In this document: positions 1-12,725 of the stretch, piece by piece | Position numbering within the stretch: position 1 is the stretch's first letter | How the letters are laid out: each line of letters begins with the position of its first letter | Virus record (IMG/VR): IMGVR_UViG_3300033159_000018 | Coordinates: 1-12,725 of that record | Reading direction: 5' to 3' (one strand) | Length of the DNA: 12,725 bases | Made by a program: the position numbers and the translations under genes | The notes under the pieces: generated by a model | What the model was told of the DNA's origin: nothing | Database searches by the model: none | Seen by the model: only the letters and a program-made list of their open reading frames with translations

Positions 1-1
1 T

Positions 2-454
2 TTCAGAGACGGTATATATGATGTTGATGTAAAGGGAAGGACAGTAGTTGATGTCGGTGCGGGGATAGGAGATTCGTCAATTTATTTTGCGTTGAACGGT
101 GCAAAGAAAGTCTATGCGTTTGACGTCAACACGACTTACTTAGAGAAGAACATAAGGGAAAACGATCTAAAAGACGTTGTTGAGCCAGTTCGTTGTGAAT
201 GCGGGCTTTCGAATAATTTAGATATTATAACGCTGAAATACAATATTCCTTCTGGGTCTGTACTTAAAGTAGATTGTGAAGGGTGTGAATACGATTTCTT
301 TAGTACTGCTCCACCACGTTGGATAAATAGATATCATACAATTATTATAGAATATCATAACGGCGTTCAACATCTTGCAGATCTACTTAGAGCATCAAGG
401 TTTAACGTTACGATTAAAGGAAACAGGAAGATCGGCTTGATATATGCAAGGTGA
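2..454 (+). CDS. FkbM-family SAM-dependent methyltransferase, 5'-truncated by the window edge
   Basis: The frame is open from base 2 and reads FRDGIYDVDVKGRTVVDVGAGIGDSSIYFALNGAKKVYAFD. It has SAM motif I (VVDVGAGIG), the FkbM-type LKVDCEGCE motif and IIIEYH. The track's start at 92 is internal. Confidence 0.88.
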   Translation, partial: FRDGIYDVDVKGRTVVDVGAGIGDSSIYFALNGAKKVYAFDVNTTYLEKNIRENDLKDVVEPVRCECGLSNNLDIITLKYNIPSGSVLKVDCEGCEYDFFSTAPPRWINRYHTIIIEYHNGVQHLADLLRASRFNVTIKGNRKIGLIYAR

Positions 455-460
455 TATGGG

Positions 461-1420
461 ATGAATCAGTATGATACACGAATAGCCCAATTACGTTTCT
501 TCGCATCCTTTTCCGTCGCTTTATATCACCTATGGACTCTTCAATTAATCCCCCTTGTGTTGTTTCGTCCTGGTTGGTTGGGCGTTCCCCTATTTTTCGA
601 GTTATCGATTTTTCTGCTCCTTAACAGGCTCGATGCAAATCCCTCACTCACTCATTACTTCAAAAGGAGGGTGAGGAGGATATGGCCACTTTATTTTCTC
701 GCCGTCGTCGTAGTATTCTTAGCCGACAGATATGTGCTCCACATGGACGTGACATATTACGACTTGATACTCCATTTTACGTTCGTTTCCTTCGTCCTTG
801 TACCGTTTTCCTTCCAATATCTCTTCTGGTCTCTCCAGCTGGAGGAATGGATGTACTTAGCCATCCCCTTCGTCCATCGGATGAGCGATAAAGCAAAATT
901 TCAAACAGCTGTTTTATTGATTTTTACATCGTTTTTCTACAGCCTCTTCATCGTCTTCCTCCCCTACAACGAGTTCCGCTTACTTTACTTCATGCCTCCA
1001 TTCTGGTTAGGGGCATACGGGTGGGGGATAATTGCTTACCTTTTGAAGAAGAAACAGAAAGGTGTATCAGCCAACAAAAAAGCGAAATATTTCATACTAA
1101 TACTTTACGCTCAATATGTTTTTACTGCACTGATATCTTCCTCTAACGAATTTGTATATGAGTTCTTCACAAGGTTCCTGATTTACAACTTGGCGTTACC
1201 CGCTTTCGCCTTCCTTATCATTAACCCACCCAAGGTACTCAGTCGCGTGACGGTCTTCCTTGGAGAGGTAAGTTATGGAGTTTATTTGTGGACTTTACTA
1301 TTTCAGGAACTTTTTGGGATAAGTGGAATACTTTACGGCATACTGACCGCTATCGCAACTGAGTTCCCACTGAGAAAAAGAGAAATAATAAGTAGGTTGA
1401 GTTCCCACTCAGCTCTATAA
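461..1420 (+). CDS. Acyltransferase family 3 (OafA/Oac-like) integral membrane O-acyltransferase
   Basis: Multi-TM protein with family motifs LRxxAxxxVxxYH, GVPLFFxLS, FKRRVRRIWPLY, WSLQLEEWMY and LGEVSYGVYL. Confidence 0.9.
   Translation: MNQYDTRIAQLRFFASFSVALYHLWTLQLIPLVLFRPGWLGVPLFFELSIFLLLNRLDANPSLTHYFKRRVRRIWPLYFLAVVVVFLADRYVLHMDVTYYDLILHFTFVSFVLVPFSFQYLFWSLQLEEWMYLAIPFVHRMSDKAKFQTAVLLIFTSFFYSLFIVFLPYNEFRLLYFMPPFWLGAYGWGIIAYLLKKKQKGVSANKKAKYFILILYAQYVFTALISSSNEFVYEFFTRFLIYNLALPAFAFLIINPPKVLSRVTVFLGEVSYGVYLWTLLFQELFGISGILYGILTAIATEFPLRKREIISRLSSHSAL
903..914. repeat. Palindrome AAACAGCTGTTT, intragenic copy
   Basis: Perfect 12-mer inside the acyltransferase gene. Confidence 0.7.
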
Positions 1421-1427
1421 AAAAGTT

Positions 1428-2348
1428 TCACATCCTCGCAATAATGTATAGGTAGTCTTCTCTGAGTTGTTTATATTTTACGTAAGCTTCATCTGGTAAT
1501 AATCGTGGGGTGTATACTACATGTGCAAAGTTCTTTTTCAGCTCGTTCTTCAGTAGAAGCCCGACGTTGATACTGTTGTAATCCCTAAGCGGGTGTTTAG
1601 TTTTCAACAATTTCCCTGTGATGTCTACAACGTTCTTATATACGTGCGACTCAGACGTCGTCATCGTCCGTGGTACTACTGTTACAGCATAAGACGATGG
1701 CATGGCTTTCATCAGCACACCAGACAGTCTCGTTTCCGACGGTATAGTCATAAGCACGTTGCTAAACTTTATCGCCCACGTCTGTGCGTATTTATGTATC
1801 TTTTCTAGCCTCAATCTATCCATTTTTCCTACCTGTTTGCCGAACCCTATCCCAGCGTCGTCTATAATTATCATCGGGATCTTGCTTATTCCGTAATTTT
1901 TCATCGCCTCGATCAGGTCGTCGAGCTGTAAGGGGTCGATGATAATGTGTGCGATGGCGACGTCCCAGTCGCCGTACAGTGCATATGCGAGCCACAACGC
2001 TAATGAGGATTTGCCTCCCCTAGCCTCCCCGCTGATGATCGTCGTTTGACCCGTGTCGATAGGGACAGGTCTGATTTTCATGAACTTGTGTTCCTTTCTG
2101 TCTATCGCGATTTGGTATATTGTATGCATCATGAGAACCGTTAGGTCTGCAATACCTTCCATGTAATATTTTCTAGACAGATCAATGTACTGCTTCTCCA
2201 TGTATGGGAAATCGATGAACTTTACATTGCCCTCATACACCTGTGTGTAGTATTTATCGAACATCGGCAATAACGAGTTGTAATCTACCTTCAGGAGTGC
2301 CTCCTCTGGGTTTGTGTCGTTTAACTTTATGTAATCATTTATTTGCAT
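1428..2348 (-). CDS. P-loop NTPase (viral ATPase)
   Basis: Walker A GEARGGKS and Walker B MIIIDD. The ATG at 2348 follows GGGAG and overlaps the end of the upstream 170-aa gene, implying translational coupling. Confidence 0.85.
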   Translation of the reverse strand: MQINDYIKLNDTNPEEALLKVDYNSLLPMFDKYYTQVYEGNVKFIDFPYMEKQYIDLSRKYYMEGIADLTVLMMHTIYQIAIDRKEHKFMKIRPVPIDTGQTTIISGEARGGKSSLALWLAYALYGDWDVAIAHIIIDPLQLDDLIEAMKNYGISKIPMIIIDDAGIGFGKQVGKMDRLRLEKIHKYAQTWAIKFSNVLMTIPSETRLSGVLMKAMPSSYAVTVVPRTMTTSESHVYKNVVDITGKLLKTKHPLRDYNSINVGLLLKNELKKNFAHVVYTPRLLPDEAYVKYKQLREDYLYIIARM

Positions 2349-2847
2349 CAACTCCCACCTTCTCCATTATTTCTTTTTTCAAAAGCTCATAATCTTCAGG
2401 CTTCCAAACCTTAATTATGCTGTAGTGGTCTTTCTGACCTCTCTCGAACACGACGGGTTTGGGCAATTTAATTTTCACCGTACTTACTTTTTCCGCGGGA
2501 TATACATATTTTATAATAAGGTTCTGGTCGTCAAACTGTAAATCGTAGACCTTCTTGGGGAGGAAGAGTAAATTGGTCACGTTGTATGTACGTTCTTCTT
2601 TAGCTAATTTGACCACTATCTTTTCTGGAAACAGTAAAACGTTGTATATGCCCTTCTTTTTCACGTTTATTGTTACCGTAGTCCTGGATTTCCTTTTGGC
2701 TTCAGGGTCGTTGCAATCTGCTTGGTATAATTCGTAAACGTCATCTCCTATTTCCTTGACCTTATAGCACTCCCAGGGAAACGAATATATCTTGACGTCA
2801 TGGTTATGGGTCTTTACTCTCCTTATTTTTTTCTTGTAGCCTTTCAT
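2335..2847 (-). CDS. Hypothetical basic protein (170 aa), co-transcribed with the ATPase
   Basis: Long ORF with a TTTAAA box about 25-30 nt upstream (leaderless). It overlaps the ATPase start. Confidence 0.75.
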   Translation of the reverse strand: MKGYKKKIRRVKTHNHDVKIYSFPWECYKVKEIGDDVYELYQADCNDPEAKRKSRTTVTINVKKKGIYNVLLFPEKIVVKLAKEERTYNVTNLLFLPKKVYDLQFDDQNLIIKYVYPAEKVSTVKIKLPKPVVFERGQKDHYSIIKVWKPEDYELLKKEIMEKVGVDANK

Positions 2848-2955
2848 ATGTATAAACTTAGCATATTTGCTTTAAATTACTGAACTACATAACGCCCTTC
2901 CAAGACAACCGATCAAAAGTTAAATAAATATACTAACCTAATTAGATTGGTAACT

Positions 2956-3588
2956 ATGTTAGATAACCTTTCTCTCCTTTTAGAAAAATATTCCCCTGTC
3001 CGCTTAGAGGAGATGCGGGATTATCTAGCCAAACAATATGAGGAGAATTTGTTCGAGATATATTGGGGTATGCTGATGTTAGTCCTAAATGAAGATAAAG
3101 AGCCAGAAATACTCTCAAAAGAAGCTGAAAAAATAAGGAAAGATTTTGGATTTATGTTTGATGATGACGGGACTATAGAAGAATATGTTAATACGGTAAT
3201 GAACGGGTTACAAAAACTTATTGATGAATTAATGAAAAATGAAGAGGAGTTCTACAACGAGGCATTAAATTCCGATAACCCTAATTTCCTAATAACCACT
3301 TATTATTCGTTGTATTTACGCTTCGTAACAAAAGTATACTTAAAACTACAGACTGTCACAAAAACAACAAAAGATTCTAGGATTAAAGATATATTCAATA
3401 TCGCTAATTTTCTAGTAGGATTTTTCGGGATGCCTATATTACTCTATATAAAGAAAAAAGAAGTATTCCCTTATATATCTGAACTAAGCGTAGTATTATT
3501 ACACGCACTAGTTGCCGATAGGACACCTGTACCGTCGAAGGACTCCTTAGGATATTATCTATTTTTCAAGATCCACGGAAGGTGCTGA
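2956..3588 (+). CDS. Hypothetical alpha-helical protein (about 210 aa)
   Basis: Long ORF. The ATG at 2956 lies about 26-35 nt after TTAAATAAATA (2920-2930). Divergent from the 170-aa gene. Confidence 0.75.
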   Translation: MLDNLSLLLEKYSPVRLEEMRDYLAKQYEENLFEIYWGMLMLVLNEDKEPEILSKEAEKIRKDFGFMFDDDGTIEEYVNTVMNGLQKLIDELMKNEEEFYNEALNSDNPNFLITTYYSLYLRFVTKVYLKLQTVTKTTKDSRIKDIFNIANFLVGFFGMPILLYIKKKEVFPYISELSVVLLHALVADRTPVPSKDSLGYYLFFKIHGRC

Positions 3589-3656
3589 AGGACTAATACA
3601 CAAACCGTGGTGCTAAAACATATGTTTTTTAATACACGAACTCAAATAATCTTCTT

Positions 3657-4208
3657 ATGGGACTGATTGGTTCCCTGGCAACTGTATTTTATAAGATCAA
3701 CGAGGGTATAATATATTCGACTTTTCTCGTCGATTTACTTGTAACGTTGATTAATTTCAACGAATACTCAACAAACCCCGCACTCGGAAATTATATATCG
3801 TTATTACTGTCGTTCAACTTGGTGCTGTACCTGGAACATATTCTGGGGAGTATATTTCAGAGCGGTGGCATACTAGTAGGAGGGGCAATAGCAGGGCTTG
3901 CTACTATTTCTGCGTTATTCACAAGGAATTACCTCTTGAACTTGTCACAGCAGGAAATGAGTACTATGCAAATAATCTTTATTTATTTACTGCTTCAGTT
4001 CATTTTCAACAGCTTCGAGAGCATTTTAGTGTATTTCACCGCTATACTCATACCTATGACGTCCAGCATATCGTTGCCGTTCATCGCCCCACCATTACAG
4101 CTGTTTGTCCATGACCTCTCGTTAATTATTGATTTCATAGCATCGTTCGGAGAAGTGATGAGCATAATATACGTCCTTATGGCAACAGGAATGTGGAGCG
4201 AGATGTAA
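3657..4208 (+). CDS. Multi-pass membrane protein (183 aa)
   Basis: About 4-5 hydrophobic segments, with a TTTTTAAT box about 25-30 nt upstream of the ATG. Confidence 0.8.
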   Translation: MGLIGSLATVFYKINEGIIYSTFLVDLLVTLINFNEYSTNPALGNYISLLLSFNLVLYLEHILGSIFQSGGILVGGAIAGLATISALFTRNYLLNLSQQEMSTMQIIFIYLLLQFIFNSFESILVYFTAILIPMTSSISLPFIAPPLQLFVHDLSLIIDFIASFGEVMSIIYVLMATGMWSEM

Positions 4209-4257
4209 AAATAGACATTATAAGTGGTATGGTGCAATATTTAATAGGGGATCCAGA

Positions 4258-4437
4258 ATGGTGGAAACACAAATCGATGAGCAGAAAAAGATCCTGGAGA
4301 GGATGCATAGCAGAGTAGATTATATCATGAACGCTTACAAGGAATACCTAGACGCGTTAGCAGAGTATGACAGAACTGGAGTGTTGAAAATTCACGGAAG
4401 AGTTCTTTATGTAAAAGAACATAAAAACCAAGAGTGA
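4258..4437 (+). CDS. Small protein (59 aa), absent from the ORF track
   Basis: GGGG SD at 4247-4250 and ATG at 4258. Translates as MVETQIDEQKKILERMHSRVDYIMNAYKEYLDALAEYDRTGVLKIHGRVLYVKEHKNQE*. Confidence 0.75.
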   Translation: MVETQIDEQKKILERMHSRVDYIMNAYKEYLDALAEYDRTGVLKIHGRVLYVKEHKNQE

Positions 4438-4463
4438 GAGACTAGTGAAAGTGTTAATACCTC

Positions 4464-4475
4464 AAACAGCAGTTT
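4464..4475. promoter_or_regulatory. Palindromic operator variant AAACAGCAGTTT
   Basis: 11/12 match, preceded by CTC as in other copies, about 66 bp upstream of the TATA of 4561. Confidence 0.6.
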
Positions 4476-4560
4476 TGTGAGCTATAGTTTAATGTAGGCT
4501 GGGCTTGTTTTTCCCTTCCCCCACCATCAGCTTTATTTGCTGTAATTCTAGGAATATAAT

Positions 4561-4896
4561 ATGATTACCCAAAAAGAAATGGTTTCGGCAATTTATAACT
4601 GTGTTAAGAAACATGAAAAACACCTCGTAGACGAGAAGGCTTTTTTGATTTCTCTTTCTGTAGGAATCCCTATAGACGATTTTTACGAAATTGATGATCA
4701 CCTTACTTATCGTGGTCTGATAAACAGTTATATTGCTGACTGCGAAAGTTATTTGTCTACAATAGATAAATACGATGAGAAAACAGTTTTAGAGGCTTCT
4801 CTGCACATGTTTAACTTAATAAGGAGAGGAGTGCGTGGGAAGTTAAACGAGAAAGCCTCAAAATTGCTCTCGGAACTTAATATATTCCATGGATAG
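4561..4896 (+). CDS. Hypothetical protein (111 aa), paralog of 5474-5812
   Basis: Shares NC..H..H, AFLI, C..Y, YDEKT and KLLSEL with the 112-aa protein. Leaderless start after TTTATTTG (4532-4539). Confidence 0.8.
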   Translation: MITQKEMVSAIYNCVKKHEKHLVDEKAFLISLSVGIPIDDFYEIDDHLTYRGLINSYIADCESYLSTIDKYDEKTVLEASLHMFNLIRRGVRGKLNEKASKLLSELNIFHG

Positions 4897-4917
4897 GTTT
4901 TCTGCAAAGTATGTTGT

Positions 4918-4960
4918 AAAAGAAATAGATAAGAACAAACAAAACAGAAAAGAAGAAAAA
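4918..4960 (-). terminator. T-rich terminator between convergent genes
   Basis: A-rich run on the plus strand (T/C-rich on the minus strand) immediately after the stop of 4967-5317. Confidence 0.5.
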
Positions 4961-4966
4961 CTAATT

Positions 4967-5317
4967 TTAGTCTTCTTCTAGCTTATCAATTTTTTTCAAA
5001 CATAATTTGAAGCTTCTGCATACATAGTACATCACTAATCCCGTTGATCCGTTATACTGCTCCAGCAGATACACCTTTTTAGTTTTAGACTGAAGTTGTA
5101 ACACAACTCTATAGACTGAATAATATGTCCTCGGGTAGTATTTTGCTGTATATAGTAGCTCAATATCTGCTTGAATTTCACTGCACTGACCTGTAGACTG
5201 GTTATATTTGTTCTCTACATCGACGTCGATTTTATTATTGCTAAATTTCAGTGAAACGACTTCGTCATCTATATTTAAGAATACTGAGTTCCCGCATAAG
5301 AACCCTATCTGACGCAT
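4967..5317 (-). CDS. Hypothetical protein (116 aa)
   Basis: ORF with its own promoter (CTTAAATA, 5356-5349), a GGG SD-like site and a downstream T-rich terminator. Confidence 0.75.
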   Translation of the reverse strand: MRQIGFLCGNSVFLNIDDEVVSLKFSNNKIDVDVENKYNQSTGQCSEIQADIELLYTAKYYPRTYYSVYRVVLQLQSKTKKVYLLEQYNGSTGLVMYYVCRSFKLCLKKIDKLEED

Positions 5318-5430
5318 TCTGACCCTGCTTATTCTCTTAGCAGATCTGTATTTAAGCTATGCAACAAGTTGAGCAAAACCTTGTGACACAAAGCCGTAGG
5401 TGGTGGGGTGGGTGATGACATAGAATCCTA

Positions 5431-5442
5431 AAACAGCTGTTT
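5431..5442. promoter_or_regulatory. Palindromic operator AAACAGCTGTTT
   Basis: Perfect intergenic copy, upstream of the 5317 gene. Confidence 0.75.
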
Positions 5443-5473
5443 GACAGTGCGAAATAATAAAAAAACACTGACC

Positions 5474-5812
5474 TTAGACCTTAATACCCAGTTCAGATAA
5501 TAGCTTTTTCTCTCTATCGGTAAACTTCACTTCTTTATTAGCGTAATAATACCACAATTTAACGCTCACATCCCTAATAGTTTTTTCGTCGTAAGAAGAG
5601 AAGATCTTAACATATTGGCTACACTCACCTTTTGCGTCCTCTAATTTATCGAAATAAGCAACATAATCAGTATCAGGTGCGAAAAACTCTAAATCGTCCC
5701 CCTTAGCTGAAGCTATTAGAAAAGCCATTGAATTCACTAATTTATGATCGTTAAAATGCTCACTTAAACAGTTTATGTAGGAAGAAATCCTCCATCTATC
5801 GAGTGATAGCAT
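5474..5812 (-). CDS. Hypothetical protein (112 aa), paralog of 4561-4896
   Basis: Ungapped 49-residue alignment from AFLI to YDEKT with the 111-aa protein. Strong BRE/TATA and a GGGG SD. Confidence 0.8.
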   Translation of the reverse strand: MLSLDRWRISSYINCLSEHFNDHKLVNSMAFLIASAKGDDLEFFAPDTDYVAYFDKLEDAKGECSQYVKIFSSYDEKTIRDVSVKLWYYYANKEVKFTDREKKLLSELGIKV

Positions 5813-5819
5813 TTAAGGT

Positions 5820-5870
5820 TCCCCATTACACTCTTCTCGCAGAAGTATATAAACTTTCTGCACAACATGT
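5820..5870 (-). promoter_or_regulatory. Conserved strong promoter/leader cassette
   Basis: ATGTTGTGCAGAAAGTTTATATACTTCTGCGAGAAGAGTGTAATGGGGA, nearly the same as the cassette upstream of 6593. Confidence 0.75.
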
Positions 5871-5909
5871 TATGAAGAAAGAGCGGGCTGGGCGTCGTGC
5901 TAAACAGAA

Positions 5910-5927
5910 CTCAAACAGCTGTTTGAG
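5910..5927. promoter_or_regulatory. Palindromic operator CTCAAACAGCTGTTTGAG
   Basis: 18-bp perfect palindrome centred about 69 bp upstream of the TATA of the 5812 gene. Confidence 0.8.
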
Positions 5928-5957
5928 AGAAAAAAGCATAAAAAAACGGGCTGGCTT

Positions 5958-6104
5958 TTAACCGTACGTTGCTTGCAAATAAGCAAATAGACCCTCGCAT
6001 TCCTCTTCGGAATGCGAGGGCGAATTGAAAAGAAAATAATATGTATCTGGGGAATAGCCCCGTAAATTATAATTGTTTTGCAATAATTCCAAACAGTTCG
6101 TCAT
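5958..6104 (-). CDS. Small protein (48 aa), absent from the ORF track
   Basis: Strong SD GAGGTGA overlaps the upstream gene's TGA. Translates as MTNCLELLQNNYNLRGYSPDTYYFLFNSPSHSEEECEGLFAYLQATYG*. Confidence 0.65.
   Translation of the reverse strand: MTNCLELLQNNYNLRGYSPDTYYFLFNSPSHSEEECEGLFAYLQATYG
5992..6020. repeat. 12-bp perfect GC-rich hairpin
   Basis: CCCTCGCATTCC-TCTTC-GGAATGCGAGGG, inside the 48-aa ORF. Confidence 0.7.
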
Positions 6105-6116
6105 TTGGGGCTCACC

Positions 6117-6593
6117 TCAGTGTTGAACTACCCATTCATCTTCTACTACAATATTTTTAACCCTAATTAAACCCTTATAAGCGGACACGCGGTAGGGTTC
6201 TCCATTCTTGGCTGGAGGGAGTATGACTCCCTCCAGCTTGGATTTCTTCAGTAATTCCTCAGCTTCTTGCCTCGAATTTGTAGTTCCCAAGCTCTCCATA
6301 TAAAATAATAGAACAGATTTGTGTAATTGCAAAAGTTGTACCTGGAACGGCAATGGAATTACACCAACAATACAATCGTACTGTGTAGTAAGTTTCTTCA
6401 GTTCATCTATGTTATTTGGCAGTGTGTCTATTTTATTTATATTAATGCACACTGTTGCTAAATCCTCTTGTTGCATCCTCAAAAGTTCGTGCCTGGTTAC
6501 TAGCAAGCAGTTCTGAAATTTCATAGGTTGGGATTGACCTGAACTTGAAGCTTGACCTGGAGTAGAGGTGTATTGACTTTGAATCTGTGCCAT
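6117..6593 (-). CDS. Hypothetical protein (158 aa), candidate Csx16/Csx20-like ring nuclease fold
   Basis: The gene itself is well supported by its promoter and SD GTGGGG. The motifs LLVTRH and DCIVGVIPL resemble Csx16 (FVSRH...GDxVIGTLP). The functional call is by eye only. Confidence 0.55.
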   Translation of the reverse strand: MAQIQSQYTSTPGQASSSGQSQPMKFQNCLLVTRHELLRMQQEDLATVCININKIDTLPNNIDELKKLTTQYDCIVGVIPLPFQVQLLQLHKSVLLFYMESLGTTNSRQEAEELLKKSKLEGVILPPAKNGEPYRVSAYKGLIRVKNIVVEDEWVVQH

Positions 6594-6599
6594 TTTTTA

Positions 6600-6650
6600 T
6601 CCCCACTATACTCTTCGCAGAATCGGTATATAAAGTTTTCTGCCTAACAT
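6600..6650 (-). promoter_or_regulatory. Conserved strong promoter/leader cassette
   Basis: ATGTTAGGCAGAAAACTTTATATACCGATTCTGCGAAGAGTATAGTGGGGA. Confidence 0.75.
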
Positions 6651-6690
6651 AACTGCACAACCACGAGGGGCGAAAGGGCGAGTAGAAATT

Positions 6691-6708
6691 CTCAGACAGC
6701 TGTTTGAG
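6691..6708. promoter_or_regulatory. Palindromic operator variant CTCAGACAGCTGTTTGAG
   Basis: One mismatch, centred about 69 bp upstream of the TATA of the 6593 gene. Confidence 0.72.
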
Positions 6709-6767
6709 AGAAAAGCGTCCAGCAGTGACAGCTGAACAAGTACGAAAGCCCGACCCTCACGGCAAAA

Positions 6768-6791
6768 TCCCTCAAACAGCTGTTTGAGGGA
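6768..6791. promoter_or_regulatory. Palindromic operator TCCCTCAAACAGCTGTTTGAGGGA
   Basis: 24-bp perfect palindrome. Confidence 0.8.
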
Positions 6792-6856
6792 GAACGTGTT
6801 TAAAAACACGGCTTATCTGAGCCAGAACTTGGGTGAGCCGAAATTATGAATTTAAA

Positions 6857-6881
6857 AAATTCTCCTAAAAGGGATCAAAAA
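6857..6881 (+). repeat. Degenerate inverted copy of the CRISPR-like repeat (anti-repeat), followed on the minus strand by a T6 tract (6859-6854)
   Basis: Plus-strand TCCTAAAAGGGATCAAAAA compares with the repeat TCCGTAAAAGGGATTGAAGG, in the opposite orientation to R1 and R2. Confidence 0.6.
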
Positions 6882-6913
6882 TGGAAGAATATACATTTGC
6901 TTCGTGCTGAATT

Positions 6914-7009
6914 CCTTCAATCCCTTTATGGATGCGATGGTGAAGGGGCATGTCTAAATTTAATTATGATGATACTTCCGTTTCCTTCAATCCCTTTTAC
7001 GGATGCCTC
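6914..7009 (-). CRISPR. Mini-CRISPR-like array (2 repeats, one 45-nt spacer), no cas genes in the window
   Basis: On the minus strand, R1 (7009-6984) is GAGGCATCCGTAAAAGGGATTGAAGG and R2 (6938-6914) is ATCGCATCCATAAAGGGATTGAAGG. Both resemble Sulfolobales 25-nt repeats (ATCCC-AAAA-GGGAT stem and ATTGAAAG 3' handle). The spacer is 6939-6983. Confidence 0.75.
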
Positions 7010-7030
7010 AAAGTTTATACTCAGCCGACT

Positions 7031-7046
7031 TTAATAAGTTTTTCTG
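7031..7046 (-). promoter_or_regulatory. BRE-TATA promoter for the mini-array
   Basis: Minus-strand CAGAAAAACTTATTAA. Normal archaeal spacing puts the TSS at about 7008-7010, the first base of repeat R1. Confidence 0.65.
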
Positions 7047-7113
7047 TACTCCATGGGAAGGCTCAGGATACAAAAAGAATGAGAAGTTGAGAAGTATTCT
7101 CCAAGAAATTCGT

Positions 7114-7695
7114 CTACCTCGGCTTTGCGAAAAAATCCAGGATACTGCTTTGCCTGCCGTGGGACTTACTTACCAGTTGCTGTATTTCTTTCAGTTTCCT
7201 CCTTATGTAATTGACGTCCTTTAACTGCTGAAATCTGCCGAGTAACATCAAAGTAACGTCTCCGTAGTCGAAAGAATAGAATAAGGCTTCTTTCAGCTCG
7301 TGCCTAGTAGAAATGCCAAGATACCAGTGCTGGTATTTAGACGCTTTAATGAAATCATGGATTGTATAGTCTCTGTACTTCGGATCAGACGCGTATCCTG
7401 CAATCACTTTATAGTTATTTTCCCTCAGCTTGTCGGCAATTTCTAGCTGGCTCAGGGTATGAATAGGGACAACGTAAGCTATGTTCTTTGGGACTGGAAG
7501 AACGTAATTAATATTGTCTGGGTATAACGCTACCTCTATCTTGTTTCTGTTAAACCAGAGTTCCCTCAAGTATTTCTTATAATTTCTCTCTATAAGCAAC
7601 GCCTTTTTGTTGTCAAAAAACCTGGGGTATATTATATAGCCAGTGACGTCTTGAAGCTTCTGAATTAGAGGGTTATAGCCTAATGCTAGAATCAT
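7114..7695 (-). CDS. Protein of about 193 aa with a C-terminal PIP box; possible divergent TGT/DpdA-like barrel
   Basis: The true start is likely the ATG at 7695 (SD GGGGG, TATA TTTAAATA at 7735-7728). The C-terminus QSSILDFF matches the PCNA-interaction consensus QxxIxxFF. Confidence 0.65.
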   Translation of the reverse strand: MILALGYNPLIQKLQDVTGYIIYPRFFDNKKALLIERNYKKYLRELWFNRNKIEVALYPDNINYVLPVPKNIAYVVPIHTLSQLEIADKLRENNYKVIAGYASDPKYRDYTIHDFIKASKYQHWYLGISTRHELKEALFYSFDYGDVTLMLLGRFQQLKDVNYIRRKLKEIQQLVSKSHGRQSSILDFFAKPR

Positions 7696-7783
7696 TTTAA
7701 CCCCCATTAGTACCCTGGGCATGAAGTTATTTAAATTTCTAACGAGTTGTGCAGAACTGCGACGGGTGGGTGAGTCGAACAAA

Positions 7784-7805
7784 CCCTCAAACAGCTGTTT
7801 GAGGG
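7784..7805. promoter_or_regulatory. Palindromic operator CCCTCAAACAGCTGTTTGAGGG
   Basis: 22-bp perfect palindrome about 63 bp upstream of the TATA of the 7695 gene. Confidence 0.8.
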
Positions 7806-7899
7806 AAAAATGCCGTTCGACCAACCCCAGCGTGCTGAGCCAGCCTGCACGGGGAAAGGGTATAAAACAAACCGTTCTTTCTCTTCATAAAAAATAAAA

Positions 7900-8196
7900 T
7901 CATACCTTCGCTTCTAGATTGACTATAATGAAGTCCTTGTCGAGTGTCAATATCCAGCCGTAGTCCTTCATTTTCCTCAGGATGTTGTAAGCTTCCAGGG
8001 CGTCGCATTCCATAAAAGCGGAGGCAAGCTTGATCAACCTCTCCCTGTCAATGCTTAGGACTCCGTGTCTGCACTCTGTTATGCTGACAAGGAACCTGTG
8101 AAACTCGACGGCTTTCCTGTACTCGTCTTCAGTCATAGCCGTCGCTAGACCGTCAATATAACTGTTGGTTTTTGAAATTCTTTTCGTACTTTTCAT
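7900..8196 (-). CDS. Probable winged-helix DNA-binding protein (98 aa)
   Basis: The helix-turn-helix and wing pattern RERLIKLASAFMECDALEAYNILRKMKDYGWILTLDKDFIIV. Leaderless start after TTAATAAA. Confidence 0.6.
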   Translation of the reverse strand: MKSTKRISKTNSYIDGLATAMTEDEYRKAVEFHRFLVSITECRHGVLSIDRERLIKLASAFMECDALEAYNILRKMKDYGWILTLDKDFIIVNLEAKV

Positions 8197-8834
8197 AACT
8201 TGAATATAACCACTTATGGTTTATTAACTTTACCGTGTTTCTCTCAATAGACCATGAAGTTATTGAAAAAGTAACAACTCGGTGAAATTAACCCCTATAT
8301 AATATTAAACAAAAAATAAAAGGGAATAAACCCAGGGCTATAGCAAGTGTGCTACAAGGGCTACAAGGCTTACTAGGGGGCTTACTGGGGGCTTTTACAG
8401 TACGCTACACTAGTAGCTCCTTATATTATATTATATTTAGTTTTTAGATAGAGATACTTTACAGTATACTAGACACGTGCAACGACTGCCCTGTTTCTGT
8501 TCACGCCGTCAATTTCTACCCTTACACTAAAAATTTCTCTTCATAAAGTACGTCGTTTTAGGAAAAATTTCTGTTCATCACATTAATAATTGTAATTTAT
8601 TTCTGTTCATGTCTTCCCAGGATTTCCATCCTTATAAAGAAATAAAATGAAAACAGTGCTGGTCTAGACATTAATTTTGTAATAACTCCCAGCTTTACGA
8701 GGAGAAATTGTAAAGAATTTTTGGTAATGCAGAAGAAAGTTTTTGAAATTAAACCTGAGACTTACGTTCTTTGAATTTTTATTACTAAAATGAGAAAAAA
8801 AGTTGATAAAGTTAGGCGTCGGGATTAACGCTTT
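8197..8834. other. Long AT-rich non-coding region with short repeats; candidate replication origin
   Basis: About 640 bp with no ORF. It contains tandem GCTACAAGG x2 (8351-8368), CTTACT(A)GGGGG x2 (8369-8391), and TTTCT(G/C)TTCA x4 at 8494, 8534, 8568 and 8600. Confidence 0.45.
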
Positions 8835-9527
8835 TTAACGTTCGGGGAACTTGGGCTTCAACGCCCAAGCCTCAAGAATGTGGGTAGGGATATTGAAGCC
8901 CAACCCCTCAATGATGGTCTTCAAAAAGTTAAATATCCTGTCAAACTTGAATGTGAATTTTGTTATTTCAACTAATTTTTGTAGCCTGAAAATTATCTTG
9001 GTATATATCCATTGCTTTACAGAATCCAGCGTCGTAAACGCTTCTACCTTATGTTTCTTTAATATCTCCTTAGCCCCTGGACTGAATGAAAAAGCCACGA
9101 TACCAGGGAAAACATGATACCCTTTGGCTCGCAGTTTATTTACTATTTTATAGATCTGGTTGAGTTTCCACGGCAACTGAGATGGCACGATTGGCTTAGA
9201 AGTTTGGAACGAGAAATAGATAACGAAAGCAGTTTTCCTCTGCTTCTTAGTCCATTCACTAGTCCATGGATCTTCCAACAGAAGCACAAGTATTTTTCCT
9301 CCATATCCATCTTCATGAACTTCAATAGATCCCCTTTCTTCTTTGATTCGTGTTTTCGCCCACCGTGGCAAATTTATCAGATCTATTACGTCCTTAATAC
9401 CGAGCAATTGTTTCCTTAAACTGCCAAAGATCTTTATGACTTGTCCCTTTATCTCGTATAAAGAAAGAGATTGAGAGAAAAGTTTATTAGCAGAAGAAGA
9501 TACATTATTTATTGACCTAAACGCCAT
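8835..9527 (-). CDS. Hypothetical protein (230 aa), possible degenerate restriction-endonuclease (Mrr-like) fold
   Basis: Long ORF with a GGTGGGGG SD-like site. The segment GIVAFSFSPGAKEILKKHKVEAF resembles the Mrr-type C-terminal motif, but no clear catalytic (D/E)xK is visible. Confidence 0.6.
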   Translation of the reverse strand: MAFRSINNVSSSANKLFSQSLSLYEIKGQVIKIFGSLRKQLLGIKDVIDLINLPRWAKTRIKEERGSIEVHEDGYGGKILVLLLEDPWTSEWTKKQRKTAFVIYFSFQTSKPIVPSQLPWKLNQIYKIVNKLRAKGYHVFPGIVAFSFSPGAKEILKKHKVEAFTTLDSVKQWIYTKIIFRLQKLVEITKFTFKFDRIFNFLKTIIEGLGFNIPTHILEAWALKPKFPER

Positions 9528-9660
9528 TTTTCTTCTCTTCCCCCCACCCTTAAATTATAATAAATTCTTCCTTATATATTATTCTCCCCTTTCTTTCCTT
9601 GCTTTACGCCCGCTTTCTCACCACTGTGAGGCTTCCCGCTCTTGACTCACTTTCCTTCTC

Positions 9661-9672
9661 AAACAGCTGTTT
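9661..9672. promoter_or_regulatory. Palindromic operator AAACAGCTGTTT
   Basis: Lies in the divergent intergenic region, about 68 bp upstream of CTTAAAAG (9731-9738) of the RHH gene. Confidence 0.75.
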
Positions 9673-9772
9673 TAACAAATAGTCCTCTCCTTTCTCGCCA
9701 ACAGTCCCTCCTAACTTGTTAGCCATAAAGCTTAAAAGACTAGTTTGGTAATACATAAACTGGGGGTAAAAA

Positions 9773-10096
9773 ATGAAAATAAAATTGAACCCCGAGATGA
9801 GTGTCGTAACCTTTAAGTTAGAGGAGGATCTACTCCAAAAACTCGATTTATATGCTATGAAGTCAGGGTTAACTAGAAGCGATGTGATTAGAGAAGCACT
9901 GGAATCCTATGATTGGGGGAATAAGAAGAAAATAATGCCAATTCGTATTCGTACGATAACAGTTAAACTGGAGGGGGAGTTATTGCAAAAGCTCGATTTA
10001 TACGCTGTGAATGCAAGGGTAACTAGAAGTCAGGTAATTAGAGAAGCTCTCAAACATTATCTATCCTCATTTGATGGTGAGGGCGGTGAGCAATGA
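9773..10096 (+). CDS. Tandem ribbon-helix-helix transcription factor, aCcr1/CdrS-like
   Basis: Two RHH units: [33 protein letters not shown] and [33 protein letters not shown]. The duplication is also visible at the DNA level. Confidence 0.88.
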
Positions 10097-10344
10097 GAGT
10101 ACCAATTGAAGTACATCATCATGACCTAGAAGAGTACTGCTATTATGATGAACATGAAAGGGCTGTAATATGCGACGACTACCACGCCGAATATGAATAC
10201 TCAATAGACGAAGTAGAGTTCGAGTACACTGACTTGGAAGACATAGTTAATGAGTATTTCGACGACATTATCGACATCATAACTGACAACAAACGTTACA
10301 GAGAGAAATTACTTAAGAAGCTCGAAAAAAGCTCAAAACATTAA
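10093..10344 (+). CDS. Small, highly acidic His/Cys-containing protein (83 aa)
   Basis: ATGA overlap with the RHH gene and SD GGTGA. Confidence 0.78.
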
Positions 10345-10622
10345 GCATTACGAGTTTTTCCCATTTCTTCTCTTCTTTTTAAAAGCTGTATTACTTTTTT
10401 GAAATCTAATTCTCTCTTTTCCTTACTCATCTGCTTTATGATTTCCATTGCTCTCCTAAGTACCCTGTTTTGCCTCTTTAACTTTCTATTTTCATTTCTC
10501 AACCTTTTATTCTCTTTCTGCAATTTCTCTAATTTTCGTTCTAGGGTACTGATAGTATTAATAGCTTTAGCGTACTCGAGCCGTAATTCCTCATTTTCCT
10601 TAATTATTTCATCTTTTGTCAT
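10341..10622 (-). CDS. Coiled-coil protein (about 93 aa)
   Basis: Heptad-rich segment LERKLEKLQKENKRLRNENRKLKRQN. The likely start is the ATG at 10622, about 30 nt after TTTTTAAA. Its stop shares TTAA with the convergent gene. Confidence 0.7.
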   Translation of the reverse strand: MTKDEIIKENEELRLEYAKAINTISTLERKLEKLQKENKRLRNENRKLKRQNRVLRRAMEIIKQMSKEKRELDFKKVIQLLKRREEMGKTRNA

Positions 10623-10771
10623 AAGAGTCCAGCTCAAACTTGGAACAAAAGGTTTAAAAATGGTGTAAAGAAGGTTTATAGAAGTTTTATGGGGCTTATT
10701 CAATTTTTTTCCTCACCCTTCGCGGTTCTCGAGGAAGCTAACCGAGACGTCACGCGATCCGCGACAAAATG

Positions 10772-10788
10772 TTTTTAAACAGCTGTTT
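10772..10788 (+). promoter_or_regulatory. TATA box fused to the palindromic operator
   Basis: TTTTTAAACAGCTGTTT upstream of 10813. Confidence 0.75.
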
Positions 10789-10812
10789 GAGAATATAAAA
10801 TGAGGGGCAAAA

Positions 10813-11127
10813 ATGGCTCAGGAATGGGATGAAGATGAAGAAAATTATAGACAGGAAATGGAAAAGGTAATCGACCTTCTGGAGGAATGTAATATCGATT
10901 TTAAGGTCGAAGGCGATAAGATACTCATAAAGGGTGATGTTGAGTACGCAGAGATCTTCTCTCTGCCAGCAATAACAATCGTGCAGGGAGATAACCTGAT
11001 AGGTTTCGACAAGTTGTGGGGCTTTAACAAAATCACAGTCAACACCCCTACTGGCGTAAAAGAGGTTGAACTACCCCAAGGAGTATATGCGAATTATCAG
11101 TACCCATATCTTATTATCCACTTCTAA
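10813..11127 (+). CDS. Small acidic hypothetical protein (104 aa)
   Basis: SD GAGGGG. The TATA TTTTTAAA (10772-10779) overlaps the palindrome. Confidence 0.78.
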   Translation: MAQEWDEDEENYRQEMEKVIDLLEECNIDFKVEGDKILIKGDVEYAEIFSLPAITIVQGDNLIGFDKLWGFNKITVNTPTGVKEVELPQGVYANYQYPYLIIHF

Positions 11128-11211
11128 TCGGTTTTCCCCGAACTAAATCTACCTCGGTTCTTAACCCTCATTAGTTAGGGAGCGATATTACGCAGTCCAT
11201 AATACTAAATA

Positions 11212-11228
11212 TTTATAAACAGCTGTTT
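11212..11228 (+). promoter_or_regulatory. TATA box fused to the palindromic operator
   Basis: TTTATAAACAGCTGTTT upstream of the TFB-like gene. Confidence 0.75.
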
Positions 11229-11244
11229 GTGAATGAGAATCAGT

Positions 11245-12132
11245 ATGACAGAATCAATCGTTCAAACTCAAATCTATCAAGCACAAGACGCTGAATGCAT
11301 GGAGCTAGTTTCAGACGGCATATATACTATTTGTGCGGAAACAGGGGAAGTTATTGGGTACGACTATGAGACATTTTTTGTAACTAACTCAGAAGGCATA
11401 GATAAGAAATCTGGTTCCAAATCCGACAGGGTTTTTTCTCACTATCGCCCGCACAACGTCCTTTTACCTAATGCGGGGATCGGAACTATCCCTGCAGGGT
11501 TCGGCAGAAACCTAAGGACTTACGCCTTCGCACATAGACTATCTAAATTAATTACCGATTCTGCACAAAAAGCCGTCTTCATGCGTGTAGCACAAAAAAT
11601 CGCTCACAAGAAAATTAAGCATAAACTCTACATAATCGGTGCTTTTGCCATTCGTTATTGCTCCGTCGATTTTGACCAAGTCTTACAGCTCTTGCTCAAC
11701 TTCTCTGAGCAAGACGAGGAGACCGTAAGAAAGAGGCTTTCCCGTACCATAGAAACTCTGAGTTTTATTCTTAATCATAAGAAGGTGGGTTTGGCAGACA
11801 TAGAACTGCAGACGCGTAAACAGTTTCTCCAAGAATTCACGTACGACCTTCTTAGCAAGTACGGGTATACTAAGTACGCAGACAAATTCCTAAAACTCTA
11901 CCATCCCAGCCTGGTCAAAATAGCAGTAATATTATTGCTTCTAAAGGACAACCGTAAGGAGGAGGCAAAACAGTTGTATGAGTCTCCACCGAAATTCAAG
12001 ACGGGGTTTAAGCACTTTATTGTTGACTATGAAATTAACGGGCAAAGATATGTCAAAAGACTAAAGCATAGTCGCTTAAGATCTCTAGTATTTGGTGACT
12101 CACGCGTGTATAGCTTCAGGATAACCCTGTAG
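11245..12132 (+). CDS. Divergent transcription factor B (TFB/TFIIB)-like protein
   Basis: The N-terminal C-x-ICAETGEVI matches the Sulfolobales TFB ribbon (ICSETGEVL, recalled). It is followed by SDRV...PHN...AGIGT, resembling the B-reader/linker, and a helical C-terminal region. The ATG at 11245 fits a leaderless start after TTTATAAA (11212-11219). Confidence 0.6.
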   Translation: MTESIVQTQIYQAQDAECMELVSDGIYTICAETGEVIGYDYETFFVTNSEGIDKKSGSKSDRVFSHYRPHNVLLPNAGIGTIPAGFGRNLRTYAFAHRLSKLITDSAQKAVFMRVAQKIAHKKIKHKLYIIGAFAIRYCSVDFDQVLQLLLNFSEQDEETVRKRLSRTIETLSFILNHKKVGLADIELQTRKQFLQEFTYDLLSKYGYTKYADKFLKLYHPSLVKIAVILLLLKDNRKEEAKQLYESPPKFKTGFKHFIVDYEINGQRYVKRLKHSRLRSLVFGDSRVYSFRITL

Positions 12133-12620
12133 TAATGCGGTGAGGCATGATATGTTCCCATTTCCAGCTTCTCTTTATAAAAATATCTTTTTCTCTATCT
12201 ATCTTTAGTATAATAGGTTAGTTCACAGCCCTTCTCAATTATATCACTTATCGTAACCACGTTATGACGTGTTGAAAATTTCTCTCAACCATATGTTTGG
12301 CTAATCTAAACGAAAAATTTTGAGAATTTGGCATGCAACGGAGCAAAACATCACAAGTAAAATATTGTATAGGAAATCTTTTCCAACTGAAAAATATTAT
12401 TATTAGCCATATCACAGAACAAAACAGAGTAGACAAACTATCACTATTGGTATAAAAACCGCTTCCGTAAATATCTGCATAGGCAAACTATCACTATAAA
12501 TATATATAAGAAGCACAGAACAGAACAAAACAACGAAAATAATACTACTGTTACAACATTTCTACCTAGTATAAAAAGGAACTCAATAAAGTATATACTG
12601 GAGAAATTATCTTGGGGGGA

Positions 12621-12725
12621 CTGACTTCCTCCCCGCCCTGGAAGGGTCGAGGGTTCCCTCCCAGGGGGCTCATCGTTCCCACCATCGGTTCGGGTTTACA
12701 TCCCTCATCTGGTGGGCAGTCGAGT
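12621..12725 (-). mobile_element. Right end of an IS200/IS605-family (tnpB) element, including the omega/reRNA scaffold region
   Basis: The minus strand reads ...GGGAACCCTCGACCCTTCCAGGGCGGGGAGGAAGTCAG. This is the typical subterminal hairpin and TCAG end of Sulfolobales IS605/IS1341-type elements, and GC content rises abruptly here. Confidence 0.8.
12670..12725 (-). CDS. tnpB: C-terminal fragment of the TnpB RNA-guided endonuclease, truncated by the window edge
   Basis: Reads STAHQMRDVNPNRWWER*, a tail characteristic of Sulfolobales TnpB, directly before the right-end hairpin. Confidence 0.7.
   Translation of the reverse strand, partial: STAHQMRDVNPNRWWER

What the first reader, a model, noticed from the sequence alone, without database searches (positions are those of the whole stretch)
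903..11228. Position-coded palindrome AAACAGCTGTTT: a probable viral regulon
Seen: perfect copies start at 903, 5431, 5913, 6774, 7789, 9661, 10777 and 11217, with variants at 4464, 6694 and 4095. Far fewer than one copy of a given 12-mer is expected by chance in 12.7 kb. Several extend to 18-24-bp perfect palindromes. The centre lies about 63-69 bp upstream of the TATA centre for the genes starting at 4561, 5812, 6593, 7695 and 9773 (about 84 for 5317), but overlaps the TATA for 10813 and 11245. Inference: one dimeric factor may activate one class of genes and block another. Alternatives are recombination sites for gene-cassette shuffling, or packaging or nucleoid-organising sites.
Basis: partly seen in the sequence, partly recalled or inferred. 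Interest (0 to 1): 0.78.

Follow-up and report, generated by a model that had tools for sequence, protein, structure and literature searches.

The report
Genome-wide palindrome family of archaeal bicaudaviruses
The repeated palindrome is real, and its 8-base core ACAGCTGT is a conserved, selected DNA site shared by a whole group of hot-spring archaeal viruses (ATV and SMV types); it most likely binds a still unidentified two-part (dimeric) protein that helps control viral gene expression, but it is more than a simple promoter motif.

Summary
There are 8 perfect AAACAGCTGTTT copies against 0 expected, at the stated coordinates and stated distances from the TATA boxes.

The window is a complete 12.7-kb IMG/VR contig of an SMV-like bicaudavirus. 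The core ACAGCTGT is the top palindromic 8-mer in SMV1, SMV3, SMV4, ATV and ATV2, with 22-47 copies against fewer than 1 expected. It is weak in SMV2 and absent in STSV2, SYV2 and SSV19. The 18-bp form is in no Sulfolobales genome scanned.

SMV-type genomes use three centre variants (GC, TA, GA/TC), which means two half-sites, AAACAG and AAACAT. Sites are 2-14 times denser in non-coding DNA and sit at fixed positions relative to the TATA box. The "distal" class lies at the upstream edge of the early/anti-defence promoter cassette published in 2024. That cassette has its own second palindrome next to BRE/TATA.

Copies also occur inside genes and between convergent genes. They are conserved there well above background and are evenly spaced in ATV.

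Best reading (about 0.45): an operator family for a symmetric dimer, repressive where it overlaps the TATA-to-start region. No binder could be identified. The winged-helix, RHH and weakly TFB-like candidates all fail co-occurrence tests. The main rival is a genome-wide architectural or "self-tag" role.

The parts
903..914 (.). M1 palindrome (perfect 12-mer) inside the acyltransferase gene 461-1420
   Evidence: The orthologous site is kept in SMV1 gp48. Both window in-CDS core sites (903, 4095) are conserved in SMV1.
3616..3627 (.). Sister palindrome AAACATATGTTT (TA centre). Its centre is 9 nt upstream of the TATA centre of gene 3657, which is the BRE position.
   Evidence: The same arrangement occurs upstream of the orthologues in SMV1, SMV3 and SMV4.
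4095..4106 (.). M1 variant with an intact ACAGCTGT core, inside gene 3657-4208
4464..4475 (.). M1 variant AAACAGCAGTTT, 66 bp upstream of the TATA of gene 4561. Nucleotide homology to SMV1 ends at 4489.
5431..5442 (.). M1, 84 bp upstream of the TATA of gene 5317 (minus strand) and 32 bp downstream of the stop codon of gene 5474-5812
5913..5924 (.). M1 (18-bp palindrome), 69 bp upstream of the TATA of gene 5812 (minus strand). It forms the upstream edge of an early-type promoter cassette.
5863..5872 (-). M3-type palindrome core (TAAC-NN-GTTR) next to the BRE/TATA of gene 5812
6694..6705 (.). M1 variant AGACAGCTGTTT, 69 bp upstream of the TATA of gene 6593 (minus strand)
6774..6785 (.). M1 (24-bp palindrome), 23 bp upstream of a TATA-like box (6799-6806) for the doubtful ORF 6846-7034
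7789..7800 (.). M1 (22-bp palindrome), 63 bp upstream of the TATA of gene 7695 and 100 bp downstream of the stop of the winged-helix gene 7900-8196
7740..7749 (+). M3-type palindrome core next to the BRE/TATA of gene 7695
9661..9672 (.). M1, 69 bp upstream of the TATA of the tandem RHH gene 9773-10096
9712..9721 (+). M3-type palindrome core next to the BRE/TATA of gene 9773
10777..10788 (.). M1 fused to the TATA box TTTTTAAA (10772-10779) of gene 10813-11127. Its centre is 7 bp downstream of the TATA centre.
11217..11228 (.). M1 fused to the TATA box TTTATAAA (11212-11219) of the 295-aa gene 11245-12132. Nucleotide homology to SMV1 resumes at 11208.
11245..12132 (+). 295-aa protein (phrog_19561), weakly TFIIB/TFB-like by fold only. 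Its own promoter carries the TATA-fused M1 in most lineages.
7900..8196 (-). 98-aa winged-helix protein (phrog_13045), conserved in SMV1-4 and ATV. In the M1-rich bicaudavirus genomes and contigs (not SMV2) a long M1 site lies just past its 3' end.
   Evidence: The counter-example is contig L167.
9773..10096 (+). Tandem ribbon-helix-helix protein, related to the aCcr1-like or CopG-like RHH of SMV3, SMV4 and ATV
   Evidence: PMC9976878
4561..6593 (.). Block of small single-gene units (4561-4896, 4967-5317, 5474-5812, 5958-6104, 6117-6593), mostly with early/anti-defence-type promoter cassettes (not scored for 5958-6104, which lies directly behind 6117-6593). The protein of 6117-6593 is a homologue of SMV3 gp69, published as ADG.68.
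   Evidence: PMC11065993 supplement

Best explanation
AAACAGCTGTTT is the commonest form of a family of duplex-DNA binding sites with an invariant core ACAGCTGT. In SMV-type genomes the half-sites are AAACAG or AAACAT, joined head to head. A symmetric dimeric sequence-specific protein most likely reads them, and the sites are built into viral promoters at fixed positions.

Where the site is fused to the downstream edge of the TATA box (genes 10813 and 11245 here), bound protein should block TBP/TFB/RNAP assembly and repress. The same applies where the TA form lies between the TATA and the predicted start site, as at the structural genes of SMV1, SMV3 and SMV4.

Where the site lies 63-84 bp upstream of the TATA, it marks the upstream boundary of the early/anti-defence promoter cassette. 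There it probably acts as a boundary or co-operative anchor rather than as a classical activator site.

The three centre variants would give graded affinity, and so graded timing or strength.

Shown:
- the sites exist and are enriched;
- they are conserved across the virus clade;
- they hold fixed positions relative to the TATA box;
- the half-site rule holds;
- the sites are under selection.

Inferred: that a protein binds them, that it is a dimer, and the direction of regulation. The binder is not identified.
For: Enrichment: 8 perfect copies against 0 expected in the window. The core is the top palindromic 8-mer in the window, SMV1, SMV3, SMV4, ATV and ATV2, with 10-47 copies against 0.16-0.84 expected.

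Placement:
- Sites are 2-14 times denser in non-coding than in coding DNA.
- Positions relative to the TATA are sharp: +7 for the fused class and -63 to -69 for the distal class.
- The M1-to-M3 spacing peaks at 45-64 bp.

Footprinting:
- Window non-coding sites are conserved 4/4 against SMV3 and 3/3 against SMV4, where background 8-mers are 21-22% conserved.
- The TATA-fused site in front of the 295-aa gene is kept in seven loci (the window counted twice) whose proteins are 46-100% identical to the window's.

Half-site rule: only the centres GC, TA and GA/TC are used. The hybrid form is conserved 20 nt upstream of the major capsid gene gp03 in SMV1, SMV3 and SMV4.

Sequence, not structure, is what is conserved. 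The dyad centre, which would be the loop of a hairpin, is the invariant part. At 78 C only 2 of 8 sites fold at all.

Virus specificity: the 18-mer is absent from every Sulfolobales genome in a scan of 185,579 species.
Against: - No binding protein was identified. The winged-helix protein also occurs, with the same recognition helix, on a plasmid-like contig with 0 sites in 20 kb. The RHH family occurs in viruses with 0 sites. The 295-aa protein is absent from ATV and ATV2, which have the most sites.
- Many sites are not at promoters: 5 of 29 convergent intergenic regions carry one, and 9-28 copies per genome lie inside genes. These are conserved above background.
- ATV sites are more evenly spaced than random, which a pure regulon does not need.
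- The limited SMV1a RNA-seq classes quoted in PMC12199143 do not sort by site type. gp05 and gp06 (TA type) and gp09 (GC type) are 'early', while gp11 (TA type) is 'full-time/late'.
Confidence: 0.45

Rival explanations
1. A genome-wide architectural or 'self-tag' site. An unidentified protein uses the dispersed palindromes to recognise, organise, segregate, replicate or package viral DNA, in the manner of parS or DNA-uptake sequences. The promoter positions would be secondary, or would reflect coupling of that protein to transcription.
For: In-gene copies are 4-12 times above synonymous-codon shuffles. They are conserved between relatives: ATV/ATV2 coding regions 25/27 against 49% background, p=2e-6; SMV1/SMV4 13/14 against 39%, p=5e-5. 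Sites occur in tandem, divergent and convergent intergenic regions at similar rates. ATV and ATV2 show one site per 1.2-1.4 kb, spaced more evenly than random (CV 0.71 against 0.97, P about 0.007). The extended form is absent from host-order genomes.
Against: SMV genomes show no even spacing. Density is much higher in non-coding DNA, and the positions relative to the TATA are too sharp for a mere tag. The TA form is almost exclusively at promoters, 27 non-coding against 4 coding. SMV2 keeps the same structural module at 72-94% identity with very few sites.
Confidence: 0.22
2. A binding site for a conserved host (Sulfolobaceae) DNA-binding protein that the viruses recruit or titrate.
For: The 8-bp core is invariant between ATV and the SMVs, whose shared proteins are mostly only 25-36% identical. 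No viral protein has a presence/absence pattern that matches the motif. SMV2 has a higher GC content (0.436 against about 0.385), which suggests a different host, and has lost most sites.
Against: No host factor with this specificity is known to me. The published aCcr1 box is a different sequence (PMC9976878). The 18-bp form is absent from Sulfolobales genomes. The frequency of the bare 8-mer in host chromosomes could not be measured here.
Confidence: 0.15
3. A virus-specific core-promoter element read by the 295-aa TFB-like protein, acting as a viral initiation-factor switch, rather than by a dimeric repressor.
For: After its own family, the best fold matches of the 295-aa model are TFIIB/TFB in both libraries. 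In the PDB the top five are all TFIIB chains, E 0.18-0.4. In BFVD they include the putative TFB of SSRV1 (E 0.084) and giant-virus TFIIBs. True viral TFBs exist, for example SYV2 gp50 with Pfam TFIIB at 1.6e-27. Every locus encoding this family is rich in the core. The sites touch the TATA box on either side.
Against: There is no sequence-level TFB signal. The model has only moderate confidence (pLDDT 71). The protein is absent from ATV and ATV2. A perfect dyad suits a dimer, not a monomeric TFB. Many sites have no TATA nearby.
Confidence: 0.08
4. Boundary sequences for recombination that shuffle gene cassettes.
For: Nucleotide homology between the window and SMV1 stops at 4489 and resumes at 11208, each within about 15 bp of a site. 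Sites separate successive single-gene units in the variable region.
Against: Homology tends to break in intergenic DNA anyway, and no statistics were done. In-gene and structural-promoter sites, and their fixed positions relative to the TATA, are not explained. Dozens of identical palindromic crossover sites would destabilise the genome.
Confidence: 0.05
5. An RNA or ssDNA hairpin (terminator, processing site or cruciform), or a restriction/methylation target (CAGCTG).
For: The sites are palindromic, often follow T-runs after stop codons, and contain a PvuII-type hexamer.
Against: At 78 C six of eight sites have no stable fold. ATV conserves only the 8-bp centre. Sites occur in divergent intergenic regions that have no 3' ends. 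Restriction sites are normally avoided, not enriched 30-60 fold. Most CAGCTG copies need the flanking A and T: 10 of 12 in the window and 44 of 62 in ATV. No shared DNA methyltransferase was seen.
Confidence: 0.05

Closest known systems
Virus-specific early/anti-defence (ADG) regulatory sequences of Sulfolobales viruses (Bhoobalan-Chitty et al. 2024, Nat Commun 15:3699, PMC11065993)
   Same: The distal-class promoters here have the same layout: a strong BRE plus TTTAWATA box with conserved flanks in front of small single genes. An inverted repeat overlaps the BRE, which is my M3 (TAAC-NN-GTTA within TTCTGCC...GGCAGAA). Window gene 6117-6593 is a homologue of SMV3 gp69 (ADG.68), and 4258-4437 is a homologue of the Phd-like anti-toxin SMV1 gp44.
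   Different: That study scanned only the 100 bp upstream of start codons. Its text does not mention AAACAGCTGTTT or any palindrome ('palindrom' occurs 0 times). M1 lies at or beyond that limit (99-119 nt from the ATG). It also occurs at TATA-fused promoters, at structural-gene promoters, inside genes, and in ATV.
Operators of archaeal-virus repressors (SvtR of SIRV1, AvtR of AFV6, F55 of SSV1, Aca8 of rudiviruses)
   Same: These are short repeats or dyads that overlap the TATA-to-TSS region and are bound by small virus-encoded RHH or wHTH dimers. Autoregulated promoters are common. (From established knowledge and the review PMC5569661, which came up but was not read.)
   Different: Those operators occur at a handful of promoters. 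They are not present at 20-47 conserved copies per genome including coding regions. No cognate protein has been identified here.
Contiguous-dyad sites such as the MetJ met-box (AGACGTCT) or the E-box CANNTG
   Same: An 8-bp uninterrupted palindrome, with function-defining variation in the two central bases (CAGCTG, CATATG, CAGATG).
   Different: This is a resemblance in site logic only. No bHLH protein is encoded here, and no MetJ-type role can be assigned to the RHH protein that is. I recalled the parallel from memory and did not test it.
parS/ParB centromeres and DNA-uptake sequences (genome self-tags)
   Same: Short sequences that are over-represented and found in both genes and intergenic DNA. 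They are conserved and, in ATV, evenly spaced.
   Different: A ParB-like gene is annotated only in ATV and ATV2, not in the SMVs. parS sites cluster near origins. Self-tags do not hold fixed positions relative to TATA boxes.
Baculovirus hr palindromes
   Same: Dispersed virus-specific palindromes that serve transcription and possibly replication.
   Different: The hr elements are clustered, imperfect 28-30-bp repeats bound by IE1 in a eukaryotic virus. Here the sites are single and short.

Membership tests
Early/anti-defence regulatory cassette of SMV-type viruses (PMC11065993) | Conserved BRE plus TTTAWATA box with conserved flanks within 100 bp upstream of small single genes | tested here: met
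   Genes 5812, 6593, 7695, 9773 and (more loosely) 5317 and 4561 share ...TAAC-NN-GTTR-GCAGAAA-TTTATATA...GGGG-A-rich-ATG with SMV3 gp48, gp63, gp69 and gp71 and SMV4 gp39, gp40 and gp58.
Early/anti-defence regulatory cassette of SMV-type viruses (PMC11065993) | The downstream gene belongs to a listed ADG family | tested here: met
   6117-6593 is 51% identical to SMV3 gp69 (ADG.68). 4258-4437 is 85% identical to SMV1 gp44 (ADG.17). Other genes were not matched.
Early/anti-defence regulatory cassette of SMV-type viruses (PMC11065993) | Immediate-early transcription | not testable with these tools
   There are no expression data for this contig. The SMV1a RNA-seq gene lists were not available.
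aCcr1-box (RHH cell-cycle regulator sites) | Match to the published 9-bp box | tested here: not met
   The box quoted in PMC9976878 has no resemblance to ACAGCTGT.
Intrinsic hairpin element (terminator or cruciform) | Stable stem at growth temperature, with a conserved stem and a variable loop | tested here: not met
   At 78 C, 6 of 8 sites do not fold. The would-be loop is the invariant part.
TFB/TFIIB family (for the 295-aa protein 11245-12132) | Zn-ribbon and two cyclin repeats detectable by sequence profile | tested here: not met
   No Pfam hit at E<=5 in any of 33 family members. The profile found nothing in the PDB at E<=10. hhalign against the true viral TFB SYV2 gp50 gave 1.8% probability.
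TFB/TFIIB family (for the 295-aa protein 11245-12132) | TFIIB-like fold | tested here: inconclusive
   The top five PDB matches are TFIIB chains, and several top BFVD matches are TFB/TFIIB. All have E 0.08-0.4 and TM about 0.2-0.3. Model pLDDT is 71.
Winged-helix DNA-binding domain (98-aa protein 7900-8196) | H1-S1-H2-H3-S2-W-S3 topology with structural matches to wHTH domains | tested here: met
   AF2 pLDDT is 87, and above 96 for residues 20-98. Foldseek matches CAP/CRP, GntR, Rep and ArsR wH domains with probability 0.85-0.99 and E 0.03-0.1.
Winged-helix protein as the cognate M1 binder | The protein co-occurs with motif enrichment | tested here: not met
   Contig L167 encodes a 60%-identical homologue with the same recognition helix and has 0 core sites in 20 kb. 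SMV2 has a homologue and few sites.
Ribbon-helix-helix (9773-10096) | Two RHH_1/RHH_3 domains | tested here: met
   Pfam RHH_1 at 1.4e-14 with 2 stretches, and RHH_3 at 1e-9.
parS/ParB system | A ParB gene in every motif-bearing genome | tested here: not met
   A ParB-like gene is annotated only in ATV gp70 and ATV2, and in none of SMV1-4.

The most novel reading that the evidence does not exclude
The ACAGCTGT palindromes are a genome-wide 'self' code of the ATV/SMV viruses. Conserved sites lie in genes as well as between them, and in ATV they are evenly spaced about every 1.3 kb. An unidentified protein would read them to mark or organise viral DNA for packaging, replication-factory recruitment or protection. 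The same sites would double as promoter operators, with half-site variants (G or T) setting affinity. This would be the first sequence-tag system described for an archaeal virus.
Probability: 0.2. Interest if true: 0.8.

Novelty: new variant of a known kind. Interest (0 to 1): 0.6.

Why it matters
Very little is known about how large spindle-shaped archaeal viruses (ATV, SMV1-4) programme their transcription, replication and packaging. A single 8-bp dyad is enriched 30-60 fold. It is conserved between viruses whose shared proteins are mostly only 25-36% identical, and it holds fixed positions at core promoters. That makes it a ready-made handle.

- A pull-down with one oligonucleotide could identify a global DNA-binding factor of these viruses or their hosts.
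- It adds an upstream element, and two further promoter classes, to the published early/anti-defence cassette used to predict anti-defence genes.
- The in-gene conservation and the even spacing in ATV raise the testable idea of a genome tag.
- The motif is also a simple marker for recognising bicaudavirus fragments in hot-spring metagenomes.

Tried and rejected
- Literature: full-text searches for the 12-mer and the 8-mer, and for ATV/SMV promoter or palindrome terms, found no description of the motif. The ATV and SMV1 genome papers did not appear among the results of these searches, so an earlier mention there cannot be excluded.
- aCcr1 box: a different sequence.
- Sader repeat of SMV1a: unrelated; it is a 16-bp tandem repeat in gp41.
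- RNA families and tRNAs in the window: none found.
- Hairpin or terminator idea: rejected on the 78 C folds and on the conservation pattern.
- Host-chromosome element or provirus: the 18-mer hit only unrelated bacteria and two haloarchaea.
- Winged-helix protein as binder: attractive because a long M1 lies just past its gene in the window, SMV1, SMV3, SMV4, ATV and three contigs. It is undermined by plasmid-like contig L167, which has an identical-type recognition helix and no sites.
- RHH as binder: the family also occurs in SYV2 and SSV19, which have 0 sites.
- 295-aa protein as universal binder: absent from ATV and ATV2 even by profile search.
- Phyletic profiling for a protein present in SMV1, SMV3, SMV4 and ATV but missing in SMV2: nothing credible.
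- Correlation with SMV1a temporal classes: only seven genes are named in the text, with no clear sorting. Supplementary tables are not held.
- My first greedy ORF caller put spurious ORFs over promoters. I replaced it with the deposited annotations.

Full report
**Observation.** AAACAGCTGTTT occurs perfectly at 903, 5431, 5913, 6774, 7789, 9661, 10777 and 11217. None of 200 dinucleotide-preserving shuffles produced a copy. At up to two mismatches there are 13 sites against 0.94 expected. Three sites extend to perfect palindromes of 18, 24 and 22 bp. The palindrome centre lies 66, 84, 69, 69, 63 and 69 bp upstream of the best TATA box for the genes starting at 4561, 5317, 5812, 6593, 7695 and 9773. 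It lies 7 bp downstream of the TATA centre for 10813 and 11245.

**What the window is.** It is the whole of IMG/VR contig IMGVR_UViG_3300033159_000018. Its nearest isolates are the Sulfolobus monocaudaviruses SMV1, SMV3 and SMV4, at about 81% nucleotide identity over 20-30% of the window. Its DnaA-like ATPase is 89-91% identical to theirs and 28% identical to that of Acidianus two-tailed virus. Most proteins have no Pfam family. The exceptions are an acyltransferase, a partial methyltransferase and a tandem ribbon-helix-helix protein.

**The motif belongs to a clade, not to this contig.** The core ACAGCTGT is by far the commonest palindromic 8-mer in several genomes:

| Genome | Copies | Expected |
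|---|---|---|
| Window | 10 | 0.16 |
| SMV1 | 22 | 0.59 |
| SMV3 | 26 | 0.76 |
| SMV4 | 33 | 0.63 |
| ATV | 44 | 0.84 |
| ATV2 | 47 | 0.77 |
| SMV2 | 6 | 0.70 |

- It is not an outlier in STSV2 and is absent from SYV2 and SSV19.
- About twenty further hot-spring contigs carry three or more copies.
- The SMV-type non-coding consensus is a 20-bp dyad, TCTCAAACAGCTGTTTGAGA. ATV keeps only the 8-bp core, with A-rich and T-rich flanks.
- The 18-bp form is absent from every Sulfolobales genome in a scan of one genome per 185,579 species.

**A family of three.** In SMV1, SMV3 and SMV4 the frame AAACA-NN-TGTTT is filled almost only by GC (12-14 copies), TA (8-11) and GA/TC (4-8). These are the three combinations of two half-sites, AAACAG and AAACAT.
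- The TA form is nearly always intergenic, 27 sites against 4.
- It is centred 8-20 nt (mostly 15-20) upstream of the start codons of structural genes, with a TTTTTTAA-type box about 20 nt further upstream. That places it between the TATA and the predicted start site.
- The hybrid form is conserved 20 nt upstream of the major capsid gene gp03 in all three genomes.
- The window's single TA site (3616) sits just upstream of the TATA of the conserved membrane-protein gene 3657, as it does in SMV1, SMV3 and SMV4.

**Positions of the GC form.** Three classes recur across genomes:
1. Fused to the downstream edge of a TTTTTAAA box, 15-30 nt from the ATG. Examples are window genes 10813 and 11245, SMV1 gp09 and gp16, and their orthologues.
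2. 47-66 nt from the ATG.
3. 99-119 nt from the ATG, at the upstream end of a conserved promoter cassette of about 100 bp.

That cassette contains a second palindrome, TAAC-NN-GTTA, embedded in TTCTGCC...GGCAGAA and abutting BRE/TATA. The distance from M1 to this M3 peaks at 45-64 bp: 18 of the 26 pairs lying within 200 bp of each other fall in this range, and no pair is closer than 30 bp.

The cassette matches the virus-specific early/anti-defence regulatory sequence described for SMV2, SMV3 and SMV4 by Bhoobalan-Chitty et al. 2024. They noted an inverted repeat overlapping the BRE and proposed a repressor (PMC11065993). Window gene 6117-6593 is a homologue of their ADG.68 (SMV3 gp69), and 4258-4437 is a homologue of the Phd-like anti-toxin SMV1 gp44. 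They analysed only 100 bp upstream of start codons and do not mention M1.

**It is more than a promoter motif.**
- Core sites are 2-14 times denser in non-coding DNA.
- In-gene counts (9-28 per genome) still exceed every one of 100 synonymous-codon shuffles (means 1.9-2.4, maxima 5-6).
- Sites occur in 40 of 156 tandem, 7 of 30 divergent and 5 of 29 convergent intergenic regions.
- Sites are conserved between relatives far above the background for aligned 8-mers, in genes as well as between them. ATV/ATV2 coding regions: 25/27 against 0.49 (p=2e-6). SMV1/SMV4 coding: 13/14 against 0.39 (p=5e-5). SMV3/SMV4 coding: 8/9 against 0.25 (p=1e-4). Window against SMV3 non-coding: 4/4 against 0.22 (p=0.0025).
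- In ATV and ATV2 the sites are more evenly spaced than random (CV 0.71 against 0.97, P about 0.007). In the SMVs they are not.

**Structure or sequence?** At 78 C only the two longest sites retain a marginal hairpin. The most conserved part is the dyad centre, which would be a loop. Sites also occur where no transcript ends. The constraint is therefore on duplex sequence, as expected for a protein that binds as a symmetric dimer.

**Who binds?** This is unresolved.
- **98-aa protein (7900-8196).** It is a confident winged helix (pLDDT 87; wHTH fold matches). It is conserved in SMV1-4 and ATV. In the window, SMV1, SMV3, SMV4, ATV and three further contigs, a long M1 site lies just past the 3' end of its gene (between 19 bp before the annotated stop, in SMV1, and 102 bp after it); SMV2 has no such site. 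However, contig L167 encodes a 60%-identical homologue with the same recognition helix and has no core site in 20 kb. L167 carries eight copies of a different repeat, TAAACTGGGGAGTTTA, which from memory is the motif of Sulfolobus conjugative plasmids. This protein more likely belongs to a replication or maintenance module. That module also includes the 230-aa gene 8835-9527 and the 640-bp non-coding stretch between the two genes, which holds four TTTCTNTTCA repeats.
- **Tandem RHH (9773-10096).** It is related to the aCcr1-like or CopG-like RHH of SMV3, SMV4 and ATV. The known box of that family is different, and the family also occurs in motif-free viruses.
- **295-aa protein (11245-12132).** It has no sequence-level family. 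After its own family, its best fold matches in both libraries are TFIIB/TFB, but weakly: PDB top five at E 0.18-0.4, and the BFVD SSRV1 putative TFB at E 0.084. Every locus encoding it is rich in the core, and most keep the TATA-fused site at its own promoter. It is absent from ATV and ATV2.
- No viral protein has a presence/absence pattern that matches the motif.
- SMV2 shares the structural module at 72-94% identity but has a higher GC content, and it has lost most sites.
- A conserved host factor therefore remains possible.

**Expression data.** An SMV1a RNA-seq time course exists (PMC12199143). Its text names gp05, gp06 and gp09 as early, and gp03, gp11, gp23 and gp24 as full-time/late. 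These do not sort cleanly by site type. The full lists were not available.

**Verdict.** The best-supported reading (about 0.45) is an operator family for a symmetric dimer. It would repress where it overlaps the TATA-to-start region and mark a boundary at the early cassette, with half-site variants tuning affinity. The main rival (about 0.22) is a genome-wide architectural or self-tag role, supported by the in-gene conservation and the even spacing in ATV. Host-factor, TFB-like-element, recombination and hairpin or methylation readings rank lower. I found no description of the motif in the searchable literature. The early cassette that holds the distal sites is known.

Noticed in passing
window 5863-5872, 7740-7749, 9712-9721 (also SMV3, SMV4, SMV1): A second palindrome, TAAC-NN-GTTA, embedded in TTCTGCC...GGCAGAA and abutting BRE/TATA. 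Its centre is 50-62 nt (mostly 54-58) from the ATG and 45-64 bp from the M1 site. It probably equals the inverted repeat over the BRE noted for SMV2 in PMC11065993.
   Followed up: partly
window 3616-3627; SMV1, SMV3 and SMV4 genome-wide: The sister palindrome AAACATATGTTT (8-11 copies per SMV genome) marks structural-gene promoters between the TATA and the predicted start site. The hybrid AAACAGATGTTT is conserved 20 nt upstream of the major capsid gene gp03 in SMV1, SMV3 and SMV4.
   Followed up: partly
window 8197-8834: A 640-bp non-coding stretch lies between the 230-aa gene (8835-9527) and the winged-helix gene (7900-8196). It holds four TTTCTNTTCA repeats (8494, 8534, 8568, 8600) and a GGCTTACT(A/G)GGG tandem (8367-8390). 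The same gene/gap/gene layout occurs in SMV3 (gp66-gp67), SMV4 (gp59-gp60) and ATV (gp21-gp19). It is a possible origin or maintenance module.
   Followed up: partly
window 11245-12132: In the 295-aa protein's model, a low-confidence (pLDDT ~28-52) N-terminal three-stranded sheet is followed by a linker and nine helices. After its own family, its top fold hits are TFIIB/TFB in both PDB and BFVD, though weak. The segment ICAETGEVIGYDYETF resembles the last strand of a TFB zinc ribbon with the cysteines lost.
   Followed up: partly
L164 29607-30629 (SYV2 gp50): A Sulfolobales virus encodes a clear TFB homologue (Pfam TFIIB at 1.6e-27 and a Zn ribbon at 6.5e-9). SYV2 has no ACAGCTGT at all.
   Followed up: partly
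L167 (IMGVR_UViG_3300033159_000002, same sample as the window): A 50-kb contig whose 20-kb locus fetched here carries 8 copies of TAAACTGGGGAGTTTA and encodes homologues of window genes 7114-7695, 7900-8196, the RHH and the coiled-coil protein. It has no M1 sites. It looks like a conjugative-plasmid-type element that shares a gene module with the virus.
   Followed up: partly
window 9773-10096: The RHH gene here is an internal tandem duplication of 107 aa with two RHH units. SMV3 gp63, SMV4 gp58 and the SMV1 unannotated ORF have a single unit of 57-67 aa.
   Followed up: no
ATV 62273, SMV1 37658, SMV3 40351, SMV4 38531: Every integrase gene carries a core site at the same relative position (about 0.4 of the gene), encoding AYKQL(F/Y)D with the rare codons CAG CTG. 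In SMV4 it falls in the gap between the two integrase fragments.
   Followed up: no
SMV4 41003-41308 and 42636-42941: Two near-identical copies of a 101-aa gene, each with an identical upstream region that includes an M1 site 64 nt from the ATG and a core site inside the gene. This is a recent segmental duplication.
   Followed up: no
window 4258-4437: A 59-aa protein 85% identical to SMV1 gp44, which was shown experimentally to neutralise a host Doc toxin (PMC11065993).
   Followed up: no
window 10341-10622: A 93-aa coiled-coil protein with a very basic segment (KENKRLRNENRKLKRQNRVLRR). It is a homologue of SMV3 gp62, probably the 'ZapB type cell division protein' entry (gene number not visible) in the PMC11065993 supplement. 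DNA binding cannot be excluded.
   Followed up: no

What the first reader, a model, noticed from the sequence alone, without database searches (positions are those of the whole stretch)
4258..7805. Modular island of small, separately promoted genes resembling an anti-defence cluster
Seen: a recurring unit of palindrome, GC-rich spacer (GGTGGGTGA or GGGCTGG motifs), BRE/TATA, SD, a 100-200-aa gene and a T-tract. The upstream regions of 5812 and 6593 are nearly identical over about 50 nt although the genes are unrelated. Known: archaeal viral anti-defence genes tend to share conserved strong early promoters. Inference: the unknown ORFs here (59, 111, 116, 112 and 48 aa) are Acr or anti-toxin candidates.
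Basis: partly seen in the sequence, partly recalled or inferred. Interest (0 to 1): 0.62.

Follow-up and report, generated by a model that had tools for sequence, protein, structure and literature searches.

The report
Accessory gene island of a bicaudavirus
This is the variable small-gene island of a hot-spring archaeal virus related to Sulfolobus monocaudavirus 3: one gene is a close copy of a proven viral antitoxin, and several others use the promoter type already used to predict anti-defence genes in its relatives, so it is largely a new example of something known.

Summary
The repeated unit is real. The palindrome CAAACAGCTGTTTG occurs 10 times in the window (0.05 expected), 9 of them between genes. 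Five promoters share AAC-NN-GTTAG, a purine-rich BRE, TTTAWATA and a GGGG Shine-Dalgarno.

The window is an SMV-type bicaudavirus contig from hot-spring metagenomes, syntenic with SMV3 and SMV1.
- The 59-aa ORF is the ortholog (85% identity) of SMV1 gp44, a viral Phd-like antitoxin shown by experiment to neutralise the host Doc toxin.
- The 158+48-aa operon and the 116-aa ORF belong to SMV3 families already predicted as anti-defence genes from this promoter class.
- The 111- and 112-aa ORFs are paralogs of SMV3 gp75, a family not called before. It also occurs in conjugative-plasmid-like contigs and beside a SAMHD1-type dNTPase in two Sulfurisphaera-type chromosomes.
- The 193-aa protein is a TIM-barrel-like enzyme shared with plasmids pARN3/4 and ATV.

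The palindrome is not specific to the island. It is a cis-element of this virus clade (11-16 sites per SMV genome, none in two host-type genomes) and also lies on promoters of structural genes.

No expression data exist for this element, and no function was tested. Host CRISPR spacers against the island occur in the same samples. Verdict: a new member of a known kind.

The parts
4258..4437 (+). 59-aa viral Phd-like antitoxin, ortholog of SMV1 gp44 (ADG.17 / arCOG10132)
   Evidence: tblastn gives 84.6% identity over 52 aa to SMV1 gp44 and SMV3 gp73, and 61-79% to ATSV and SIRV7-10. In alignment A4 the Asp of the DRTG motif is invariant. phrog_12592, E 5e-33. Function of gp44 is shown in PMC11065993.
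4463..4476 (.). Degenerate palindrome (2 mismatches), 91 nt before the 111-aa ATG and 26 nt after the 59-aa stop codon
   Evidence: The SMV1 homology block ends here.
4561..4896 (+). 111-aa protein of the SMV3 gp75 family, function unknown
   Evidence: 83% identical to SMV3 gp75. 55 homologs at 61-87% identity. AF2 pLDDT 92 with no clear fold neighbour. Contexts are a plasmid operon, or a convergent SAMHD1-type HD dNTPase.
4967..5317 (-). 116-aa protein of the SMV3 gp72/gp71 family (gp71 = predicted ADG.69)
   Evidence: 48% identical to gp72. 21% identical, E 3e-5, to gp71 with a shared PRTYY motif. phrog_28879. Only 5 homologs beyond the window's own record, one of them divergent.
5350..5370 (-). 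Promoter of the 116-aa gene (AACTTGTTG...CTTAAAT)
5430..5443 (.). Palindrome (1 mismatch), 119 nt before the 116-aa ATG and 31 nt after the 112-aa stop codon and T7 tract
5474..5812 (-). 112-aa paralog of the 111-aa protein. It carries a host CRISPR protospacer at 5555-5596 with a CCA PAM.
   Evidence: paralogy; spacer flanked by the CRISPR repeat in runs X1/X2.
5839..5871 (-). Promoter of the 112-aa gene: AACATGTTG, GCAGAAAG, TTTATATA, with the inverted repeat GCAGAA/TTCTGC bracketing the TATA box
5912..5925 (.). Perfect palindrome, 106 nt before the 112-aa ATG and 33 nt after the 48-aa stop codon
5958..6104 (-). 48-aa ORF, second gene of the 158-aa operon, homolog of SMV3 gp70 (pADG.12)
   Evidence: 63% identical to gp70. 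phrog_11751. Listed in the paper's supplement.
6117..6593 (-). 158-aa protein, homolog of SMV3 gp69 (predicted ADG.68)
   Evidence: 51% identical to gp69. phrog_31280. Atlas structure neighbours include MJ1673/TIGR02221 CRISPR-associated clusters at TM 0.5-0.6 (a lead only).
6617..6643 (-). Promoter of the 158+48-aa operon, with the same GCAGAA/TTCTGC inverted repeat around TTTATATA
6693..6706 (.). Palindrome (1 mismatch), 106 nt before the 158-aa ATG
6773..6786 (.). Second, perfect palindrome (23-nt TCCCTCAAACAGCTGTTTGAGGG), 26 nt identical to the SMV1 site beside gp44
6800..7113 (.). Stretch with no homolog in relatives. It holds a possible 62-aa ORF (6846-7034, +) and a 70-nt tandem duplication (6912/6982).
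   Evidence: Contigs of run X3 carry one copy of the 70-nt unit.
7114..7695 (-). 193-aa TIM-barrel-like enzyme, homolog of SMV3 gp68, pARN3/4 ORFs, ATV ORF192 and STK_13380
   Evidence: Invariant D28, D60, H79, S103, R108, S129, T130, E133, E136 and D146. AF2 pLDDT 89. VIA Z about 11 to many TIM barrels. The cassette is missing in population variants.
7729..7748 (-). Promoter of the 193-aa gene (AACTCGTTAGAAATTTAAAT)
7788..7801 (.). Perfect palindrome, 99 nt before the 193-aa ATG
7900..8196 (-). 98-aa protein outside the finding (SMV1 gp43 / SMV3 gp67). No palindrome upstream. It carries a second CRISPR protospacer at 8013-8049 with a CCA PAM.
9660..10096 (+). The same unit outside the finding: palindrome at 9660, promoter at 9713-9737, and a gene for a tandem double ribbon-helix-helix protein of the aCcr1 type (9773-10096)
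   Evidence: (D4). aCcr1 homolog SMV3 gp63 is described in PMC9976878.
10776..11229 (.). Two promoter-proximal palindromes (10776-10789 and 11216-11229), lying on the core promoters of the 104-aa gene and the 299-aa gene (SMV1 gp39 homolog)

Best explanation
Positions 4258-7805 are the variable accessory ('anti-defence / host-takeover') island of an SMV-type bicaudavirus. The island lies next to the replication module (acyltransferase, DnaA-like ATPase, gp46, membrane protein).

It holds six transcription units: 59 aa; 111 aa; 116 aa; 112 aa; 158+48 aa; and 193 aa.

Shown by homology:
- The first unit encodes an ortholog of the viral Phd-like antitoxin SMV1 gp44, which binds and neutralises the host Doc (Fic-type) toxin.
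- The 158+48-aa and 116-aa units belong to families already predicted as anti-defence genes in SMV3.

Shown in the sequence:
- Four island units (116, 112, 158+48 and 193 aa) use one promoter class: AAC-NN-GTTAG, GCAGAAA-type BRE, TTTAWATA and a GGGG Shine-Dalgarno, although the 116-aa promoter has a poor BRE and a GGG Shine-Dalgarno. The aCcr1-like tandem-RHH gene outside the island uses it too. This class is conserved in SMV3, SMV4 and related contigs.
- In each of these units the palindrome CAAACAGCTGTTTG lies 60-85 bp upstream of the TATA box. The 111-aa unit also has a (degenerate) palindrome at that distance, but a weaker promoter.

Inferred:
- The palindrome is the operator of a virus-encoded dimeric DNA-binding protein. 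It occurs 10-16 times per genome in this virus clade and not in host-type genomes.
- Where it lies over a core promoter (structural and replication genes in SMV1; the 104- and 299-aa genes here), binding should repress. In the island it lies upstream of the promoter, where it may activate, insulate, or cooperate with the proximal AAC-NN-GTT half-site and the GCAGAA/TTCTGC repeat.
- Because it is the only near-identical sequence at the unit boundaries, it probably also serves as a crossover point when co-infecting relatives swap cassettes.
- The 111/112-aa, 116-aa, 158-aa and 48-aa proteins are most likely small binders of host proteins. Their targets are unknown.
- The 193-aa protein is an enzyme.
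For: Identity of the element:
- 75-79% nucleotide identity and synteny with SMV3, SMV4 and SMV1.
- Found only in hot-spring metagenomes.

Antitoxin:
-, plus the experiments reported in PMC11065993.

Promoter class and its overlap with published anti-defence gene calls:
-.

Palindrome:
- 10 sites against 0.05 expected, 9 of 10 intergenic.
- 11 sites in SMV3 and 13 in SMV1, with 0 for the reversed control pattern. 16 sites in SMV4 and 0 in two 2.8-Mb Sulfurisphaera-type genomes.
- The exact 18-mer occurs in only 8 of 2.9 million IMG/VR contigs: SMV1, SMV3 and SMV4, plus five metagenome contigs of which at least three carry homologs of window genes.
- It lies 20-40 nt before the start codons of SMV1 gp03, gp05, gp09, gp10, gp16 and gp24/25.
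- Its distance to the TATA box in the island is regular.

Cassette variability:
- Gene order differs from SMV3.
- The 193-aa cassette is absent in L010 and in a contig of run X3.
- Seven of 56 homology-block ends lie within 30 nt of a palindrome, against about 2.7 expected.

Arms-race context:
- Two host CRISPR spacers with CCN PAMs match the island and its flank, in the same samples.
- SMV4 carries AcrIII-1 in the corresponding slot.
Against: - There are no expression data for this element. In the SMV1a time course, virion genes whose promoters carry the palindrome are early or constitutive, so the palindrome cannot simply mark 'early anti-defence' genes.
- No binding protein was identified. 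The aCcr1 box differs from the palindrome, and no DNA-binding domain was found in the 299-aa, 98-aa or 104-aa proteins.
- Perfect palindromes also occur inside ORFs: SMV1 gp09, gp34 and gp48, and window 902.
- None of the unknown ORFs matches a known Acr, antitoxin or defence protein.
- The 111-aa family is conserved at 61-87% identity and sits in a plasmid conjugation-region operon.
- The enrichment of homology-block ends at palindromes is weak, and the blocks are not independent of one another.
Confidence: 0.7

Rival explanations
1. The palindrome is a termination or insulation element rather than an operator. It would form a hairpin or bind a roadblock just downstream of each gene, so that tightly packed units are not read through.
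For: In tandem units it lies 26-33 nt after the stop codon of the preceding gene, and after a T7 tract at two of the three sites (5430, 5912); at 4463 no T-tract precedes it. In SMV1 a perfect copy lies between the convergent genes gp43 and gp44.
Against: - It follows the T-tract rather than preceding it.
- The convergent pair 4896/4967 has none.
- It is present upstream of genes that have no gene before them on that strand (9773, 10813, 11233).
- In SMV1 it lies 20-40 nt before start codons, on core promoters.
- Its distance to the downstream TATA box is regular, whereas its distance to the upstream stop codon is set only by the short 3' ends.
Confidence: 0.12
2. The island is a set of general mobile-element accessory genes (regulation, DNA metabolism, cell-cycle control) shared among Sulfolobales viruses and conjugative plasmids. 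Apart from the antitoxin, it has no anti-defence role.
For: - The 111-aa family lies in a conserved operon beside TraG in plasmid-like contigs and is 61-87% conserved.
- The 193-aa protein is a TIM-barrel-like enzyme with invariant acidic and His residues, shared with pARN3/4, ATV and cellular genomes.
- The same promoter class drives an aCcr1-type cell-cycle regulator.
Against: - One member is a validated antitoxin.
- A relative has AcrIII-1 in the same slot.
- The 116- and 158-aa families are narrow and diverge fast (48-51% identity to SMV3 where flanking genes are 76-94% identical).
- The promoter class is the published predictor of anti-defence genes.
Confidence: 0.3
3. The palindrome (core CAGCTG) is a target or protection site of a DNA-modification or restriction function, or a packaging or architectural site, and is unrelated to transcription.
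For: Perfect copies lie inside long ORFs (SMV1 gp09 twice, gp34). The window's first ORF is a methyltransferase fragment. Sites are spread around the whole genome.
Against: There is strong intergenic bias (9 of 10 here, P 3e-5). The position relative to TATA boxes and start codons is fixed. The conserved arms extend well beyond CAGCTG, to 18-23 nt.
Confidence: 0.08

Closest known systems
Predicted anti-defence gene (ADG) clusters of SMV3/SMV4, defined by a shared regulatory sequence (Bhoobalan-Chitty et al., Nat Commun 2024, PMC11065993)
   Same: Same virus clade, with a syntenic region (SMV3 gp67-gp75). Same promoter consensus: AAC-NN-GTTAG, GCAGAAA, TTTAWATA. Orthologs or paralogs of ADG.68, ADG.69, pADG.12, ADG.70 and pADG.01.
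   Different: Gene order and content differ. The window has a second gp75-type paralog under a full ADG-type promoter; that family is not in the published list. It also has a duplicated RHH. The distal palindrome lies at or beyond the edge of the 100-bp region analysed in the paper, and I found no mention of it in the text available to me.
SMV1 gp44 / ADG.17 (arCOG10132), a viral Phd-like antitoxin against host Doc
   Same: 85% identity, the same length of conserved core, the same conserved Asp, the same position after the membrane-protein gene, and the same virus distribution.
   Different: Not tested here. Its promoter lacks the shared regulatory sequence, as the paper also notes for some homologs.
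SIRV2 terminal early-gene / Acr clusters with Aca8-controlled promoters, and bacterial phage acr-aca operons
   Same: Small single genes, each with a near-identical strong promoter carrying an operator. Gene sequences diverge while regulatory DNA is conserved.
   Different: A different virus family, a different motif and no Aca8 (wHTH) homolog. Here there is a two-part arrangement: a distal palindrome plus proximal elements. The palindrome is also used at structural-gene promoters.
Viral aCcr1 homologs (SMV3 gp63, ATV gp29), RHH repressors of host cdvA
   Same: The neighbouring gene 9773-10096 is homologous and uses the same promoter class.
   Different: Here two RHH units are fused in one chain. 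The known aCcr1 box is unlike the palindrome.
Virus-borne mini-CRISPR arrays (SPV1/2, ATV)
   Same: Two direct repeats 70 nt apart in an intergenic stretch of a bicaudavirus.
   Different: The repeat matches no CRISPR repeat in 121 Sulfolobales genomes and differs from the local host repeat. Population variants have one copy, so it is a tandem duplication.

Membership tests
ADG.17 / arCOG10132 viral Phd-like antitoxin (SMV1 gp44) | Sequence homology to SMV1 gp44 across the conserved core | tested here: met
   84.6% identity over 52 of 59 residues. 36 invariant columns among the window, SMV1, SMV3 and SIRV10.
ADG.17 / arCOG10132 viral Phd-like antitoxin (SMV1 gp44) | Conserved Asp (D39 in the paper) proposed to contact Doc K81/R82 | tested here: met
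   The Asp of the E-[YF]-D-R-T-G motif (D38 here) is invariant in alignment A4. Its equivalence to the paper's D39 is inferred from the motif, not from the paper's own alignment.
ADG.17 / arCOG10132 viral Phd-like antitoxin (SMV1 gp44) | Binds Doc and rescues its toxicity | not testable with these tools
   Shown for SMV1 gp44 only.
ADG regulon as defined by Bhoobalan-Chitty et al. 2024 | A single gene with a predicted strong promoter (purine-rich BRE plus TTTAWATA) | tested here: met
   Promoters of the units at 5812, 6593, 7695 and 9773. Weaker for 5317. Not met for 4258 and 4561.
ADG regulon as defined by Bhoobalan-Chitty et al. 2024 | Regulatory sequence around the promoter shared by several genes of the same genome | tested here: met
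   Pairwise local scores of 33-58 against a shuffled maximum of 25. The same consensus occurs in SMV3 ADG promoters.
ADG regulon as defined by Bhoobalan-Chitty et al. 2024 | Transcription immediately after infection | not testable with these tools
   No RNA run holds the element. The SMV1a time course exists, but per-gene classes for gp43-gp46 are only in a figure.
Known archaeal anti-CRISPRs (AcrID1, AcrIIIB1, AcrIIIB2, AcrIII-1/DUF1874, AcrIA) | Detectable sequence similarity to a characterised Acr | tested here: not met
   No Pfam, PHROG-annotated, NCBIfam, PADLOC or PDB match for any island ORF. The AcrVIA1 hit has E 2.6, which is noise.
Type II antitoxin-like partner of a toxin (for the 111/112-aa family) | Conserved adjacency to a toxin or effector gene in cells | tested here: inconclusive
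   A convergent, 3'-overlapping SAMHD1/EF1143-type HD dNTPase in Sulfolobus sp. S-194. The same locus is frameshifted in S. ohwakuensis, with remnants in a MAG and in SMV3. No HD gene beside the more distant members P0083 and P0090, or in plasmid contexts.
Type II antitoxin-like partner of a toxin (for the 111/112-aa family) | Antitoxin-like fold | tested here: inconclusive
   The best structural match is the DarTG complex chain 7yk3_D: Z 6.1, rmsd 4.1 over 102 residues, with the next match at Z 4.3. This is below the level the tool calls reliable. Foldseek against PDB and Atlas gave nothing.
TIM-barrel (beta/alpha) enzymes (for the 193-aa protein) | Alternating beta-alpha units closing a barrel, with catalytic residues at the C-terminal strand ends | tested here: met
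   AF2 pLDDT 89 with 7-8 beta-alpha units. VIA Z 9.4-11.0 over 150-176 residues to about 50 different TIM barrels. Invariant Asp, Glu and His residues. No specific family stands out.
Virus-borne mini-CRISPR array | Repeats that match a host CRISPR repeat family | tested here: not met
   The 25-mer with up to 3 mismatches was found in none of the 121 Sulfolobales genomes searched. The host repeat seen in the same samples is a different sequence.

The most novel reading that the evidence does not exclude
The palindrome CAAACAGCTGTTTG defines an undescribed, virus-encoded global regulon of SMV-type bicaudaviruses. One factor would act from two geometries: on the core promoter of structural and replication genes, and about 65 bp upstream of a dedicated anti-defence promoter class. 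The palindrome would double as the crossover site that shuffles anti-defence cassettes. Within this regulon, the gp75-type 111/112-aa family would be a new anti-defence family, possibly aimed at a SAMHD1-like dNTPase, and the 158-aa family a CARF-like decoy for type III CRISPR signals.
Probability: 0.15. Interest if true: 0.65.

Novelty: new member of a known kind. Interest (0 to 1): 0.35.

Why it matters
The window adds a natural variant to the small set of bicaudavirus anti-defence islands.

- It confirms from an independent genome that the published promoter class marks a coherent set of cassettes.
- It extends that class to a family not previously called (gp75 type).
- It points to a conserved distal operator that could be used both to find the regulator and to mine further cassettes in metagenomes.
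- Matching host CRISPR spacers in the same springs show the element is under active immune pressure.

None of this changes current understanding. The main value is as a set of concrete candidates for Saccharolobus assays.

Tried and rejected
- **Complex prediction.** I submitted the 111-aa protein with the neighbouring HD dNTPase of Sulfolobus sp. S-194. The job returned no answer (score 0.00, controls not run). It is evidence neither for nor against binding.
- **Mini-CRISPR reading of the 6912/6982 repeats.** Rejected.
- **Palindrome as a host transcription-factor site.** There are 0 sites in two 2.8-Mb host-type genomes. The natural host was not identified, so this is indicative only.
- **Palindrome as the aCcr1 box.** The published box differs.
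- **RNA genes.** Rfam and tRNA scans of the window found nothing above noise.
- **Family and structure searches.** Pfam, NCBIfam, PADLOC and PDB sequence searches of all island ORFs gave only sub-threshold hits. These were OspC3 for the 193-aa protein (E 0.007-0.04), an LRR protein for the 158-aa protein (E 2.5e-6 over 58 residues), Csm2 and AcrVIA1. I did not build on them.
- **111-aa family in other collections.** The genome-collection scan found one MAG only. The plasmid collection gave no match. The protein-atlas feature search gave no usable hit.
- **Literature search for the palindrome string.** No paper found.
- **Gene timing in SMV1a.** The classes for gp43-gp46 are not stated in the text, and the supplement is not held.
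- **Pfam PF27247 (MJ1673).** It is not in the local library, so the CARF-like lead for the 158-aa protein could not be checked by sequence.
- **Other points.** No alternative genetic code was used.

Full report
**What the window is.** The 12.7-kb window is the whole record held for this 'genome'. It occurs only in hot-spring metagenomes. Two runs hold 85-89% of the island's sampled words, and no RNA run holds it. DNA and protein comparisons place it among SMV-type bicaudaviruses. Identity is 75-79% with SMV3, SMV4 and SMV1 over the conserved parts, and the gene order is syntenic:
- acyltransferase (461-1420), DnaA-like ATPase (1428-2351), gp46 homolog (2335-2847) and membrane protein (3657-4208);
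- then the island;
- then the homologs of SMV3 gp67, gp66, gp63, gp62 and gp61.

**The observation.** The palindrome CAAACAGCTGTTTG occurs 10 times with up to 2 mismatches, against 0.05 expected. Nine of the ten sites are in the 25% of the window that is non-coding. Aligning the regions upstream of 4561, 5317, 5812, 6593, 7695 and 9773 gives a common plan:
- the palindrome;
- a spacer of 37-59 nt that is richer in G+C than the window (0.42-0.57 against 0.39);
- AAC-NN-GTTAG;
- a purine-rich BRE (GCAGAAA in the best copies);
- TTTAWATA;
- TAATGGGG;
- ATG.

From palindrome centre to TATA centre is 62-69 bp in four units and 85 bp in one. From TATA to ATG is 38-41 nt. T-tracts follow most stop codons.

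The 5812 and 6593 upstream regions are the best pair in the window (score 58, shuffled maximum 25). They are alike over about 115 nt, but the promoter core is about 80% identical rather than nearly identical. Only these two carry the inverted repeat GCAGAA/TTCTGC bracketing the TATA box.

Exceptions to the plan:
- The 59-aa gene has only a TATA-like box.
- The 111-aa gene has a degenerate palindrome and a short or absent leader.
- The 48-aa ORF is the second gene of the 158-aa operon.
- The last ORF most likely starts at 7695 (193 aa).

**The genes.**
- **59 aa (4258-4437).** It is 85% identical to SMV1 gp44 and SMV3 gp73, and 61-79% to ORFs of ATSV and SIRV7-10. This is exactly the distribution given for family ADG.17/arCOG10132 in Bhoobalan-Chitty et al. 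2024. That paper shows SMV1 gp44 rescues S. islandicus from the Doc toxin SiL_0731 and co-purifies with it. The Asp of the DRTG motif is invariant. This ORF is therefore a viral Phd-like antitoxin by orthology.
- **158 aa and 48 aa.** They correspond to SMV3 gp69 (ADG.68) and gp70 (pADG.12).
- **116 aa.** It matches SMV3 gp72 (48% identity) and, weakly, its tandem paralog gp71 (ADG.69).
- **111 aa and 112 aa.** They are paralogs of SMV3 gp75, which is not in the published list.
- **193 aa.** It matches SMV3 gp68, ORFs of plasmids pARN3/4, ATV ORF192 and cellular genes. The confident model (pLDDT 89) is a compact TIM-barrel-like fold (Z about 11 to many barrels) with invariant Asp, Glu and His residues. 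It looks like an enzyme of unknown reaction.

**The 111/112-aa family in more detail.** It has 55 close homologs at 61-87% identity and a few distant ones. It occurs in three contexts:
- in conjugative-plasmid-like contigs, as the last gene of an operon that converges on traG;
- in a small-gene viral contig;
- in Sulfolobus sp. S-194 and Sulfurisphaera ohwakuensis, convergent with and overlapping the 3' end of an HD protein. That protein is a SAMHD1/EF1143-type dNTP triphosphohydrolase (E 1e-38 to 2o6i).

The two chromosomal loci are one locus by descent (HD genes 89% identical, one frameshifted). A MAG and SMV3 keep short remnants of the HD gene. More distant family members have no HD neighbour.

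The fold is confidently predicted (pLDDT 92) but has no clear neighbour. The best match is a chain of the DarTG toxin-antitoxin complex at Z 6.1, below the reliable range. A role as partner or inhibitor of the dNTPase is therefore only a lead.

For the 158-aa protein, the Atlas's own model resembles clusters from archaeal viruses and, at TM 0.5-0.6, MJ1673/TIGR02221 CRISPR-associated proteins. This too is only a lead.

**The cis-elements in relatives.** The proximal promoter class is conserved.
- In SMV3 it precedes gp62, gp63, gp68, gp69, gp71 and gp72. Several of these are the published predicted anti-defence genes.
- It also occurs in SMV4 and in contig L010.
- In SMV1 it precedes the RHH nORF.

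The palindrome is a different matter.
- It occurs 11 times in SMV3, 13 in SMV1 and 16 in SMV4 with up to 1 mismatch. It occurs 0 times in two 2.8-Mb Sulfurisphaera-type genomes, and 0 times for the reversed control pattern.
- The exact 18-mer is present in only 8 IMG/VR contigs: SMV1, SMV3 and SMV4, plus five metagenome contigs of which at least three carry homologs of window genes.
- In SMV1 it lies 20-40 nt before the start codons of gp03 (major capsid protein), gp05, gp09, gp10, gp16 and gp24/25, that is, on the core promoters. Perfect copies also lie inside gp09 and gp34.
- In the window the same proximal position is seen at 10776 and 11216. The gp39-type 299-aa gene has it on its promoter in the window, SMV1 and SMV3.
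- In the SMV1a time course, gp05, gp06 and gp09 are early and gp03 is expressed throughout.

The palindrome is thus a clade-specific, genome-wide element and not a mark of the island.

**How it probably works.**
- Shown: the anatomy above, the orthology of the antitoxin, and the conservation of both cis-elements.
- Inferred: a virus-encoded dimeric DNA-binding protein recognises the palindrome. On core promoters it should repress. In the island, where the site is about 65 bp upstream of the TATA box, it may activate, insulate neighbouring units, or cooperate with the proximal AAC-NN-GTT half-palindrome and the TATA-bracketing repeat.
- The binding protein is unknown. The published aCcr1 box differs from the palindrome, and no DNA-binding domain was detected in the other candidates.
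- The island's gene content varies among relatives and within the source population. The 193-aa cassette is missing in L010 and in a contig of run X3, and a 70-nt duplication is polymorphic.
- Homology blocks tend to end at palindromes (7 of 56 ends against about 2.7 expected). This fits recombination at these identical sites but is weak evidence.

**Context that supports an arms race.**
- In the two runs that hold the element, contigs show window 5555-5596 and 8013-8049 flanked on both sides by the CRISPR repeat GATAATCCTTGATGGAATTGAAAG. Both protospacers are preceded by CCA.
- In SMV4 the slot between two palindromes next to the antitoxin gene holds a DUF1874 AcrIII-1 gene.

**Verdict.** Nothing shows that any of them is an Acr. 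The island is a new member of a known kind. The distal palindrome and the gp75-type family are the only parts I could not find described in the literature available to me.

Noticed in passing
window 5555-5596 and 8013-8049: In runs X1 and X2, the same samples that hold the element, contigs show these two stretches flanked on both sides by the CRISPR repeat GATAATCCTTGATGGAATTGAAAG. Both are preceded by CCA in the window, which is a CCN PAM. Hosts in these springs therefore carry spacers against the 112-aa and 98-aa genes.
   Followed up: partly
window 8197-8834: A stretch of about 640 nt with no ORF is conserved at the DNA level: 74% over 615 nt with the SMV3 gp66-gp67 spacer, and in parts with the SMV1 gp42-gp43 gap and with L010. 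It carries three copies of TTTCTGTTCA. It may be a replication origin or a non-coding RNA.
   Followed up: partly
window 9773-10096: This gene encodes two aCcr1-type ribbon-helix-helix units fused in one 107-aa chain (a 94-nt internal repeat, 77% identical). Relatives have a single unit, and SMV3 gp63 was shown to arrest host cell division.
   Followed up: partly
window 6912-6997: A tandem duplication of 70 nt (an exact 16-mer, TTCCTTCAATCCCTTT, twice). Contigs of run X3 carry one copy. It looked CRISPR-like but matches no Sulfolobales repeat.
   Followed up: yes
window 6800-7906: A contig in run X3 joins 6800 to 7906, and contig L010 has the same architecture. Natural variants therefore lack the whole 193-aa cassette.
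   Followed up: partly
window 4244-4404: Contig depth over the antitoxin gene is far higher than over its flanks in X1-X3 (about 50- to 330-fold), and the contigs there have different flanking sequence. The gene also sits in another, much more abundant element of the same springs.
   Followed up: no
window 902-915 and SMV1 47057: A palindrome copy lies inside the acyltransferase gene at nearly the same codon position in the window and in SMV1 (about 441-444 nt from the start). It may be kept by coding constraint or be a functional internal site.
   Followed up: no
L004 8874-8940 (SMV3 gp72): The annotated TTG start of SMV3 gp72 lies directly after a palindrome, and an ADG-type promoter lies inside the annotated ORF. 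The true start is probably downstream, as in the window's 116-aa ORF.
   Followed up: no
window 6773-7034, + strand: A possible extra unit: palindrome at 6773, TTTAAAAA at 6799, GGTGAG, and ATG at 6846 (62 aa). It has no homolog in any relative fetched.
   Followed up: no
L004 10561-10611 (SMV3, downstream of gp75): A 17-aa remnant, 88% identical to the C-terminus of the Sulfolobus sp. S-194 HD dNTPase, follows gp75. This suggests the small gene moved between cell and virus together with the end of its convergent neighbour.
   Followed up: partly

What the first reader, a model, noticed from the sequence alone, without database searches (positions are those of the whole stretch)
6117..6593. 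Candidate viral ring nuclease (Csx16/Csx20-like) beside the mini-array
Seen: a beta-strand then RH (LLVTRHELLRMQQEDL), followed by IDTLP and DCIVGVIPL. Known, from recall: Csx16 has FVSRH...GDxVIGTLP and Csx20 has LFSHxLTxxQxxDA...LP. These small families are associated with cyclic-oligoadenylate degradation, and Sulfolobales viruses use the ring nuclease AcrIII-1 (DUF1874) against type III CRISPR. This protein does not look like DUF1874. Inference: it could be a second class of viral cOA-degrading anti-CRISPR under a strong early promoter.
Basis: inference. Interest (0 to 1): 0.72.

Follow-up and report, generated by a model that had tools for sequence, protein, structure and literature searches.

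The report
Candidate viral ring nuclease replacing AcrIII-1
A small early gene of a Sulfolobales tailed-spindle virus occupies the slot, promoter and operon that a sister virus uses for the anti-CRISPR ring nuclease AcrIII-1, and it carries faint Csx16/Csx20-type motifs, so it is probably a second, unrelated viral enzyme that destroys the type III CRISPR alarm signal; this has not been tested biochemically.

Summary
The ORF (6117-6593, minus strand, 158 aa) and the quoted motifs are real. The window is a bicaudavirus-like contig, and the protein has orthologues in SMV3 (gp69) and ATSV (A144).

No curated family model matches the protein itself. However, 8 of 37 members of its wider family give weak, co-linear HMM hits to Csx16 and Csx20, and to almost nothing else in a 5027-model defence library.

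Family-wide invariants are R34, H35, Q41, P80 and R135. AlphaFold2 gives a confident six-strand alpha/beta fold ending in a beta-hairpin, which Foldseek could place in neither the PDB nor among known ring nucleases.

- SMV4 has AcrIII-1 (DUF1874) in exactly this slot. It shares the same flanking genes, palindrome-plus-BRE/TATA promoter and Q/S/T-rich N-terminal tail, and the same 47-aa ORF follows it.
- A tandem-duplicated distant relative sits beside cas10 in a type III locus.
- SMV3 gp69 was already listed as predicted anti-defence gene ADG.68, with no function assigned.

Best reading (about 0.5): a dimeric, metal-independent cA4-binding and cA4-cleaving anti-type-III protein, and a divergent viral branch of the Csx16/Csx20-like group. 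It does not pass the membership test for either family.

The parts
6117..6593 (-). CDS of the 158-aa target protein (stop codon included); orthologue of SMV3 gp69 (ADG.68) and ATSV A144
6522..6593 (-). Codons for residues 1-24: Q/S/T-rich N-terminal tail, variable in length and predicted disordered
   Evidence: AF2 pLDDT about 40 over residues 1-20. The tail is variable in the alignment. SMV4 AcrIII-1 has an in-frame tail of similar composition.
6489..6497 (-). Codons for T33-R34-H35 at the C-terminal end of strand beta1; proposed catalytic or ligand-binding motif
   Evidence: R34 and H35 are invariant or nearly so. This region of relatives aligns to Csx20 profile positions 1-51.
6351..6365 (-). 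Codons for G77-V-I-P80-L81 at the end of strand beta3
   Evidence: P80 is the only fully invariant column in the wide family. This region of relatives aligns to Csx16 profile positions about 31-74.
6159..6323 (-). Codons for residues 91-145: the beta4-alpha4-beta5-beta6 half, containing the nearly invariant R135 (6189-6191); resembles SPOR-type beta-alpha-beta-beta repeats
   Evidence: Secondary structure. The family profile hits SPOR-repeat proteins at E 7.5e-7.
6594..6643 (-). Promoter and 5' UTR: BRE/TATA (GCAGAAAACTTTATATACC, 6624-6643) flanked by the inverted repeat GCAGAA/TTCTGC, then the conserved leader AAGAGTATAGTGGGGAT before the ATG
   Evidence: Conserved in SMV3 gp69, in metagenomic orthologues and upstream of SMV4 AcrIII-1.
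6691..6708 (.). Palindrome CTCAGACAGCTGTTTGAG about 100 nt upstream of the ATG; candidate operator, conserved at this position in all orthologous loci except ATSV
6771..6788 (.). Second copy of the palindrome (CTCAAACAGCTGTTTGAG), 80 nt further upstream
5958..6104 (-). 48-aa ORF starting 12 nt after the target's stop codon (PHROG 11751). It is conserved downstream of every target homologue and downstream of SMV4 AcrIII-1. Candidate Aca-like operon partner.
7114..7695 (-). 193-aa upstream gene (PHROG 17844). It is present in the window, SMV3, L012 and L013, but absent from L019-L021 and SMV4, so it is not an obligatory partner.
7900..8196 (-). 98-aa gene (PHROG 13045) marking the upstream border of the exchangeable slot; homologue of SMV4 gp60

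Best explanation
**What it is.** The gene encodes an early-expressed viral anti-defence protein. It most likely acts against the host's type III CRISPR-Cas signalling by binding cyclic tetra-adenylate (cA4) and cleaving it.

**Proposed mechanism (inferred).**
- The compact alpha/beta domain (residues 25-158) forms a homodimer.
- The loops that follow strands beta1 (T33-R34-H35, Q41) and beta3 (G77..P80) form a pocket for cA4. R135 on the C-terminal hairpin also contributes to it.
- His35 and the arginines catalyse metal-independent attack of a ribose 2'-OH on the adjacent phosphodiester.
- The ring is linearised, and CARF effectors such as Csx1 are switched off.

**What is shown here.**
- Residue conservation.
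- The predicted secondary structure.
- Weak Csx16 and Csx20 profile similarity in relatives.
- Restriction of the family to mobile elements.
- A conserved promoter.
- One-for-one replacement of AcrIII-1 at the same locus in a sister virus.
- cas10 adjacency of a tandem-domain distant relative.

**What is inferred only.** The dimer, the ligand, and catalysis.
For: 1. **Profile similarity to Csx16 and Csx20.** I scanned 37 family members against 5027 PADLOC models. Only nine models were hit at E <= 1, and six of those were Csx16 (three models, best E 4.7e-5), Csx20 (two models) or a CARF-HEPN-Csx16 fusion. Pfam Cas_VVA1548 was hit by 4 members, best E 3e-4. TIGR02620 was hit by 2 members.
2. **The hits are co-linear.** The RH...Q N-terminus aligns to Csx20 positions 1-51. 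The beta3-GxLP-helix segment aligns to Csx16 positions 31-74.
3. **Conserved residues suit a ring nuclease.** Family-wide invariants are R34, H35, Q41, P80 and R135. His and Arg are the catalytic residues of Crn4, and His of AcrIII-1 (PMC12830947). Conserved His, Arg and acidic residues were the basis for predicting Csx16 and Csx20 as ring nucleases (PMC8284326).
4. **Confident fold.** AF2 models have pLDDT 88 and 96. The element order is b-a-b-a-b-a-b-a-b-b with a terminal hairpin, and the conserved residues lie at the C-terminal ends of beta1 and beta3.
5. **Non-homologous displacement of AcrIII-1.** SMV4 has DUF1874 (gp61) exactly between the homologues of the window's 98-aa and 48-aa genes. 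That is the same arrangement as w98-target-w48 in L020 and L021. SMV4 gp61 also shares the same palindrome, BRE/TATA and leader and an in-frame Q/S/T-rich N-terminal tail.
6. **Complementary distribution.** SMV3 and ATSV have the target family but no DUF1874. SMV4 has DUF1874 but not the target family.
7. **CRISPR association of a distant relative.** P0083 is a tandem duplication of a related domain. It was found by the family profile at E 3e-5 against 1.8 billion proteins, and hhalign gives 78% probability with H, Q and both P positions aligned. It lies next to cas10, RAMP genes, csx19 and cas1. Tandem forms (P0083, P0090) fit a unit that normally works as a dimer.
8. **Published anti-defence prediction.** SMV3 gp69 is predicted anti-defence gene ADG.68, identified by its early regulatory motif (PMC11065993).
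9. **Mobile-element distribution.** Family members occur on virus-like and conjugative-plasmid-like contigs, and none was found in archaeal genomes.
Against: - The window protein itself gives no Csx16, Csx20 or CARF hit at E <= 10 in Pfam, NCBIfam or PADLOC.
- All hits by relatives are short (30-50 residues) and far below curated cut-offs. The members are related to each other, so the hits are not independent.
- Two Foldseek searches of the PDB returned only generic Rossmann-type methyltransferases with TM-scores below 0.35. No Crn1, Crn2, Crn3, Crn4, Csx15 or CARF protein appeared in the top 50. As far as I know no Csx16 or Csx20 structure has been deposited, so that direct comparison was not possible.
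- Only one CRISPR-associated locus was found, for a very distant relative that has no detectable homologues of its own.
- A variable slot in front of a conserved small gene can hold inhibitors of different defence systems, so positional replacement shows an anti-defence role better than it shows an identical target.
- The C-terminal half resembles SPOR repeats, which the roughly 100-aa Csx16 profile leaves no room for.
Confidence: 0.5

Rival explanations
1. It is an anti-defence protein aimed at a different host system or acting in a different way, for example a stoichiometric inhibitor of a type I-A or type III complex, of a toxin-antitoxin module, or of another Sulfolobales defence. On this reading it merely shares an exchangeable 'acr-aca-like' slot with AcrIII-1.
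For: - The slot has a conserved promoter upstream and a conserved 47-aa gene downstream. It holds unrelated genes in different viruses.
- The SMV3 orthologue is listed only as an ADG of unknown function.
- An anti-toxin-antitoxin gene (an ADG.17 homologue) lies 1.7 kb away.
- The Csx16 and Csx20 hits are sub-threshold.
Against: - The invariant residues are a polar R-H pair, Q and R at strand ends of an alpha/beta fold. This is the pattern of a small-molecule site rather than a protein-mimic surface.
- The only defence families the relatives hit are Csx16, Csx20 and CARF.
- A distant relative is next to cas10.
Confidence: 0.22
2. It is a cyclic-oligoadenylate sponge. The protein binds cA4 (or another cOA) tightly and sequesters it without turnover, as was considered for Csx15.
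For: - The evidence for a nucleotide-binding, Csx16/Csx20-like pocket is the same as above.
- Csx15 from the same predicted group showed little or no ring nuclease activity in the first study (PMC12409355).
- A strong early promoter suits a stoichiometric binder.
Against: - A nearly invariant His next to an Arg is more typical of catalysis (Crn4 H15 and R112, AcrIII-1 H47).
- The gene it replaces in SMV4 encodes an enzyme.
Confidence: 0.12
3. It has no anti-defence role. It is a small viral enzyme or regulator, for example a histidine-phosphatase-like phosphoesterase (RH motif after beta1) or a nucleotide-binding factor for replication or transcription. On this reading its C-terminal SPOR-like module binds some other polymer.
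For: - One member gave a weak SixA hit at E 0.016.
- Foldseek sees only a generic Rossmann-like fold.
- The C-terminal half is similar to SPOR repeats.
- The gene lies near replication-type genes in some distant relatives, such as MoxR ATPase and Prim-Pol.
Against: - The Gly of the histidine-phosphatase RHG motif is not conserved, and neither is a second catalytic His.
- Sulfolobales have no peptidoglycan for a SPOR domain to bind.
- The gene is patchy among bicaudaviruses and is replaceable by AcrIII-1, so it is dispensable rather than core.
- The published early-promoter prediction points to anti-defence.
Confidence: 0.1

Closest known systems
Csx16 (Cas_VVA1548; PF09652 / TIGR02620) and Csx20: small CARF-like, cA4-specific ring nucleases of type III CRISPR loci (PMC12409355)
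   Same: - Small alpha/beta protein with a conserved [ST]-R/x-H motif after the first strand, a Q six residues later, and a G-x-x-P/LP motif after a later strand.
- Weak co-linear HMM similarity of relatives to both families.
- A distant tandem relative lies in a type III locus.
- Csx16 and Csx20 homologues are also reported in a few phage genomes.
   Different: - No member reaches a curated threshold, and the window protein gives no hit at all.
- It is longer (134-aa core against profiles of about 91-128 positions), with a SPOR-like C-terminal half and a disordered N-terminal tail.
- It is encoded only on archaeal viruses and plasmids, not in cas loci.
- Its activity is untested.
AcrIII-1 / Crn2 (DUF1874): the viral ring nuclease anti-CRISPR of Sulfolobales viruses
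   Same: - Same genomic slot, flanking genes, palindrome-plus-BRE/TATA promoter and type of N-terminal tail.
- Same downstream 47-aa ORF in the sister virus SMV4.
- Complementary distribution among SMV3, ATSV and SMV4.
- Small size and viral origin.
   Different: There is no sequence or profile similarity (hhalign probability 0.1%), and no DUF1874 structure appeared among the Foldseek hits. The fold is different.
Crn4 (Unk01): broad-spectrum ring nuclease with orthologues on phages and plasmids (PMC12830947)
   Same: - An N-terminal T-x-H and a C-terminal Arg are the key residues: T13, H15 and R112 in Crn4 against T33, H35 and R135 here.
- Small and dimeric in Crn4.
- Also found on mobile elements, sometimes with N-terminal extensions.
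   Different: Crn4 is an almost all-beta fold with one short helix. This protein is predicted to have four helices packed on a six-strand sheet. There is no sequence match to PDB entries.
ADG.68 of Bhoobalan-Chitty et al. 2024 (SMV3 gp69, YP_009226292)
   Same: It is the orthologue (51% identity) with a conserved promoter.
   Different: The publication gives no function, fold or family for ADG.68. It lists two homologues, one of which carries the motif.

Membership tests
Csx16 (PF09652 / TIGR02620 / PADLOC Csx16) | Significant match to the family profile (curated cut-off) | tested here: not met
   The window protein gives no hit at E <= 10. The best relative (P0053) scores 21.8 bits at E 4.7e-5 over profile positions 34-74 only.
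Csx16 (PF09652 / TIGR02620 / PADLOC Csx16) | Encoded in or next to type III CRISPR-cas loci | tested here: not met
   All contexts of the family proper are viral or plasmid-like. Only the very distant tandem protein P0083 is next to cas10.
Csx16 (PF09652 / TIGR02620 / PADLOC Csx16) | cA4-specific ring nuclease activity | not testable with these tools
   Needs purified protein and HPLC or LC-MS of cA4 products, as in PMC12409355.
Csx20 (PADLOC Csx20 models) | Match to the family profile including the N-terminal S-H...Q motif | tested here: inconclusive
Two of 37 members hit: P0089 residues 4-52 against profile 1-51/128 (E 0.0029), and P0059 residues 2-34 against 2-34/128 (E 0.015). These stretches contain the RH...Q motif. 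The window protein itself gives no hit.
Csx16/Csx20 common fold (five-stranded sheet flanked by helices, CARF-like; PMC12409355) | Structural similarity to Csx16 or Csx20 models, or to Crn1 (7YGH) or AFV3-109 (2J6B) | tested here: inconclusive
   The secondary-structure order fits a Rossmann-like sheet with a beta5-beta6 hairpin. However, Foldseek against the PDB listed no ring nuclease or CARF chain in its top 50.
AcrIII-1 / Crn2 (DUF1874, PF08960) | Sequence or profile similarity to DUF1874 | tested here: not met
   hhalign of family alignment A3 against SIRV1 gp29 gives probability 0.1%. tblastn with gp29 finds nothing credible in any family-bearing locus.
Crn4 (Unk01) | Mainly beta fold with an extended hairpin arm; sequence match to 9SMA, 9QS9 or 9R7B | tested here: not met
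   Profile searches of PDB sequences gave no such match. The predicted fold has four helices, against one short helix in Crn4.
SPOR domain (PF05036) | Match to the SPOR profile; a peptidoglycan-binding context | tested here: inconclusive
   The window protein does not hit Pfam SPOR at E <= 10. The family profile does hit SPOR-repeat proteins through residues about 84-140, at E 7.5e-7 with three stretches. The host has no peptidoglycan (established knowledge), so I treat this as a shared beta-alpha-beta-beta module and not as membership.
Histidine phosphatase superfamily (RHG motif) | Invariant R-H-G after beta1, plus a second catalytic His and Arg | tested here: not met
   The residue after H35 is variable, and no second His is conserved family-wide. 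There was only one weak SixA hit, at E 0.016.

The most novel reading that the evidence does not exclude
Bicaudavirus-type viruses carry an archaeal 'acr-aca-like' cassette: a palindromic operator, a strong early promoter, an exchangeable inhibitor gene, and a conserved 47-aa gene. In this cassette a previously unrecognised, structurally distinct ring nuclease (or cOA sponge) family has replaced AcrIII-1. The family has a Csx16/Csx20-like N-terminal half fused to a SPOR-like beta-alpha-beta-beta half. It extends to conjugative plasmids and, as tandem pseudo-dimers, to type III CRISPR loci. The conserved 47-aa gene could then serve as bait for finding further archaeal anti-defence genes.
Probability: 0.35. 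Interest if true: 0.78.

Novelty: new variant of a known kind. Interest (0 to 1): 0.62.

Why it matters
Only one ring nuclease anti-CRISPR, AcrIII-1, is established for archaeal viruses. Few archaeal anti-CRISPRs are known at all, because there is little bait for guilt-by-association searches.

If this family degrades or sequesters cA4, three things follow:
- Sulfolobales viruses would be shown to have evolved at least two unrelated answers to type III signalling, which swap in and out of one locus.
- An orphan predicted anti-defence gene (ADG.68) would gain a function.
- A viral and plasmid branch would be linked to the Csx16/Csx20 group and to an unannotated tandem protein in type III loci.

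The conserved cassette (operator, promoter and 47-aa gene) is also a practical handle for finding more archaeal counter-defence genes.

Tried and rejected
**Direct family scans.** Scans of the window protein against Pfam, NCBIfam and PADLOC gave nothing useful. Only PHROG 31280, of unknown function, matched.

**PDB sequence searches.** With the single sequence I got only leucine-rich-repeat noise. With profiles A1 and A3 I got weak SH2-like and miscellaneous hits at E > 0.1, which I judged to be noise.

**Fold searches.** Foldseek with two high-confidence models found no meaningful PDB match. BFVD returned the ATSV orthologue and two unnamed 133-aa viral proteins that I could not identify.

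**Attempts to obtain real Csx16 or Csx20 sequences for a profile-profile test.** All of these failed:
- The supplements of PMC12409355 are not held.
- Makarova et al. 2020 is not held.
- The type III region of Thermus plasmid pTT27 has no annotated Csx16 or Csx20, and its small hypothetical proteins do not look like them.

**Genome searches.**
- The search with P0065 found nothing.
- The search with A2 found only a bacterial hit to residues 85-141, probably a SPOR domain.

**Other dead ends.**
- A homologue search for P0083 returned only the protein itself.
- The 193-aa upstream gene is not a paralogue of the target, despite a similar 'STRHEL' string.
- The product of 5474-5812 is not a BLAST-detectable homologue of SMV3 gp71 (ADG.69).
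- Rfam found no CRISPR repeat family near the gene.
- The IMG/VR scan for the 16-nt repeat gave only single chance matches elsewhere.

Full report
**1. The observation**

The ORF at 6117-6593 on the minus strand is real. It has an ATG start and encodes 158 aa.

The ORF belongs to PHROG 31280, a family of unknown function (E 1.2e-51). It has 46 close metagenomic homologues. It also has orthologues in two isolated viruses: Sulfolobus monocaudavirus SMV3 (51% identity) and Acidianus tailed spindle virus ATSV (43%).

The window is IMG/VR contig 3300033159_000018, a bicaudavirus-like genome fragment.

In 35-38 close homologues, C29, R34, H35, Q41, D44, L58, P59, G77, P80 and R135 are invariant or nearly so.

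**2. The wider family**

I searched 1.8 billion representative proteins with a profile of the close family and found 51 proteins. Most are about 140 aa long. In a 37-member alignment (A3) and a 61-member alignment (A4) at about 25% mean identity, only R34, H35, Q41, P80 and R135 remain (nearly) invariant.

The contexts of divergent members are mobile elements:
- virus-like contigs with MoxR ATPase, VWA or Prim-Pol genes;
- a conjugative-plasmid-like contig with VirB4/TraG-type ATPases.

I found no copy in representative archaeal genomes.

**3. Structure**

AlphaFold2 gives confident models for the window protein (pLDDT 88, pTM 0.75) and for relative P0053 (pLDDT 96).
- Residues 1-24 form a disordered Q/S/T-rich tail.
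- The rest runs b1-a1-b2-a2-b3-a3-b4-a4-b5-b6, ending in a hairpin.
- The RH motif closes strand b1, and the GxxP motif closes strand b3.

From general knowledge of CARF domains, a six-strand Rossmann-like sheet whose last two strands form a hairpin is the CARF pattern.

Foldseek found no convincing PDB match for either model. It returned only generic Rossmann methyltransferases with TM below 0.35 and rmsd above 10 A, and no known ring nuclease.

**4. Relation to Csx16 and Csx20**

The window protein itself hits nothing in Pfam, NCBIfam or PADLOC.

Scanning all 37 members of A3 gave a different picture.
- In PADLOC (5027 models) only nine models were hit at E <= 1. Six of these were Csx16 (three models, best E 4.7e-5), Csx20 (two models) or a CARF-HEPN-Csx16 fusion, plus one CARF9 model.
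- Pfam Cas_VVA1548 was hit by four members (best E 3e-4).
- TIGR02620 was hit by two members.

The hits are short but co-linear.
- The b3-GxLP-a3 segment aligns to Csx16 positions about 31-74.
- The N-terminal b1-RH...Q-a1 segment aligns to Csx20 positions 1-51.

Csx16 and Csx20 are related to each other and were shown in 2025 to be cA4-specific ring nucleases (PMC12409355).

This is suggestive of distant homology, but it does not pass any membership threshold. I could not obtain genuine Csx16 or Csx20 sequences for a profile-profile test.

**5. A CRISPR-associated distant relative**

The family profile also finds P0083 (233 aa, E 3e-5) and P0090 (401 aa). Both are tandem duplications of a related domain, each copy carrying [ST]-[RK]-H...Q and PV/LP motifs.

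hhalign supports the link, with the H, Q and both P positions aligned. The probability is 78% for P0083 and 87% for P0090.

P0083 is encoded immediately upstream of cas10, three RAMP genes, csx19 and cas1. A fused pseudo-dimer fits a domain that normally works as a homodimer, as ring nucleases do.

This rests on a single locus, and P0083 has no detectable homologues in the word-indexed search.

**6. Locus evidence: the strongest result**

tblastn with SIRV1 gp29 (AcrIII-1, DUF1874) finds homologues in many Sulfolobales viruses, including SMV4, but not in SMV3 or ATSV. The target family shows the reverse distribution.

In SMV4 the DUF1874 gene (gp61) lies between the homologue of the window's 98-aa gene (gp60, 54% identity) and the homologue of the 48-aa ORF (gp62, 60%). 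Next come the same ADG.17, 183-aa, 170-aa and 307-aa genes as in the window, at 85-92% identity.

In metagenomic loci L020 and L021 the order is w98 - target - w48. This is a one-for-one replacement of DUF1874. The 193-aa gene present in the window and in SMV3 is therefore optional.

The 47/48-aa ORF follows the target homologue by 12-24 nt in every locus where downstream DNA is available. It follows SMV4 gp61 by 14 nt.

The upstream DNA is also shared across the target genes and SMV4 gp61. The shared elements are:
- the palindrome AAACAGCTGTTT;
- GGCAGAA-TTTA(T/A)ATACC, which reads as BRE plus TATA;
- the leader AGAGTATA.

The SMV4 gene has an in-frame upstream ATG at the conserved distance from this promoter. 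This adds a 19-residue Q/T/S/P-rich tail like that of the target.

So one regulatory and operon cassette carries either AcrIII-1 or this protein.

**7. Published context**

SMV3 gp69, the orthologue, is listed as ADG.68 in Bhoobalan-Chitty et al. 2024 (PMC11065993). It was predicted there as an anti-defence gene from its early-gene regulatory motif, with no function given.

The same paper notes inverted repeats around the BRE in SMV-type promoters. Here GCAGAA and TTCTGC flank the TATA box.

Hoikkala et al. 2025 report Csx16 in two genomes and Csx20 in four genomes of the phage collection they screened, without naming them in the text I could read. I could not exclude that SMV3 and ATSV are the two Csx16 genomes.

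**8. Interpretation**

The most likely function is an early anti-type-III protein that binds and probably cleaves cA4, the signal used by Sulfolobales type III systems (established knowledge). The pocket would be formed by R34, H35 and Q41, the b3 loop and R135 in a dimer. I put this at about 0.5.

The rivals are:
- an inhibitor of another defence system sharing an exchangeable slot (0.22);
- a non-catalytic cOA sponge (0.12);
- a function unrelated to defence (0.10).

The C-terminal half (residues about 84-140) resembles SPOR-type b-a-b-b repeats. This sets the family apart from Csx16 and Csx20 and is unexplained.

**9. Novelty and verdict**

The gene family was known only as an orphan PHROG and as ADG.68. 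The idea of viral Csx16- or Csx20-type ring nucleases exists in the literature.

What is new here:
- the link of this archaeal-virus and plasmid family to that group;
- its exact substitution for AcrIII-1;
- the conserved cassette with a 47-aa partner gene.

I rate it a new variant of a known kind, with interest 0.62. Biochemistry is the decisive test.

Noticed in passing
window 6909-7007 (repeats at 6912-6927 and 6982-6997): Two copies of TTCCTTCAATCCCTTT, each followed by a similar ..GGATGC, lie 70 nt apart in a 520-bp non-coding gap. From memory, the reverse complement (..AAAGGGATTGAAGGAA) resembles the 3' half of Sulfolobales CRISPR repeats, so this may be a one-spacer mini-CRISPR array on the minus strand like the one reported in ATV (PMC6858448). 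Rfam and an IMG/VR scan gave no support.
   Followed up: partly
window 903, 4464, 5431, 5913, 6694, 6774, 7789, 9661, 10777, 11217 (12-mers): The palindrome AAACAGCTGTTT (often CTCAAACAGCTGTTTGAG) occurs 10 times against 0.08 expected. Nine of the ten copies are intergenic, typically about 100 nt upstream of a start codon. It is conserved at the same position in SMV3, SMV4 and metagenomic relatives. It is likely an operator for a dimeric regulator.
   Followed up: partly
window 4258-4437 (+): This 59-aa ORF is 85-88% identical to SMV1 gp44 and SMV4 gp63. These belong to the ADG.17 family of viral Phd-like antitoxins, shown to neutralise a host Doc toxin (PMC11065993). It is a second anti-defence gene, 1.7 kb from the target.
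   Followed up: yes
window 5958-6104 (-): This 48-aa ORF (PHROG 11751) was not called by the metagenome gene callers. It is conserved (mean 78% column identity) directly downstream of either the target gene or AcrIII-1. It is a candidate Aca-like partner or regulator.
   Followed up: partly
window 5813-5870 (-), upstream of the ORF at 5474-5812: A second copy of the target's promoter module (TTTATATAC..TCTGCGA(G)AAGAGT.TA.TGGGGA) drives a 112-aa ORF. That ORF has a paralogue at 4561-4896 (+), with shared YDEKT and KLLSEL motifs. It may be another early or anti-defence gene.
   Followed up: partly
window 7114-7695 (-): The 193-aa product (PHROG 17844) gives weak similarity to the OspC family of arginine ADP-riboxanases: Pfam E 0.011 and a PDB chain at E 0.042, both below threshold. 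It is not related to the target. The annotated 236-aa ORF starts too far upstream; gene callers and the PHROG profile place the start at M44.
   Followed up: no
window 9773-10096 (+): A 107-aa protein made of two ribbon-helix-helix repeats (internal 94-nt direct repeat at 77% identity; RHH_1 E 1.4e-14). It is a candidate binder of the dispersed palindrome.
   Followed up: no
L106 (SMV4, NC_029011) 8041-8097: The annotated start of SMV4 gp61 (AcrIII-1 homologue) is probably 19 codons too far downstream. An in-frame ATG lies at the conserved distance from the promoter and would add a Q/T/S/P-rich tail.
   Followed up: partly
L026 2807-3508 (Logan SRR32456876 contig): P0083 is an unannotated 233-aa tandem-domain protein between an 837-aa unknown protein and cas10 of a csx19-containing type III locus. 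It is a candidate new CRISPR-associated (ring nuclease-like) gene in its own right.
   Followed up: partly

Follow-up and report, generated by a model that had tools for sequence, protein, structure and literature searches.

We found a conserved cassette of ~140 bp, represented by eight sequence variants, in which a predicted promoter precedes a look-alike of the CRISPR repeats of Sulfolobales hosts. The stretch of viral DNA analysed here (12,725 bp, "the window") is the only one of the eight with two repeats; the six complete relatives have exactly one each, and a seventh begins inside the repeat. The original prediction had presented the unit in the window as an isolated, orphan mini-array. 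It is instead the two-repeat form of a one-repeat family. Our preferred reading, which is tentative, is that the cassette encodes a solitary-repeat RNA mimic, similar to the RNA anti-CRISPRs known as Racrs, that engages the host's Cas6 and effectors and that has here been expanded to a repeat-spacer-repeat form.

The viral contig and its genes

The window is the whole of the metagenomic contig IMGVR_UViG_3300033159_000018 (Ga0326758_100290). Over parts of its length only, it is 80-83% identical in nucleotide sequence to SMV1, SMV3 and SMV4 (Sulfolobus monocaudaviruses, family Bicaudaviridae). This archaeal virus of a hot spring is, judged by its sequence, an SMV-like bicaudavirus, in agreement with the Sulfolobales-virus origin originally proposed. 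As also claimed earlier, no cas gene is apparent: cas domains were found neither among 20 ORFs compared with Pfam nor among the 10 of these that were also scanned with PHROGs. With no cas genes found, two repeats only and a viral contig as its location, the unit does not correspond to a canonical cellular CRISPR-Cas locus.

The unit lies between homologs of two SMV3 genes, gp68 and gp69 (Table 1). In SMV3, these genes are adjacent, without a cassette between them. Relative to SMV3, the window has ~400 bp extra, consisting of the repeat unit and a second copy of the gene-end hairpin and palindrome. In the related contig L272, the cassette is missing at the corresponding site, and the gene-end element there is located directly 3′ of the upstream gene. 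The gp69 gene of SMV3 belongs to the predicted anti-defence gene family ADG.68 (PMC11065993, supplementary file 3), and the anti-defence role of this family is itself a prediction only. An AlphaFold model of the ADG.68 homolog (pLDDT 87.7) had no meaningful fold match in the PDB and no likeness to Cas6 or RAMP proteins.

At least five genes in the window are preceded by a common unit that consists of the palindrome CTCAAACAGCTGTTTGAG, ~55 nt, a promoter like GCAGAAAACTTTATATACC and a start region like GTGGGGATAAAAAATG. In SMV2-4, inverted-repeat regulatory sequences and strong promoters precede early and anti-defence genes (PMC11065993). The early-type promoter of the cassette and the shared regulatory unit of the surrounding genes fit the earlier description of the region as an early-gene island.

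Table 1 Features of the cassette and its surroundings (positions in the window)
Feature	Position	Strand	Remarks
Upstream gene, phrog_17844, unknown function	7114..7824	-	homolog of SMV3 gp68
BRE/TATA-like promoter, CAGAAAAA + CTTATTAAAG (motif CAGAAAAACTTATTAAAG)	7029..7046	-	left edge of conserved cassette
Repeat 1 (R1), 26 nt	6984..7009	-	GTAAAA allele, as in L259
Intervening spacer, 45 nt	6939..6983	-	
Repeat 2 (R2), 25 nt	6914..6938	-	common allele, ATAAA
Variable segment X	6896..6913	-	16-20 nt in relatives, always starts with AA (alignment A3)
Conserved tail, 23 nt, TGTATnTTCkTyCATTTTTGATC	6873..6895	-	invariant columns in A3, pattern and motif scans
GAGAATTTTTTAA, right cassette end, with T-tract 6859-6854	6852..6864	-	kept in A3 variants
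Gene-end element 3′ of cassette	6768..6824	-	small hairpin and T-run 6824-6809, palindrome CTCAAACAGCTGTTTGAG 6790-6768
Neighbouring unit	6117..6711	-	palindrome 6711-6691, early promoter 6643-6625, translation-start region, 158-aa gene
158-aa gene	6593-6117	-	homolog of SMV3 gp69 (predicted anti-defence family ADG.68)

Repeats and promoter in the window

Both repeats end in GGGATTGAAGG. They are unequal copies, which differ in their first 3 nt, by one substitution and by a 1-nt indel in the A-rich middle, and their longest identical run is 16 bases. When at most 3 mismatches were allowed, a 20-nt repeat pattern matched twice in the window where 0.03 matches were expected, and the motif GRATTGAARG had two exact matches (0.17 expected). 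From knowledge of Sulfolobales Cas6, we infer that R1 would be cut between 6992 and 6991, so that the 8-nt tag ATTGAAGG (6991-6984) remains, and R2 between 6922 and 6921. A degenerate third repeat 3′ of R2 was considered and rejected, given that the similarity is weak in the window and missing from the relatives. A search of the region with Rfam detected neither CRISPR-DR nor another family.

The TATA element is centred at ~7033, which predicts a transcription start at ~7007, the 5′ edge of R1. The promoter motif is kept in all seven variants that cover this part. It is similar to the early-gene promoter GCAGAAAACTTTATATACC (6643-6625) and has the CAGAAAA-plus-TATA core in common with the virus's early promoters, without a palindrome of its own. 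The BRE/TATA is situated 29 nt ahead of the repeat, with an A/T-rich block at approximately -13; leaders of related arrays in other (non-Sulfolobales) Thermoproteota have a TATA-like box at approximately -37 and a block at approximately -13. Homology from cassette to cassette begins only ~6 nt upstream of the TATA element. Thus, the layout originally described holds: two minus-strand repeats of 25-26 nt that are 45 nt apart, no long leader and, as a prediction, a BRE/TATA that would start transcription at the first repeat.

Similarity to host CRISPR repeats

Host arrays were gathered with a loose family pattern. Of the host repeats compared, which were those among the matches listed and a published CRISPR repeat of Acidianus ambivalens, the latter is the one most similar to R2, with 20 of 25 positions identical. 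When the window was shuffled with dinucleotide composition preserved, a match of at least 20/25 to this repeat was reached in 1 of 1000 shuffles (P about 0.001). At the 3′ end, 14 of the last 15 nt agree, and the sole change is a viral G in place of the host's A at handle position -2; the A. ambivalens repeat ends in AAAAGGGATTGAAAG according to a table in a paper on an unrelated topic (PMC12919310). R1 agrees with the same repeat in 21 of 26 aligned columns, with one gap. R2 is also similar (19/25) to the repeat of Candidatus Acidianus copahuensis, which is among the matches listed and whose array has 35 repeats of the GTTGCATCC...GGAATTGAAAG type and spacers of 33-43 nt. It is less similar (15/24) to the repeat of array L263, discussed below. 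No host repeat identical to R1 or R2 is among the matches listed, and an exact-pattern scan of JGI metagenomes gave no host array with the viral repeat.

The original prediction had placed the repeats in the Sulfolobales family (ending in ATTGAAAG), noted the altered handle ATTGAAGG in both copies and proposed a comparison with Sulfolobales repeats. That comparison supports the family assignment, and the altered handle is indeed present in R1 and R2 and in every related cassette.

In the crRNA tag, bases -6 to -8 lie in protein pockets and bases -3 to -5 decide self-recognition by type III systems, while -2 is exposed (PMC7694759). The viral tag has the same bases as the host's from -3 to -8 and is altered only at -2, so loading onto effectors is still plausible. 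By inference, an Acidianus-type Cas6 should still cleave the viral RNA, and effectors should still take it up.

A conserved cassette with one repeat

The relatives were found by two routes. An exact-pattern scan of JGI metagenomes yielded five viral contigs in which one repeat stands in the same surroundings as in the window (L259, L260, L262, L264 and L265). Sampling that was independent of the repeat, via homologs of the downstream protein, yielded L272, L287, L288 and L289, the last being the same as L265. Together with the window, these make up the eight variants in alignment A3: six complete relatives (L259, L260/L262, L264/L282-284, L265/L289, L272 and L287), the window, and L288. Contig L264 breaks exactly at the cassette edge, and L288 inside the repeat.

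In A3, the order of elements is BRE/TATA, ~20 nt, repeat mimic, 16-20 variable nt, 23-nt tail, variable C/T-rich stretch and GAGAATTTTTTAA. The blocks GGATTGAAGGA and CATTTTTGATC are invariant. L272, L287 and L288, which were found without a repeat probe, all retain GGATTGAAGGA, and this includes L287, whose repeat is divergent (GCGTCCATAATGGATTGAAGG). The variable segment of the window is nearly identical to that of L288. The T-tract near the right end, which is weaker in L287, is likely the archaeal terminator of the cassette transcript, as far as this can be predicted from sequence.

Among 12 contexts of homologs of the downstream protein, the cassette is present in five, absent in six and indeterminate in one. 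It is mostly located directly upstream of the SMV3 gp69 homolog, and L272 has it in another intergenic site. Upstream flanks are of several kinds across the contigs, which implies that the cassette is accessory and has moved; we therefore regard it as a movable element. BLAST did not detect it in SMV1-4, ATV (Acidianus two-tailed virus) or other GenBank archaeal viruses, and the cassette model had no match in the ATV genome or in the region of SMV3 that was analysed. It was likewise absent from PLSDB and, in a search with three cassette motifs, from the rest of IMG/VR. A first, loose scan of viral sequences gave chance matches only.

A host has evidently encountered the cassette. Array L263, from the same sample as one of the related viral contigs, has 33 repeats of the GATAATCC...GGAATTGAAAG type, and one of its spacers, of 47 nt, matches the cassette from the promoter-proximal part through the repeat. 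The cassette is thus a real, host-exposed part of these viruses.

Origin of the second repeat and the spacer

Compared with the one-repeat cassette, the window has a 70-71-nt insertion, which is the size of one repeat plus 45 nt. Under the cassette model, the window copy falls into two pieces, 7049-6975 (model positions 3-76) and 6935-6831 (model positions 46-153), and 39 nt are left unmatched (6974-6936, running 3 nt into R2). The spacer is accordingly 45 nt long, or 39 nt in the other register, and both lengths are within the range of host arrays (33-47 nt).

The main rival to our preferred reading is that the unit is a genuine virus-borne mini-CRISPR array used in inter-virus conflict, as in SPV1 and SPV2, and we judge it somewhat unlikely. 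The one-repeat cassette would then be an "empty" locus of leader plus repeat, into which the host's Cas1-Cas2 inserted one spacer in this contig, and the crRNA would be used by host Cas6 and effectors against a competing virus, a plasmid or a host gene. The unit does have the composition described for mini-arrays, namely two or three repeats and one or two spacers in a viral genome without cas genes (Medvedeva 2019, Faure 2019). The single, clean insertion of repeat-plus-spacer size is what this rival predicts, the spacer is of host length, and the handle bases for effector binding are intact. Moreover, the promoter abuts the first repeat, with a TATA-like box and A/T-rich block arranged much as in the leaders of related host arrays, and there are precedents in SPV1/SPV2 and in a single-spacer array of the bicaudavirus ATV (PMC6858448).

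However, several properties of the window argue against a mini-array. Acquisition should yield identical repeat copies, whereas the two copies here represent different alleles: R1 is of the L259 type, R2 and the segment downstream of it are of the L288/L264 type, and the two alleles occur separately in the relatives. This is a poor fit to textbook spacer acquisition, and recombination between two cassette alleles, or aberrant integration, fits better than textbook integration. In addition, the spacer begins with 9-12 nt (AAACGGAAGTAT) that are similar to what normally follows the repeat in L259 and L260. The identity of the repeats to the nearest host repeat compared is only 80%, while the mini-arrays described have host-identical repeats, and none of the six complete relatives contains a spacer.

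Finally, the original idea that the spacer is directed at a competitor or host gene gained no support. Searches of GenBank phage and archaeal-virus records, PLSDB, IMG/VR (with three exact 21-22-mers) and 34 related loci gave no protospacer. The variable segment and the tail had no target in the collections searched either. We also considered that the spacer is a diverged copy of the leader, from a tandem duplication of promoter and repeat, and rejected this since the similarity does not exceed chance.

A different possibility is that the cassette acts as DNA. The leader plus repeat could be a decoy or landing site for the host's adaptation complex, or a point of recombination with host arrays. 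The expanded copy in the window shows that insertion beside the repeat is possible, it has been suggested that solitary repeat units (SRUs) allow integration into arrays (PMC10651486), and the breaks in L264 and L288 hint at population heterogeneity. On the other hand, R2 is the viral and not the host version of the repeat, which means that it did not come from a host array, and the conservation of promoter, tail and terminator suggests that the product is an RNA. A role at the DNA level is therefore improbable in our estimation.

It is very improbable, even when the three are taken together, that the two-repeat form is an assembly artefact joining two alleles, that the repeat similarity is due to chance or that the cassette encodes a micro-protein. 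The two-repeat state is known from one metagenomic contig, and its two repeats are alleles that otherwise occur apart, as an artefact might produce. Yet, at the usual k values, a run of 16 identical bases would not suffice for a de Bruijn join, and such a join leaves the source of the unique 39 nt unaccounted for. Chance is opposed by the shuffling result given above and by the conservation of the element in eight variants. As for a micro-protein, a 14-codon minus-strand ORF (MYILPFLI...) is open in most variants, but we rejected it: its start codon is variously ATG, GTG, TTG or CTG (CTG in L287), 7 of 8 substitutions affect codon positions 1 or 2, and its 3′ end falls into two frame classes.

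The conserved tail

Read on the plus strand, the 3′ part of the tail plus two bases (6871-6884) is the virus's own translation-start motif, GGGATCAAAAATGG. This motif matches the start motif of the adjacent gene (6603-6590) in 13 of 14 positions and that of a second gene in 12 of 14; a scan with the start motif gave three matches in all, the element itself included, where 0.18 were expected. Also on the plus strand, the terminator motif is TATA-like and lies ~26 nt from an ATG.

These similarities are the basis for another rival reading, in which the cassette is a regulatory small RNA or a bidirectional control element that is not primarily directed at CRISPR, and its likeness to a repeat is a relic of how it arose. 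The tail would pair with the start regions of neighbouring early mRNAs, especially that of the ADG.68 homolog, or, alternatively, the plus strand would carry a promoter and a start motif. The location of the cassette directly upstream of the ADG.68 homolog in most variants is also consistent with such a role. Nonetheless, the repeat part, especially GGATTGAAGGA, is invariant to the same degree as the tail, which argues against a relic, since a relic would not be expected to stay so. A 14-nt match that is rich in A is weak evidence, and neither an ORF nor a structure lends further support to this reading, which we consider unlikely.

The plus-strand ORF from the ATG at 6881 was rejected as a conserved protein; its length varies between 3 and more than 38 codons, and it runs in three frames across the repeat. 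It has 9 codons in the window and in L288, and 3 codons in L272, where the stop is at codon 4. CRISPR repeats in Sulfolobales are essentially unstructured. A stable RNA structure of repeat and tail was not supported either: a hairpin is plausible at 37 °C, with z-scores of -1.5 to +1.2 relative to shuffles, and at 75 °C the RNA is almost unfolded.

A repeat mimic that could act as a decoy

According to our preferred reading, the cassette would be transcribed early in infection into a short RNA that begins at the mimic of the Acidianus-type repeat and is ~90 nt long (~160 nt for the window). Host Cas6 would bind this RNA and probably cut it 8 nt before the end of the repeat. Tagged AUUGAAGG, the products would tie up Cas6 as well as the Cas5/Cas7 backbones of type I-A and type III effectors and, because they are without a useful target, would act as a competitive RNA decoy, like an SRU or Racr. 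Such a decoy would complement the protein anti-defence genes next door. The second repeat and the unique insert of ~39-45 nt may have been gained by aberrant spacer integration or by recombination of cassette alleles, and as a result of this addition one repeat-spacer-repeat RNA resembling a crRNA (6991 to 6922) would also be released.

The computational hallmarks of SRUs and Racrs (PMC10651486) speak for a decoy: the repeat is host-like, a predicted promoter immediately precedes it and no cas genes were found. By definition, candidate SRUs and Racrs have a predicted promoter within 250 bp upstream, and the conserved BRE/TATA, a predicted promoter at 7046-7029, abuts the repeat. They frequently have anti-CRISPR or anti-defence neighbours, and the gp69 homolog, whose ADG.68 role is predicted, adjoins the cassette. 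They resemble the repeats of host systems in sequence and structure, and here the sequence identity to the A. ambivalens repeat is 80%, with 14 of 15 terminal nt the same. They consist of a single unit, which is true of the six complete relatives and not of the window copy with its two units.

The original prediction had offered two roles, a guide for host effectors or a decoy. The sequence does not settle this choice. Given that the relatives lack a second repeat and that no conserved guide follows the tag (the next 16-20 nt are variable), the one-repeat architecture of the family would somewhat favour a decoy over a guide; a spacer target, as expected for a guide, was not found in the collections searched. 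By contrast, the window copy has the form repeat-spacer-repeat, with a 45-nt spacer that is in the range of host arrays. A pure decoy leaves the invariant 23-nt tail without an explanation, and this tail could have another function. The literature surveyed contains no demonstrated archaeal Racr.

A more elaborate version of the decoy reading is speculative, and we give it little credence as a whole. It holds that the cassettes are the first family of RNA anti-CRISPRs from archaeal viruses, and that the decoy doubles as a minimal "seed" CRISPR locus, extendable by host adaptation or by recombination, with the window caught after the gain of a spacer. The invariant tail, being complementary to the start region of the adjacent predicted anti-defence gene, would couple mimicry to the control of that gene, and the change of A to G at the exposed, base-pairing position -2 would mark viral RNAs apart from host crRNAs.

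Comparison with known systems

Only a few CRISPR arrays and bare repeats have so far been described in archaeal viruses, and in the literature surveyed there is no case of a repeat-mimic RNA tried against the CRISPR systems dominant in Sulfolobales, types I-A and III. The group of SMV-like viruses is reported by Erdmann and Garrett, in 2012 and 2014, to provoke spacer uptake by the host while escaping it. The cassette bears on RNA decoys in archaea, on the gain of spacers by a viral locus with one repeat and on the role of handle position -2. It is compact (~140 bp with its own predicted promoter and terminator) and thus easy to synthesise, and its natural variants are ready mutants, with one versus two repeats, two repeat alleles and the divergent repeat of L287.

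The chromosomal arrays of Acidianus (A. ambivalens and A. copahuensis) have in common with the viral unit the GCATCC start, the A-rich middle, GG(G/A)ATTGAA.G and the range of spacer lengths. They differ in that their repeats end in GAAAG and those of the virus in GAAGG. The viral unit also lacks cas genes, has two copies rather than tens and is preceded by a leader that is very short.

The mini-arrays of the portogloboviruses SPV1 and SPV2 (Medvedeva et al. 2019, PMC6858448) likewise concern Sulfolobales hosts, are intergenic with one or two spacers, have a leader that bears a promoter beside the first repeat and lack cas genes. Their repeats match host repeats and their spacers match a sister virus. 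Unlike these, the repeats in the window are 80% identical to the nearest host repeat compared, have an altered handle base and are unequal copies, and no target was found for the spacer. The mini-array of ATV (PMC6858448), which is also from the Bicaudaviridae and is thus the precedent closest in virus family, has one spacer between two repeats. It is reported with "CRISPR-B" repeats, and the sole candidate pair that we found in ATV (near 37526-37620, AJ888457) belongs to another repeat family and is at a non-corresponding position.

Stand-alone repeats in Sulfolobales viruses and conjugative plasmids (PMC6858448) are single and host-like, as is the repeat in the six complete relatives. However, they were described without recognisable leaders, whereas the cassette has a conserved promoter, tail and terminator.

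Similar features are found in the SRUs and Racrs of phages and plasmids (Camara-Wilpert et al. 2023, PMC10651486). These, too, place a repeat look-alike behind its own promoter without cas genes, reside on a mobile element next to predicted anti-defence genes and are predicted to produce a short non-coding RNA. By contrast, the host of the cassette is archaeal and has type I-A and type III systems with unstructured repeats, while the Racrs tested were assayed in bacterial CRISPR systems (PMC10651486). The window moreover has two repeats and not one, and the cassette has a conserved 23-nt tail 3′ of the repeat. As judged from these comparisons, what is new here is a putative archaeal repeat-mimic cassette that is equipped with a promoter, has a conserved altered tag and tail and occurs in the window in an expanded form.

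Host spacer and variation at the cassette

A host CRISPR array of 33 repeats (L263), from the sample of one related viral contig, contains a spacer against the cassette, the longest of all its spacers (table). The match to the viral cassette runs from just 3′ of the TATA box through the repeat mimic. Type I-A systems of Sulfolobales go with a CCN or TCN flank, but the flank adjacent to the protospacer is ACT in cassettes of the type found in the viral contig L260.

Two other viral contigs with the cassette, L264 and L288, start exactly at its left edge or within its repeat. These breaks suggest population-level variation at the locus, such that differing contexts or repeat numbers confuse assembly.

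On the + strand, the cassette tail has at its 3′ end, together with two flanking bases, the start-region motif GGGAT.AAAAATGG of two viral genes. This motif matches the window three times, versus 0.18 expected. The sharing could reflect antisense pairing with the mRNAs of those two genes, or the tail could be a relic of a + strand gene start.

Neighboring protein genes and a possibly structured stretch

AlphaFold models the ADG.68-family protein confidently (pLDDT 87.7), as an alpha/beta fold whose first 21 residues are disordered. Nothing in the PDB matches this model meaningfully (TM ≤0.33), and the protein contains no Pfam domain. At least 46 homologs occur in hot-spring metagenomes. In three related viral contigs, the ADG.68 homolog adjoins a gene for a protein with HTH and Csa3_N domains, the latter a CRISPR-associated regulator fold. 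The Csa3_N protein is a further hint at a neighborhood that deals with host CRISPR.

A stretch with 63% GC, versus 39% in the genome, has a predicted fold with a pair of strong hairpins, whose z-scores are -1.9 and -2.5, and is kept in a related contig. It is possibly a structured viral RNA; its Rfam match to HgcC is weak and sub-threshold (20.7 bits versus a gathering score of 50).

Features of the window and related loci
Feature	Location	Strand	Remark
Anti-cassette spacer, 47 nt	L263 1279-1325		Contig Ga0208662_105813
ADG.68-family protein	Window 6117-6593	-	
Csa3_N + HTH protein, ~220-230 aa	L274, L275, L276, about 2450-3150	-	Adjoins ADG.68 homolog
GC-rich stretch	Window 12608-12706	-	Counterpart L279 1590-1700 (+)
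Motif GGGAT.AAAAATGG	Window 6871-6884, 6590-6603, 4248-4261	+, -, +	Motif scan
Palindrome CTCAAACAGCTGTTTGAG	Window 903, 4464, 5431, 5913, 6694, 6774, 7789, 9661, 10777, 11217		12-nt cores
Double ribbon-helix-helix protein, 107 aa	Window 9773-10096	+	Pfam RHH_1, 1.4e-14

A recurring palindrome and its candidate regulator

The palindrome, carried by ten intergenic sites, is probably a repressor binding site. A candidate to bind it, as an Aca-like regulator, is the ribbon-helix-helix protein, whose gene has a palindrome-plus-promoter unit of its own and whose two domains arise from an internal 94-nt DNA duplication (9807-9900 and 9957-10050). In front of at least five window genes, the palindrome is followed, about 55 nt on, by a promoter like GCAGAAAACTTTATATACC and then by a start region like GTGGGGATAAAAAATG. 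This arrangement resembles the regulatory unit that early and anti-defence genes are reported to share in the monocaudaviruses SMV2-4 (PMC11065993).

Follow-up and report, generated by a model that had tools for sequence, protein, structure and literature searches.

The 12,725-nt window analyzed here, which is the entire contig IMGVR_UViG_3300033159_000018 (present in the JGI metagenomes as Ga0326758_100290), appears to carry a mini-CRISPR array with one spacer and without cas genes of its own, borne by an archaeal virus similar to SMV1 and SMV3. We give this reading a probability of about 0.6. At least two direct repeats of host-like type, one spacer of normal length and a viral setting without nearby cas genes were all found. 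A spacer match to a related virus or mobile element did not appear in the collections searched, and this counts against the mini-array reading, given that targeting of a related virus is the defining behavior of the known mini-arrays. The locus is most useful for what its relatives reveal, namely the same place in the genome with a solitary repeat, with an array, and after loss of the spacer.

The virus and its intergenic array

About 31% of the window matches the Sulfolobus monocaudaviruses SMV1, SMV3, and SMV4 at a nucleotide identity of ~81%, and several of its proteins, those of the genes flanking the array among them, fall within archaeal-virus PHROG families. Judged from these matches and families, the window is part of an SMV-like (Bicaudaviridae-like) virus or of a closely allied Sulfolobales element. 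Its genes include one for an acyltransferase and one for a tandem ribbon-helix-helix protein, and no cas family was detected among the 17 ORFs scanned (12.7 kb of genome covered). The ribbon-helix-helix protein is 107 aa long with two tandem domains (9773–10096, plus strand), and the two halves of its gene form a 94-nt direct repeat with 77% identity (9807–9900 and 9957–10050). The window also contains 10 copies, vs. 0.08 expected, of the palindrome AAACAGCTGTTT, mostly inside CTCAAACAGCTGTTTGAG (12-mers at 903, 4464, 5431, 5913, 6694, 6774, 7789, 9661, 10777, and 11217). These copies are mostly intergenic, some tens of bases upstream of TATA-like boxes, and the palindrome is found too in SMV1, SMV3, and the related loci L083 and L094. 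Its role is probably that of an operator to which a viral DNA-binding protein attaches, or that of a signal for recombination or termination. One ENA contig (L079) follows the window at 99.75% identity for 5.6 kb, after which it runs on into unrelated sequence (L079 5624–6134) encoding a different 170-aa protein fragment, being either a rearranged variant or an assembly chimera.

The array is located in a 520-nt region separating two minus-strand genes, the upstream one coding for a 193-aa protein (7114–7695, phrog_17844) and the downstream one for a 158-aa protein (6117–6593, phrog_31280). Within this region, an intergenic island of ~390 nt (6722–7113) holds the whole unit together with one extra copy of the palindrome. 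On the minus strand, the unit consists of the leader-proximal repeat R2 (6984–7009, 26 nt, GAGGCATCCGTAAAAGGGATTGAAGG), a single 45-nt spacer (6939–6983), and the leader-distal repeat R1 (6914–6938, 25 nt), whose 22-nt core is GCATCCATAAAGGGATTGAAGG. The 22/23-nt cores of both repeats differ by one mismatch and one indel, R2 having one substitution and an extra A with respect to R1 and also to the solitary repeats of L083 and L092. They have the 12-mer GGATTGAAGGAA in common, which occurs twice in the window vs. 0.14 copies expected.

A BRE/TATA-like element (7030–7047, minus strand, ACAGAAAAACTTATTAAA) is found ~20 nt upstream of R2, a distance at which transcription would begin at or beside the first base of R2. 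We infer that this element is a promoter; it is nearly invariant across the four lineages that carry the unit and resembles the CAGAAAA-TTTATATA seen upstream of the neighboring 158-aa gene. The tail 3′ of R1 (6871–6913, minus strand) comprises 9–14 variable nucleotides and then a conserved block ending in T5, and this T5 run (plus 6877–6881, ~35 nt downstream of R1) is a putative archaeal oligo-T terminator. No RNA structure was indicated (fold z-score −0.18), Rfam gave nothing meaningful, and neither GenBank phages nor PLSDB plasmids yielded a homologue of the island, the palindrome excepted. The triplet that precedes the spacer within the array, as read from the sequence, is AGG and not CCN. 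As CCN is the PAM rule for type I, the array would be no self-target for a CCN-dependent type I system.

One genome per prokaryotic species (GTDB representatives) was scanned for three consecutive repeats containing the 12-mer TTCAATCCCTTT. Many unrelated arrays were retrieved and, within the Sulfolobales, only those of Candidatus Aramenus sulfurataquae, whose repeats equal the viral core at 19 of 22 positions and are the closest cellular ones. In the crRNA sense they read GATGCATCC-CG/CA-AAAGGGATTGAAAG, their spacers measure 38–45 nt (mean 40–41), the 45 nt of the viral spacer being at the top of that range, and the arrays adjoin cas6 and cas1/cas2. In the Ca. Aramenus MAG (L045 6678–7568), the array-adjacent cas1 is split into two ORFs of 132 and 146 aa, which reflects either a frameshift or an assembly error. 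No host with exactly the viral repeat was found among the species representatives scanned, and the viral leader showed no similarity to the Aramenus leaders and gave no alignment with them. Since 3 of the 22 core positions differ, including the handle (AAGG in the virus vs. AAAG in Ca. Aramenus), and R2 is not identical to R1, recognition of the viral repeats by a host Cas6 stays putative.

The Ca. Aramenus arrays also offer a guide to polarity. The two arrays have a leader in common, which sits on the GATGC side of the repeats, and the leader-distal end of the repeats is ATTGAAAG, the 8-nt handle; the reverse complements of R1 and R2 end in ATTGAAGG. By analogy, the viral array would be read on the minus strand from R2, with the ATTGAAGG ends as the counterpart of the ATTGAAAG handle. 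This repeat polarity, the BRE/TATA-like element, the downstream T-run and the minus-strand flanking genes all place the crRNA on the minus strand.

Related loci and the history of the array

The window strain with its identical array was recovered in six independent assemblies (two from JGI, two from ENA, and two from Logan) at 99.7–100% identity, so that the array is no assembly artifact. The samples with this strain or its relatives comprise JGI 3300033159, 3300033781, 3300006855, 3300045863, and 3300025462, ENA ERZ27247221 and ERZ27247208, and SRR10916955, SRR10917048, and SRR5682125. Among its relatives, SMV3 and contig L085 lack the whole ~390-nt island and have the flanking genes only 132–138 nt apart. 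Three further lineages (L083/L084, L092, and L094) have the island at the same place, with a single repeat and no spacer. The unit is always found just downstream of the homologue of the 193-aa gene, and of the four lineages carrying it only the window strain has a spacer. L083 is the closest relative, with a 193-aa protein 94% identical to that of the window.

L083/L084 and L092 have solitary repeats with exactly the core of R1, and L094 differs from it at three positions. Measured against the window, the block from the promoter-like element to the repeat has 86–92% identity in L083 and L092 vs. 71% in L094, and the T-run tail 86–96 vs. 77%. The sequence just upstream of this block is at 81% in L083, 56% in L092, and 46% in L094, and the 158-aa protein is only 55–73% identical across the unit-carrying lineages. 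The conservation of the block across lineages indicates that the conserved object is a small unit made of putative promoter, CRISPR-like repeat, and oligo-T. The 25–30 nt lying between the last repeat and the T-run (window 6871–6900) are themselves conserved at 77–96% in L083, L092, and L094. Cas6 cleavage of a solitary repeat would turn this tail into a guide-like RNA that bears an 8-nt handle; none of the related loci examined contained a sequence complementary to it.

Other genes come and go around the unit. An extra 194-aa gene (L092 9020–9604) is found in L092 between the solitary-repeat unit and the 158-aa homologue, which marks the island as an insertion hotspot. The family of the 193-aa protein (homologues P0004–P0007 and P0013) is present too in the conjugative plasmid pARN4 and in integrase-bearing elements integrated in the chromosomes of Acidianus manzaensis, Sulfurisphaera tokodaii, and Saccharolobus islandicus, a distribution over viruses, plasmid, and integrated elements that demonstrates gene flow between viruses of this kind and plasmids.

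Compared to the solitary forms, the window has 74 extra nucleotides. In L083, AAACGGAG comes after the solitary repeat and equals the first bases of the window spacer in the crRNA sense. The flank behind R1 of the window is another, variable one and is similar to that of L094. The simplest history starts from a solitary repeat as the ancestral state, such as seen in L094 and L092. One acquisition would have duplicated the repeat around a new spacer, giving the form found in the window, and in L083 a deletion of ~74 nt between the short homologies ACGGAAG and ACGAAG would have taken most of the spacer and R1, with the first 7–8 nt of the spacer as the remaining scar. The two changes of R2 would be later mutations. 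An alternative history, in which a longer stretch (the repeat and 9 nt of flank) was duplicated at spacer insertion, needs more extra changes than the deletion model.

The spacer and the search for its target

Read on the plus strand, the spacer consists of GGTGAAGGGGC, an ATG (6950–6952), and the codons TCT AAA TTT AAT TAT GAT GAT ACT TCC GTT, i.e., GGTGA, six bases, the start codon, and ten open codons that give MSKFNYDDTSV. The sequence-only reading had taken this for a Shine-Dalgarno sequence and a translation start, to which a minus-strand crRNA would be antisense, and the strand signals described above bear out that geometry, as a crRNA from the minus strand yields a guide that pairs with an mRNA carrying both elements. 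Its statement that the window holds no second copy of the spacer also stands, the best other match being 10 nt long; a 27-nt similarity of 74% between 2465–2491 and the spacer was attributed to chance. The leader-proximal 7–9 nt of the spacer (plus 6975–6983, the codons for TSV) recur beside the solitary repeat of L083, and under the longer-duplication history the true spacer would have 36–39 nt and the TSV codons would lie outside the protospacer. The part with GGTGA, ATG, and MSKFNYDD is spacer under either history.

How often such a motif arises by chance was estimated from strand-specific 45-mers of ~88 kb of SMV-like DNA, counting GGTGA-N3-9-ATG followed by at least eight open codons. It was found in 0.17% of the SMV-like 45-mers vs. 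0.055% in shuffles, so the motif is uncommon and about two thirds of its natural occurrences should be real starts. The protospacer may thus span a true Shine-Dalgarno-led gene start with odds of about 2:1. The window itself has seven GGTGA…ATG motifs, and genes truly begin at no fewer than three of them (461, 10093, and, for the conserved 48-codon gene, 6104). Two further frames are open throughout the 45-mer (plus frame 0, GEGACLNLIMMILPF; minus frame 1, NGSIIIIKFRHAPS), and we estimate that, in genomes as compact as these with genes of ~600 bp, a gene start would in any case fall within several per cent of the spacers acquired at random. Regarding the 48-codon ORF (5958–6104, minus strand), it is preceded by a GGTGA Shine-Dalgarno sequence, lies directly downstream of the 158-aa gene and has exactly 48 codons in L085, L086, L089, and L092 as well; this constant length makes it probably a real small gene.

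The sequence-only reading had pointed to the 45-mer and to proteins beginning with MSKFNYDD in Sulfolobales hosts and viruses as the way to a target; none was revealed in the collections searched. With the spacer, these were IMG/VR, the JGI metagenomes, GenBank phages, PLSDB plasmids, and ~25 related loci. The scans of IMG/VR and the JGI metagenomes required exact 20–25-mers or the MSKFNYDD codon pattern, and the N-terminus was sought in proteins of 25–80 aa. In IMG/VR, the exact spacer 25-mer and 20-mer retrieved only the contig itself and four unrelated contigs, rejected as chance matches of 21 nt (24–25 of 45 positions), and the codon-degenerate MSKFNYDDTS pattern retrieved only the contig itself. 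The MSKFNYDD pattern in the JGI metagenomes added to the contig three unrelated bacterial gene starts with different nucleotides. Blastn with the spacer against GenBank phages and PLSDB plasmids gave chance matches only (E ≥ 0.5). Across the ~25 related loci, with L083–L107 and three integrated elements (from Acidianus, Sulfurisphaera, and Saccharolobus genomes) among them, blastn-short and the 11-mer peptide matched at most 14 nt, the 14-nt match in L079 being inside an unrelated gene. In L043 and L045, the Aramenus loci adjacent to cas genes, and in the three integrated elements, all spacer matches stayed below 12 nt, and no protein of 25–80 aa shared the MSKFNYDDTSV N-terminus. Scans of IMG/VR for two repeats in succession, for the leader, and for the exact repeat likewise gave no further copies of the unit and recovered only the contig itself; other matches were discarded as unrelated bacterial arrays and tandem repeats. 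Since its target was found in none of these searches, the array is to be seen as a further example of a known viral weapon and provides no evidence for a new silencing mechanism.

Competing readings and known viral repeat units

As a mini-array, the unit would be transcribed on the minus strand from about 7007–7010 via the BRE/TATA-like element, host Cas6 would cut the repeats to leave an 8-nt AUUGAAGG handle, and the 45-nt guide would be loaded into host type I and/or type III effectors. This guide would be antisense to a probable (about 2:1) Shine-Dalgarno sequence and start in another mobile element or virus, and the carrier would exclude a competitor, as proposed for SPV1 and SPV2. A guide antisense to mRNA is usable by type III as well as by type I. 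The sequence-only reading went further and proposed silencing by type III cleavage or repression at a 5′ end; nothing in the data favors either over ordinary DNA interference, and to our knowledge the 5′ end of a transcript plays no particular part in any type III mechanism known. The 5′-end position is most simply an accident of where the protospacer came from, and the idea of silencing at a translation start would gain importance only through the discovery of a target. In Sulfolobales, crRNAs from one array serve type I and type III effectors alike (PMC6858448).

The main rival, which we regard as unlikely overall, is that the conserved unit acts mainly as an RNA anti-CRISPR of the solitary-repeat (Racr) type, an abundant small RNA resembling the repeat that ties up host Cas6 or backbone subunits, with the window spacer as a by-product of host adaptation machinery using the viral repeat as acceptor. 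Three of the four lineages do have a single repeat directly 3′ of the promoter-like element, with a T-run after it. Three lineages also agree exactly in the repeat core despite their diverged neighboring genes, and the viral repeat departs from the consensus of the host, a trait of many Racr candidates. Viruses, archaeal ones included, are known to carry solitary repeat units downstream of promoters (PMC10651486), and L083, L092, and L094 are like Racr in having one repeat 3′ of a promoter-like element in a virus without cas genes (Camara-Wilpert et al., 2023; PMC10651486). However, the solitary repeat is found only in L083/L084, L092, and L094, whereas the window has two repeats and a full-length spacer, which the window strain keeps unchanged in six samples. 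The characterized Racrs and the tested cases are so far bacterial, and a solitary repeat with its tail could also give a crRNA-like guide rather than a decoy.

Less likely than the anti-CRISPR rival, and improbable in our view, is that the array is a decaying relic, once functional or accidentally copied, that is no longer processed or used, in which case the Shine-Dalgarno sequence and ATG would be a coincidence. R1 and R2 differ from each other and from host repeats, the closest relative L083 has lost the spacer, no target was found in the collections searched, and two other frames are open in the spacer, all of which would suit decay. Yet across four lineages the promoter-like element, the repeat core, and the T-run have diverged less than the sequence around them, and the array is identical in six assemblies.

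A bolder reading, to which we assign an equally small chance, sees in promoter, solitary repeat, and terminator a small-RNA gene with which the virus hijacks the Cas proteins of its Sulfolobales host, serving as decoy or tail-guide in most strains and re-armed here against the ribosome binding site and start of a host-defense or rival-virus gene, which would be silenced by type III or by a CRISPRi-like block. If true, it would be an RNA-based counter-defense of an archaeal virus caught in its gain and loss states.

Slightly more doubtful still, and again behind the anti-CRISPR rival, is a regulatory role, with the guide as a crRNA-like RNA that steers a host effector to the ribosome binding site or start of a host defense or cas gene and represses it without cleavage. 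We know of no regulatory crRNA-like circuit in Sulfolobales, which counts against it, and neither Aramenus L043 and L045 nor the elements integrated in three Sulfolobales genomes gave a partial match. The resemblance of the spacer to a Shine-Dalgarno sequence plus start codon and the lack of a perfect target in the virus and plasmid collections searched both speak for such a guide, and for bacteria there are reports of viral crRNA-like RNAs by which Cas proteins are reprogrammed and immunity genes of the host silenced (bioRxiv 10.1101/2024.10.29.618823). Like Cracr (bioRxiv 10.1101/2024.10.29.618823) and host CreA-type guides, the locus has a mini-array borne by a mobile element, with a guide that could address a gene 5′ region; unlike them, it has no partially complementary host target in L043, L045, or the three integrated elements.

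Finally, there is hardly any chance that one of the plus-strand ORFs (6950–7090 or 6846–7034) is a real small gene and the "repeats" incidental: both begin with the GGTGA-spacer-ATG motif, but both run antisense through the conserved repeat and promoter, and the missing start codons or early stops in L083, L092, and L094 already contradict the idea. The 46-codon ORF at 6950–7090, which runs from the spacer ATG through R2 and the promoter, was named by the sequence-only reading as the feature that, if a conserved gene, would speak against an antisense guide. Its ATG is within the 74-nt insertion missing from L083, L092, and L094, and among the proteins of 25–80 aa in a collection of 5.8 billion proteins no homologue of the 46-aa product shared three 5-residue words with it, so it is no gene.

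The mini-array reading also fits what has been described in other viruses of archaea. Mini-arrays of 1–2 spacers are carried by SPV1 and SPV2 (Portogloboviridae) and a one-spacer array by the bicaudavirus ATV (Medvedeva et al., 2019; PMC6858448). As in these, the window has one spacer between host-like repeats, in an intergenic position, with a putative promoter upstream and no cas genes, and related strains differ at the locus, which indicates turnover; furthermore, the window virus belongs to the same broad group as ATV (Bicaudaviridae-like). Unlike them, it has no protospacer found in a related virus, its leader is unlike any host leader examined, and its repeats are of a different family, nearest to that of Ca. 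Aramenus. Nor does the array occupy the ATV position, since in ATV the homologue of the upstream gene (gp69) is followed directly by gp70. A further difference from SPV1, SPV2, and ATV is that relatives of the window show a solitary repeat with promoter as the neighboring evolutionary state.

Virus-borne mini-arrays are still known from few archaeal viruses, and whether stand-alone viral repeats accept spacers was left open by Medvedeva et al. (PMC6858448). Here, one syntenic repeat unit with a putative promoter is found in three states, solitary (L092 and L094), with one spacer (the window), and solitary with a scar (L083), which argues that viral repeats do gain and lose spacers in nature. 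Solitary repeat units, for which an RNA anti-CRISPR role has been discussed, and mini-arrays are also connected here as forms of a single evolving locus.

What the first reader, a model, noticed from the sequence alone, without database searches (positions are those of the whole stretch)
7114..7695. PCNA-tethered viral enzyme candidate, possibly for DNA base modification
Seen: a canonical C-terminal PIP box, QSSILDFF. The alternating strand motifs (ALYPD, YVVPIH, VIAGYAS, HWYLGIS, FDYGD) follow the order seen in TGT/DpdA-like barrels (PVxH/Q, G, HxLG, SxD). Inference: a replication-coupled DNA-modifying enzyme riding the host sliding clamp, possibly anti-restriction, or else a PCNA inhibitor. 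The fold call is tentative.
Basis: partly seen in the sequence, partly recalled or inferred. Interest (0 to 1): 0.6.

Follow-up and report, generated by a model that had tools for sequence, protein, structure and literature searches.

The report
Clamp-tethered TIM-barrel enzyme of archaeal viruses
A gene shared by viruses and conjugative plasmids of hot-spring archaea encodes a small barrel-shaped enzyme with a conserved tail that should hook it to the host's DNA sliding clamp; it looks like a distant cousin of enzymes that swap modified bases into DNA, but that activity is untested.

Summary
On the minus strand, 7114-7695 encodes a 193-aa protein ending in a canonical PIP box (QSSILDFF, residues 182-189). 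All five listed motifs are present in the stated order.

The window is a fragment of a Sulfolobales large spindle virus related to SMV1/SMV3. The protein belongs to an uncharacterised family (PHROG 17844, ATV ORF192). It occurs in bicaudaviruses, two rudiviruses, pNOB8-type conjugative plasmids and integrated elements.

AlphaFold gives a confident compact TIM barrel (pLDDT 89). The invariant residues D28, D60, H79, G127 and D146 sit at the C-terminal ends of successive strands, which points to an enzyme rather than a passive clamp blocker.

The PIP-like tail is enriched family-wide: 19 of 67 members against 0.7 expected. A complex prediction docks it in the canonical PCNA1 pocket (0.82 against a best control of 0.03).

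The TGT/DpdA link is suggestive, not proven:
- Pfam TGT and DUF6610 HMMs do not hit.
- Protein-language-model neighbours are DUF6610 (published as DpdA4), then DpdA.
- hhalign to DUF6610 gives E of about 1e-3 with collinear motifs.
- Fold searches do not separate TGT from other TIM barrels.

Carriers lack TGT and QueC genes; one genome carrying the gene on an integrated element, and the S. acidocaldarius control, have them. I call it a new variant of a known kind and a good experimental target.

The parts
7114..7695 (-). CDS of the 193-aa protein (P0002), stop codon included. A compact TIM barrel (residues 1-177) followed by a flexible tail carrying the PIP box.
   Evidence: translation. (PHROG 17844, E 1.8e-78). 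(AF2 pLDDT 89.1, pTM 0.83). (TIM-barrel matches).
7696..7707 (-). Possible 4-codon N-terminal extension from an alternative in-frame ATG at 7707-7705 (MGVK-).
   Evidence: sequence. Most homologues start at the MIL(A/I)GY position. One 94%-identical record is annotated from further upstream (P0003).
7129..7152 (-). PIP box QSSILDFF (residues 182-189).
   Evidence: conservation and enrichment. (residues 181-190 contact PCNA1 residues 40-47, 126-130, 227-228 and 244-249; ipSAE 0.82 against best control 0.03). (short helix 185-189 in an otherwise low-pLDDT tail).
7612..7620 (-). FFD motif (residues 26-28) after strand 2. F26 and D28 are invariant in 47 diverse members. It aligns with FxD of DUF6610.
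7516..7530 (-). ALYPD motif (residues 56-60) at the end of strand 3. D60 is invariant. It aligns with (V)AxD of DUF6610.
7459..7476 (-). YVVPIH motif (residues 74-79), strand 4. H79 is invariant. It aligns with VVPK/H of DUF6610.
7384..7407 (-). VIAGYASD motif (residues 97-104), strand 5. G100 is nearly invariant. It aligns with GYSVPT of DUF6610.
7309..7329 (-). HWYLGIS motif (residues 123-129), strand 6. W124 and G127 are invariant. It aligns with HLLGG of DUF6610.
7252..7272 (-). FDYGDVT motif (residues 142-148), strand 7. D146 is invariant and is the candidate equivalent of the TGT-family nucleophile Asp (SID in DUF6610, FDS in arcTGT).
   Evidence: The equivalence is inferred from motif order only: the hhalign alignment stops at residue 142.
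7728..7735 (-). TATA-like TTTAAATA, about 21-33 nt upstream of the two candidate ATGs. Putative archaeal promoter.
   Evidence: sequence. The promoter function is an inference.
7786..7803 (.). 18-nt perfect palindrome CTCAAACAGCTGTTTGAG, about 90 nt upstream of the ATG. It is one of 10 copies of the core in the window and a putative operator.
   Evidence: 10 matches against 0.08 expected.
7900..8196 (-). Upstream 98-aa gene (PHROG 13045, weak winged-helix signal). Syntenic with the target in SMV3 and present near it in a 50-kb viral contig (L008).
8835..9527 (-). 230-aa gene (PHROG 17932, function unknown). Its homologues lie immediately downstream of the target's homologue in each of the four conjugative plasmids examined (pNOB8, pING1, pARN3, pAH1) and in viral contig L008. 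A candidate functional partner.

Best explanation
The gene encodes a small enzyme of mobile genetic elements of Sulfolobales. The catalytic domain is a trimmed seven-strand TIM-type barrel, followed by a long C-terminal helix, a flexible linker and a canonical PIP box.

The PIP box tethers the enzyme to the host heterotrimeric PCNA clamp, so that it works on the element's DNA at or just behind the replication fork. This step is inferred from conservation and a complex prediction.

The barrel is most likely a highly diverged member of the TGT/DpdA transglycosylase superfamily, closest to DUF6610 (= DpdA4 of haloarchaeal tailed viruses). Three invariant aspartates, D28, D60 and D146, would take the roles of the TGT general base, the base-recognition Asp and the nucleophile. 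This is inferred from motif order and weak profile and feature similarity.

The proposed reaction is exchange of guanine in the element's DNA for a 7-deazaguanine base made by the host. The carriers encode no TGT or QueC. A Sulfolobales genome that carries the gene on an integrated element (Stygiolobus sp.), and the S. acidocaldarius control, encode arcTGT and QueC. The effect would be low-level DNA marking that could blunt host nucleases. This last step is inference only.
For: Gene and family:
- PHROG 17844 at E 1.8e-78.
- Homologues in SMV3, ATV ORF192, ARV2 and SSRV1; in 13 conjugative plasmid records including pNOB8, pING1, pARN3/4 and pAH1; and in chromosomes next to an integrase.

Fold:
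- AF2 pLDDT 89 with alternating beta/alpha elements.
- All top PDB matches are TIM barrels: VIA Z 11.0 to 9.4, with TGT 3unt_A at Z 9.7, 172 aligned, rmsd 3.1.
- Foldseek gives only TIM barrels.

An enzyme, not a plug:
- The invariant or near-invariant residues of 47 diverse members are F26, D28, D60, H79, W124, G127, D146, P24, A56, P59, P77, G100, R108, Y110, F142 and T148.
- Apart from R108 and Y110, which sit in the loop after strand 5, all lie at or just after the C-terminal ends of strands 2-7.
- The pI is 9.6.

PCNA:
- The complex prediction with S. solfataricus PCNA1 scored ipSAE 0.82, against a best control of 0.03. That mark was reached by 51 of 78 solved complexes and 2 of 108 mismatched pairs. 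The runs agree in at least 82% of contacts, and partner pLDDT is at least 62.
- The interface is residues 181-190 against the interdomain connector loop and C-terminal pocket.

DpdA link:
- In the ESM Atlas, the protein's own cluster carries PF20314 in 12% of members, and a DUF6610 cluster scores 0.93 with 203 of 256 shared features.
- With PF20314 excluded, the first named family is PF23859 DpdA at 0.84.
- hhalign of family against DUF6610 gives E 0.0014-0.0055 over 108-110 collinear columns. The score of 25.5 is above all 40 block shuffles (maximum 23.1) and above reversed profiles (11-12).
- Reciprocal HMM hits in small targeted sets (E 0.003-0.01) all fall on the same P-x-F-[FL]-D ... A-x-x-D segment.
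- The DUF6610 AF2 model finds phage DpdA/TGT proteins at E 1e-5 to 4e-4, the family's ARV2 member at E 7.3e-4 and ATV ORF192 at 3.8e-3. In the PDB it finds arcTGT at Z 13.8 with 217 aligned and DpdA 7ui4 at Z 11.8.
- DUF6610 was named DpdA4, with HHpred 92.5% to TGT, in PMC10516641.

Substrate supply:
- There is no TGT or QueC in SMV3, ATV, ARV2 or a complete 50-kb relative.
- arcTGT and a strong QueC are present in a Stygiolobus genome that carries an 81%-identical copy.
- Singleton DpdA4 genes are reported in other archaeal viruses.
Against: - No HMMER-level link exists. PF01702, PF20314 and every other Pfam, NCBIfam or PADLOC model fail on the protein and on 47 relatives.
- Family HMMs against DUF6610 proteins give only marginal hits, scored against small hand-picked sets.
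- hhalign probability is low (7-18%), and the alignment ends before the putative nucleophile motif.
- Direct hhalign to an arcTGT profile gives nothing. My shallow DUF6610-against-arcTGT comparison gave only E 0.24.
- Fold searches do not rank TGT/DpdA above unrelated TIM barrels for this model.
- The TGT zinc site and one beta/alpha unit are absent.
- The authors report that their attempts to test DpdA3 and DpdA4 in E. coli were unsuccessful (PMC10516641), so DpdA4 itself is a prediction.
- In the four conjugative plasmids whose loci I examined, the gene sits among small regulator genes beside the integrase. This may be the 'section C' that the literature links to replication and regulation, which fits other replication roles equally well.
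- The PCNA docking score may reflect the model's memory of solved PIP-PCNA complexes. Only PCNA1 was tested.
Confidence: 0.4

Rival explanations
1. A PCNA-tethered TIM-barrel enzyme with a different chemistry. It could be a DNA glycosylase or AP-site processing enzyme, a nuclease, or a nucleotide- or sugar-modifying enzyme. Under this reading it serves replication or repair of the element's DNA and has no homology-based link to TGT/DpdA.
For: - Structure searches tie TGT with many unrelated TIM barrels: BKACE at Z 11.0, KDPG aldolases at about 10, endonuclease IV 3aam at Z 9.6.
- No HMM link to TGT or DUF6610 was found.
- The plasmid context is a cluster of small regulator genes beside the integrase, possibly the 'section C' implicated in replication initiation and regulation.
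- A conserved neighbour of unknown function is not known from any DpdA system.
Against: - Independent weak signals all name DUF6610/DpdA rather than any other TIM-barrel family.
- The endonuclease IV type trinuclear metal site needs many His and Glu ligands, but only one His is invariant here.
- No other family gave even a marginal profile hit.
Confidence: 0.35
2. A PCNA-binding factor whose main role is non-catalytic. It would sequester or redirect the host clamp, either to arrest host replication or to recruit PCNA to the element's origin. The barrel would act as a DNA- or protein-binding scaffold.
For: - The PIP box is conserved and docking is predicted.
- Other Sulfolobales virus proteins are reported to bind PCNA: SIRV2 gp1 with PCNA3, as cited in PMC5537682.
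- The plasmid position beside small regulator genes and the integrase may be the section linked to replication.
Against: - Seven residues invariant and nine nearly invariant across 47 members that share only 19-45% identity with this protein, nearly all clustered at the catalytic face of a TIM barrel. This is the pattern of an active enzyme.
- The gene is stably carried by conjugative plasmids and integrated elements, which argues against a toxic clamp blocker.
Confidence: 0.12
3. The C-terminal motif is not a PCNA ligand. It binds another partner or is structural, and the protein acts independently of the replisome.
For: - Some members lack the aromatic pair or end early: ATV ORF192 ends QLTLF, and several end QTxLF or lack the motif altogether.
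- The docking score can come from likeness to solved complexes.
Against: - The match is canonical and sits at the extreme C-terminus after a disordered linker.
- The strict motif is about 27-fold enriched across the family.
- The predicted contacts are exactly those of the canonical PIP pocket.
Confidence: 0.08

Closest known systems
DpdA4 / DUF6610 (PF20314), e.g. HVTV1_69 of Halovirus HVTV-1 (PMC10516641)
   Same: - A small TIM-barrel protein of archaeal viruses without the TGT zinc site.
- The same order of strand-end motifs: FxD, AxxD, VVP[KH], GY[SA], [HW]xLG, then an invariant Asp.
- Often a singleton without deazaguanine-synthesis genes.
- The nearest family by ESM features, by hhalign and by reciprocal Foldseek.
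   Different: - The PF20314 HMM does not hit, and HMM cross-hits are marginal.
- This family has seven rather than eight strands.
- It carries a canonical C-terminal PIP box.
- It lives in Sulfolobales viruses and plasmids, not haloarchaeal tailed viruses.
- There is no adjacent FolE or Que genes, unlike in HVTV-1.
TGT / arcTGT / bacterial DpdA (PF01702, PF23859; PDB 3unt, 1iq8, 7ui4)
   Same: TIM-barrel fold. Three aspartates in the same order, with similar spacing between the first two. Structural match to 3unt_A at Z 9.7 over 172 residues.
   Different: - About half the size, with no zinc subdomain and no PUA or C-terminal domains.
- No sequence-profile match.
- The structural score is no better than for unrelated barrels.
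Archaeal PCNA client enzymes with terminal PIP boxes (established knowledge: Sulfolobus FEN1, Dpo4, UDG1, XPF, Lig1)
   Same: A catalytic domain joined by a flexible linker to a terminal Qxx[ILM]xx[FY][FY] peptide, which inserts under the interdomain connector loop. The predicted contacts match this.
   Different: The catalytic domain is a TIM barrel of unknown activity. The protein is encoded by mobile elements, not the host.
SIRV2 gp1 and other rudiviral proteins reported to recruit PCNA (Gardner et al. 2014, as cited in PMC5537682)
   Same: A Sulfolobales virus protein predicted or shown to engage the host sliding clamp.
   Different: Unrelated sequence and fold. Those proteins are small DNA-binding or nuclease-associated proteins without a TIM barrel.

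Membership tests
PHROG 17844 / ATV ORF192 family (uncharacterised) | Full-length profile match | tested here: met
   E 1.8e-78, residues 1-189 on profile positions 3-200 of 201; 27-94% identical homologues. Foldseek to ATV ORF192 at E 1.3e-18, TM 0.87.
Canonical PIP-box PCNA clients | Qxx[ILM]xx[FY][FY] at a terminus in a flexible segment | tested here: met
   QSSILDFF at residues 182-189 of 193. Tail pLDDT is below 50 apart from a short helix at 185-189.
Canonical PIP-box PCNA clients | Motif conserved among homologues | tested here: met
   Q invariant in 22 of 22 and the full motif in 15 of 22. A strict pattern in 19 of 67 against 0.7 expected.
Canonical PIP-box PCNA clients | Physical binding to PCNA | not testable with these tools
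   Prediction only: ipSAE 0.82 against best control 0.03, with the canonical pocket contacted. Only PCNA1 of S. solfataricus was tried.
TIM (beta/alpha) barrel fold | Alternating beta/alpha units closing a parallel barrel | tested here: met
   AF2 pLDDT 89. All top Foldseek and VIA hits are TIM barrels, Z up to 11.0 with 160-176 residues aligned. DSSP defines seven strands; an eighth is not resolved.
DUF6610 / DpdA4 (PF20314) | Match to the Pfam HMM above 27 bits | tested here: not met
   No hit at E<=10 in the window, SMV3, ATV or ARV2. No hit in 47 members. The positive control HVTV-1 hits at 2.9e-58.
DUF6610 / DpdA4 (PF20314) | Remote homology by profile-profile, language-model and structure comparison | tested here: inconclusive
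   hhalign E 0.0014-0.0055, probability 7-18%, above 40 shuffles. ESM features 0.93, with 12% of the protein's own cluster carrying PF20314. Reciprocal Foldseek E 7.3e-4 and 3.8e-3.
DUF6610 / DpdA4 (PF20314) | Conserved strand-end motifs, including three invariant Asp | tested here: inconclusive
   Five motifs align collinearly: FFD with FxD, ALYPD with VAxD, VVPIH with VVPK, GYAS with GYSV, and WYLG with HLLGG. D146 against the SID Asp is inferred by order only.
TGT/DpdA superfamily (PF01702, PF23859) | HMM or profile match to TGT | tested here: not met
   PF01702 gives no hit in the window or in four carrier genomes, while all 14 controls hit. hhalign to a 31-sequence arcTGT profile is meaningless.
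TGT/DpdA superfamily (PF01702, PF23859) | Structure closest to TGT/DpdA rather than to other barrels | tested here: not met
   3unt_A is at rank 39, Z 9.7. arcTGT and DpdA 7ui4 are not in the top 50. In BFVD a putative TGT of a Sulfolobales rudivirus appears only at E 0.03.
TGT/DpdA superfamily (PF01702, PF23859) | Zn-binding CxCxxC...H subdomain | tested here: not met
   There are no conserved Cys or His clusters: P0002 has no Cys and the only invariant His is H79. DUF6610 also lacks the site.
TGT/DpdA superfamily (PF01702, PF23859) | Guanine / 7-deazaguanine exchange activity; modified bases in the element's DNA | not testable with these tools
   Needs biochemistry or LC-MS.
7-deazaguanine DNA modification gene clusters | Co-occurrence with FolE, QueD, QueE, QueC or ArcS genes | tested here: not met
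   No QueC or TGT in SMV3, ATV, ARV2, a complete 50-kb relative or the window. Neighbours are regulators, integrases and unknowns. FolE, QueD and QueE were not searched separately.

The most novel reading that the evidence does not exclude
A previously unrecognised, highly diverged branch of DNA transglycosylases ('DpdA5-like') is physically coupled to the archaeal sliding clamp by a PIP box. On this reading, viruses and the pNOB8-type conjugative plasmids of Sulfolobales would write a host-derived 7-deazaguanine (or another base) into their DNA during replication, not after it. It would be the first replisome-tethered base-exchange enzyme. It would also be a widespread, hidden DNA-modification system in crenarchaeal mobile elements, possibly working with the co-localised PHROG 17932 protein.
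Probability: 0.3. Interest if true: 0.85.

Novelty: new variant of a known kind. Interest (0 to 1): 0.62.

Why it matters
- If the enzyme is a clamp-tethered DNA transglycosylase, it would show that base-exchange DNA modification can be coupled to the replisome. Published work on DpdA enzymes proposes a post-replicative event.
- It would extend 7-deazaguanine-type DNA marking to rudiviruses, bicaudaviruses and the pNOB8-type conjugative plasmids of Sulfolobales.
- It would offer a lead on the unexplained dCDG in STSV2 DNA (PMC10516641).
- Even if the chemistry is different, this is a conserved PCNA-client enzyme shared by unrelated archaeal mobile elements. It sits among the regulator genes next to the plasmid integrase, where no function is known, so it is a tractable handle on how these elements exploit the host replisome.

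Tried and rejected
- Plus-strand reading of 7114-7695: full of stops. The gene is on the minus strand.
- The TTG start at 7824 (236 aa): the extension is unconserved and covers a promoter palindrome.
- Pfam, NCBIfam, PADLOC and PDB sequence searches with the protein and its profile gave only noise. The Shigella OspC hit at E 0.007 is below cut-off and covers a helical stretch.
- Foldseek against the PDB: no hit at E<=0.001, only generic TIM barrels.
- hhalign against the single HVTV-1 DpdA4 sequence and against arcTGT was uninformative.
- HMM cross-searches between the families were marginal, and their E-values rest on small hand-picked databases.
- STSV2, reported to encode a DpdA, has no homologue of this family. 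PF01702 also did not ring there at E<=1, so it gave no bridge.
- A first guess at the HVTV-1 accession fetched HGTV-1 instead. This was corrected.
- The plasmid origin motif TCTATACCCCC is not in the ORF-free stretch beside the gene pair. It was found only about 3.9 kb away in pAH1, so I make no 'next to the origin' claim.
- The partner family (A4) has no Pfam or PDB relatives.
- Rfam found nothing in the window.
- Read mapping and sequencing-run tools were not used.
- The large representative search was run once, because the word search and family scans left the protein open.
Full report
**What is there**

The window is a 12.7-kb fragment (CheckV completeness 23%) of an IMG/VR viral record. 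Parts of it are 81-83% identical in DNA to Sulfolobus monocaudaviruses SMV1, SMV3 and SMV4. Its ORFs hit fusello/bicaudavirus PHROGs, including a DnaA-like ATPase. It is therefore a large spindle-shaped virus of Sulfolobales.

The finding's coordinates hold an ORF on the minus strand. The plus strand is full of stops. From ATG 7695 to TAG 7116-7114 it encodes 193 aa. An ATG at 7707 is a possible alternative start. A TATA-like TTTAAATA lies at 7735-7728. The longer TTG-initiated frame listed mechanically is not conserved.

**The observation**

QSSILDFF occupies residues 182-189, five residues from the end.

In 22 homologues of 38-94% identity the Q is invariant, and 15 keep a full Qxx[IL]xx[FY]x motif. 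In a wider set of 67 full-length members, a strict PIP pattern lies in the last 22 residues of 19. Shuffled tails give 0.7 on average and at most 4 in 1000 shuffles. That set comes from an exhaustive profile search that found only 59 clusters at E<=1e-3.

Very distant members carry variants, for example the rudivirus ARV2 protein ending ..NSTLFDYIK. Some members lack the aromatic pair: ATV ORF192 ends QLTLF.

**Distribution**

The family is PHROG 17844. It occurs in:
- SMV3, ATV (ORF192), and the rudiviruses ARV2 and SSRV1;
- a complete 50-kb viral contig;
- 13 Sulfolobales plasmid records, including pNOB8, pING1, pARN3/4 and pAH1;
- chromosomes, next to an integrase in a Stygiolobus genome.

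It was not detected in SMV1, SMV4 or STSV2. It is thus an accessory gene exchanged among unrelated mobile elements.

**Fold**

With the 22-sequence alignment, AlphaFold2 gives pLDDT 89.1 and pTM 0.83. The model alternates strands and helices and ends in a long helix (161-176). The tail is disordered except for a short helix over the PIP box.

Foldseek and VIA-align return only TIM barrels. The best VIA hit is Z 11.0 (3c6c, 174 aligned, rmsd 3.4). TGT 3unt_A scores Z 9.7 (172 aligned, rmsd 3.1) at rank 39. So 'barrel' is confirmed, but the structure search does not single out TGT.

The residues invariant or nearly so in 47 diverse members are F26, D28, D60, H79, W124, G127, D146, P24, A56, P59, P77, G100, R108, Y110, F142 and T148. 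Apart from R108 and Y110, which sit in the loop after strand 5, all lie at or just after the C-terminal ends of strands 2 to 7. That is where TIM-barrel enzymes place their active sites (established knowledge). The protein is basic, with pI 9.6. This argues for an enzyme that could act on nucleic acid, and against a mere clamp plug.

**PCNA**

A complex prediction used residues 158-193 with S. solfataricus PCNA1.
- It scored ipSAE 0.82 (three runs: 0.81-0.82) against a best control of 0.03.
- That mark was reached by 51 of 78 solved complexes and 2 of 108 mismatched pairs.
- The runs agree in at least 82% of contacts, and partner pLDDT is at least 62.
- The contacts are residues 181-190 against PCNA1 40-47, 126-130, 227-228 and 244-249, which is the canonical PIP pocket.

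The tool warns that such a pass may come from memory of solved PIP-PCNA complexes. It shows likeness, not binding. Only PCNA1 could be tried.

**Is it TGT/DpdA-like?**

Direct tests fail.
- Pfam TGT and DUF6610 HMMs, NCBIfam, PADLOC and PDB sequence or profile searches all miss.
- hhalign to an arcTGT profile gives nothing.

Several weak, independent leads nevertheless converge.
1. In the ESM Atlas, 12% of the protein's own cluster carries PF20314 (DUF6610). A true DUF6610 cluster scores 0.93 with 203 of 256 shared features. With PF20314 excluded, the first named family is PF23859 DpdA at 0.84, which is a lead only.
2. DUF6610 is the family that Cui, Hutinet and co-workers renamed DpdA4. It is typified by HVTV1_69, with HHpred 92.5% to TGT (PMC10516641).
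3. I located HVTV1_69 next to a FolE gene and built a DUF6610 alignment.
4. hhalign of the two families gives E 0.0014-0.0055 over 108-110 collinear columns. It aligns FFD28 with FxD, ALYPD60 with VAxD, VVPIH79 with VVPK/H, GYAS with GYSV, and WYLG with HLLGG.
5. The score of 25.5 exceeds all 40 block-shuffled controls (maximum 23.1) and reversed profiles (11-12).
6. Reciprocal HMM searches in the small targeted sets give E 0.003-0.01, always on the P-x-F-[FL]-D ... A-x-x-D segment.
7. An AF2 model of a DUF6610 protein (pLDDT 91) has the same motifs on six consecutive strands but has eight strands in all.
8. Its BFVD search returns phage DpdA/TGT proteins at E 1e-5 to 4e-4. It returns this family's ARV2 member at E 7.3e-4 and ATV ORF192 at 3.8e-3.
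9. In the PDB it finds arcTGT at Z 13.8 (217 aligned), TGT at 12.8 and DpdA 7ui4 at 11.8, though other barrels tie.

My own DUF6610-against-arcTGT hhalign was weak (E 0.24). It did pair VAxD with the arcTGT LD motif, HLLGG with HLFGAG, and SID with FDS.

By transitivity, D28, D60 and D146 would be the three functional aspartates of TGT. That is an inference, not a result. The TGT zinc site is absent, as it is in DUF6610.

**Context**

No carrier genome examined encodes TGT or QueC. Those examined were SMV3, ATV, ARV2, a complete 50-kb relative and this window. FolE, QueD and QueE were not searched separately.

A Stygiolobus genome carrying an 81%-identical copy has arcTGT and a strong QueC. 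The S. acidocaldarius control also rang for both families. arcTGT was found in 37 of 41 sampled Thermoproteota genomes. A host-supplied 7-deazaguanine is therefore feasible.

In each of the four conjugative plasmids whose loci I examined (pNOB8, pING1, pARN3, pAH1), the gene follows small HTH regulators, in a stretch that also holds a CopG gene and, in three of them, the integrase. It is followed at once by a 214-246-aa gene. This may be the 'section C' that the literature links to replication and its control. That neighbour is homologous to window ORF 8835-9527 (PHROG 17932). It lies 1.2 kb upstream here and in SMV3, immediately downstream in a 50-kb viral contig, and elsewhere in ATV. It was not detected in ARV2 or in the two genomes with chromosomal copies. 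Its function is unknown.

**Verdict**

- Shown by sequence and computation: a conserved mobile-element gene for a compact TIM-barrel protein, with an active-site-like conserved face and a conserved canonical C-terminal PIP box.
- Inferred with good support: it binds host PCNA.
- Inferred with moderate support: it is a diverged relative of DUF6610/DpdA4 and hence of TGT-type transglycosylases.
- Pure hypothesis: it inserts a host-made 7-deazaguanine into the element's DNA at the fork.

I found no paper on this family. I rate it a new variant of a known kind, with interest 0.62.

The read tools were not used.

Noticed in passing
window 903, 4464, 5431, 5913, 6694, 6774, 7789, 9661, 10777, 11217: The palindromic core AAACAGCTGTTT, often extended to CTCAAACAGCTGTTTGAG, occurs 10 times (<=1 mismatch) against 0.08 expected. 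Nearly all copies are in short intergenic stretches upstream of ORFs. It is probably the operator of a virus-encoded regulator, such as the tandem RHH protein or a winged-helix protein.
   Followed up: partly
window 8835-9527 (-); L045:5608-6252, L046:3758-4498, L047:3594-4250, L048:3579-4235, L008:6667-7410: A 214-247-aa protein family (PHROG 17932) with an invariant D...FSxQxSKPxxPxQ signature. It lies immediately downstream of the PIP-barrel gene in each of the four conjugative plasmids examined (pNOB8, pING1, pARN3, pAH1) and in one viral contig, and 1.2 kb away here and in SMV3. It has no Pfam or PDB relatives. A possible functional partner.
   Followed up: partly
window 9773-10096 (+): One ORF encodes two ribbon-helix-helix (CopG) domains made by a 94-nt tandem duplication (9807-9900 and 9957-10050, 77% identical).
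   Followed up: no
window 2-454 (+), 461-1420 (+): A FkbM/TRM5-like SAM methyltransferase fragment and an Acyl_transf_3 membrane acyltransferase sit at the 5' end, beside the DnaA-like ATPase gene (1428-2351, -). These are glycan- or lipid-modification-type genes carried by the virus; SMV1 has the same acyltransferase.
   Followed up: no
window 4561-4896 (+) and 5474-5812 (-): Two divergently placed paralogues (27% identical, about 111 aa) both match one SMV3 gene. This looks like a local duplication with inversion.
   Followed up: no
window 8197-8834: A 640-bp stretch without ORFs of 50 aa or more, containing short direct repeats (TTTCTGTTCAxGxCxTC at 8494 and 8600). No Rfam match. It could be regulatory or an origin region.
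   Followed up: no
L006:1456-2616 (-) (HVTV-1) and relatives P0084, P0091: Haloviral DpdA4 proteins carry a long acidic N-terminal extension and end in ..NVLEF, ..DVLDF or ..NVLDA. This may be a degenerate clamp-binding or other docking peptide. It was not tested.
   Followed up: no
BFVD hit A0A6J5RUN9; P0108: DUF6610 domains occur fused to a ParB/sulfiredoxin domain in an uncultured phage protein, and to GNAT acetyltransferase domains in a metagenomic protein. These are hints of DNA-associated or further modifying roles for DpdA4-like barrels.
   Followed up: no
L013 (STSV2, JQ287645): PF01702 (TGT) did not ring anywhere in STSV2 at E<=1 in a six-frame search, although PMC10516641 reports a DpdA there. 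That DpdA must also be highly diverged.
   Followed up: no
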